Positions 1 to 32,000 of a stretch of DNA of 32,000 nt are shown here, piece by piece. The notes under the pieces are model-generated. The model was given only the letters and a program-made list of their open reading frames with translations. It did no database searches and was not told where the DNA came from. A program made the translations under genes and the position numbers. The DNA lies in contig NC_014033.1 of the NCBI RefSeq assembly GCF_000025925.1, positions 1,890,001 to 1,922,000 on the forward strand, given 5' to 3'. The first letter of the stretch is position 1. Each line of letters opens with the position of its first letter. Source of the DNA: Xylanibacter ruminicola 23. GTDB taxonomy: Bacteria > Bacteroidota > Bacteroidia > Bacteroidales > Bacteroidaceae.

Positions 1-420
1 GTTCAACTGGCGGATACGCTCGGCCACATCGTGCTCAACAGGACCTTTGGCTACTGGTGGCTGCAACTCAGGATACACTGGCACCGTCGGCTGCCGCACG
101 ACACCCTGAGGCACACTGCTACGCCAGATCTGAAACGACTGCTCGTCGATTGAGCTGTCTATTTTTATCGTTTTACAACCATCCCTGCAGTCCTCTATCT
201 CGTGCCCCAAGCGGTGTAGCACCAACTTCGGGAAGCCTATATCCACTACATCCGAACCTACCACTTTTACAAATTTCCGTCTGACCTCATACTGTCGCAC
301 ATGGTTCACAAACAGGTAGGCACTACGTTCGAAAGCGCGGTAGAATCCGCCCTCAGGCCATAGCCGGATTGTATTCTCGTTTTGCTGCTCGAAGGCAAGC
401 TTTTCTTTCATTGTCGGCAT
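1..420 (-). CDS. Hypothetical protein whose C-terminus runs off the left window edge. Co-oriented ORF immediately downstream of the DGR RT, with a possible MutS-domain-I-like N-terminus.
   Basis: Absent from the supplied ORF track because it has no stop in the window. The reverse complement of 1..420 starts at ATG (418-420) and stays open for all 140 codons: MPTMKEKLAFEQQNENTIRLWPEGGFYRAFERSAYLFVNHVRQYEVRRKFVKVVGSDVVDIGFPKLVLHRLGHEIEDCRDG... It begins 25 nt after the RT stop on the same strand. An alternative start is MKEKL at 411. The GGFYRAFERSA(x25)IGFP spacing resembles the MutS mismatch-binding domain pattern GDFYELFxxDA...AG(I/V)P; this is from memory and weak. Confidence 0.6.
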   Translation of the reverse strand, partial: MPTMKEKLAFEQQNENTIRLWPEGGFYRAFERSAYLFVNHVRQYEVRRKFVKVVGSDVVDIGFPKLVLHRLGHEIEDCRDGCKTIKIDSSIDEQSFQIWRSSVPQGVVRQPTVPVYPELQPPVAKGPVEHDVAERIRQLN

Positions 421-445
421 ATCTTCAACTTTCTTTTTTAATACA

Positions 446-1687
446 CTACTTCTCGAATAATATCTCCAATTCCACTTCCAGGCGCGCCAGCTGTCGCATC
501 TTCTCACGATACACTCGGCGCACACACACCTTGTATCTCTTACGGTTCATGCTCACATACATCACCTGATACCACTCAGGACTGATCCTGTCGAGCAGTT
601 TCCTAACCTGGTTGTAAGCAGCAAAGTGGCGCATCATGCCAAGATAGGAGTTCATCGTAGAAGCAAACTCGTTCACATGCTCGCGTGCATAGTGCTCATC
701 CGACTGAGCCAGACGATTGTAGCGCTCAATCTTGTCGATACAGGTGGCTATCGTGCGCCGGCTGATATAGGTGCGCCCTGGCATCACCATACCGCCAGTG
801 AACAGTACGCCCTTGGAGTAGTGCTGCAGATACATCTTCTTGGGATGACGCCGCACACCGTTCCGGGCTGCCCATTTGTCGACAATCTCATCACGCATCC
901 ATAGTAGCAGTTCCTTGTCGCGACTCACGAATATCATGTCGTCCATATAGTGGCCATAGCTCACCGACATACTCCAGAGACTGTCGGTTATCTCGTGGTC
1001 GAGATCGTCCATGAATACCAAGGCTGTCATCTGACTGATTACCTTGCCTATCGGCATACCATGCAGGCCGTCGCTGTGAAACAAACTCTTGTTGGGCGGC
1101 AAACCGTTCCAAGCTTTCAGCGGACTGTTACGCACACAATTCAGCTCAGGCCGGTCCATAATCACCACGCGCAGCAGCCATATCATCCACTCCAGGTCGG
1201 GACCACGGTATATCTGCCGTAGCAGACTGGCGAACTTGCGCCATGCAAGCTCCTTGGGCAGCGACATGAAGTACGACTGCATATCGAGCTTCATCACCCA
1301 GCAGTCGACCGTATAATTAGCTGACTGCTCTCTCACCATCTGCTCTACGCGCTGTATGCCATAGAGCGTGCCCTTGCCCACTCGGGTTGAGTAGTTGTCG
1401 TCGATGAACCGCTGCTCAAGAAAGGGCGTTACCCTCTGGGCGAAAACCGTGTCGACCACGCGGTCGCGAAAAGCTGCGCCGAAGATTTCCCGTTTCACGG
1501 GCTTATCGCTGACAAACACGATAGAGCGCGAAGGCTTGTAGGTACAGTTTTGCAACTCTTGCCACAGCTTCAGGCACTCCTCTTCGGCATTAATCTCAAA
1601 ACGAATAGCGTCTATCGTATTACCCTTGTGCCGCAAGCACAGCCAATAGGCTTCGTAGACCTCTTCGTAACTGACACCACATTTCAT
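446..1687 (-). CDS. DGR-type reverse transcriptase
   Basis: 413-aa ORF. The catalytic YxDD box reads SYGHYMDDMIFVS. The DGR-clade signature (I/L)GxxxSQ is present as PIGKVISQ, where retron and group II intron RTs carry QGxxxSP. The start codon lies 23 nt downstream of the TR. Confidence 0.92.
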   Translation of the reverse strand: MKCGVSYEEVYEAYWLCLRHKGNTIDAIRFEINAEEECLKLWQELQNCTYKPSRSIVFVSDKPVKREIFGAAFRDRVVDTVFAQRVTPFLEQRFIDDNYSTRVGKGTLYGIQRVEQMVREQSANYTVDCWVMKLDMQSYFMSLPKELAWRKFASLLRQIYRGPDLEWMIWLLRVVIMDRPELNCVRNSPLKAWNGLPPNKSLFHSDGLHGMPIGKVISQMTALVFMDDLDHEITDSLWSMSVSYGHYMDDMIFVSRDKELLLWMRDEIVDKWAARNGVRRHPKKMYLQHYSKGVLFTGGMVMPGRTYISRRTIATCIDKIERYNRLAQSDEHYAREHVNEFASTMNSYLGMMRHFAAYNQVRKLLDRISPEWYQVMYVSMNRKRYKVCVRRVYREKMRQLARLEVELEILFEK

Positions 1688-1710
1688 TTACAAATAGTCA
1701 ATATTCCATA

Positions 1711-1822
1711 GGCGAGGACGGGGCGAACGCGTCGGTCCGTATTGGACTTAGTGTTGTTGCCGTTCAGATAGAGTTTACCATCGGTGTTGAAGTTCAGATT
1801 GAACGCATAGCCAGCACCCTTT
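1711..1822 (-). repeat. DGR template repeat (TR), non-coding
   Basis: 112 nt, 100/112 identical to 2563-2674. In gene sense it is rich in AAC/AAT/AAA/AAG triplets in the frame of the VR codons. It lies in the avd-RT intergenic region. Confidence 0.9.
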
Positions 1823-1991
1823 CCACTCGAACAAATGTTATCAGTTGTCTTCTGTCTTTACTAACTGCACCGTTTACGCGACGGTCGTGTCAGTCGATAA
1901 CCCCTATAGATAATAGTTGACAGCTCTCTCCGCCAAGCCTTGACCGGGCGGACGCTCGCCATTTGGTGTTTGTTATTACTTTATTTAATGA

Positions 1992-2444
1992 TCACTTATC
2001 TTTCTGCTCTTTTTCTGTGACACGTATCCACCCCGACAGCATACGCCCGATGGTGTCGTAACGTGGCGCTATCTGCGCATAATGCTTCTTGCTCATCACG
2101 CGCTGATGCACACAGATGCGGCACAGCATACGCTGGTAGGTTAGCACCTCGAGGGCCTGGCGCATCTGAGCCACACTCTCGCGACGCTGGTGGTTGGCCA
2201 CGTAGATGAGCGACATGAGCTTAAGCCCCAGACTGCGCAACTCTTCAGAGAACAGGCGGTCGGTCTTGTTAAACTGGCTCGTCAGCGTGCATATATCGCT
2301 GAGCAGCATGGCCGACTCCTTATACACCTTGAGCTTCTCGGCTGGATCGAGCCATTCGCCCTCAACCACCGCAAGGGTCAGCAGTTCGGCACTCAGGCCG
2401 AGCTCAAAGCCCCTTCTGGCATCGGTATCAACAGGATTCTCCAT
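1992..2444 (-). CDS. avd: Accessory variability determinant (Avd)-like four-helix-bundle protein
   Basis: 150-aa ORF that looks predominantly helical, with a basic C-terminus (KKHYAQIAPRYDTIGRMLSGWIRVTEKEQKDK). It occupies the canonical avd slot between the target gene and TR. The IGRMLxGW-type C-terminal motif recalls the four-helix-bundle / 23S rRNA IVS protein family, from memory. Confidence 0.65.
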   Translation of the reverse strand: MENPVDTDARRGFELGLSAELLTLAVVEGEWLDPAEKLKVYKESAMLLSDICTLTSQFNKTDRLFSEELRSLGLKLMSLIYVANHQRRESVAQMRQALEVLTYQRMLCRICVHQRVMSKKHYAQIAPRYDTIGRMLSGWIRVTEKEQKDK

Positions 2445-2486
2445 TGTTTAATGTTGTTATTTTCTATGTTGCTTCCCCCCTCCCGA

Positions 2487-2510
2487 CCTCCCCCCGCCAG
2501 CGGGGGGAGG
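2487..2510 (-). promoter_or_regulatory. GC-rich hairpin/cruciform downstream of VR; candidate DGR target-recognition element
   Basis: cctccccccgc-ca-gcggggggagg has two perfectly complementary 11-nt arms, or about 9-10 bp of stem with a 4-6 nt loop once the tightest pairs open. It lies 53 nt 3' of the VR end in gene sense. No U-tract follows on the minus strand, so it is a poor terminator for the target gene. Confidence 0.6.
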
Positions 2511-2556
2511 AGGATTTTGGGAATTTTAAATTTTTAAATTTTTGAATATTTAAATT

Positions 2557-4632
2557 TTAAAAGGCGAGGACGGGGCGAACGCGTAGGTCCGTACCGGACC
2601 TAGTGCCGTTGCCGGCCAGATAGAGGCTACCATCGGTGTCGAAGTTCAGACTGAACGCATAGCCAGCACCCTTTGCGGATTCTGTACTTGCCCAATAGTA
2701 TCCACCCGATCCTGCAATATCCGTCCACATATTCGACTTATCCACTGTTGCGCCTGTATTCTTCAGGCAGTTCTTTGCAGCAGTATTGAAAGCAGAGGCA
2801 GTTGAAGACGCTGCTCCACTCCAATAGCAATAGTTATCAGCATGGAACGTTCCCGGATTGGTACTAATACCACCAAAGAACTTAATCCACTCGTACTGCT
2901 GACCGATGCTGGGCAGATACCAGCCGCTGGTACCGGCAGGATGAGCCACCTCGCTCTCGTAAGTGGTCACAGCTGCATAGGCTGCAGGATATACCGCCTG
3001 ACTGTAATTAGCCGTGCTTGTAATCAGATTTGTTTCGCTGCGACCGTCCATATAGCCAGCACTGGCCACATAGTCATCCAGCTTGGTCTGATTAGTGATA
3101 TCAACAGGAGTGCCCAGTTGGATGCTCTCGGTTGACCATGCCATGGTGGCACTGCTGCTTACATCCTTCAGAGCGATGGCATAGCCACGCTGGAAGCCTG
3201 CTGCATAGTCGACAGCGCTCACGTTGGTACTGAATACGATAGCCACTGGAGTCTTGTCGGGGAACATATCGAGTGTACCCCAGGTACCATCGGCAAACAA
3301 CAGATCACCAGGAACAGGATCGGGCAATCCCTGATAAGAGATGATACCACTATTGGTAAAGGTAGCGGTAACGCTCTCATCGTCGAAATCGGTCACTGTC
3401 ACCTGCACATCCAGGTCCTGAATGGTAGATGGCACAGCATTCGACAGGGTGGCTGTGGTAACACTTGCCAGATCGGCAATACTGCTGGCACCATCGCCCT
3501 TGATAGTAGCATTTACGACATAGTGCGCATTAGGCTGAACCACATTAGTGGTTTTAGCACCGATAAACACGGGGTAGTAAACCGTCTTGCTATTCCATGC
3601 CTGACCATCGCTACTGTAGGTACCCTTGATAACCAGGAAGGTAAGATTACCCGCGTCGTTATTGTTGGGCAGGGTATAAAGGGTGTAGGCAGTGCCATAG
3701 CTGGTATGACTGGCATTCATGGTGACATCGGCAATACCGGTACCTGTACCAAGATAATCCTTCTGGTTGGTGGCATTGGTACTTTCGCCCTGATAGTAGC
3801 CGGCATAGGCACCCTGACTGAAGGCATAAGTGCCATCATTCATATCCAGATTAATCTTATCGGGCACACCCACGAGGAAGATCTCGGTCGGGGTGAAGCT
3901 GGCAGCGGTATGCTTGGTGGTCGAGAAATCAACCGACAGAGAAGCTAATGTCACCTTCGACACCAGGTGGTGGACCGTGACGGTCGACTCCCATTTATCA
4001 GCTATGCTGTTGAAAGCAATCGTGCTGTTGCCCACCATAGGCAACTCTGCTGGATTCACATCACCATCATTATCCATATCAAGTGCCTGATCGATAGTAA
4101 GTGCTGTAGCCTTGAAGTTGGTAGCGCTAGCCACATTCCACACTTCTTCTGCTTTTCCTTTGATAGTAGCAACCTTCGAGGGTGGCAGATTGATGGCCAC
4201 ACGCACCAGGTCGCCATTGGCGGGCTTCTGAGCATCAGGCAGGCCCGAAGAATAGGTAGAAGAAATCGTCTTCTGCGAGCTGATCTCCTCGCCAGTGCCC
4301 TCTATATCAACCTCCTTGATATCAAGCGTACTTCCTGTAGATTTGAAAAGACCTACAGTCAGATTAGTCATCATCATCTCGGCTGAGGTAACCGAAGTCT
4401 TATTGTTTGAGTCGTAACCGTTGGAAATAACGGTTGCGCTACGTGTCTGATTACTCACACTGGTAGTGCGGATGTTCAACACGATATCACTTCCCTGCTG
4501 CTTACCGGTAACAGCCTCTTCGGTACTGTCGAGCGTACACGAGCTAACACCCACAGCAGCAACGGCCATGAACACCACACTTAGTATTTTTATATATTTT
4601 GTATTCATATCTTCTATTTTTTTATTGTTCAT
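2557..4632 (-). CDS. DGR target: surface lipoprotein with an N-terminal fimbrillin (Mfa/FimA type V pilus)-like region fused to a C-terminal DUF1566 / C-type-lectin-fold variable domain
   Basis: 691-aa ORF. The likely true start is MNTKYIKILSVVFMAVAAVGVSSC at 4608, giving a lipobox Cys. The N-terminal two thirds are paralogous to the upstream fimbrillin (TLTIDQALDMDNDG.. vs PLTISQALDSDGNG..; SKVTLASLSVDF vs TKVTLESLSVND; FTPTEIFLVGVPDK vs FKPTQVFLYKVADK). The C-terminus has DUF1566-like motifs (GWYLPSIGQ, YYWASTE, ...VRPV) and ends in the VR. Confidence 0.88.
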   Translation of the reverse strand: MNNKKIEDMNTKYIKILSVVFMAVAAVGVSSCTLDSTEEAVTGKQQGSDIVLNIRTTSVSNQTRSATVISNGYDSNNKTSVTSAEMMMTNLTVGLFKSTGSTLDIKEVDIEGTGEEISSQKTISSTYSSGLPDAQKPANGDLVRVAINLPPSKVATIKGKAEEVWNVASATNFKATALTIDQALDMDNDGDVNPAELPMVGNSTIAFNSIADKWESTVTVHHLVSKVTLASLSVDFSTTKHTAASFTPTEIFLVGVPDKINLDMNDGTYAFSQGAYAGYYQGESTNATNQKDYLGTGTGIADVTMNASHTSYGTAYTLYTLPNNNDAGNLTFLVIKGTYSSDGQAWNSKTVYYPVFIGAKTTNVVQPNAHYVVNATIKGDGASSIADLASVTTATLSNAVPSTIQDLDVQVTVTDFDDESVTATFTNSGIISYQGLPDPVPGDLLFADGTWGTLDMFPDKTPVAIVFSTNVSAVDYAAGFQRGYAIALKDVSSSATMAWSTESIQLGTPVDITNQTKLDDYVASAGYMDGRSETNLITSTANYSQAVYPAAYAAVTTYESEVAHPAGTSGWYLPSIGQQYEWIKFFGGISTNPGTFHADNYCYWSGAASSTASAFNTAAKNCLKNTGATVDKSNMWTDIAGSGGYYWASTESAKGAGYAFSLNFDTDGSLYLAGNGTRSGTDLRVRPVLAF
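2563..2674 (-). repeat. DGR variable repeat (VR), encoding the last ~37 codons of the target protein
   Basis: Homologous to TR at an offset of 852 nt. It encodes KGAGYAFSLNFDTDGSLYLAGNGTRSGTDLRVRPVLA, and only two codons (F, stop) follow the repeat. Confidence 0.9.
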
Positions 4633-4666
4633 ATTATGATACTCTCACTATAAGCATGCCAACCTA

Positions 4667-5944
4667 TCAGTTAGTCGTAGTCGTCGAGCCACCTTCGCCA
4701 CCAAAGGTTGTGTTCTGTTCACCATCACCCCATTCAGACACCGAATTGAAAGCCACGGCTGTGTTAGCCTGCACATCAACACCGGCATCGATACTGGCAG
4801 CACCCTTACGCTTAAGCACTACCTTGATGCGATAGTTGCGGTTAGGATAGAATTTGCGATACTGCAACTCATCCATGGCCACACCGCTCACCACATTGAG
4901 CAAACGGAAGTTATAATAGCAGGTGCTCTCAGAAGAGCCATCGTTCCAAAGGCCCTTCACAACCAAGCGGGTGTCGTTACCCTCTGTGGGCGAGGCAAAC
5001 ACATTAGGCATGGCATAGAGCACGCACACCTTGTCAACCGAACTACCATCTACCCAGGTGGGATTGGTAGCATTAAGCGTAGCCAGGTCGCCATCACCAT
5101 CCGAGTAAACCTTTGTTCCCAGATACGCAGCAAAGTGAGCTGGAGCGGGATCGGTCACCTCACCGGTATAGTCGCACACGGTACCTGCAGGCGAGAGGTA
5201 ATTAGAGAAGCTATAGGTGCTTGAGAAATCGAAACCGAAATCCATCTTGTCAGCCACCTTGTACAGGAACACCTGTGTGGGCTTGAACGAATTGCCGGCT
5301 GGGATATCGTTAACACTCAGCGACTCGAGCGTCACCTTCGTAATCATGTGACCCATGGTGACATCGGCTACCAGATGACCGCTGGCAGGCTGGGTAATAT
5401 CCACCTCGCCATACATTGGCAGACTGTTGGATTCGGTCGCACCATTGCCGTCGGAATCCAACGCCTGAGAGATAGTGAGAGGAGTAGCCTTGAATGTGGC
5501 GAGCGGTGTACCAAGCGCCTTTACCCCAGTGAATACTTCCTCGGGCACATTGGCAATGATCACTGCACGGTCGCCAGCAGCAAACTGCGTAGCGGGACTC
5601 ACGTTATCAACTGTCGTAGAGAATCCTGATGCTGCCGACTGCCCATTCACGTTGAGATAGTTATAATAAATCAACTTGGGAGTATTATTGTCGCCGGCAT
5701 CTTCCTTGAACACAGCCACCAGCATCGTCTGGATCATCTTCTCAGAAGTCTTGGCTGCCAATGCATCATGGATATTAGTAGCACGGGTAGCACCTACCGA
5801 ACCACTGTTAATCTTAATCGTCAGAGTACTACCTCCGGTAGATGGGCTTACGTCCTCGTCGGTCTCGCTGACGCAGCCTGTCATCACAACTGCCGTGAAC
5901 AGCACTACTGCCCAGGCACTCATTCCTAAAAGTTTCTTTTTCAT
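4667..5944 (-). CDS. Fimbrillin-family (Mfa/FimA-like) pilus lipoprotein
   Basis: The track ORF is 4667..6037. The preferred start is MKKKLLGMSAWAVVLFTAVVMTGC at 5944 (cat at 5942-5944), which gives a lipoprotein signal. It is a paralog of the N-terminal part of the DGR target. Confidence 0.8.
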   Translation of the reverse strand: MKKKLLGMSAWAVVLFTAVVMTGCVSETDEDVSPSTGGSTLTIKINSGSVGATRATNIHDALAAKTSEKMIQTMLVAVFKEDAGDNNTPKLIYYNYLNVNGQSAASGFSTTVDNVSPATQFAAGDRAVIIANVPEEVFTGVKALGTPLATFKATPLTISQALDSDGNGATESNSLPMYGEVDITQPASGHLVADVTMGHMITKVTLESLSVNDIPAGNSFKPTQVFLYKVADKMDFGFDFSSTYSFSNYLSPAGTVCDYTGEVTDPAPAHFAAYLGTKVYSDGDGDLATLNATNPTWVDGSSVDKVCVLYAMPNVFASPTEGNDTRLVVKGLWNDGSSESTCYYNFRLLNVVSGVAMDELQYRKFYPNRNYRIKVVLKRKGAASIDAGVDVQANTAVAFNSVSEWGDGEQNTTFGGEGGSTTTTN

Positions 5945-6089
5945 AAGCTTTTCCTTTCTTTTAAAGGGTGAATAAACTAGATTGTTAATACTTATTTTCG
6001 AGTTATTAATTCGACTCTCCCTAGGAATAAAGCTCATGGAATGACGTTCAGTAATATTAAGTAATCAGTTCCTTATCCCATGCCTGCAG

Positions 6090-7583
6090 CTATTTCCACT
6101 GCAGGCTCTTCAACGCATCACGCGCCGGTATCACCCCATCGGCCTCGGCCATACGCAGATAAACCTCGGCTTTGTCACGGTTGCCCTCGAGCAGATGCAG
6201 CAATCCCAGGTTGCACCAGGCACGCGGGTCGGTCTCCCAGGCCAACAGGTACTTGCGGGCGCGCTGGGCATCGCCACGCAACAGGGCCACACCAGCGGCA
6301 TCGATAGCTGCCTCGGCACAGTTGGGGAACAGGCGCGCAGCCAGGTCGATGATGTCGCAGAACTCCTGTGAGCCTATCTCGAAGGCGGTGGCTGCCTGAT
6401 AGAAATTGTCGGGACTGATCGAGGCAGGAATACTGCCATTGCGATAGCTGGTAAGCTGGATGGGCACAGGGCGCGGACCAAACGTGAGCTGATAGTTCAA
6501 GCGGCACACGCGGGGGAACAGCTCGTGACGCATCACATCGTAGGTGCTACCAGAGCCTAAGGTGCGCAGAGCCTGCTCACGCCCCTGATCCACAGGGATA
6601 TTGGCGATGATATCAGCAGCAGCGGCCTGCAAAGGCAACTTGCTGACCGACACCAGCTGACGGATGCTGTCCCAGTCCTCGGATATCCACTGCACGCGCA
6701 ATTCGTTCTCGCCTGCCACCTGACGCTCCGACAGCATGCGGCGCAATTTCAGCACCTGCTCGGCAGCACGCTCCTCGTTCTTCGGACGGTTGCCTATGGG
6801 CGCACCATAGCCGGTAAGCTCTATACCCAGCAGACGACTGCCATAACTGGTGGTCTCGCGACTGATGGCCTGCTGTAACGAGTCAACCAGTCGGCGGTAG
6901 TCGGTACTGGTAAGACGGCAGTTATAGGGCACACGCAGCGCTCCTCTGACAGTGATGCCACCCGTACTAGCAGGCTCGGGCGAGAGGAACTGCACCCAAT
7001 GCTTGGCAATACGAACACCAGTAACATTACTGGCAACTGGGGCAGCGGCAACAGCCGACTCACCAAACAGCGGCTGGGTATTAACGGGCTGCCCTAACGG
7101 GATACGCTGCAGCAGCAGGTCTTCGTAAGTATGAGGACTACGGCCCTGCCAGGTGCTCTCCTCGCACTCGGCATACATGGCGGCACTGGCCATCCACTGC
7201 TGGTAGGGCACGGTGGTGTCGTAGATAAAGAAACGAGTGCGACGCTGGTTGTCACGGGTAACCAAGGGCACATTGATACGGCGGCGCTTCTTCAGCTTGT
7301 CGACGCGACGCTCGTAGCGGTCGCGAGAATCACCGTTGATAGCCACCGACGACAGACGGACAAACTGATGACCAGTCTTCAGCACGGGCGTGAACGTGAG
7401 CGTCTCGCCGGTGTTGAGAACCTTGTCGTCGTAACTGACCTTCATGTGCACGCGCAACAGATCGCCCTGAAGCGAGAACTGCTCGTCGCTAATGTGTAGC
7501 TGACCTTTATAGGCCCCCTGAGCCGATGCCATCAATGGCAGTGTCAGCAGCAGAAACAGAGTTTTAATTCTGGACATTCTCAT
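6090..7583 (-). CDS. DUF3868-like pilus-operon protein with a TPR-like C-terminus
   Basis: 497 aa with signal peptide MRMSRIKTLFLLLTLPLMASAQG. It follows the DUF3575-type gene, the conserved arrangement of Bacteroidales type V pilus loci (recollection). The C-terminal AEAAIDAAGVALLRGDAQRARKYL...NLGLLHLLEGNRDKAEVYLRMA looks TPR-like. Confidence 0.7.
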   Translation of the reverse strand: MRMSRIKTLFLLLTLPLMASAQGAYKGQLHISDEQFSLQGDLLRVHMKVSYDDKVLNTGETLTFTPVLKTGHQFVRLSSVAINGDSRDRYERRVDKLKKRRRINVPLVTRDNQRRTRFFIYDTTVPYQQWMASAAMYAECEESTWQGRSPHTYEDLLLQRIPLGQPVNTQPLFGESAVAAAPVASNVTGVRIAKHWVQFLSPEPASTGGITVRGALRVPYNCRLTSTDYRRLVDSLQQAISRETTSYGSRLLGIELTGYGAPIGNRPKNEERAAEQVLKLRRMLSERQVAGENELRVQWISEDWDSIRQLVSVSKLPLQAAAADIIANIPVDQGREQALRTLGSGSTYDVMRHELFPRVCRLNYQLTFGPRPVPIQLTSYRNGSIPASISPDNFYQAATAFEIGSQEFCDIIDLAARLFPNCAEAAIDAAGVALLRGDAQRARKYLLAWETDPRAWCNLGLLHLLEGNRDKAEVYLRMAEADGVIPARDALKSLQWK

Positions 7584-7619
7584 TTCTATATATACATTTT
7601 TTTGTGATTCAGCTTGTCA

Positions 7620-8192
7620 TTATCGCAGCATGTACACCAGCTGCAGACTGGCCGCTGTAGGCCCTAAGTAGTGCATATAGCACCTGCGGCTTACGACCCG
7701 CGTACGGGGCTCGGCGTAACGGCGGTAGTCGTTATAGGCATAGCCAAGGGTGAGCGAGGACTCGAGCCCCCAACGGCTACTCAGTGTAAAATGCCAGCCA
7801 GCGGTAACGCCCACCGAGTAGAAGTTGCCCTGTATGCGCTCGTCCTTGAGCTTGAACACGGGCAGGCCAGCCATATTGTAAACGCGCCAGTGAGCCGACG
7901 GACCAATGAACGGCCCCGTAAACGGCGCACGGAACCAGAAGCGGGCTTCGGGCTGCACCTTCAGGGTGCGCAGGTAGTGGTTTGTGCTCTGATAAGCGGG
8001 CATCCACTCTACATCCGCGTTCAGTGTCCAACGGTGACCGATAGTGAACTCCGCGCCCAGCGACGGTACCGTCAGGGCATCACTCAGCAGATTGGTTTTC
8101 ACAGCCAGCTCCTGAGCAGAGCCTGTAATGGATGCCAGCATCACCGCCGAGACCATCGCTGCGCGAACTTTATGATATATCTTCATACACAT
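7620..8192 (-). CDS. DUF3575-like small outer-membrane beta-barrel protein; first gene of the pilus operon
   Basis: 190 aa. Signal peptide followed by the KTNLLSDAL motif typical of DUF3575, with alternating beta-strand-like segments ending in an aromatic-rich C-terminus. An alternative start is MKIYHK at 8186. Confidence 0.75.
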   Translation of the reverse strand: MCMKIYHKVRAAMVSAVMLASITGSAQELAVKTNLLSDALTVPSLGAEFTIGHRWTLNADVEWMPAYQSTNHYLRTLKVQPEARFWFRAPFTGPFIGPSAHWRVYNMAGLPVFKLKDERIQGNFYSVGVTAGWHFTLSSRWGLESSLTLGYAYNDYRRYAEPRTRVVSRRCYMHYLGPTAASLQLVYMLR

Positions 8193-8217
8193 TCCATTTT
8201 TCCTTCTCCCCGTACAT

Positions 8218-8236
8218 TCCTATTATCAATAGGAGT
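8218..8236. repeat. Left arm of a 19-bp perfect inverted repeat (IR-L), 26 nt upstream of the DUF3575 start codon
   Basis: tcctattatcaataggagt at 8218-8236 equals the reverse complement of 9411-9429 (actcctattgataatagga). The match extends to 22 bp with one mismatch (8215-8236 vs 9411-9432). Each arm is also an internal 7-3-7 palindrome. Confidence 0.85.
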
Positions 8237-8263
8237 ATATCATTCTATTAAAAATATTATGCG

Positions 8264-8271
8264 TACCTTTG
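8264..8271 (+). promoter_or_regulatory. Bacteroidetes -7 promoter box (TAnnTTTG) for the integrase gene
   Basis: TACCTTTG followed by cagc, 28 nt upstream of the ATG at 8299. Confidence 0.5.
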
Positions 8272-8298
8272 CAGCCTAAATTAAATGATTAATGGATT

Positions 8299-9276
8299 AT
8301 GAACATACTATCAACTATCAGGATTAACAAATTGGCATCACACTGCTTGAGAGCCATCATCAACAAGAAAGGCAAATCAGAAACGGTTTCTGTCATCAGT
8401 CTGCTGCGCCAGACAATCAACGAAACCAAATCGCAACACAAAACCAGTACCCATAAGAATCAGGTGACAGCCGTCAATGCCTTCCAACGGTTCTTGCACG
8501 AAACCATGCAAACGTTAGAAACCGTCACGATTGATGAGCTGACACCCGAGACCATCAAGTCCTTCGAGAACTGGGCCATCGGCGAAGGGTTCAAACCTAA
8601 CTACGTAGCGCTACATATGCGCTGCCTGCGCACTCTGATCAACAAAATCAATGGCCGAGGCTCCGAACTGTTCAAACATGTGTGTACGACCAACCGTCAG
8701 ACAGAGAAACGTGCCGTAGGCAAGGAAACCATCAAACAGATCCGTGAACTGCATCTGCCATCAGATTCCAACATGGCCCTAGCACGCGACATCTTCTTGT
8801 TTTGTTTCTACGGCATGGGCATTCCCCTTATTGATGCCGTGATGCTTAAGAAGTCGCAACTGCGCGATGGGTACATCATATATAACAGGCACAAAACCAA
8901 CCGCATGGTGAAGGTGCCAGTATGCCAAGAGTTACAACTGTTGCTGGAACGCTTGCCCTCTAACGATTCGCCATACCTGCTACCGGTCATTACCAATGAT
9001 AAGACAGATAAGATGAAACAATACAGGAGTTTTTACCAGCGCTATATGCGTAGTCTAAAGAAATTAACCCTGCTCTCAGGTATCGAGTGTCGCCTCACGT
9101 CCTACACCCCACGTCACACATGGGCAAGCATTGCCTACAGGAACGGAGTCAACATCAACAACATTGCACAAGCCCTTGGACATGCCAATACCAATATTAC
9201 CTATTTATATATAAAAGAACTGAGTTGCTGGCATCTGGAGACCGCCAACAAAATTGTAATGCAGGCCGTTCAGTAA
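8299..9276 (+). CDS. Tyrosine-type site-specific recombinase/integrase, divergent from the pilus operon
   Basis: 325 aa with an N-terminal SAM-like DNA-binding region. The C-terminal catalytic motifs are YTPRHTWAS (H-x-x-R box) and LGHANTNITYLY (His...Tyr nucleophile). The box I arginine is not at its usual position: GMGIPLID appears where TGxRxxD is expected. Confidence 0.85.
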   Translation: MNILSTIRINKLASHCLRAIINKKGKSETVSVISLLRQTINETKSQHKTSTHKNQVTAVNAFQRFLHETMQTLETVTIDELTPETIKSFENWAIGEGFKPNYVALHMRCLRTLINKINGRGSELFKHVCTTNRQTEKRAVGKETIKQIRELHLPSDSNMALARDIFLFCFYGMGIPLIDAVMLKKSQLRDGYIIYNRHKTNRMVKVPVCQELQLLLERLPSNDSPYLLPVITNDKTDKMKQYRSFYQRYMRSLKKLTLLSGIECRLTSYTPRHTWASIAYRNGVNINNIAQALGHANTNITYLYIKELSCWHLETANKIVMQAVQ

Positions 9277-9388
9277 ATAAATGCCTATTTTTTATCTATA
9301 AAAGTGGTTTAACCACCCTGATTAGTTAATTAAGCTTAAAATTTGGTTGTTTTTAATTATAAAATAGTATTACAATAATTTAAAAGCT

Positions 9389-9396
9389 TATATTTG
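9389..9396 (+). promoter_or_regulatory. TAnnTTTG -7 box pointing outward across IR-R
   Basis: TATATTTG followed by caccc, the same 12-mer TATATTTGCACC as the SusC promoter box at 23041. It lies 15 nt before IR-R and is immediately followed by the long hairpin at 9404-9438. Confidence 0.45.
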
Positions 9397-9403
9397 CACC
9401 CAG

Positions 9404-9445
9404 AAACCGCACTCCTATTGATAATAGGATTGCGGTTTTATAATG
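9404..9445 (+). terminator. Strong hairpin plus U-run, an intrinsic-terminator-like element that embeds IR-R
   Basis: aaaccgcaCtcctatt-gat-aataggaTtgcggttt forms 15 bp with one C/T mismatch and a 3-nt loop. The GC-clamped base ccgc/gcgg is followed by ttttataa. It could terminate the integrase transcript and/or transcripts from the 9389 box. Confidence 0.5.
9411..9429. repeat. Right arm of the 19-bp perfect inverted repeat (IR-R)
   Basis: actcctattgataatagga is the exact reverse complement of 8218-8236. Confidence 0.85.
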
Positions 9446-9494
9446 CCCACAACAAAAAAACGACCAAAAGTTTGGAAGTTTCGGATAATCATCG

Positions 9495-9502
9495 TATCTT
9501 TG
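9495..9502 (+). promoter_or_regulatory. TAnnTTTG -7 box upstream of the small ORF/vapD pair
   Basis: TATCTTTG followed by cagc, 23 nt upstream of the ATG at 9525. Confidence 0.45.
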
Positions 9503-9524
9503 CAGCGGATAATGAATATAGAAT

Positions 9525-9704
9525 ATGGAACCAAAGATTGGAGACAAGATGAAAGTTAGTCCACAGTTGACTGCACAGTCAGACTGGATTGATGGTGAAG
9601 TGATTGATGTTGAACACAATCCGTATATGGGGCTCATCATTTCAATTAAGGATAAGCTCGGAAGAATATTCTTCGGACAGAGTCGTTTCTTTATAGCCTT
9701 GTAA
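9525..9704 (+). CDS. Small hypothetical protein (59 aa) immediately upstream of vapD; candidate partner/antitoxin
   Basis: Translated by hand because it falls below the ORF-track length cutoff: [59 protein letters not shown]. The TAA stop at 9702-9704 lies 7 nt before the vapD ATG, and a promoter box sits just upstream. No family was recognised. Confidence 0.45.
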
Positions 9705-9711
9705 TAGCAGA

Positions 9712-9996
9712 ATGTTTGCAATCGCTTTTGATATGGACATAAAGGAACTCCGTAGTACTTACGGAGAGCCTTATAATAATGCATACTACGAAATAAAGAT
9801 TTTACTTCGTAATTATAACTTTTATAATACTCAAGGTAGCGTTTATCTAACAGATAAAGACGATATGGCAAATCTTTTTGCTGCAATCTATGCCTTGAAG
9901 AAGATTAAATGGTTTAAATCTTCAGTTCGAGACATTCGAGCATTTAAGGTTGAGAACTGGTCTGATTTCACTGATATAGTTAAAGCAGAAGATTAG
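9712..9996 (+). CDS. vapD: VapD (virulence-associated protein D) family, a Cas2-like endoribonuclease
   Basis: 94 aa. It is collinear with my recollection of Haemophilus VapD: M(F/Y)AIAFD..., TQGSVY/LY, DMANLF, and SVRDIRAF(K/R)(V/I)E(N/Q)WSDFTD near the C-terminus. Confidence 0.85.
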
Positions 9997-10053
9997 GATG
10001 TTTCGAAGAACCGGTGCATCTTAACAGCCAAATATAACTTTTCATAAAATAAG

Positions 10054-10096
10054 AAACCGCCCTGACGAGTCGCTACTCATGGGGCGGTTTTCAAAA
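10054..10096. terminator. Bidirectional intrinsic terminator between vapD (+) and susD-like (-)
   Basis: aaaccgccc (10054-10062) pairs with gggcggttt (10082-10090), and the loop has an inner gagt/actc pairing. T-runs follow on both strands: tttc aaaaaa on plus, tttcttatttt on minus. Confidence 0.6.
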
Positions 10097-10164
10097 AACA
10101 ACTAACCTTAATTAATCTGCTAACATTTAATATGTATGAACCAAATTATGTCTAGTTGGTAGAA

Positions 10165-12300
10165 TTAATAACCAGGGTTCTGCCAAGCCTTCTTGTCGGC
10201 ATCGCTCAGGTTGGTACCATCCTCGTTCTGCAGAGTATCAATGAACTTCTGAGGAATAGGACGATACATGTGACGGTCCTGTACGTTAGGTGCAGCCTCG
10301 GGGTTGAAAGCCTTGGCACGCTTAACCAGCAGTCCGGTACGAGCCAGCTCATCCCAACGGTTCCACTCACCTAACAGCTCACGAGTACGCTCGTTGAATA
10401 CGAAGTTAAGCATACGATCGTAATCGCTGGTTGCACCAATCTCCTTCAGGATAGCCTCATCCTCGGCAGGCAGCTGAGTGTAGCTCTTGATCTGCAGATC
10501 AGAAGCATCGGTAGTCTCGGCAATACCTGTTGAGAGGTAATAAGTATTGGTGTGAGTCATTGAGTAAGCGTAAGCCTCGGCATTAGTGAGTTGCTTACCA
10601 CTCTTATCCTTGTTCTTCTTAGGAGTGATGCTGGCAGCTGTAGAGTTATCGGTGATACCACCATCGCTCTTCAGGAAGGCCATCGAACCATCGGTGTAGT
10701 AGCTACGATCCTCACCCTTCTTCCACTGACCACGGGCACGCAGCACGTTAACAGTGTTGATAGCCTCCTGGTAGTTACCCATACGAACCTGGCACTCGGC
10801 CTTAACCAGATAGGTCTCACCACTACGAGCCATGATTACATCGCGGTGGGCATCGCCCTTCTCACCGGTACGGCTACCGTCGGCAGTCTTGTTGATACCG
10901 CAGAATACGTTTGAGGTTGAGGGGTTACCAGTATAGGTGTTCAGCACGTACTTGCCATCCTGGAAAGTAACGAAAGCATTGGGCACCCACTTACCTGTAA
11001 GAGGATTAACAAAGCTGTGTACATCGCCACCACGACCGAATGTTCCGTAAGGATTGCCATCGAAACGAGCATCGCTCTTCTTGTTCAGGATGAAGATGAT
11101 ACCCTCGTCGCCCAGATCGGGAACCTGATCGGCTGTGATACCGTTCTGTGAAATCACGTCGGCATCCTTCTTAGCAGCATGGTTCAAACCGTAAACGGTC
11201 TTGAAGGTCTTCCACATACGGGCATCGTTCACATTATCGTAAACAGAGTAAGCATACTCAGTAGGACGGCAGCGCTGGAAGTCCATACCACCGATGTACT
11301 GGCCACGCTGAACCCAACCACCTGAGAAGTTAGAGAACTGAGGATCGAAGTAGTTATAGGTACGGTTACCGAAACGACCCTGAGTGGTCTTATCCTCATT
11401 GTGCTCGGCAGCCATCAGGATTTCATCCAAGCCCTCGTTAGGACAGTCGATACCAGTCCACTTAGCATACAGATCCCAGTAGTCAGATGCCAGAGGACAT
11501 GCTGCAATCACCTCGTCGCAAAGAGAGATGGCACGATTCAGGTCGGTAGCCTTATCGTACTTAGATGCCCAAGAGGCGCAACGCTCACTCTGACGATACA
11601 GCAGGGCCTTAGCCAGGAAGTGGGCTGCAGTGTACTTGGTCCAAGTACCATTACCACGCCACTTATCCTTTGGCAGCATCTTATAAGCATTCTCGAAATC
11701 GTCGATAATCAGGTTCAGAGTCTCCTCCTCGCTGGCACGGGTAAAGCTCTTCTTAACAGTACCATTGGCAGGCTCGGTCTCGAGTACCACGCCACCATAC
11801 TGGCAGAACAGGCGATAGTAGTTGTAACCACGCAGGAAGTGAGCCTCGCCAAGTGCCTTGTTACGCGAATCTTCCTTAGTAACGTTATCGGCCTTGCTGA
11901 TAATCAGGTTGGCGGTAGAGATACCGTAGTACATCTGATCCCAGAGAGCTGATACGGCAGGACAGTTCTTGTTAGCAGCACCCAGAGCAGGTGTACAGTC
12001 CTGAGGATTCAAACGGTTATCGTATGTGTTCCAAGGCTCGGCGGTCAGGTCGGCTCCATTGGTAAACTCATCGCAACCATAAAGGGTAATACCGTAAGCC
12101 CACTCGTAACCGAAGTGCCAGCGGATGTTACCATAGAGTCCGGCAGCCATCTTCAAAGCACCAGCCTCGTCTTCCAGCAGTGCATCCGAATAAAGATGTC
12201 CAGCATCCTCCTTCAGGAAATCGTTGCCACATGAGGTTGCACCCAGCAGGGTAACCATCGACAGCGCACCGCAAACTATTTTATTGCTGATATATTTCAT
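10165..12300 (-). CDS. SusD/RagB-family nutrient-binding outer-membrane lipoprotein (PUL 1)
   Basis: 711 aa with lipoprotein signal ...LLGATSCGNDFL. It has the SusD-like TPR-rich N-terminal half (YRLFCQYGGV, ALLYRQ) and follows a SusC-like gene after a 39-nt gap. Confidence 0.9.
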   Translation of the reverse strand: MKYISNKIVCGALSMVTLLGATSCGNDFLKEDAGHLYSDALLEDEAGALKMAAGLYGNIRWHFGYEWAYGITLYGCDEFTNGADLTAEPWNTYDNRLNPQDCTPALGAANKNCPAVSALWDQMYYGISTANLIISKADNVTKEDSRNKALGEAHFLRGYNYYRLFCQYGGVVLETEPANGTVKKSFTRASEEETLNLIIDDFENAYKMLPKDKWRGNGTWTKYTAAHFLAKALLYRQSERCASWASKYDKATDLNRAISLCDEVIAACPLASDYWDLYAKWTGIDCPNEGLDEILMAAEHNEDKTTQGRFGNRTYNYFDPQFSNFSGGWVQRGQYIGGMDFQRCRPTEYAYSVYDNVNDARMWKTFKTVYGLNHAAKKDADVISQNGITADQVPDLGDEGIIFILNKKSDARFDGNPYGTFGRGGDVHSFVNPLTGKWVPNAFVTFQDGKYVLNTYTGNPSTSNVFCGINKTADGSRTGEKGDAHRDVIMARSGETYLVKAECQVRMGNYQEAINTVNVLRARGQWKKGEDRSYYTDGSMAFLKSDGGITDNSTAASITPKKNKDKSGKQLTNAEAYAYSMTHTNTYYLSTGIAETTDASDLQIKSYTQLPAEDEAILKEIGATSDYDRMLNFVFNERTRELLGEWNRWDELARTGLLVKRAKAFNPEAAPNVQDRHMYRPIPQKFIDTLQNEDGTNLSDADKKAWQNPGY

Positions 12301-12339
12301 AATTATCTCATTTTTACATTTTATAATTGTTGCATTTTC

Positions 12340-15300
12340 TTAGAAGTCAACCTGCACACCAGCAGTTACACCACGATTGAAGTAAGTACGGCCGGTATCG
12401 AGATCCATAAAATCGATTGAAGAATAGAGCATACCCAGGTTGCGGCCCTGAACATAGAGCTTCAAACCATTCAGACCGATGCTCTTGAGCACCTTCTTAT
12501 CGAAGTTGTAACCCAGAGACAGGTTGCGGATCTTGATGAACGATGCATTCTTGAATCCAAGCAGACCAGAATAGGGGTCACCACCAGCCTGGCTGTAAAC
12601 AGGCTTCTGCCACTCGGCGCCAGTATTGCTTGGTGTCCAGTAGCTGATTTCGCGCTGCTGATACATACCCAGCTGGCCCTCGCCACCGGTACTAACCATG
12701 TACTTGAAACGACCCTGCAGATCGAGTGTGAGCTCGAAGCCCTTCCAGCTGATGGTGTTGCTCCAACCAGCGGTGAGGCGTGGGTTCTTGTTACCCAGGA
12801 TAACACGGTCGTCGGCATTAATCTTGTAGTCGCCGTTCTGGTCAACAGGACGTACGCTACCAGCAGTAAACTTCTCGCCGTTCTCGTTGAACTTAGCCAT
12901 CTCGGCAGCGTCGCTCTCCTGCCAGATACCATTAGCAGCATAACCGTAGTAAACGGCGATTGACTGACCGATGAACCAAGCATTATTTACATCATCCTCC
13001 TTACCATTGGCCAGCTCAACAATCTCGTCCTTCTGCCAAGCCAGGTTCAGGTTAGAGTTCCAGGTAAAGTCCTTAGTCAATACAGGGATAGTGTTCAGAG
13101 TAAGCTCAATACCCTTGTTCTTGGTCTTACCCACGTTGGTCTTCATTGAAGGATAACCAGAGAGTGAAGGAATGCTCATATCAAGAATCAGATCGCTGGT
13201 GCGAGAGGTGTACATATCGATGGTACCACCGATGCGGCCCTTCAGGAAGCTGAAGTCGATACCAAGGTTCCACTGTGTGGTCTTCTCCCAACCCAGGTTC
13301 TTGTTAGGCATCTGCACCTGACTGTTAGAATAGTAAGGCTCGTTGGTAACCAGAATCTGTGAGTTACCAGTGCTGAATGGCATCCAGTAAGAGTTGATGA
13401 GACCGAGTGTTCCGTAAGGAGATACGGCAGCGTTACCAGTAACACCCACACCCAGACGAAGCTTCAACTGATCAAGCCATGATACGTTCTTCAGGAACTC
13501 CTCCTGCTCCATGCGCCATCCTAAGGCCATTGATGGGAAGAAATCCCACTTCTTACCCTCGGCCAGTACCGAAGCACCATCCCAACGGGCTGAAGCTGTG
13601 AGCAGATAACGATCCATGTACGAGTAGTTAACGCGAGCCATGTAAGAAGCCAGCTGACTGCCAGAAGTACCTGAACCGATACCTACCTTATACTTGGTGT
13701 CGGTTACATCTACAGCACCCAGGTTGTTCCACAGGAACGAAGGAATGGGCACATTCTCCTCGCTGATGCTGCTGCTCTCCGACTTAGTCTTCGAAGCACT
13801 CTGCAACAGGGTTACACCTACAGTATGCTCGCCGAATGTACGGTTGTACATCAGCATGTTATCCAGTGTCCAAGCCAGCTGATGACCATCGCCACGGCTA
13901 ACGGTGTTGTTACCCCCGGCACGGCTGATAGAGCTGGCATCCAAGAAGTTACCATTACGATAGTAACGGAACTCAGGACCGAACTGTGTCTTCCACATCA
14001 AACCCTGCAGAGGCTCGTAGATCTGACCGAGGTCAATCTGAGCATAGAAGCTACCCAACAAGCGGAAGTTCTGACGCTCATCGGTACTCTTGGTCCACTC
14101 ATCAATAATAGAATAGGTGTTAGTGGTTGAACCACCAGGCTGTGTAATCAGGTCGCCATTCTCGTCGTAAGGCAAGGTGTAACGCAGGATAGCCTTGGCA
14201 GCACCGTACAGATCGGTAGGACCTGAGCTGGTACCATAAGCCTTAGAGTAACCATACTGCTGGATGCCATACGAAGCATTGAACGAACCACCGGTCTTGA
14301 ACCACTTGTTACCCTTTACATCAGCACTGGCCGAGAAGTTGTAACGCTCAAAGGTCTGACCCTTCTGAGTACCCTCGTTACGCAGATAACCGAAAGATAC
14401 GAAACCGGCAATATTCTTGGTACCACCACGGGCACTGAGAGTGTGCTCCTGAGTAAGACCGGTCTGGGTCACCATGTCGGTCCAATCGGTATCGGTCACC
14501 TTCGAACCATCCCATGTTCCACCGGCCCAACCTTTCATCACGTTGGCCAGAGCTGTATCATCACCACCAAAGAAGTTCTTATCCTGCTCCATGGTTGGCT
14601 GATCGCCAGGAGTGTACTTATCGGGGCTCATGTTGTAGTAAGCCCAACGGCGCCATGTGATATAATCGCTGGCACTCATAGCAGGACTCTTATCTACAAT
14701 CTTCTCGAAAGTGAGCGATCCGCTATAGCTAACCTGCATCTTGCCTTCCTGTCCACGCTTGGTTGTTACCAGAACAACACCGTTGGCACCACGGCTACCA
14801 TAGATAGCGGTTGAAGAGGCATCCTTCAGAATGTCGATGCTCTCGATATCACGAGGGTTCAGAGCGTCGAGGCTGGTTGCCTGAAGGGGCACACCATCAA
14901 CAACGTAGAGAGGACCCTTACCTGCAGAGATTGAACGCTGACCACGGATAGCAATGCTACCTACGGTACCTGGGCGCTCGCTGGTGGTGATATCCACACC
15001 GGCAGCCTTACCCTGCAAAGCCTCGAATGCATTGTTTACTGGACGGGCGTTCAGCTCTTTCTCGCCTACACGTGTGAGCGCACCTGTTACATCGCTCTTA
15101 CGCTGAACACCATAACCTACTACTACCACTTCGTCGAGCAACTGCTTATCCTCCTCGAGGGTAATCTTAATGTCGCTCTTACCACCAAGGGCAATAGTCT
15201 GTGAACGATAACCTACATAACTAATAACGAGGTTACCTTTTGCGGGAGCGTTAGCAACAGTGAACTTACCGTCGAAATCGGTAACGGTACCATTGCTGGT

Positions 15301-15477
15301 TCCCTTAACAACGACACTTGCGCCGATGATTGGCTCGCCCTGTACATCGACGACAGTACCGGTTACTTTGTTCTGAGCGAATGCGCCAATAGCAAACACT
15401 GCGAACAGAACCGTAAACATCAACCTCTGGAGCATGCCCCAGCTGTTGTTCAGACTTGATTTACCAATGTCCTTCAT
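12340..15477 (-). CDS. SusC/RagA-family TonB-dependent outer-membrane transporter (PUL 1)
   Basis: 1045 aa. Carboxypeptidase-regulatory-like N-domain (KVTGTVVDVQGEPIIGASVVVKGTSNGTVTDFDGKFT). Plug motifs (DEVVVVGYG, ITTSERPGT, PLYVVDGVP, IESIDILKDASSTAIYGSRGANGVVLVTTKRG). C-terminal beta-barrel ending in F. An alternative start is MLQRLMF at 15435. Confidence 0.93.
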   Translation of the reverse strand: MKDIGKSSLNNSWGMLQRLMFTVLFAVFAIGAFAQNKVTGTVVDVQGEPIIGASVVVKGTSNGTVTDFDGKFTVANAPAKGNLVISYVGYRSQTIALGGKSDIKITLEEDKQLLDEVVVVGYGVQRKSDVTGALTRVGEKELNARPVNNAFEALQGKAAGVDITTSERPGTVGSIAIRGQRSISAGKGPLYVVDGVPLQATSLDALNPRDIESIDILKDASSTAIYGSRGANGVVLVTTKRGQEGKMQVSYSGSLTFEKIVDKSPAMSASDYITWRRWAYYNMSPDKYTPGDQPTMEQDKNFFGGDDTALANVMKGWAGGTWDGSKVTDTDWTDMVTQTGLTQEHTLSARGGTKNIAGFVSFGYLRNEGTQKGQTFERYNFSASADVKGNKWFKTGGSFNASYGIQQYGYSKAYGTSSGPTDLYGAAKAILRYTLPYDENGDLITQPGGSTTNTYSIIDEWTKSTDERQNFRLLGSFYAQIDLGQIYEPLQGLMWKTQFGPEFRYYRNGNFLDASSISRAGGNNTVSRGDGHQLAWTLDNMLMYNRTFGEHTVGVTLLQSASKTKSESSSISEENVPIPSFLWNNLGAVDVTDTKYKVGIGSGTSGSQLASYMARVNYSYMDRYLLTASARWDGASVLAEGKKWDFFPSMALGWRMEQEEFLKNVSWLDQLKLRLGVGVTGNAAVSPYGTLGLINSYWMPFSTGNSQILVTNEPYYSNSQVQMPNKNLGWEKTTQWNLGIDFSFLKGRIGGTIDMYTSRTSDLILDMSIPSLSGYPSMKTNVGKTKNKGIELTLNTIPVLTKDFTWNSNLNLAWQKDEIVELANGKEDDVNNAWFIGQSIAVYYGYAANGIWQESDAAEMAKFNENGEKFTAGSVRPVDQNGDYKINADDRVILGNKNPRLTAGWSNTISWKGFELTLDLQGRFKYMVSTGGEGQLGMYQQREISYWTPSNTGAEWQKPVYSQAGGDPYSGLLGFKNASFIKIRNLSLGYNFDKKVLKSIGLNGLKLYVQGRNLGMLYSSIDFMDLDTGRTYFNRGVTAGVQVDF

Positions 15478-15519
15478 ACTGTGTTAATTTTTTGAATTTA
15501 TAGTTTTGAAATAAAATTT

Positions 15520-15527
15520 GGTTTTGC
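15520..15527 (-). promoter_or_regulatory. TAnnTTTG -7 box for the PUL 1 susC/susD-like operon
   Basis: The plus strand reads CAAAAGTA, which is TACTTTTG followed by cagc on the minus strand. It lies 43 nt upstream of the ATG at 15477. Confidence 0.5.
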
Positions 15528-15607
15528 TGCAAAAGTAGGTGTTTTTACCTATTTTATATATTACAAAATCGTTCGTTTACTATGATTATCGTACAAACTG
15601 TACATTT

Positions 15608-16786
15608 TTAATTGCCATCGGGCTTGGTTAGATTGGTATTTCCCGAAGGATACCATACAAACGTATCGGGATCATCAGGCTGATTAGGATTGTAATCCTG
15701 CCAATCTGTACGCAAGTGCTCTACCAATGGCGAGTGCATCTGTTTCAGCCCCATCACGATACACTTGGCCACCTGCCACGCACCGTAAGGATTAAAATGG
15801 GTGTTATCGGCCAGTGCTTCGGGCTGATTAGCAAAGGTATTAGCAGGATAGTGTACCAGCGCCTTCTTTGAGCCCTCGTAACCTAAAGTTTCGTACAGGG
15901 TGGTAGTCATACCATTCAGTTCAATCACAGGCACATTCTCTCTGCGAGCCACGGTACGCATAGCCTCAGGATAGTCGCCATGGGTGTTACGCAGTGTTTT
16001 CTGGTCGGCCTCGAAGAACCTGCGTGCTGTAGGTGTCACAAAGATGATGTTACCACCTTTGGCACGTACGCGGTCCACAAATATCTTCAGATTGCGTGAG
16101 TAGCTGTACCAGGCACCATCGCCAGCTTTCTTCTCCTTCTCGTCGTTATGACCGAACTCACAAATCACATAGTCGCCCTTTCGCAGTTGGGTAAGAATCT
16201 TATCCAAACGCAGCTGTGCCAAGAAGGTAGTTGCCGAGAGTCCGCTTTCGGCATAGTTGGCTATCACCACCCTATCGTCGAACCAACGTGTAATCATCTG
16301 TCCCCACGAAGCCCAAGGCTCCTGCTCCTGATCCACCACCGTGCTGTTGCCACACAGAAATACCGTAGTGGCTGTGGTATCGGGGGTGATGGTGATGCGC
16401 TGCACAGCTGGTGCTGGTCCGCAGAACTGCAGGTTCAGGGCATCATCCCAGTTTTTGTAACTCAGCTCGCGGGGTTTCAGCTTCACGCTGGTGGTAGCAT
16501 TTATCCGAGGCTCGTGCTTGTTTACCACAAAACTTACGGTTTGGTATTTACCTCTCCTGGTGCTGACAACATCGGTGTAATGCCTACGACTCTCAGCACG
16601 TACCACCGTCTGGGCAGCACGCTTCTTTGAACCGAGCGTTACGGTAACACGATAATTACCATCGGGCACCCGGACCGAGAAATCGATGGGACTGACACTC
16701 TCTTTATATAATAAGGTGTCGATGGTCTGCGCCTGTACACACAGACTGGCAGCTACGGCCACAGTTAGAATCATTAGTCTTTTCAT
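15608..16786 (-). CDS. SGNH/GDSL-type esterase, rhamnogalacturonan acetylesterase-like (CE12-like), with an N-terminal beta-sandwich extension
   Basis: 392 aa with a signal peptide. SGNH blocks: block I is VFLCGNSTVVD (GNS instead of GDS), block III is ICEFGHNDEK, and block V is DNTHFNPYGA (DxxH). Confidence 0.75.
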   Translation of the reverse strand: MKRLMILTVAVAASLCVQAQTIDTLLYKESVSPIDFSVRVPDGNYRVTVTLGSKKRAAQTVVRAESRRHYTDVVSTRRGKYQTVSFVVNKHEPRINATTSVKLKPRELSYKNWDDALNLQFCGPAPAVQRITITPDTTATTVFLCGNSTVVDQEQEPWASWGQMITRWFDDRVVIANYAESGLSATTFLAQLRLDKILTQLRKGDYVICEFGHNDEKEKKAGDGAWYSYSRNLKIFVDRVRAKGGNIIFVTPTARRFFEADQKTLRNTHGDYPEAMRTVARRENVPVIELNGMTTTLYETLGYEGSKKALVHYPANTFANQPEALADNTHFNPYGAWQVAKCIVMGLKQMHSPLVEHLRTDWQDYNPNQPDDPDTFVWYPSGNTNLTKPDGN

Positions 16787-16809
16787 CAGAGTTATTAATT
16801 AGTATGGTG

Positions 16810-16817
16810 CAAAAGTA
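16810..16817 (-). promoter_or_regulatory. TAnnTTTG -7 box for the esterase gene
   Basis: The plus strand reads CAAAAGTA, which is TACTTTTG followed by cacc on the minus strand. It lies 24 nt upstream of the ATG at 16786. Confidence 0.45.
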
Positions 16818-16925
16818 CAGCCTTTATCACTATCATACGACCGATTATTGTCCGTAAACTATCAAACTTGTACAAAATTGCTAATTTCAGAACGAACGTA
16901 TATGTATCATCACCACATATTTGCC

Positions 16926-16933
16926 TACTTTTG
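16926..16933 (+). promoter_or_regulatory. TAnnTTTG -7 box for the GH2-GH105-GH106-like operon
   Basis: TACTTTTG followed by cagc, 30 nt upstream of the ATG at 16963. Confidence 0.5.
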
Positions 16934-16962
16934 CAGCAGAAAACTAAAAACGTACGAAAGAG

Positions 16963-19341
16963 ATGAATACAAATCGTATCACCGCATTGGTTTTACCGCT
17001 ATGCATGGCAACGAGCATGTGGGCACAACCTAGAACAGTGCAATCGCTGAACCTGGGTTGGGAGTTTGCACGCGACTCGTTGTTTACTAACGCGCACCAG
17101 GTTGACGTGCCTCACGACTTTCAGATAGAACAGCCATGGGTTGCTCCAAGTGCCGACGAACGTGGCGACAACACCGATGTGGCTGCCAACATAAAAAGCC
17201 GTCTGTCGGCCAGAGGTTTTAAAGAGATGGGTGCAGGCTGGTACAAAAAGACATTAAACATTAAACGATTAAACATTAAAGATGCCCGTCGTTTATTGCT
17301 CGACTTCGAAGGCATTATGTACGTAGGCGATGTATGGTTGAACGGTGTGCATATCGGTGGCACCGATTATGGCTACGTGGGTTTTGAAATCGATGTAACC
17401 AAACTATGGCGCTATGGCGAGGACAATGAGATTATCGTCAAGGCACATACCATGACCGAAAAGAACTCACGCTGGTACACAGGTGGCGGTTTGTTCCGCA
17501 ACGTATCGCTCATCGACACACCTGCCGATTTGTATTTCGAGCGCCATCCGCTCTACATCACTACGCGCGATAATAAATATGTAAATATAGCAGCCGATTT
17601 TACAAATCGCACCAAGAACCGTCAAACAGTTATGAAGGTAAGTATTTACGACCCTCAGGGAAAACTGGTAACAGAACAGACGGCTAAACGTGGCGGCAAC
17701 CCACAAACACGTACACTCACGATACAGGCACCCGAGATGGAGATACCCAATGCGCAGCTTTGGGACACAGAGCACCCCGCCTTATATAAAGTGGTGTGCC
17801 AGTTGCTGTATGCTGATGATACCGTGGCCGATGAAGTAAGCGAGCAATTCGGTATCCGCACCATTGAGTACGGTCCCGACTTCGGCTTGAAACTCAACGG
17901 TAAGAAAGTGCTGCTCAAAGGCTATGCCAACCACCACACCTTAGGCGCCTTAGGTGCAGCTGCCTATCCCCGCGCCATCGAGAAGCGTCTGCAACTCATG
18001 AAGCAGTTCGGCATCAACCACATACGTACCTCGCACAATCCATACAGTCGCGATTTTATCCGCCTATGCGATAAATACGGCATACTGGTTGTTGATGAGC
18101 TTTACGATAAGTGGACCCAGCAGCACACTGGCGGACGCGTGCCGTTTATGAACCACTGGGCACAGGATGTTACCGAGTGGATTAAGCGCGACCGCAACTC
18201 ACCATCGGTGATTATGTGGAGCTTAGGCAACGAGCTACAGCAAGATCCAAACCTGCCGTTTAACGACTTTGGTGTTACCTGCTACCAGATGATGCGCCCC
18301 GTAGTGAACCGCTACGACTCTACCCGCAAGGTTACCGTAGCCATGCACCCGCGCTACCGCAACTGGGAGACCGACTCGCTGCCCTGCGACTTGGCCATGC
18401 ACACCGATATACAGGCCTATAATTATAGGTACATGTACTTCCCTGGCGATGGTCGCCGTTTTCCATGGATGACTTTCTACCAGAGCGAGGCCAGCATCAA
18501 CAAGATGGGCCCGAACTGGTTTGAGATGGACCTGAACAAGGTTATCGGTCTGGCCTACTGGGGTGCTATCGATTACTTAGGCGAGAGTCAGGGCTGGCCA
18601 GCCAAAGGTTGGGCACAGGGTGTGTTCGACATCGCGTTAGAGCCCAAGCCCAAAGCCTACTTTTTGAAGAGTTATCTGACCGACACCCCCATGGTACATA
18701 TAGCCATTATCGAGGATACTGATGCCGGCATAGAGTGGAACGGCATACAGACAGGTAACGATATCCAGTCGGAAAACTGGAACCGCATCGCTGGCACAAA
18801 AGTAAATCTGTTTACTTACACCAATGGCGATGAGGTAGAACTGCTACTGAATGGCAAAAGCCTTGGTAAGCAGGCCAACTCTACCGATGCCGAAAAGCGC
18901 AACCGCATTTTGTGGAAAGCCATCCCCTATCAGGCAGGCAAGTTAGAAGCCGTGGCCTACAAAAACGGTAAGGTGATAGCCCGCCATGCTATCGAAACCA
19001 CTGGTAAGGCTGTTAAGCTGCAGGCTATTCCCGATAACACCAACTGGCAGGCAGATGGCGAGGATCTGCAGCATGTGCGCATCATCGCCGTAGATAGCAG
19101 AGGTCGCCGTGTATCCGATGCCAGCAACGAACTGCAGTTCGAGGTTGAAGGCGATGCCCGTATTGTGGCTGTAACCAATGGCGATATTGAGAGCGACGAA
19201 CTGAACGTAACCAATCACCGTCGCCTGTGGCATGGTTCGGCTATGGTTATCCTGCGTGCAGGCAGCCAGCCATCAAAAGTAACGCTAAAGACTACATCCG
19301 ACAACTTTAAAACCGTTGTCAACAAGTTTGAAACTAAATAA
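16963..19341 (+). CDS. Glycoside hydrolase family 2 (beta-galactosidase/beta-glucuronidase-like)
   Basis: 792 aa with a signal peptide. GH2 landmarks: LNLGWEF, VWLNGVHIGGTDYGYVGFEIDVT, NHIRTSHNPYSRDFIRLCDKYGILVVDE, and the acid/base region MWSLGNE. Confidence 0.85.
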   Translation: MNTNRITALVLPLCMATSMWAQPRTVQSLNLGWEFARDSLFTNAHQVDVPHDFQIEQPWVAPSADERGDNTDVAANIKSRLSARGFKEMGAGWYKKTLNIKRLNIKDARRLLLDFEGIMYVGDVWLNGVHIGGTDYGYVGFEIDVTKLWRYGEDNEIIVKAHTMTEKNSRWYTGGGLFRNVSLIDTPADLYFERHPLYITTRDNKYVNIAADFTNRTKNRQTVMKVSIYDPQGKLVTEQTAKRGGNPQTRTLTIQAPEMEIPNAQLWDTEHPALYKVVCQLLYADDTVADEVSEQFGIRTIEYGPDFGLKLNGKKVLLKGYANHHTLGALGAAAYPRAIEKRLQLMKQFGINHIRTSHNPYSRDFIRLCDKYGILVVDELYDKWTQQHTGGRVPFMNHWAQDVTEWIKRDRNSPSVIMWSLGNELQQDPNLPFNDFGVTCYQMMRPVVNRYDSTRKVTVAMHPRYRNWETDSLPCDLAMHTDIQAYNYRYMYFPGDGRRFPWMTFYQSEASINKMGPNWFEMDLNKVIGLAYWGAIDYLGESQGWPAKGWAQGVFDIALEPKPKAYFLKSYLTDTPMVHIAIIEDTDAGIEWNGIQTGNDIQSENWNRIAGTKVNLFTYTNGDEVELLLNGKSLGKQANSTDAEKRNRILWKAIPYQAGKLEAVAYKNGKVIARHAIETTGKAVKLQAIPDNTNWQADGEDLQHVRIIAVDSRGRRVSDASNELQFEVEGDARIVAVTNGDIESDELNVTNHRRLWHGSAMVILRAGSQPSKVTLKTTSDNFKTVVNKFETK

Positions 19342-19348
19342 ACTACAT

Positions 19349-20512
19349 ATGAAGAAAACTATTATCGCACTCGTAGCACTCGTGGGACTCACCACCACAG
19401 CTACCGCACAGAACAATGTGTTAGAATCAGCACAGAAAACAAACAACTACTTCATGATGAAGTATAGTGACCCTACCCTTCCCACCAACGTGAAGAAGGT
19501 GCGCCCCTCGTCGCTTTGGACACGTGCCGTGTACTACGAGGGACTGATGGCCCTGAATGCCATCGACCCACAGCAGCGTTACATCGATTACGCCATGACC
19601 TGGGCCGACTTCCACAAGTGGACACCACGCAACGGCGTGAACACCCTTGATGCCGACGACCAGTGCTGCGGACAGACCTACGTTGAACTGGCAGCTTTGA
19701 AAGGTGGCGATCAGAAAGCACTCTTAGCTAACGTCATAGCCAATCTGGATCACCAGATGGTTACCCCAAACTCAAAGAAGCAAACCTCTACGCCCAAGGC
19801 CAAGACCAACGTGAACTCGTTGTACGGCTGGTGGACCTGGATTGATGCCATACAGATGGCTATGCCACTCTACATGCAGATTGCAAACGTTACTGGCGAA
19901 CAGAAATATCGCGACCACGCCATGCAGATGTACCGCTGGACTCGTAACGAGTGTGGTGGTGGTTTGTTCAACACCAAAGACGGTTTGTGGTGGCGCGATG
20001 CCGACTACGTACCACCTTACAAGGAAAAGGATGGTAAGGACTGCTACTGGAGCCGTGGTAACGGTTGGGTGTATGCCGCCATCGTACGCTGCATGAACCA
20101 GTTGAGTCCTAAGAGTAAAGAATATAAGGAACTGAAGAAGGACTTCCTGCTGATGAGCAAGGGCTTGCTCAGCTGTCAGCACGAAGATGGTTTCTGGCAT
20201 GCCAGCTTGGTAAGCGATGCCGACTACCCTACCCCCGAGATGACAGGTACCGCCCTGTTCCTCTATGGTATGGCATGGGGGATTCAGCAGGGGTTGCTCA
20301 AAGCCAAGACCTATCGCCCTGCATGCGACAAAGCCTGGCAGGCACTCGCATCATGCGTACATAACGATGGATTCTTAGGATGGAACCAGGGCACAGGAAA
20401 GGAACCCTCAGCCGGACAACCTGTTACCTTCGACAGCGTACCCGACTTTGAAGACTATGGCACAGGCTGTTTCCTGCTTGGCGCTTCTGAGTATTACAAA
20501 CTTACCAGATAA
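19349..20512 (+). CDS. GH105/GH88-type unsaturated rhamnogalacturonyl (glucuronyl) hydrolase
   Basis: The track ORF starts at 19316. The preferred start is MKKTIIALVALVGLTTTATAQ at 19349. Motifs: WTWIDAIQMAMPLY, YWSRGNGWVYAAIV, GTALFLYGMAWGIQQGLL. These fit the alpha/alpha-barrel YteR-like family. Confidence 0.8.
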   Translation: MKKTIIALVALVGLTTTATAQNNVLESAQKTNNYFMMKYSDPTLPTNVKKVRPSSLWTRAVYYEGLMALNAIDPQQRYIDYAMTWADFHKWTPRNGVNTLDADDQCCGQTYVELAALKGGDQKALLANVIANLDHQMVTPNSKKQTSTPKAKTNVNSLYGWWTWIDAIQMAMPLYMQIANVTGEQKYRDHAMQMYRWTRNECGGGLFNTKDGLWWRDADYVPPYKEKDGKDCYWSRGNGWVYAAIVRCMNQLSPKSKEYKELKKDFLLMSKGLLSCQHEDGFWHASLVSDADYPTPEMTGTALFLYGMAWGIQQGLLKAKTYRPACDKAWQALASCVHNDGFLGWNQGTGKEPSAGQPVTFDSVPDFEDYGTGCFLLGASEYYKLTR

Positions 20513-22926
20513 TGAGGAAATTCTTAACCATAATATGTGTGGCGTGCTGCTATGCCTCGGCAACCTTTGCCCAGGCATGGCCACAGCCCAAACCAGAAGC
20601 TAAACCCGGCACCCGTTGGTGGTGGCTGGGTTCAGCTGTTAATCAGCGCGACCTGCAGTGGAACCTCCAGGAGTATGCCCGTGCAGGCATAGGCGCTGTT
20701 GAGATAACGCCTATCTATGGCGTAAAAGGTAACGATGCCAACAACATCGCTTACCTCTCACCCCAATGGATGCAGGCCCTGCAATCGGTTCAAGACATCG
20801 CCCGTCCGTTAGGCATCGAGGTGGATATGAACTGCGGTACCGGCTGGCCCTTTGGCGGTCCGCACATCTCGTTAGATCAGGCTGCTTGTCGTGCGATTAT
20901 CAAGGATACCATTATTAATGGCAAGCACCAGTATGAGGTTGAGATTGGACACACCAAGCAGAAGGTAAAACGTGCCGCTCCTGGTGGCGAAGGCTGGGTG
21001 GTGGATCATTTCGACCGCAACGCCGTAGCACACTACCTGGATCGTTTTGAACAGGCATTTGCAACATCGGGCGTACCTTACCCTCACACGTTCTTTAACG
21101 ACAGCTACGAGGTGTACAAGGCCGATTGGACGCCCACCCTGTTCGATGAGTTCCAGAAACGTCGTGGATACGACCTGCGTACTAAACTGCCCGAACTGTT
21201 AGGCAAGGTAGATGATGGCAACCAGACGTTGGCCGATTATCGCGAAACACTCAGCGATATGCTGCTCGAGAACTTCACCCAGCAGTGGGTGGCATGGGCA
21301 CACAAGCATGGTGTAAAGGTGCGCAACCAGGCTCATGGCTCACCTGCCAACCTGCTCGATCTTTATGCCGCTGTAGATATTCCAGAGATCGAAGGGTTCG
21401 GTCTTTCAGAGTTCGGCATTAAGGGCTTGCGCACCGATCCTGGCAAAACCCGTAAGAATGATAGCGACGTGTCGATGCTCAAGTATGCATCGTCGGCTGC
21501 TCATGTCATGGGCAAGCCCTTCACATCCAGCGAAACGTTTACCTGGCTCACCGAGCATTTCCGTACCTCGCTCTCACAGATGAAGCCCGATCTCGACCTG
21601 ATGTTCACCTGTGGTGTAAACCACGTGTACTTCCATGGTTCGTGCTACACCCCACAGAACGCTGCCTGGCCTGGTTGGAAGTTCTATGCATCGGTTGATA
21701 TGAGTCCTACCAACTCTATCTGGCGCGATGCCCCTTTCCTGATGAAGTACATCGAGCGTAGCCAGAGTTTCCTGCAGTTGGGCGAGCCTGACAACGATTT
21801 TCTGGTATATCTGCCCGTACGCGACATGTGGCACCAGCGTGATAACAACAACACGCTACTCATGCAGTTCGACATCCACTCGATGGCCAAGAAAGCGCCT
21901 CAGTTTATCCGCAGCATCCTGACGATTGACAGCTTAGGTTACGACTGCGATTACATCAGCGATCGTCAGTTGGCTAAGGTACGCATGCAGGATGGCATGC
22001 TTGTAACCGAGGGTGGCACCCGCTACAAGGCGCTTATCATCCCCAGCGGCACCACCATCGATGCGTCGCTGCAAGCACAGATCAACCGCTTGAACGCCTA
22101 TGTGATTCGTGGCGAACAGGCTGCCGATATGGCCAAGTTTGCCAAAGCCGAACAGATGAAGACCACCTACGGCTTGCGCGCCATCCGTCGCCATACAGCC
22201 GATGGTTGGCACTACTTCATCGTAAACCTCACACCCAAGGATATTACAGGCGATGTAACCCTGGCAGTACCTTTCGAGAGTGCTACCTGGTTCAACCCCA
22301 TGAACGGTGATATTCAGCCTGCCGAAGTACATAACGGACAGCTGCACATCGCCCTCAAATCAGGCGAAAGCCGCATCCTACAGACGTCAAATCAACCTTC
22401 AACAAATATTACTACAACTGCATCCGGGACCGAGGAGATAACTCTCCAAGGTCCATGGGTGCTTTCATTCACCGACGAAAGTCCACGTGTTGAAGGCACG
22501 TTCAAACTGAACAAGCTCCAGACGTGGGAGACACTGAGCGACAGTGCTGCCGTTACCATGGGTACAGGTGTTTACACCACCAGCATCAAGCTTTCGGCCC
22601 AACAAGCTAAGCAGCACTGGCAGATTGACTTAGGCGACGTACGCGAGAGTGCCCGTGTGTATATCAACAGTCAGTTTGTAGGTTGTGCCTGGGCCGTACC
22701 ATTCATTCTGGATTGCGGCAACACTCTGCACAAGGGCAAGAACGAGATACGTATCGAGGTTACCAACCTGCCTGCCAACCGCATTGCCGAGCTTGACAGA
22801 AAAGGCGTACAGTGGCGCAAATTCAACGAGATTAACGTGGTGGATATCAACTATAAGAACACCACCTACGCCGATTGGAAACCCGTTCCAAGTGGACTAA
22901 ATACAACCGTTAAACTGGTTCGTTAA
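20512..22926 (+). CDS. Large glycoside hydrolase, GH106-like (putative alpha-L-rhamnosidase), with a C-terminal galactose-binding-like domain
   Basis: 804 aa with a signal peptide. The N-terminal PGTRWWWLGSAV...GIGAVEITPIYG pattern and the C-terminal ESARVYINSQFVG...NEIRIEVTNLPANRI domain match my recollection of the Glyco_hydro_106-type architecture. The start overlaps the GH105 stop as TAATG. Confidence 0.6.
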   Translation: MRKFLTIICVACCYASATFAQAWPQPKPEAKPGTRWWWLGSAVNQRDLQWNLQEYARAGIGAVEITPIYGVKGNDANNIAYLSPQWMQALQSVQDIARPLGIEVDMNCGTGWPFGGPHISLDQAACRAIIKDTIINGKHQYEVEIGHTKQKVKRAAPGGEGWVVDHFDRNAVAHYLDRFEQAFATSGVPYPHTFFNDSYEVYKADWTPTLFDEFQKRRGYDLRTKLPELLGKVDDGNQTLADYRETLSDMLLENFTQQWVAWAHKHGVKVRNQAHGSPANLLDLYAAVDIPEIEGFGLSEFGIKGLRTDPGKTRKNDSDVSMLKYASSAAHVMGKPFTSSETFTWLTEHFRTSLSQMKPDLDLMFTCGVNHVYFHGSCYTPQNAAWPGWKFYASVDMSPTNSIWRDAPFLMKYIERSQSFLQLGEPDNDFLVYLPVRDMWHQRDNNNTLLMQFDIHSMAKKAPQFIRSILTIDSLGYDCDYISDRQLAKVRMQDGMLVTEGGTRYKALIIPSGTTIDASLQAQINRLNAYVIRGEQAADMAKFAKAEQMKTTYGLRAIRRHTADGWHYFIVNLTPKDITGDVTLAVPFESATWFNPMNGDIQPAEVHNGQLHIALKSGESRILQTSNQPSTNITTTASGTEEITLQGPWVLSFTDESPRVEGTFKLNKLQTWETLSDSAAVTMGTGVYTTSIKLSAQQAKQHWQIDLGDVRESARVYINSQFVGCAWAVPFILDCGNTLHKGKNEIRIEVTNLPANRIAELDRKGVQWRKFNEINVVDINYKNTTYADWKPVPSGLNTTVKLVR

Positions 22927-22953
22927 GTCGCACGTTACTTATTATAATAATGT

Positions 22954-22996
22954 ACGTAAACGTTTCGTATTCGAAAACGTTTACGTGCTTTTTTAC
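22954..22996 (+). terminator. Intrinsic terminator after the GH operon
   Basis: acgtaaacgttt (22954-22965) pairs with aaacgtttacgt (22975-22986) around a 9-nt loop, followed by gctttttt and a second tttttt run. Confidence 0.6.
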
Positions 22997-23040
22997 GCAC
23001 TTTTTTACCATCGAATAGCCGATTTTTAATTTTTTTATAC

Positions 23041-23048
23041 TATATTTG
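23041..23048 (+). promoter_or_regulatory. TAnnTTTG -7 box for the PUL 2 susC/susD-like operon
   Basis: TATATTTG followed by cacc, 72 nt upstream of the ATG at 23120. Confidence 0.5.
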
Positions 23049-23119
23049 CACCAATTTAAGGACTAATCTCTGAGAAGTAATTGACTTACTATTATAATTA
23101 ATAACTTAAACATCAAAGT

Positions 23120-26100
23120 ATGAATCAAGCAATGAGAAGATTGTGCAAACTGTGTCTCTTAGCAGCATTCTTTGTACTGGCTCCCCCTGAGGTGCTGGCT
23201 CAAACGATTGCGAAAGGACAGGTGTTTGACTCAACTAACGAGCCCGTTATTGGCGCTACAGTTGTAGAAAAAGGTAGTCCTAAAAACGCTACGATTACCG
23301 ACTACGACGGTAACTTTAACCTCACGCTGCAGAACAGTAAGCAGGTTGTAATTACCTACATCGGTATGAAATCCAAGACCGTTACCATCAGCGGTGCCCC
23401 CGTTAAGGTAACCATGGAAGACGACAACACCACCCTGAACGATGTGGTAGTAATTGGTTACGGTTCGGTTAAGAAGAAAGATCTTACCGGATCGGTAGCA
23501 ACCGTTAACAGCGAAACCTTGCAGGCTGTACCTGTAGCCAATGCCTCAGAGGCCCTCACCGGTAAGATGGTGGGTGTACAGGTAACTACCACCGAAGGTT
23601 CGCCCGATGCCGAAGTAAAGATTCGTGTTCGTGGTGGTGGTTCTATCACCCAGAGCAACGATCCCCTTTACATCGTTGATGGATTCCCCGTTGAGACCAT
23701 CAGCGACATTCCCGCAAATGATATCGAAGACATCACCGTACTGAAGGATGCATCATCTACCGCCATCTATGGTAGCCGTGGTGCTAATGGTGTTATCCTG
23801 GTAACCACCAAGAGCGGTAAGGAGGGTAAGACCAAGGTAAGCTACAATGCTTACTACAGCTGGAAGAAGATTGCCAAGAAGCAGGATGTGCTGAGCGCAC
23901 GCGACTATGCTACCTGGCAGTACGAGCTGGCCTTGCTGAAGAACAATAACGATCCTGAGAAGATCTCGTCGTACACCGATTATTTCGGCAACTATCAGGA
24001 TCTGGATATGTACGACAATATTGCCACCAACGATTGGCAGGATCTGGTTTACGGCCGTACCGGTCACACCTTTAATCACAACATCAACATCAATGGTGGT
24101 ACCGAGAATATCAAATATGCATTCAGCTATGCACACATGAACGATAAGGCCATCCAGATTGGTTCAAGTTTCAAGCGTGATAACTTCAGTCTGAAGCTGA
24201 ACACCAAGCCCACCAAGACCACAACACTCGATTTCCAGGCACGTTATGCCGATACCGATATCCGTGGTGGTGGTGCACAGGATGCTACTGGTGTATACGA
24301 TTCTGACCACCGTCTGCGTTATGCTGTTATCTACAGCCCATTCCCCATCAAGAACCTTGATCCATCAGCCGGTTCTGCCGATGACGATTTAGGAAACCTC
24401 TACAATCCTATCCAGGCTCAGTGGGATAACGACCAGAAGAAGGAACGTAAGAACCTGAACATTGCAGGTGCTTTTGGATGGGAGATTTACAAGGACCTGA
24501 AGCTGCGTACCGAGTTTGGTTACGACGACTACAACAACTACGACCAGCGTTACTGGGGTCTTACCACCTATTATATTAAGAACGTACCAGCAGTTGACAA
24601 CCAGAACATGCCAGCCATCCGACTGACATCAACTAACCGTCACCGCTTCCGCAATACCAACACCATCAACTACGACTTCAAGAATCTGATTAAGAACGAG
24701 GATCACAAGTTGAACCTGATGGTAGGTCATGAGTACGTGATTACCAAGCAGCGCGTTAATACCGACGAGGTACACGGTTTCCCCACCGACTTTGATGCTG
24801 CCACTGCTTGGAAGCTCACCTCACAGGGTGTACCCTACTCTATCGACGATGCTTACAGTGCTGATGACAAGCTGCTCTCTTTCTTCGGTCGTTTGAACTA
24901 CAACCTGAAGGACCGCTACCTGCTCAGTGCTACATTCCGTGCCGATGCCAGCTCTAAGTTTGCTAAGGGCAACCGTTGGGGTTACTTCCCCTCAGCCGCT
25001 CTGGCTTGGCGTATCTCTTCAGAGCCATTCATGGCCAGCACAGCCTCTTGGCTCGACGATTTGAAACTGCGTGTAAGCTACGGTACTGCTGGTAACAACA
25101 ATATTCCAGTTGGTCAGCTTGTACAGACTTATAGCGCCAGCTCTACCGCTTGGGTAAACGGTATCTCTTCATACTGGGCACCATCAAAGACGATGGCTAA
25201 CCCCGACCTGAAGTGGGAGACCACCATCACCCGTAACGTAGGTTTGGACTTCACCCTGTTCGGTGGCAAACTGAATGGTACCATCGAGGCCTATCTGAAC
25301 ACCACCAAGGACCTGCTTATCCAGTTCCCTGTAGGCGGTACAGGTTACGACAACCAGTATCGTAACATGGGTAAGACCGAGAATAAGGGTCTTGAGTTCA
25401 GCTTTACCTGGCATGCCGTTAACCAGAAGAACTGGGGTATCGACATCAGCGGTAACATCGGCTTCAACAAGAATAAGGTTAAGAGCCTTGGTGTGATGAA
25501 CGACTTTGGTTGGAACACCAACTGGGCTTCGACCGAAATCGGTAACGACTACTGGATTTCTGTAGGCGATCCTCTCGGCCAGGTAATGGGATTCCGCATG
25601 GATGGCGCTGGTCGCTACGAGGTGAGCGACTTTGCTGGCTACGATGCTAAGCAGGGTTGGATTCTGAAGGATGGTGTAGCCGATGCTACAGCCGTAGTAG
25701 GCACTATCCGTCCAGGTTCGCTCAAGCTCAAGGATCTGGATGGCGATGGATTCGTAACATACGAGAACGATGTAGAGGTTCTGGGTGATGTTAACCCAAC
25801 AGCATTCGGTGGATTCACCCTGAGCGGTCACGCTTACGGCTTCGACCTGAGCGCTGCCTTCAACTACAGCATTGGCAACAAGGTTTATAATGCTAATAAG
25901 ATTGAGTACACCTCAACCTCAAAGTACCAGTATCGCAGTATGAGCACCGAGATGGCTGCTGGCAAGCGCTGGACCAACCTCGATCCTGAGACCGGTCTGC
26001 TCAGCAACGACCCAACCCGTCTGGCCGAGTTGAACGCCAACACCACTATGTGGAGCCCTTACATGAGCCGTATGGTACTTACCGACTGGGCTCTTGAGGA

Positions 26101-26347
26101 TGCTTCATTCCTGCGTCTCAACACCCTGTCGCTGGGTTACACTATTCCTGCTGCCCTCACCAAGCGTGCTGGCATTCAGAGCCTGCGCTTCTATGTAACA
26201 GCTTACAACGTATTCACCATCACTAATTACAGCGGTTTCGATCCAGAGAGCGACTGCTACCGCCGTACAGCGCTTACACCAAGTGTTGACCACTCTGGTT
26301 ATCCACGTAGCCGCCAGTTCGTTGTAGGACTCAATTTGAATTTCTAA
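23120..26347 (+). CDS. SusC/RagA-family TonB-dependent outer-membrane transporter (PUL 2)
   Basis: 1075 aa. Carboxypeptidase-regulatory-like N-domain ([21 protein letters not shown]...TDYDGNF). Plug motifs ([50 protein letters not shown]). C-terminal ...VVGLNLNF. Confidence 0.93.
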   Translation: [1075 protein letters not shown]

Positions 26348-26348
26348 A

Positions 26349-28178
26349 ATGAAGGAGGACATGAACATGAAGAATAATATCAAATTAGCTATACTGTCAA
26401 TGTCGCTGATGGGTCTGGCCTCGTGCGACATGGATGCCCCCAGCATCTCAACCCTCGACGAATCATCGGTATTCGCCACCTACTCGCTGGCCGAATCAGA
26501 GGTGATGTCGATCCACGTATCATTTGGCGAGACCAACTCATACCGTGGCCGTTTCCTGCCCTACTATGGTGTTAACACCGATGTAGAATGGGGTAACGCA
26601 CCATCGTATGCCGACCGCGTAAGCGATAAGCAGAGTCTGTGGAACTACAGCACTCAGGCTGCTAACGGACAGATGAACACCGCCAACAATGCCTACGCAA
26701 AGTTCTACGAGGGTATCGAGCGTGCCAATCTGGCCATCAAGGGTATCCGCCAATATGGTAACATCGAGAACAACGCCGATATGCGCCACCTGTTAGGCGA
26801 GGCCCTCACCCTGCGTGCCGTTATCTATAACGACCTGCTGAAGGCTTGGGGCGACGTGCCTGCACGTTTCGAGCCTAACAACTCAGATAATATGTACCTG
26901 CCCCGTACCAACCGCGATGTGATTTACAAGCAGTTGCTGGCCGATCTGTTAGAGGCTGAGGACTATTGCTACTGGGCTAAGGAGAATGCTATCACCAAGA
27001 CTACCGAACGTGTAAACAAGGACTTTGTTAAGGCCCTGCGTGCCCGTCTGGCTCTCTATGCAGGTGGTTACGGTCTGCGTGGCGATGGCTATCGCCTGTC
27101 GAAGGATCCCGAGTTGGCTCCTGAGAAGATGTACCAGATTGCCAAGCAGGAGTGCGAAGAGGTGATTGCCCATGGCAGCAGCAAGCTGGGTTCGTTTAAG
27201 GAGAACTTCGTTAAGCTCTGTCAGGATAATGTAACAGCTGGTGGCGAAAGCCTTTGGGAGATTCCATTCTCTGCCGGTCGTGGCCGTGTGCTCTACACAT
27301 GGGGTTTGAAGCATAACGCTAAGGACCAGTACACCCAGCAGTCGCAGGGTGGTATCAACCGCGCAGTTTCTACTCTGTACTACGATTATGATCCCGAGGA
27401 TATCCGTCGCGACATTACTGTAGTACCTTACGAGTGGAGTAAGGACCTGAAGGATGGCAATGCGCACGTTGTGCTGAGCGGCTTGAACAAGATGTGCTTC
27501 GGTAAGCTGCGCTACGAGTGGATGAACCGTATTGTTACCAGTACCAACGACGATGGTGTAAACTGGCAGTACATGCGCTTGGCTGATGTTTACCTGATGG
27601 CTGCCGAGGCCGAGAACGAACTGGGTAACACCGCCGCTGCATGGAGCTATATGAAGCCCGTTCTGGATCGTGTACTCCCCGCTGCTAAGGTATCTGCCCT
27701 GCAGACCAAGTACACCGCCTCTCAGCAGGCATTCCGCGAGGGCATCTACGATCAGCGTGCACTCGAGTTTGCTGGCGAGGCTCTGCGTAAGGCCGACCTG
27801 GTTCGCTGGGGTATCATCGACCAGAAGATGGCCGAGGCCAAGGCTAAGCTCCAGGCTCTGCAGACACGTACTGGCGACTATGCCGGACTGCCCGACAAGG
27901 TTTATCTGAAGACTGTTGAGAACGAGAGCGAGATTGAAATCTACGGTCTGAACAAGGGCGAGAACGATGCCACTGTTATCAACGGTTTCGAAGGCGATTG
28001 GGAGAGCAAGAGCTGGTTCGGCAGTGCCGACAAGCCAAGCCTTACCGACGATATTATCGACGGTCTCTACGTGGCTACTCCAAGTCTTAACTGCCTGTGG
28101 CCTATCTGGCAGAACTTCATCGACTCAAGCAACAACATGCTGAACAACGATGTTAACTACGGTCAGTTGTCTGATTGA
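26349..28178 (+). CDS. SusD/RagB-family nutrient-binding outer-membrane lipoprotein (PUL 2)
   Basis: 609 aa starting 1 nt after the SusC stop. The lipobox is LMGLASCDMD, and possible internal starts are at 26361 and 26367. SusD-like features include LRAVIYNDLLKAWGDVP and RLADVYLMAAEAENELG. Confidence 0.9.
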   Translation: MKEDMNMKNNIKLAILSMSLMGLASCDMDAPSISTLDESSVFATYSLAESEVMSIHVSFGETNSYRGRFLPYYGVNTDVEWGNAPSYADRVSDKQSLWNYSTQAANGQMNTANNAYAKFYEGIERANLAIKGIRQYGNIENNADMRHLLGEALTLRAVIYNDLLKAWGDVPARFEPNNSDNMYLPRTNRDVIYKQLLADLLEAEDYCYWAKENAITKTTERVNKDFVKALRARLALYAGGYGLRGDGYRLSKDPELAPEKMYQIAKQECEEVIAHGSSKLGSFKENFVKLCQDNVTAGGESLWEIPFSAGRGRVLYTWGLKHNAKDQYTQQSQGGINRAVSTLYYDYDPEDIRRDITVVPYEWSKDLKDGNAHVVLSGLNKMCFGKLRYEWMNRIVTSTNDDGVNWQYMRLADVYLMAAEAENELGNTAAAWSYMKPVLDRVLPAAKVSALQTKYTASQQAFREGIYDQRALEFAGEALRKADLVRWGIIDQKMAEAKAKLQALQTRTGDYAGLPDKVYLKTVENESEIEIYGLNKGENDATVINGFEGDWESKSWFGSADKPSLTDDIIDGLYVATPSLNCLWPIWQNFIDSSNNMLNNDVNYGQLSD

Positions 28179-28208
28179 AAATTGAACATTGAAAATTGAA
28201 GATTTTTT

Positions 28209-29771
28209 ATGAAAAAAATATATTTAAAATCTATCGTATTTGGTCTGGCTACTGTGGCTTTAGCTTCATGTAGCGACGTTGCCGACGAGATTACGAGCAT
28301 TGTGTATAACCGTAATTTCTCGCCCACCAGCGTAGAGGCCAAGGTGCGCAACCGCACCAATATTGAACTGAGCTGGAACCTTGGCGATGGCGTAACCAAC
28401 TATAATGTTGAGGTTTATGCCAACGACAGCTTGACCTTTGCCGGTTCGCCCGTACAGAGTTTCTCTGTAACACCCGATCAGGTGCCCGTGCTTATAACAG
28501 GTCTGGATGGCGAAACCCAGTACTCATTCCGTGTTCAGGCCACCGATGGCGATGCCACACGCGACTCAAAGTGGAGCGGTGTGTATGCCAAGACCGAGGC
28601 CGAGCAGCTGTTCAAGAACGTGAAGGAAGAGGATATCAAGGCTAAGGAGGTAACCCTGCGCTGGACTGCTGGCGAAGAGGCTGCCACCATCACCCTTACA
28701 CCTGGTAACATTGTGTATAACATCACAGCTGCCGATATCGCAGCTGGTGCTGCTACCGTTACAGGTCTTACACCTGAAACTGAGTATACCGCTGTGATGG
28801 CTCGTGCCAATGGTAAGACTCGTGGTAAGATCAGCTTCACCACAGGCGTATATCTCGAAGAGACCGACATTCTGGTTAAGGCCGGTTCTAATATCGCACA
28901 GGCCATCACCGACGCTCCTGAAGGCTATCGCCTCATTGTGGAGCCTGGCACATACGGTATCGCTACCGACGAGGCTGCATTTGGCGGTTCAGTAACGGTT
29001 AGCAAGAATCTCACCATCAAGGGTCTGCGCCAGAACGATCATCCTGTTATCAAGGGCCGTTTCAAGGTAGAAGCTTCGCTCACTATCGATCAGGTAACAC
29101 TCGATGGTAAGGGCACCGATGGCGGTCAGGCATTCGATTTCACAGCTGCCAACACCATCGACCACTTCACTGTTAACAATAGCGAGGTGACCAACTACAC
29201 CAAGGGATTCTACTATGTGAATAAGGCTGCTAAGATTAACAGCTTGGTTATTAACAACTGTCTCATCAGCAACATCGAGTGTGATGGTGGTGATATGTTC
29301 GACTGCCGTGCAGGTGCTATCCTGATGCTCAACATCACCAACAACACTATTTGGAACTCTTGTAAGGGTCGTGACCTGGTACGCTACGACGACAAGTCAG
29401 GCAACTTTGCCGGTGTAGCTCCTGTCATCACCATCGATCACAACACCATCGTAGGTGCTTGTAACGATGCAGGAAAGCGCATCCTCTATGTTCGCTTCAA
29501 GGGCAACAGTATCACATTCACCAACAACATCGTAACCGCCTCTGCCGGTAACTTCTCTAACCAGAAGAATACCGCCGAGCCTACATTCGAGAACAACTTC
29601 TACTCAGGAGCTGATGGTTACGTAACCGAAGGTGCCAACGCCAATGCCCTCTTCGTAGATAAGAGCGGAACCATTGCCGATCCTCAGTTCAAGGACGCCG
29701 CTAATGGCGACTTCACTGTAGGCAACGATGCCGTGAAGGATAACAAGGCTGGTGACCCACGCTGGTTCTAA
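28209..29771 (+). CDS. PUL-encoded surface lipoprotein with two FN3-like modules and a right-handed beta-helix (pectate-lyase-fold) region; DUF4957/DUF5123-like candidate glycan-binding protein
   Basis: 520 aa with lipoprotein signal MKKIYLKSIVFGLATVALASC. FN3 hallmarks are TGLDGETQYSFRVQA and TGLTPETEYTAVM. Repeated beta-helix turns are FTVNNSEVTN, LVINNCLISN, LNITNNTIWN, ITIDHNTIVG and ITFTNNIVT. The C-terminus reads GDPRWF. Confidence 0.75.
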   Translation: MKKIYLKSIVFGLATVALASCSDVADEITSIVYNRNFSPTSVEAKVRNRTNIELSWNLGDGVTNYNVEVYANDSLTFAGSPVQSFSVTPDQVPVLITGLDGETQYSFRVQATDGDATRDSKWSGVYAKTEAEQLFKNVKEEDIKAKEVTLRWTAGEEAATITLTPGNIVYNITAADIAAGAATVTGLTPETEYTAVMARANGKTRGKISFTTGVYLEETDILVKAGSNIAQAITDAPEGYRLIVEPGTYGIATDEAAFGGSVTVSKNLTIKGLRQNDHPVIKGRFKVEASLTIDQVTLDGKGTDGGQAFDFTAANTIDHFTVNNSEVTNYTKGFYYVNKAAKINSLVINNCLISNIECDGGDMFDCRAGAILMLNITNNTIWNSCKGRDLVRYDDKSGNFAGVAPVITIDHNTIVGACNDAGKRILYVRFKGNSITFTNNIVTASAGNFSNQKNTAEPTFENNFYSGADGYVTEGANANALFVDKSGTIADPQFKDAANGDFTVGNDAVKDNKAGDPRWF

Positions 29772-29794
29772 TCCACAAGTGATTACATAAAAAG

Positions 29795-29827
29795 AGAGCT
29801 GTGCATCATGCACAGCTCTTTCTTTGT
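29795..29827. terminator. Bidirectional intrinsic terminator between convergent genes
   Basis: agagctgtgcat / atgcacagctct is a 12-nt perfect palindrome pair (29795-29819), flanked by aaaa upstream and ttctttgttt downstream. Confidence 0.65.
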
Positions 29828-30748
29828 TTAGAACGTAAGACGTACAAATACGGGATAATGATCAGAAGGAAGGCGCTTTTGATGCTTCTGGAAATTAATC
29901 TCCTGAGGAGCATCGGCGCCTTTTACTGTATCTGTTTGTTGGGGTGCTTCCGACCAATAGGTGTTAGTTAACACGCCGTAACGCTGTACGGTAAAGGCAG
30001 GCGATACAAACACGTGGTCGATACGACTGGCGGTCTTCAATTCAGGATCCCAGCTGTTAAAGGTACCGTTCTCGGCAAAGCGGAACTGCGCCTTCTCAAA
30101 GCTGTCGTCCAATACACCCGACTGTGTAAAGATACCATAAATCTCGTTAGTCTGATCCACATTAAAGTCACCTGTCAGCACCACGGGCTTACCCTTAGCA
30201 ATCTCTTTGATACGCTGCACCACCAGTTTAGCACCCTCACGACGGGCCACAGTACCTACGTGGTCCATGTGCAGATTAAAGTAATAGAACTTCAGGCTGG
30301 TACCCTTGAGTTTAAAATAGCCCCACGAGCAGATACGCACACAAGCAGCATCCCAACCCAAACCAGGCTTCTCAGGGGTTTCCGACAACCAGAAGTCGCC
30401 GTGATCCAACAGTTTGATTTTGTTACGGTCGTAGAAGATGTTTGAGTGCTCGCCAGCATGCTTACCATCATCGCGACCTAAACCGATACAGTCGTAATCG
30501 GTCAGTTGCTTTAATAAGTCCTGACGCTGCGACTCCAATACCTCCTGAGCACCAAAGATGTCCGGATGCTCAAACAGTATCTGACCGCACAATACCGGCA
30601 TGCGCTGCTGCCAGGCATTACCTGCTTTGGCATCGCCGTCGTTCTGATAACGAATGTTGTAACTGCCCACGTAAAGTTCCTGGGCCTGTGTAGTAATGCT
30701 GGCTGCCATCATCATGGCAACCAGCATAAGTTTACTGAATACTTTCAT
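29828..30748 (-). CDS. Endonuclease/exonuclease/phosphatase (EEP) family protein, secreted
   Basis: 306 aa with a signal peptide. EEP motifs: YVGSYNIRY, DIFGAQEV, VLTGDFN, RIDHVFVS, and the terminal PSDHYPVFV. Confidence 0.85.
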   Translation of the reverse strand: MKVFSKLMLVAMMMAASITTQAQELYVGSYNIRYQNDGDAKAGNAWQQRMPVLCGQILFEHPDIFGAQEVLESQRQDLLKQLTDYDCIGLGRDDGKHAGEHSNIFYDRNKIKLLDHGDFWLSETPEKPGLGWDAACVRICSWGYFKLKGTSLKFYYFNLHMDHVGTVARREGAKLVVQRIKEIAKGKPVVLTGDFNVDQTNEIYGIFTQSGVLDDSFEKAQFRFAENGTFNSWDPELKTASRIDHVFVSPAFTVQRYGVLTNTYWSEAPQQTDTVKGADAPQEINFQKHQKRLPSDHYPVFVRLTF

Positions 30749-30787
30749 TAGTAGCGTTTAATTATTTGTGTAAATGAATTGAATAAA

Positions 30788-32000
30788 TTATCTGTTCGAT
30801 TCTACTTCGGCACGCTTTGCACGATAGTAACGATCCACGAAATCAATCTGCTCACGGTTGGGCACATTAATCAGCGATGCACCATTGCTGAACTGCATAG
30901 TGGTTGGCTTGCTCTCGTCGAAGGTTGGCCAGTAAGGCAGCCCCTTACCGTTAGGATTACCCGTCTTGGCAAAGTTCACCCAGTACTGCTGAATGATTTC
31001 GGCCAGAGCACTCTCGGTAGGATACTTCTGAGGTTGGTCGAGGAACATACCGTTCAGGTACATGATATCATCGGCATGAGCCACACCCTTACGACGCGGA
31101 TCACGTGAAAAACTCATCTCCGAAGGCTGAGCCAGATAAGCCGCATAAGCCGCACTCTTACCAGTCTTGGCCTGCAAGCTAACCCATGCATACGATGGCC
31201 ATGCAAAGCCCATATCACGGAAGGCATCGCCAAAGCCGTGCCAAGCCTCGTCGTTGGTAGCACCAGGATAGAACTTCAATGCCTCGTCGGCCCAAGCACC
31301 AAAAATGCTCTTCAGCGTTTTCTGATAGTCCTCGGCAGTAATGTTACCTGGGGCAAACAGCGCACCCTCGTCGCTATTGGTCATCACGATTACAGGCACA
31401 TCGTTATACTCGCCGCGCTCATACATACGATACTGGTCGTCGCAAATCACGTAACCATCCACGCAAGGCCAGAAACCAGCAAAGCCCACGTTACCATCGC
31501 ACAGTGCCATGGCATCCATGGCACGCAGCTGCTTCAGATTCTTTTTCTTCAGATGCTTCATAAAGGCCACACCCTGCTGCTCGGCACCCTTCTGCGAGGC
31601 ATCAAGTCCTAACGAACGTGGCGCATCGCTCCAAGGCGCAAACGAGCCACCGCTATGACTGATACAACGATGGAACAAACCACGTGCCAAAGGCGATGCA
31701 CACAGCATGCTACAGCTGATGGCACCAGCACTCTCACCAAAGATGGTTACCTGATCAGGATCGCCACCAAACTGGGCAATGTTACGCTGTACCCACTGCA
31801 GGGCATAAATCTGGTCTAACAATCCGTAGTTACCCGAATGGCCGTCTTTGCTTTCCTTAGTCAGTTCGGGATGGGCCATAAAGCCTAAGGCACCTGTACG
31901 GTACTCGATGCTCACGATCACTACACCACGCAGTGCCAGGTGCTTCCACAGGTCGCCACCATACCACTCGGTCTGGAAACCGCCACCGTGAATCCATACC
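30788..32000 (-). CDS. Type-B carboxylesterase/lipase family protein, N-terminus beyond the right window edge
   Basis: The track ORF 30788..31921 begins at an internal Met. The same frame stays open to the window edge, and the reverse complement of 31922-31999 reads ...VWIHGGGFQTEWYGGDLWKHLALRGVVV. This gives the oxyanion-hole HGGGF motif, and the nucleophile elbow GESAGA lies downstream. Confidence 0.85.
   Translation of the reverse strand, partial: VWIHGGGFQTEWYGGDLWKHLALRGVVIVSIEYRTGALGFMAHPELTKESKDGHSGNYGLLDQIYALQWVQRNIAQFGGDPDQVTIFGESAGAISCSMLCASPLARGLFHRCISHSGGSFAPWSDAPRSLGLDASQKGAEQQGVAFMKHLKKKNLKQLRAMDAMALCDGNVGFAGFWPCVDGYVICDDQYRMYERGEYNDVPVIVMTNSDEGALFAPGNITAEDYQKTLKSIFGAWADEALKFYPGATNDEAWHGFGDAFRDMGFAWPSYAWVSLQAKTGKSAAYAAYLAQPSEMSFSRDPRRKGVAHADDIMYLNGMFLDQPQKYPTESALAEIIQQYWVNFAKTGNPNGKGLPYWPTFDESKPTTMQFSNGASLINVPNREQIDFVDRYYRAKRAEVESNR

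Follow-up and report, generated by a model that had tools for sequence, protein, structure and literature searches.

A diversity-generating retroelement rewrites the head of a pilin-like lipoprotein beside an invertible cassette in Xylanibacter ruminicola 23

Locus organisation

The locus is chromosomal and belongs to Xylanibacter (Prevotella) ruminicola 23, a rumen bacterium. The window, that is, the whole stretch of DNA analysed, is 32,000 nt long, and its features are collected in Table 1. The minus-strand order is DUF3575, DUF3868, a 425-aa pilin, a 691-aa target, avd, the template repeat (TR), the reverse transcriptase (RT), and a MutS-like gene, which is truncated by the window boundary. 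The first-pass annotation had listed the first four genes in this order, with the pilin as a fimbrillin, and its genes and coordinates match. The DUF3575 protein is a predicted outer-membrane β-barrel. The DUF3868 protein has C-terminal TPR repeats, with TPR matches among PDB structures, and its gene adjoins DUF3575 in all related operons. In relatives, the order recombinase, DUF3575, DUF3868, pilin, pilin::head, avd, and RT is kept down to a target identity of 38–47%.

The target was earlier described as the distal gene of a pilus operon, and it is indeed the final structural gene in an operon of pilus type. No anchor pilin of the Mfa2/FimB type was recognised among the operon genes, and because of this the name type V pilus is drawn from the fold, the lipobox, and the cleavage arginine.

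Table 1. Positions of genes, repeats, and other elements in the window.
Feature	Coordinates	Strand	Basis
MutS-like (Msl-type) DGR accessory gene, 5′ part, 140/162 codons	1..420	-	truncated at window edge
Reverse transcriptase (DGR), 413 aa	446..1687	-	Pfam RVT_1 E 4.5e-14; PHROG 1423 reverse transcriptase E 6e-70
Template repeat (TR)	1710..1822	-	113-nt match to VR
avd accessory gene, 150 aa	1992..2444	-	Pfam bAvd E 9.4e-10; NCBIfam DivGenRetAVD E 7e-11
GC-rich hairpin CCTCCCCCCG-CTGG-CGGGGGGAGG	2487..2510	-	~55 nt 3′ of VR stop, AT-rich spacer before
DGR target gene PRU_1583	2557..4632	-	691-aa ORF
Target head domain, residues ~437–691	2560..3324	-	AlphaFold model, Foldseek, HMM profile
Variable repeat (VR), target codons 654–691	2562..2674	-	TR match
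Target pilin body, residues ~33–420, two β-sandwich domains	3373..4536	-	BLASTP, NCBIfam, profile against PDB, model
Paralogous pilin, 425 aa	4667..5944	-	BLASTP to target; lipobox Cys, GATR|A cleavage motif
DUF3868 protein	6090..7583	-	Pfam DUF3868 E 2.1e-7; signal peptide
DUF3575 protein, operon gene 1	7620..8192	-	Pfam DUF3575 E 3.7e-58
Left inverted repeat IR-L	8215..8236		22 nt, 95% complementary to IR-R
Invertible segment, 1,174 bp	8237..9410		holds recombinase promoter, recombinase gene, outward promoter-like box
Tyrosine recombinase, 325 aa	8299..9276	+	Pfam Phage_integrase E 5e-13, Phage_int_SAM_5 E 9e-11
Bacteroidetes -7-type promoter box TATATTTG	9389..9396	+	motif scan; 14 nt inside IR-R
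Right inverted repeat IR-R	9411..9432		within -20.3 kcal/mol hairpin followed by UUUU (terminator-like)

Upstream pilin and pilin body

The upstream pilin is a candidate stalk subunit and has a FimA-like C-terminal strand region. It matches NCBIfam FimD_tip_adhes at an E-value of 6.4e-13, which is under the cut-off, and its orthologs give weak P_gingi_FimA matches. The target, PRU_1583, probably starts at Met9 (position 4608), since homologs and NCBI models begin there, and would then be 683 aa long. Its N-terminus shares 29% identity with the upstream pilin across 406 aa (BLASTP, E 7e-23), which confirms the earlier view that the first ~400 aa are a paralog of the preceding fimbrillin. The pilin body is preceded by a lipoprotein signal with the lipobox Cys32 and by the cleavage site Arg64, and both residues are invariant in 43 homologous sequences.

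The body models as a FimA-type type V pilin (Foldseek, E 1e-15). Its profile matches FimA (6JZJ) in the PDB at 3e-7, and the full-length model matches 4GPV, 3LIU, 6JZK, and 6JZJ at E-values of 3e-15 to 9e-14. With a pLDDT of 70.7, the full-length model is of moderate quality only, and it leaves uncertain how the domains are arranged and what becomes of the FimA-like C-terminal strands (residues ~404–425). The fimbrillin/Mfa search that the first-pass annotation had proposed for the target N-terminus gave a divided answer: the NCBIfam Mfa1 family is matched at E 4.9e-9, below its cut-off, and Pfam fimbrillin families are matched by neither pilin at E<0.01. The NCBIfam matches of both pilins are far under the curated cut-offs.

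Head domain of the target

The C-terminal structure prediction, also suggested earlier, gave a confident globular head with a pLDDT of 93.9 and a pTM of 0.91 (AlphaFold). Among solved structures, its closest match is to the head of BovFim1C, a tip pilin of Bacteroides ovatus (PDB 4EPS; Foldseek, E 1.9e-7), and the HMM profile of the head matches 4EPS residues 263–440 at E 2.5e-4. DUF1566-annotated phage proteins in BFVD are matched at 4e-7 to 1e-5. Against Pfam Lcl_C/DUF1566, the head scores a subthreshold 15.6–17.9 bits (cut-off 34.9), and the proposed FGE-sulfatase search returned no match to it. Of the claim that the C-terminal ~240 aa have DUF1566/C-type-lectin-fold character, the fold likeness to BFVD proteins and 4EPS stands and the Pfam family membership does not; as modelled, the DUF1566 resemblance is at the level of fold.

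Among Bacteroidales fimbrillin-like proteins, the head recurs as a C-terminal module, with 458 representatives, and Mfa_like_1 is present in 7/10 of those sampled. It also occurs without any DGR in the same operon class. The earlier picture of a ligand-binding module grafted onto a pilin scaffold thus holds for a head on a pilin body; with 458 representatives, the head is no exotic graft. A ligand for this head would be expected.

Alternatively, the target may be a lipoprotein of the cell surface or periplasm, diversified by the DGR, in which the pilin-like fold serves as a stalk and which does not polymerise as a type V pilus, with the DUF3575 (β-barrel) and DUF3868 (TPR) proteins acting as a different display or anchoring device. 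This would fit the lack of an anchor pilin in the operon, the Pfam and sub-cut-off NCBIfam results, the uncharacterised DUF3575–DUF3868 pair that is always present in the operon class, and the periplasmic location of BovT and BfiT in Bacteroides. However, the invariant Cys32 and Arg64 are sites whose processing strand exchange requires, the Foldseek matches to FimA-type folds reach E 1e-15 to 1e-13, and immediately upstream is a paralogous pilin with the FimA-like strand region. BfrT has the same layout as the target; it is exposed at the surface and is cleaved at the corresponding arginine. A lipoprotein outside any pilus is rather unlikely.

Invertible cassette

The candidate switch noted earlier is borne out as a 1.17-kb cassette with 22-nt inverted repeats, which lies upstream of the operon and exists in both orientations in public assemblies. 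IR-L has the internally palindromic core TCCTATT-ATC-AATAGGA, and the core motif has 2 occurrences in 32 kb, at IR-L and IR-R only, against 0.1 expected. The recombinase has a -7 box, TACCTTTG, at 8264–8271 (motif scan). The second box, TATATTTG, points away from the operon in the reference orientation and toward it once inverted. Beside the distal repeat of one relative (L025), TTATATTTGCACCCxGAAACCG is kept, and one such box is present, in the equivalent place and orientation, in each of four classical invertons from this operon class. The TAnnTTTG box is a weak predictor, with 19 in 64 kb (both strands), and the recombinase gene itself contains one on the operon strand (8599–8592). Over positions 8192 to 1 of the operon strand, the motif scan found no canonical promoter box. 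The hairpin at IR-R has a z-score of -6.55 in the reference orientation, and the fold of the ON-state leader is weaker.

Five contigs are identical to the in-silico inverted sequence over 1,153 nt at one junction, and one contig spans the other inverted junction (709 nt, 99.6% identity). Other contigs match the reference orientation. An ON-type junction is present in L019, and in other projects two independent Logan contigs stop precisely at the inner edge of IR-L. In relatives, the recombinase also lies between repeats, whose sequence has diverged, and the promoter-like box is kept; where the recombinase is 36% identical, the gene is bracketed by 30-nt repeats with another sequence. Elsewhere in the Bacteroidales, operons of this class are preceded by classical 430-nt invertons whose repeat core is related.

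The inverted orientation might instead have arisen artificially during library preparation or assembly, such as by template switching at palindromic repeats, with the palindromes serving only as terminator and operator and the recombinase being a mobile-element remnant. All six inverted-junction contigs come from one odd ENA series, ERZ7615xx, and are chimeras with the palindromic linker GAGTAGAATTCTACTC and untrimmed Nextera adapters. All complete genomes and long contigs are in the reference orientation, and IR-R is a strong terminator-like hairpin. Nevertheless, the two reciprocal junctions both occur, the linker is joined at TTA|TAA sites outside the repeats, and the single arm mismatch segregates as expected of a crossover in the core. 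The Logan breakpoints, the two-copy core motif, the repeats of different sequence kept around the 36%-identical recombinase, and the related invertons elsewhere also speak against an artefact, which is judged quite improbable.

Retroelement and variable repeat

A complete DGR lies immediately 3′ of the target and comprises avd, TR, RT, and an msl-like gene. The RT has IGKVISQ, a DGR-type [ILV]GxxxSQ motif, and YMDD. The avd product matches PHROG 3206 'Avd protein of DGR' at E 5.6e-14. The MutS-like gene has 97% identity to a 162-aa product 3′ of the RT in the relative L001; two orthologs, which share 27% identity, each have a faint MutS_I match (E 0.13 and 0.064). The GC-rich hairpin after the VR is a candidate target-recognition hairpin or cruciform, a function that we presume by analogy with the BPP-1 DGR. 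Its stem, followed by CGGGAGGGGGGA, is kept 3′ of the target gene in L025 and L027, whose targets are 38–47% identical. The 3′ part of the VR (~2563–2583) is GC-rich and IMH-like.

The TR and VR share a core of 113 nt. From TR to VR, 11 A-to-N substitutions fall within exactly 7 codons (661, 665, 669, 673, 676, 678, and 680). One change, G-to-T in codon 683, is at a non-adenine position, and an A-to-T change occurs in the final codon, at the end of the homology. The 29 TR adenines are spread over 17 codons, 7 of which are AAY codons, and in close relatives at least 12 of these 17 codons vary. The 7 variable codons named earlier are therefore those that currently differ and not the full set. 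In the AlphaFold model, the variable residues sit on one confidently predicted β-hairpin plus loop in an alternating i/i+2 pattern.

The window and two other X. ruminicola assemblies (L002 and L003) differ at 15 positions in 12,978 nt and are otherwise identical there. These mismatches all fall inside the 113-nt VR, 14 of them at TR adenines, and the TR is unchanged, which upholds the claim that the DGR hypermutates the C-terminal module. Against L001, which is 97% identical, the TR differs at 0/113 positions and the VR at 9/113. In nine further near-identical proteins, the differences are almost confined to A-encoded codons 658–683, and every near-identical relative sampled has a different VR. 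In four relatives, the TR/VR mismatches at TR adenines are 9/9, 15/15, 12/13, and 10/10. This adenine-biased pattern is far beyond chance, and the adenine-specific turnover between near-identical genomes means that the retroelement is actively rewriting the target head. That the DGR is a decaying relic, with old TR/VR differences and a head now static in strain 23, is very improbable: the non-adenine mismatch at codon 683, the operon strand without a canonical promoter box, and the presumed OFF orientation of the reference switch would suit it, but it is contradicted by the 15/15 VR differences between otherwise identical assemblies, the intact and conserved RT, avd, TR, and hairpin, and the different VR in each near-identical relative sampled.

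Proposed mechanism

Gene content, folds, VR turnover, and the two cassette orientations are observed at this locus. They are combined here in a reading, to which a probability of roughly 78% is given, of a type V pilus-like structure with a DGR-diversified tip adhesin and an inversion-gated operon. As a lipoprotein, PRU_1583 would consist of a two-domain, FimA-type pilin body and, on a flexible linker, a globular C-terminal head that belongs to the BovFim1C (4EPS)/DUF1566-like lectin-fold class. By the established DGR mechanism, TR RNA would be reverse-transcribed with random misincorporation opposite adenines, and the final ~113 nt of the target gene would be overwritten by the cDNA. This may recode as many as 17 codons on one head β-hairpin and loop, giving ~1e16 possible peptides, and the scaffold residues and pilin body would be left unaltered.

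The exported target would be lipidated at Cys32 and cleaved at Arg64, opening the acceptor groove, and the upstream paralogous pilin would insert beneath it as the pilus polymerises. The C-terminal head would remain free, and the target would therefore occupy the distal tip and act as a reprogrammable adhesin. Operon transcription is probably gated by site-specific inversion of the cassette. The reference orientation would be OFF, with the promoter-like box facing away from the operon and into the strong hairpin, and the inverted orientation would be ON, with the box toward DUF3575. The box would then act as a promoter, and the DGR may be co-transcribed with the operon.

Comparison with known systems

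DGR-diversified type V tip pilins in gut Bacteroides were described by Macadangdang et al., in line with the first-pass statement that pilus-associated DGR targets are known there. The class is thus already known, and the present locus is a further member, from a cultured rumen Prevotellaceae strain. Tsr-controlled Mfa1 fimbriae are a literature precedent for the switch. Msl of the Bacteroides pilus DGRs occupies the same position as the MutS-like gene here. The small Bacteroides head proteins BovT and BfiT are related to the target head but are not pilus-borne. BfrT shares the layout of the target.

Variable repeat and its turnover

The variable repeat (VR) of the diversity-generating retroelement (DGR) comprises the last 38 codons of the target gene and shares a 113-nt core with the template repeat (TR). 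Within this pair, 11 of the 12 mismatches are at TR adenines, and the substitutions there fall in seven codons (661, 665, 669, 673, 676, 678, and 680), the number that the first-pass annotation had called variable. The TR has 29 adenines over 17 codons, seven of which are AAY, and by calculation it leaves room for roughly 3e17 different DNA sequences and 1e16 different peptides.

Two X. ruminicola assemblies, GCA_019973335.1 and GCA_900108375.1, have 15 mismatches to the window over 12,978 nt, and all 15 are inside the 113-nt VR. Fourteen of these are at TR-adenine positions, and the fifteenth is in codon 683, where those assemblies carry the TR base. Against the 97%-identical metagenomic relative L001, the TR has no differences (0/113) and the VR has nine (9/113). 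Nine more proteins of at least 87% identity all have a different VR, with nearly all changes at the A-encoded codons 658–683. Four relatives have TR/VR pairs of their own, and there, too, the mismatches lie at TR adenines with one exception (9/9, 15/15, 12/13, and 10/10). Since the VR differs and the TR does not between near-identical assemblies and relatives, the DGR is, judging from these alignments, active on very short evolutionary timescales. The evidence of activity is unusually clean, as otherwise identical assemblies differ solely in the VR.

Codon 683 (window position 2585) is the sole non-adenine mismatch of the TR/VR pair, CGA in the TR and CTA in the VR, which changes Arg to Leu. 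The two residues alternate among close relatives. This suggests occasional non-adenine errors in the retrohoming tract, or a separate hotspot. The reading of codon 683 as the start of the non-transferred IMH is weakened because the position differs between otherwise identical assemblies.

Outside the VR, the amino-acid differences between the target and L001 form three patches (residues 156–188, 513–546, and 586–609), and the head contains two of these. Divergence from L001 is 5.3% over the target gene as a whole, compared to 1–2.4% for the adjacent genes, which hints at extra diversifying selection or recombination on the adhesin gene.

Gene content of the locus

The order DUF3575, DUF3868, fimbrillin, and target on the minus strand, as originally proposed, agrees with both the coordinates and the domains. 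The 691-aa ORF has identical matches among the hypothetical proteins of Xylanibacter (Prevotella) ruminicola, one of them being PRU_1583 of strain 23. Two operon genes have a pilin fold, a candidate stalk and a candidate tip, and the remaining two are the DUF3575 and DUF3868 genes. Pfam and NCBIfam scans found no anchor-type (Mfa2/FimB-type) pilin among the operon genes, and an Rfam scan of window positions 1–10,200 found no family.

Features of the DGR-pilin locus and its surroundings, in window coordinates
Feature	Coordinates	Strand	Basis
MutS-like gene	starts 420, runs off the window	-	162-aa protein of a related contig
RT gene	1687..446	-	RVT_1, PHROG, motifs
TR	1822..1710	-	113-nt core common to VR
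Near-match to TAnnTTTG box	1823-1850	-	
avd	2444..1992	-	Pfam, NCBIfam, PHROG
GC hairpin	2487-2510		
AT-rich spacer	2514-2561		
Target gene PRU_1583	4632..2557	-	691-aa ORF
425-aa pilin gene	5944..4667	-	paralogy with target
DUF3868 gene	7583..6090	-	Pfam E 2e-7, TPR tail
DUF3575 gene	8192..7620	-	Pfam E 3.7e-58
Left inverted repeat	8215-8236		
Tyrosine recombinase gene	8299..9276	+	Phage_integrase and SAM_5 domains
Right inverted repeat	9411-9432		
94-aa ORF	9712..9996	+	Pfam CRISPR_Cas2
SusD-like and SusC-like genes	10165-15477	-	

The reverse transcriptase (RT) matches Pfam RVT_1 (E 4.5e-14) and a PHROG RT family (E 6e-70). The motifs IGKVISQ ([ILV]GxxxSQ type) and YMDD (YxDD type), read from the translation, place it putatively in the DGR clade. 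The avd product scores 39.4 bits with Pfam bAvd, just below the cut-off of 40, and matches NCBIfam DivGenRetAVD (E 7e-11) and the PHROG family "Avd protein of DGR" (E 5.6e-14). The gene 3′ of the RT shows 97% identity to a 162-aa protein in the same position on a related contig. It is probably the MutS-like accessory factor Msl known from Bacteroides pilus DGRs, because MutS domain I gives faint matches in both the 162-aa protein and a 27%-identical ortholog.

The VR ends in a GC-rich, IMH-like stretch of 21 nt, and a GC hairpin lies about 55 nt past the VR stop, beyond an AT-rich spacer. The hairpin stem and the following CGGGAGGGGGGA are kept in loci with targets only 38–47% identical. The spacer has an 8-nt period of ATTTTTAA-like units, and a similar spacer is present in two other contigs, L025 and L027.

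Pilin body of the target

The proposed paralogy of the target N-terminus with the upstream pilin is borne out by 29% identity over target residues 19–385 (E 7e-23). Its assignment as a fimbrillin/Mfa protein stands for the fold and fails for curated families. The full-length AlphaFold model (pLDDT 70.7) matches 4GPV, 3LIU, 6JZK, 6JZJ, 4JG5, and 4Q98 in a Foldseek search of the PDB (E 3e-15 to 3e-12), and a profile of 45 homologs matches P. gingivalis FimA structures (E 3e-7). By both searches, the two-domain beta-sandwich pilin fold is present. The Pfam fimbrillin families P_gingi_FimA and Mfa_like_1 do not match the target at E<=10, and a Pfam scan of the target and the upstream pilin gives nothing at E<0.01. 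NCBIfam fim_Mfa1_fam reaches E 4.9e-9 on the target, with 35.9 bits against a cut-off of 130. A PDB sequence search with the upstream pilin alone gave zero matches.

The target has a predicted lipobox (...AAVGVSSC32), of which Cys32 is invariant in 43 aligned homologs. A putative cleavage site follows at ...SNQTR64|S; Arg64 is likewise invariant in the 43 homologs, and the equivalent in the upstream pilin is GATR|A.

Head domain of the target

Residues 418–436 are modeled as a low-confidence linker between body and head. Modeled alone, the head has a pLDDT of 93.9 and a pTM of 0.91. Its sole significant PDB match in Foldseek is 4EPS (E 1.9e-7, TM 0.59), and the sequence profile also matches the 4EPS head, residues 263–440. 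Searching PDB sequences with the head in phmmer gave chance matches only, and a PHROGs scan of the head found no family. A direct link to classical DGR lectin-fold proteins is unproven, because Foldseek against the PDB returned no Mtd, TvpA, FGE, or Lcl structures (Intimin appeared at E>2 only).

The DUF1566/C-type-lectin-fold assignment of the C-terminus holds at the level of fold and not at that of the sequence family. In a Foldseek search of the viral structure library BFVD, the head matches several DUF1566-annotated phage proteins and tail fibres (E 3e-9 to 1e-5); five of the matches are DUF1566-annotated phage proteins (E 3.8e-7 to 3e-2, target-normalized TM <=0.63). Lcl_C/DUF1566 (PF07603) scores 15.6 bits on the whole protein (E 0.02 with the cut-off raised to 10) and 17.9 bits on the head alone (E 0.004), against a cut-off of 34.9. 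It is found at E <= 0.05 in 7 of 45 relatives, with a best E of 4e-4. The Lcl_C model, with 117 positions, is about half as long as the head, whose W-Y-L-P-S and C-terminal V-R-P-V motifs resemble that family. With no fimbrillin match and an Lcl_C score below the cut-off, membership of a fimbrillin or Lcl_C family is not claimable from Pfam. The FGE-sulfatase model gave no match on the target at E<=10 in Pfam; some distant relatives of the head have a separate FGE-sulfatase domain upstream of it.

The earlier view of the head as a module grafted onto a pilin scaffold does not fit its distribution. An exhaustive search found it in 458 representatives, always C-terminal, and 7 of 10 sampled head-bearing proteins have an Mfa_like_1 fimbrillin domain. 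For these reasons, the recurrent head is best read as a native tip-pilin module and not a foreign graft. In the head model, the variable codons occupy a strand (234–240), a turn (241–245), a second strand (246–253), and a loop (254–258) at pLDDT of about 95–98, where they alternate with the invariant hydrophobic residues F660, L662, F664, L670, and L672.

Operon class and relatives

The order recombinase, DUF3575, DUF3868, pilin, pilin::head, avd, and RT is kept in contigs with targets 38–47% identical. The same operon class, with pilin::head genes and no RT nearby, occurs in other Bacteroidales, including Segatella paludivivens, Hallella absiana, and an uncultured MAG with four copies. The DGR is thus, on present comparisons, an add-on to a pre-existing operon type. 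The wider class is defined by DUF3575, DUF3868, pilin, and pilin::head genes, usually with a Tsr inverton, and its two non-pilin genes are uncharacterized.

The contigs of one uncultured Bacteroidales MAG (L030, L031, L032, and L039) contain the module of recombinase, inverton, DUF3575, DUF3868, pilin, and pilin::head in four or more paralogous versions. Each is followed by more head-domain genes and has no RT within 8 kb. These copies appear to form a family of adhesin operons that are phase-variable and whose heads are static.

Recombinase cassette and its orientation

The suspected switch near the operon is substantiated by inverted repeats, a recombinase gene, and the presence of both orientations in assemblies. 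The 22-nt repeats are 95% complementary, lie 1,174 nt apart, and bracket the recombinase gene. Their core, CCTATTGATAATAGG, of the form TCCTATT-NNN-AATAGGA, is found nowhere else in the window (0.1 expected). A putative promoter is the outward-pointing TATATTTG box, which is of the Bacteroidetes -7 type, lies 14 nt from the right repeat on its inner side, and would drive the flanking operon in one orientation. By folding, a transcript from this box in the reference orientation meets a hairpin of -20.3 kcal/mol and then a U run. Upstream of DUF3575, the operon strand has no -7-type box except one 400 nt away inside the recombinase gene.

When the cassette was inverted in silico, one of the new junctions was spanned by five contigs, with 100% identity to the inverted sequence along 1,153 nt. 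A sixth, L019, spanned the other junction in a 709-nt match, where TATATTTG is followed by the repeat and then by the start of DUF3575. Both orientations therefore exist in public assemblies, the inverted one in these six contigs and the reference one in five or more contigs and all genomes. The inverted state may still be an artefact, since the six contigs come from one ENA series and are chimeras that contain adapters and a palindromic linker. Against this, the points where the linker joins fall outside the repeats, and two contigs from unrelated runs stop exactly at the inner edge of the left repeat. The idea that the recombinase travels on a small mobile element at many sites, raised by unrelated flanks in L004, L006, and L008, is rejected because those flanks are truncated genes of differing GC joined by the linker, with Nextera adapters, and one flank is the recombinase gene itself.

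The chimeric contigs that happen to show the inverted state (ERZ761544, 545, 549, 551, 554, and 555; L004, L006, L008, L010, L011, and L019) have 90–420x coverage. Their P. ruminicola fragments end at TTA|TAA sites and are joined by the linker GAGTAGAATTCTACTC, which is palindromic, to unrelated low-GC gene fragments (BioY, HsdS, YaaA-like), with untrimmed Nextera adapters. Neither the window nor any of 185,579 species genomes contains the linker junction.

The case for the switch is strengthened by relatives. Those with a 36%-identical recombinase have 30-nt repeats of differing sequence around the gene; TTATATTTGCACCCxGAAACCG adjoins the distal repeat, and the TATATTTG box is conserved in L025. 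Elsewhere in the operon class, the recombinase is co-directional and is accompanied by a classical inverton of 430 nt with the related core CTCTATTA..TAATAGAG. In each of the four classical invertons, a single promoter box faces away from the operon.

Beyond the right repeat, the 94-aa ORF scores 27.6 bits with CRISPR_Cas2 (E 3.4e-6), which passes the gathering score. It is preceded by an ORF of about 59 aa, with its own TATCTTTG box at 9495 (region 9489–9996). No CRISPR array or other cas gene is near the 94-aa ORF, and the two ORFs may be a Cas2/VapD-like toxin-antitoxin pair. In other strains (L013 and L014), a 221-aa NYN-domain gene occupies this slot, which, from this comparison, marks the stretch immediately beyond the right repeat as a variable cassette. 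Next to it lies a polysaccharide-utilisation locus, unrelated to the DGR finding, that consists of genes for a 711-aa SusD-like protein and a 1045-aa SusC-like TonB-dependent receptor.

Possible coupling of inversion and hypermutation

A tentative proposal, to which we give roughly three chances in ten, is that the inverton and the DGR together make up a single two-tier device for variation. The recombinase-bearing cassette would flip a single promoter. In the ON state, this promoter would transcribe the pilus genes and read through into avd, TR, RT, and msl. Tip hypermutation would then occur only in pilus-displaying cells, and OFF cells would keep a frozen VR. The operon strand has no canonical promoter box between 8192 and 1. 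Just upstream of the TR, about 15 nt before its first base, the sequence TAACATTTG comes close to the TAnnTTTG promoter box, from which it differs by an additional base in the spacer. A separate TR-RT transcript could arise from it, and this would speak against a strict dependence of the DGR on the inverton. The 9.4-kb locus pairs hypermutation with ON/OFF DNA inversion and makes the coupling question directly testable.

Comparison with known systems

Bacteroides pilus DGRs are the nearest known class. DGR-diversified type V pilus tip adhesins have been described in human-gut Bacteroides as BfrT, BthT, and BunT ("domain group 1"), and the variable proteins there include hybrids of three domains that are encoded at pilin-operon ends and accompanied by Avd and Msl (Macadangdang et al., bioRxiv 10.1101/2024.11.15.621889). 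This description matches the first-pass remark that the class was already known from gut Bacteroides. In both cases, the variable-protein gene ends the pilin operon, and the protein has a lipobox, a cleavage arginine, and a stalk-pilin-like body followed by a C-terminal lectin-fold head bearing the VR, with likeness to 4EPS and FimA-type pilins. The order avd, TR, and RT with a MutS-like gene is also common to them, as is a TR with about 30 adenines. In contrast, the host here is a rumen Prevotellaceae, and the upstream genes are DUF3575, DUF3868, and one pilin, where the Bacteroides operons have recognized genes for anchor and stalk. Immediately upstream of the operon here is a tyrosine-recombinase inverton; the paper by Macadangdang et al. 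(10.1101/2024.11.15.621889) makes no mention of invertible promoters, recombinases, or Prevotella.

Among solved structures, the best match of the head is BovFim1C (BACOVA_04982, PDB 4EPS), a static type V tip pilin of B. ovatus. It is a two-part pilin with a non-diversified head, whereas the target (15% identity) has a two-domain FimA-like body before the head, plus the VR. P. gingivalis FimA (6JZJ, 6JZK, 6KMF, and 4Q98) shares with the target the two-domain pilin fold, the lipoprotein precursor, and an arginine-specific cleavage site, and its C-terminal strand region aligns with target residues ~404–415. FimA is a stalk subunit without a head domain; its identity to the target is about 16%, and Pfam P_gingi_FimA is not significant on the target.

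The DGR of Bordetella phage BPP-1 (Mtd, bAvd, bRT) is the prototype, and TvpA is another example of a lectin-fold variable protein. Shared with this group are adenine-specific transfer from TR to VR, an AAY-rich TR, a VR at the extreme C-terminus, a GC-rich 3′ VR end followed by a hairpin, and the accessory protein Avd. Here, the locus is cellular and not phage-borne, has an extra MutS-like gene, and has its hairpin at a distance, after the AT-rich spacer.

In Phocaeicola vulgatus and B. fragilis, the Mfa1 fimbriae, a kind of type V pilus, are controlled by Tsr-mediated promoter inversion (PMC12940148). As in those switches, a tyrosine recombinase lies beside a pilus operon, a promoter (putative here) that is ON or OFF according to its orientation is enclosed by inverted repeats, and reference genomes are mostly OFF. 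The Tsr Mfa1 switches invert a short promoter fragment downstream of the recombinase; the cassette here, like that of close relatives, has the recombinase gene itself between its repeats (1.07–1.17 kb). The repeat core in those switches is TACTTNNNANGTAANNGAA, different from the one here, and the operon that would be controlled here ends in a DGR target.

The Salmonella Hin/H-segment has a recombinase gene and an outward promoter inside the invertible segment, which drives the adjacent operon in one orientation. With its tyrosine recombinase gene located within the invertible segment, the locus here would resemble Hin in layout, and such a layout was not found described in the literature for Bacteroidales fimbrial switches. 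Hin is a serine recombinase that requires Fis and an enhancer; the one here belongs among the tyrosine recombinases, to the Tsr type of the Bacteroidales.

DGR-diversified type V pilus tips have been described only recently and only for human-gut Bacteroides, and the same design is present here in a cultured, genetically long-studied type strain of the rumen Prevotellaceae. It is distinguished by exceptionally clear signs of ongoing VR turnover and by a recombinase-inside-inverton switch directly upstream of the DGR-targeted operon.

Follow-up and report, generated by a model that had tools for sequence, protein, structure and literature searches.

The window is the whole stretch of DNA analysed (32,000 nucleotides of Xylanibacter ruminicola 23), and all coordinates refer to it. 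A run of minus-strand genes extended from a DUF3575 gene to a reverse transcriptase (RT) gene of a predicted diversity-generating retroelement (DGR). Beside the DUF3575 gene, a tyrosine recombinase gene on the plus strand was bracketed by two inverted repeats (IR-L and IR-R). The features are:

446..1687, minus strand: DGR reverse transcriptase gene (Pfam RVT_1, 4.5e-14)
1686..1822, minus strand: DGR template repeat (TR), recognised from the VR/TR repeat
1992..2444, minus strand: DGR accessory gene bAvd (Pfam bAvd, 9.4e-10)
2557..4632, minus strand: gene for the DGR variable protein, 691 aa, resembling Mfa1 in its N-terminal part (sub-cutoff match to NCBIfam fim_Mfa1_fam, 4.9e-09)
4667..6037, minus strand: gene for a FimA-like or fimbrial tip protein of 456 aa (sub-cutoff match to NCBIfam FimD_tip_adhes, 6.3e-13)
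6090..7583, minus strand: DUF3868/TPR protein gene (domain search)
7620..8192, minus strand: DUF3575 gene, heading the putatively controlled operon (Pfam DUF3575, 3.7e-58; likely start ATG 8186, 188 aa)
8215..8236, no strand: IR-L, left recombination site, CATTCCTATTATCAATAGGAGT, containing the 17-nt palindrome TCCTATT-ATC-AATAGGA at 8218-8234
8237..9410, no strand: invertible segment, 1174 bp, reversed relative to collinear flanks in metagenome and ENA contigs
8264..8271, plus strand: TACCTTTG, putative Bacteroidetes -7-type promoter box for the recombinase gene, inside the segment (motif level)
8299..9276, plus strand: tyrosine recombinase gene, 325 aa (ADE83399.1 / WP_013065382.1; Pfam Phage_integrase, 5.2e-13, and Phage_int_SAM_5, 8.7e-11)
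9389..9396, plus strand: TATATTTG(CA), putative outward-facing promoter box (P_out), 14 nt inside IR-R (motif; near-identical in contig L103)
9403..9444, plus strand: split hairpin with U-tract, putatively terminator-like (RNA fold)
9411..9432, no strand: IR-R, right recombination site, ACTCCTATTGATAATAGGATTG, containing the same palindrome with inverted centre, TCCTATT-GAT-AATAGGA, at 9413-9429

The VR lay at the 3' end of the variable protein gene (2538-2674). The VR/TR repeat was 137 nt long with 84% identity, and its first 11 mismatches all fell at TR adenines. The RT, bAvd and a TR/VR pair differing adenine-specifically, with the VR at the 3' end of its target gene, identify the element as a DGR. 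Scores against type V pilus profiles (FimD_tip_adhes and the Mfa1 family) were all below curated cutoffs, and the operon is termed type V pilus-like here; in other strains, the allele of the 4667..6037 gene gave a weak P_gingi_FimA match. No convincing intergenic terminator was found on the minus strand between 446 and 8298.

The arms of IR-L and IR-R were 22 nt each, 95% complementary and 1174 nt apart. The earlier note had described a perfect 19-bp inverted repeat extending to 22 bp with one mismatch, and its coordinates (8218-8236 and 9411-9429) were reproduced. The exact 19-mer had its sole sites at 8218-8236 on the plus strand and 9411-9429 on the minus strand, even with 3 mismatches tolerated, so that the repeat pair was single-copy within the 32 kb. 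None of 100 dinucleotide-preserving shuffles yielded any match to the repeat and none is expected by chance, in agreement with the claim that a chance 19-mer match is very unlikely. Both arms held a 17-nt 7-3-7 palindrome (TCCTATT-NNN-AATAGGA), so the polarity of the repeat is set only by the centre (ATC versus GAT) and by 2-3 flanking bases; compared as direct repeats, the two palindromes were still identical at 14 of 17 positions. No target-site duplication was seen at the segment ends, the flanks of which were CGTACAT and TTGCGG. The distance of 26 nt from IR-L to ATG 8192 reported earlier was confirmed, with public gene callers using ATG 8186, and the gap at 8193-8298 measured the 106 nt given for the intergenic region.

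In the recombinase, R197, K199, R272, H273, H295 and Y304 were invariant across 32 homologues. The protein aligned to the XerA-type structure 4a8e, with K199, R272, H295 and Y304 on its catalytic positions. The canonical box-I arginine was absent, the corresponding position in this alignment reading GIPLID, and the invariant R197 is a candidate substitute for it. The active Bacteroides integrase IntDOT likewise lacks a canonical box-I arginine. The best curated NCBIfam matches (XerA, XerC and XerD) scored 35-38 bits against cutoffs of 220-335, short of membership. Profile searches and structure alignment found only tyrosine-recombinase domains and no serine recombinase domain at the locus, and the predicted enzyme class excludes the locus from the Hin/Gin/Cin/Pin serine invertases. 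The term 'Hin-like' in the earlier note, which had itself named the enzyme a tyrosine recombinase, is therefore retained for the layout and dropped for the enzyme class, since Pfam Phage_integrase denotes a tyrosine recombinase. This recombinase is presumably the invertase of segment 8237-9410.

Contig L103 (JAEEGJ010044093.1) covered both repeats, with flanks of 2.2 kb and 0.7 kb collinear with the window and the segment 8237-9410 reversed. It was identical to the in silico flipped window at 1317 of 1494 aligned columns, and to the unflipped window at 670 of 1552. Contig L108 contained the left flipped junction and L116 the right one; all three come from related strains, as contigs of conventional shotgun metagenomes deposited under three separate assembly accessions. 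Both flipped junctions were also represented in ENA contigs 99.9-100% identical to the window, one junction per contig (L003, L005, L007, L009, L010 and L017); these contigs stem from six samples, and the junction lay within single PsiI fragments. The window orientation was found in two NCBI genomes and in several Logan/ENA contigs (L001, L002, L004, L006, L008, L011-L016 and L115). Three Logan contigs from different runs (L018-L020) terminated exactly at 8236, the inner edge of IR-L, which is the graph branch expected if one sample holds both orientations; contig coverage is not readable as an orientation ratio. The mismatched base (8217/9430) remained with the outside flank in flipped contigs, which places the crossover inside the exact 19 nt. 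The segment 8237-9410 inverts in place, with breakpoints within the repeat and the flanks unchanged. The comparison of orientations and the search for junctions 8217|rc(9410) and rc(8237)|9430, both suggested in the earlier note and run here on public assemblies, were thus positive (L103, L108, L116 and the ENA contigs).

At the motif level, the plus-strand box TACCTTTG at 8264-8271, upstream of ATG 8299, agrees with the own promoter that had been proposed for the enclosed recombinase. The outward box reported just inside IR-R was found at 9389-9396 on the plus strand; inversion in silico placed it 58 nt (ATG 8192) or 64 nt (ATG 8186) from the DUF3575 start, close to the 60 nt or so anticipated. 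No exact TAnnTTTG box faced the pilus operon in the 106-nt gap, as the earlier note had also observed, and the minus strand was free of it from 446 to 8298. Across the window the motif showed no enrichment (19 occurrences against 15.4 expected; background about 3e-4 per position per strand, from 19/64,000 strand-positions), and relaxing it to one mismatch was uninformative (264 matches versus 295 expected). With one mismatch, minus-strand boxes were found at 8249-8256, at 8276-8283 and ahead of internal genes (e.g., 4659-4666). No -33 TTTG element was recognisable at either box, and a sigma-70 scan gave no enrichment, the sigma-70 consensus being irrelevant for Bacteroidota. In L103, the stretch from the repeat through P_out was near-identical to the window, with a few bases by the repeat differing. 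No stable terminator was found between the recombinase stop and P_out, and a candidate there with suspected compensatory changes between the window and L103 was dropped, as only weak folds were obtained (-6 to -7 kcal/mol); more than one promoter is thus a candidate for driving the operon in the ON state. Motifs and geometry together suggest that the TAnnTTTG boxes are promoters and that the flipped orientation is the ON state.

Six homologous loci (L022-L026 and L036) shared the order IR-L, TAnnTTTG, recombinase, TAnnTTTG(CA) and IR-R. The homologues were 36-55% identical and belonged to different genera of Prevotellaceae and Bacteroidaceae; the species of the window itself was not among the genomes returned by the scan of genome contigs. 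The outward TAnnTTTG(CA) lay 6-33 nt inside IR-R in 7 of the 7 loci examined, the window included, and a box equivalent to 8264-8271 lay just inside IR-L in L022, L023, L024, L025, L026 and L036. A divergent DUF3575 gene adjoined the switch on the left in 5 of the 6 homologous loci (L022, L023, L025 and L036 among them), and likewise in L103. Genes to the right were convergent or insulated by a terminator. The site arms CCTAT/ATAGG were conserved across loci, and the 5-nt centres varied by locus, yet matched inverted within each. This conservation supports the predicted promoter logic of the switch. The closest genome match (L021) had a larger inverton of 2.1 kb without a canonical outward box, which counts against a promoter switch. 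For many homologues the longest contigs were only about 1.1-1.3 kb, suggestive of assembly breaks at repeats, in a collection where most contigs are short anyway.

The hairpin at 9403..9444 was divided by the recombination site: its 5' half (9403-9410) lay inside the segment, the IR-R palindrome formed the tip, and the 3' half (9430-9439) and UUUUAUAAU lay outside. As oriented in the window, the RNA folded at -22.4 kcal/mol (z = -6.8); after flipping, the value was -11.3 kcal/mol (z = -1.0) and the U-tract was absent. With L103 re-flipped, the fold was -16.2 kcal/mol and was followed by U7. The hairpin of L036 behaved similarly, L025 had a conventional terminator just outside IR-R, and nothing comparable was found in L022 and L023, so that a split hairpin was clear in only 2-3 of the 7 loci. 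In the window it may act as a terminator. A AGAAACCGCCC... motif at 10052-10096 resembled the switch hairpin and was set aside as an ordinary bidirectional terminator between a VapD-like gene and susD.

Taken together, the segment 8237-9410 is with good probability a self-contained inverton, most likely serving as the on/off switch of the pilus/DGR operon. Whichever way the segment faces, the recombinase would be expressed from the internal promoter of its gene and would bind the two 17-nt palindromic core sites (conserved arms CCTAT/ATAGG, asymmetric centre). Strand exchange within the 19-bp identical region would then flip the 1.17-kb segment reversibly. The orientation of the window would be OFF: P_out would fire rightward, straight into the strong hairpin and U-tract built from inside and outside sequence in this orientation only, and the pilus operon would be left without a canonical promoter. 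In the flipped, putative ON orientation, P_out would lie some 60 nt from the DUF3575 gene, on its upstream side, with the hairpin dismantled. Transcription would proceed through the DUF3575, DUF3868, fimbrillin-like and DGR variable protein genes and might reach bAvd, TR and RT. Expression of the operon, its dependence on the recombinase and the extent of transcription are predictions of this scheme.

Misassembly, or polymerase template switching at the palindromic 19-22-nt repeat, could in principle produce flipped junctions from a single real orientation. Hairpin-forming repeats favour strand switching, and the ENA library was made of PsiI restriction fragments joined by a GAGTAGAATTCTACTC linker, with Nextera adapters (linker-ligated concatemers, of which no published description was found in the literature); L017 also held an unrelated inverted chimera at 3-nt and 9-nt microhomologies. 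Taken alone, the ENA source could thus be accounted for by template switching at the palindromic repeat. The flipped PsiI fragment was, however, ligated to different partners in five ENA samples and must therefore have been abundant before ligation, and the ordinary metagenome assemblies gave the same junctions under three accessions, with L103 coherent over both. Assembly k-mers are normally longer than 19-22 nt, so the repeat should not by itself produce misjoins or contig ends at 8236. An artefact is very unlikely on this evidence. A chance insertion by the pilus operon of a small mobile element of 1.2 kb, with terminal inverted repeats and one recombinase/transposase gene, has an even more remote probability. 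Terminal inverted repeats around a single recombinase gene do look like an insertion sequence, the segment was 95-98% identical between strains with pilus genes only about 75% identical, and mobility was first read from the unrelated genes beside the recombinase gene in ENA contigs. That reading was rejected because those neighbours are linker-joined PsiI fragments; moreover, the segment flipped in place between unchanged flanks, its repeat pair occurred once in 32 kb with no target-site duplication seen, and the homologues of different genera kept the same position by the DUF3575 gene. The palindromes would also suit operator sites of a dimeric transcription factor in a segment that never inverts, as 7-3-7 dyad symmetry is typical of operators and one copy lies between the promoter-less operon and a divergent gene. 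The observation of both orientations, with breakpoints inside the palindromes, refutes this idea and leaves it next to no probability; partner-site centres were furthermore inverted in every homologous locus, which an operator does not need.

A real inversion that is no promoter switch for the pilus operon was judged improbable, less so than the preceding explanations. The inversion would then modulate recombinase expression or rightward transcription, or would be a neutral side effect of a recombinase that has been domesticated, with the operon under a non-canonical promoter outside the segment. The promoter assignment depends on an 8-nt motif without overall enrichment, L021 has no canonical outward box, and one-mismatch minus-strand boxes exist at 8249-8256, 8276-8283 and 4659-4666; the first two, however, lie within the segment, and flipping moves them away. 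An outward box at 6-33 nt inside IR-R in all seven loci, against a background of about 3e-4, argues for the on/off switch, as do the divergent DUF3575 gene consistently borne on the side to be activated and the convergent or terminator-insulated genes on the right.

Tyrosine-recombinase-driven phase-variable pili are well established in gut Bacteroidales, and the principle is not new. New are the layout (a 1.2-kb inverton that encloses its own recombinase gene and a putative outward promoter, and a hairpin present only in the putative OFF state), the organism (the rumen Prevotella-group species Xylanibacter (Prevotella) ruminicola) and the cargo (an operon ending in a DGR-diversified pilus-type protein). 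In practical terms, the locus makes a case for higher size limits in inverton finders and for re-reading 'integrases' by DUF3575/fimbrillin clusters as invertases and not as signs of mobility. It is tentatively proposed, with the balance of probability against it, that the inverton alone supplies the promoter for all 7.7 kb of the minus-strand unit, bAvd, TR and RT included, and, separately, that recombinases inside their own invertons with split terminators form a widespread family in Prevotellaceae and Bacteroidaceae. If the former were true, mutagenic retrohoming of the DGR would take place only in phase-ON cells, and on/off bet-hedging would be coupled to hypermutation of the same pilus tip protein. 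If the latter were true, inverton surveys focused on segments below 300 bp would have missed such cassettes, and some 'integrases' flanking type V pilus clusters would be re-explained.

The cargo resembles the type V pilus tip adhesins that DGRs diversify in Bacteroides (bioRxiv 10.1101/2024.11.15.621889), in which the variable protein, with an Mfa1/fimbrillin-like N-terminal part as here, ends a pilus-type operon, with avd, TR and RT coming next. The pilus-targeting Bacteroides DGRs are located on ICEs and described as 'tightly regulated', with low avd/TR/rt transcripts for reasons unknown, and that report makes no mention of inversion, recombinases or invertible promoters (bioRxiv 10.1101/2024.11.15.621889); the present locus differs in the inverton at the operon head. 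Were the switch also to gate avd-TR-RT, it would offer a testable explanation for this tight regulation (bioRxiv 10.1101/2024.11.15.621889), and two diversification systems would be stacked on one adhesin.

Like the Salmonella H segment, the locus has an invertible segment of about 1 kb with its own recombinase gene and an end promoter predicted to read into an adjacent surface-structure operon in one orientation; Hin is cited as an example of a recombinase inside its own segment in a passage of PMC5903667. Hin is a serine recombinase acting on hix sites with a Fis-bound enhancer, whereas a tyrosine recombinase and palindromic core-type sites were found here, the 17-nt palindromes differing in sequence from 26-bp hix/gix-type sites. 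The resemblance is one of layout, not of descent or chemistry. By enzyme class, the locus belongs with the Bacteroidales Tsr and the FimB/E switches. In E. coli, the tyrosine recombinases FimB and FimE invert fimS, whose promoter controls fimbriae; fimS is 314 bp long, has 9-bp repeats and requires IHF and Lrp, and the recombinase genes lie beyond its ends, whereas an intrinsic-terminator-like hairpin is split across the recombination site here. The orientation of fimS also alters the fate of a transcript crossing the switch (fimE mRNA).

The S-layer/OmpA-like loci of the B. thetaiotaomicron BT1927 type recombine at pairs of imperfect 17-nt palindromic repeats (bioRxiv 10.1101/521070). They share with the present locus a tyrosine recombinase, the length and type of site (the 7-3-7 palindrome) and a promoter that is OFF in the reference genome, putatively so here; they differ, as compared by description, in an inverton of 301 bp that holds a promoter and follows the recombinase gene on its downstream side, and in a lipoprotein and OmpA-like cargo. 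The Bacteroidales Tsr switches include the Tsr-driven promoter inversion for Mfa1 pili in P. vulgatus (BVU2677/BVU2684; PMC12940148) and the Tsr-type invertible promoters of B. fragilis (BF2766/Tsr19 with IVp-I/IVp-II; PMC4747536). In common with these, a local tyrosine recombinase and short inverted repeats would turn a promoter to face a fimbrial or outer-membrane operon or to face away from it, in the same phylum and with the same promoter type. The repeat motif differs (TACTTNNNANGTAANNGAA in Tsr systems versus (T)CCTAT-N5-ATAGG(A) here), and the operon begins with DUF3575 and ends in a DGR, unlike in Tsr systems. In Tsr switches the inverted segment is small and holds only the promoter while the tsr gene stays fixed, whereas the repeats described here bracket the recombinase gene, which inverts together with the putative promoter.

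A repeat search of the window gave a 22-nt inverted repeat in which 8215-8236 (IR-L) and 9411-9432 (IR-R), separated by 1174 nt, match with 1 mismatch. The 19-mer TCCTATTATCAATAGGAGT occurred in the window twice only, once on each strand, a count that did not rise when three mismatches were tolerated; it was matched in 0/100 dinucleotide-preserving shuffles of the window, bearing out the inverted repeat around the recombinase gene reported in an earlier note. Also as described there were the 106-nt intergenic gap, the absence of an exact TAnnTTTG toward the pilus operon, the box TACCTTTG (8264-8271) upstream of the recombinase ATG (8299) and the outward-pointing TATATTTG (9389-9396). Both arms contain the 17-nt palindrome TCCTATT-NNN-AATAGGA; because the arms are palindromic, only the centre (ATC vs GAT) and the few bases beside the palindrome give the sites a polarity. 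The genes around the repeats were as follows, minus-strand genes being assigned by domain search and numbered in order:

From 8192, minus strand, gene 1 of 6: DUF3575
Minus strand, gene 2 of 6: DUF3868/TPR
Minus strand, gene 3 of 6: 456-aa FimD/FimA-like protein
Minus strand, gene 4 of 6: 691-aa Mfa1-like protein
Minus strand, gene 5 of 6: bAvd
Down to 446, minus strand, gene 6 of 6: reverse transcriptase (RT)
1686-1822: DGR TR (repeat comparison)
2538-2674: DGR VR, the 3' end of the 691-aa gene (repeat comparison)
Between the repeat arms: tyrosine recombinase, 325 aa (Phage_integrase and Phage_int_SAM_5 domains)
Right of the switch, in order: 59-aa ORF, VapD-like gene, terminator, susD/susC

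The last four minus-strand genes form the DGR, and each of the first 11 differences between TR and VR is at an adenine of TR. The organism is Xylanibacter (Prevotella) ruminicola and the recombinase ADE83399.1 / WP_013065382.1.

Contigs encoding the recombinase and DUF3575 proteins were located in public assemblies and every contig was mapped onto the window. The window orientation was found in two NCBI genomes and several Logan and ENA contigs. Five ENA contigs (L003, L005, L007, L009, L010) join rc(9440..9430), the repeat and 8237 onward, and a sixth (L017) joins 9360..9410, the repeat and rc(8217...), which are both junctions predicted for the flipped state. In the ENA library (ERZ761544-560), genomic PsiI (TTA^TAA) fragments are chained by the linker GAGTAGAATTCTACTC, and Nextera adapters are also present. 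The fragment ends are explained by the PsiI sites at 9357 and 9438; the flipped junction is internal to single PsiI fragments, with no restriction site at the junction, and the partners ligated to the flipped fragment differ from sample to sample. Within the DUF3868 gene, L017:700-900 (window 5664-7579) carries a 108-nt piece (7221-7328) inverted and lacks 7329-7578 and 6863-7220; the joints are microhomologies of 3 nt (GTA) and 9 nt (GTCGCGAGA). This piece, unrelated to the switch, probably arose as a chimera during amplification, and the library was therefore not relied on alone.

Scanning a metagenome collection for the 19-mer gave 14 loci, of which 11 were unrelated chance matches and one (L113) matched the window over only 23 nt at the repeat. 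The other two (L103, L108) belong to a related strain, and both have a recombinase segment 95% and pilus genes about 75% identical to those of the window. The earlier note had proposed comparing segment orientation among related assemblies: L103 covers both repeats and has the segment reversed between flanks collinear with the window, L108 holds the flipped left junction, and L116, from another ENA metagenome, the flipped right junction plus 1.9 kb of right flank. Identity of L103 was 1317/1494 aligned columns against the in-silico-flipped window vs 670/1552 against the window as given, and its climb to near 100% coincided precisely with the repeat. Position 8236, the inner boundary of IR-L, is the exact end point of three Logan contigs drawn from different runs and the expected de Bruijn graph branch point if a sample contains both orientations. 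The mismatched base (8217/9430) stays with the outside flank in flipped contigs, which places the crossover within the exact 19 nt. We conclude that the segment does invert, and that it does so at the repeats.

Between window 6022-8236 and L103:3682-5917 the pilus genes were about 75% identical, compared with 95% for the inverton (recombinase segment) and about 94-96% for the right flank; the pilus operon has either evolved much faster or undergone replacement. In the stretch from the recombinase stop to the outward promoter, 9303-9320 and 9343-9351 differed among the window, L103 and another public contig (L115) within almost invariant surroundings, and no stable structure was predicted at either. 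Right of the switch, a small cassette (9493-10050) that has a TATCTTTG box of its own (9495) comprises the 59-aa ORF (9525-9704) and a VapD/Cas2-like 94-aa gene (9712-9996), which look like a toxin-antitoxin pair. Other strains carry an NYN-domain (L012, L013) or PIN-domain gene (L116) there, so that this is a variable slot directly beside the switch. The space between the VapD-like gene and susD contains a hairpin resembling a bidirectional terminator (10052-10096, AAACCGCCC...GGGCGGTTTT); the likeness of its start to the 5' half of the switch hairpin (AGAAACCGC) is probably coincidence.

A profile built from 32 recombinase homologues retrieved 80 loci from species-representative genomes. In the closest (L022-L025, 45-55% identity) and in L036, inverted repeats bracket the recombinase gene, each containing (T)CCTAT-N5-ATAGG(A). 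The arms are conserved and the 5-nt centres vary by locus (TATCA, TGCGG, TACGG, CGCGG, CTGGA, TGAGG), each centre being asymmetric and inverted between partner sites; conserved arms with a free but matched centre are the pattern expected of tyrosine-recombinase core sites, with binding arms and a crossover region. The order IR-L, TAnnTTTG, recombinase, outward TAnnTTTG(CA), IR-R recurred in L022-L025, L036 and L026, the outward box lying 6-33 nt inside IR-R. With a TAnnTTTG background of about 3e-4 per position per strand, its presence in 7/7 loci (window counted) is far beyond chance. Directly outside IR-L in L022, L023, L025 and L036 lies a divergent DUF3575-domain gene, then DUF5119 or DUF3868 genes, and callable right-hand neighbours (L022, L023, L025) are convergent, which indicates that these assemblies are likewise in the 'away' orientation.

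The closest genome match, an X. ruminicola MAG (L021:2432-4565, 53% identity), has partner sites TCCTAT-TCGAA-ATAGGA 2.1 kb apart and an extra PIN-domain gene beside the recombinase within the inverton; no canonical outward promoter box was seen near its right site. The left arm at L023:3318-3357 has two tandem palindrome copies, TCCTATTACGGATAGGAGT then TCCTATTACGGATAGGAC, recalling B. fragilis IVp-I, where variable repeat number is reported to tune expression (PMC4747536). More distant homologues (31-38% identity; L026, L027, L032, L033, L043, L044, L046, L047, L094) are bracketed by a related palindrome pair, CCTCY-N5-RGAGG, situated inside 32-107-nt inverted duplications where long repeats were detected (L027, L032, L033, L044, L046). 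In two loci, L032 and L063, the duplications include the 5' ends of SusC-like genes (signal peptides MEKRL.../MKKRL...). The CCTCY-N5-RGAGG loci resemble a known type of two-way toggle or shufflon, that of B. fragilis Tsr0667 / B. thetaiotaomicron BT1041.

The recombinase profile aligned to the XerA-type structure 4a8e, with K199, R272 (in YTPRH), H295 and Y304 at catalytic positions; no curated NCBIfam model matched the enzyme at its cutoff. The box-I arginine position reads GIPLID, for which the invariant R197 is a candidate substitute. The arginine is similarly displaced in the Bacteroides integrase IntDOT. We infer that the segment is inverted by its own recombinase.

In the window orientation, RNA past the outward box was predicted to fold at -22.4 kcal/mol (z = -6.8) into a stem with UUUUAUAAU after it; the stem has its 5' half inside the segment and its 3' half outside. 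After flipping, only a 7-bp palindrome stem is left (-11.3 kcal/mol, z = -1.0), without a U-tract. Re-flipped L103 gave a hairpin of -16.2 kcal/mol followed by U7, L036 showed similar behaviour, and L025 has a conventional terminator directly outside IR-R; neither a split hairpin nor a comparable terminator was found in L022 and L023. The orientation-dependent hairpin plausibly serves to insulate the OFF state and is not common to all loci. Between the DUF3575 and RT genes there was neither an exact sense-strand TAnnTTTG nor a convincing intergenic terminator, so that a single long transcription unit including the DGR is possible, on absence of evidence only. No stable terminator was found between the recombinase stop and the outward box, and recombinase transcripts may in the ON state also read into the operon.

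Promoter inversion by tyrosine recombinases controls Mfa1 type V pili in P. vulgatus (PMC12940148) and outer-surface operons in B. fragilis (PMC4747536), and 17-nt palindromic repeat pairs flank a 301-bp promoter at B. thetaiotaomicron BT1927-type loci (bioRxiv 10.1101/521070). In P. vulgatus and B. fragilis the invertible promoter adjoins a fixed tsr gene (PMC12940148, PMC4747536), whereas here the repeats bracket the recombinase gene. Surveys place nearby invertases generally outside the inverton, with Hin as an occasional internal case (PMC11892184, PMC5903667), and one inverton predictor was trained solely on invertons <300 bases (PMC11602134). The DGR-pilus preprint mentions neither inversion nor recombinases and takes flanking integrases as mobility signs (bioRxiv 10.1101/2024.11.15.621889). 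The switch proposed in the earlier note is supported by both orientations in public contigs; its assignment of the window orientation to OFF and the flipped one to ON would follow from the direction of the outward box. The Hin-like character holds for the layout, with the recombinase within the segment; the element is not a member of the serine invertase family, the enzyme being a tyrosine recombinase, as the note already said. The element works like a Bacteroidales Tsr switch in a layout like that of the Salmonella H segment: the principle is familiar, and what is noteworthy is that the layout is self-contained, that the hairpin is split and that the switch is linked to a DGR-diversified pilus protein.
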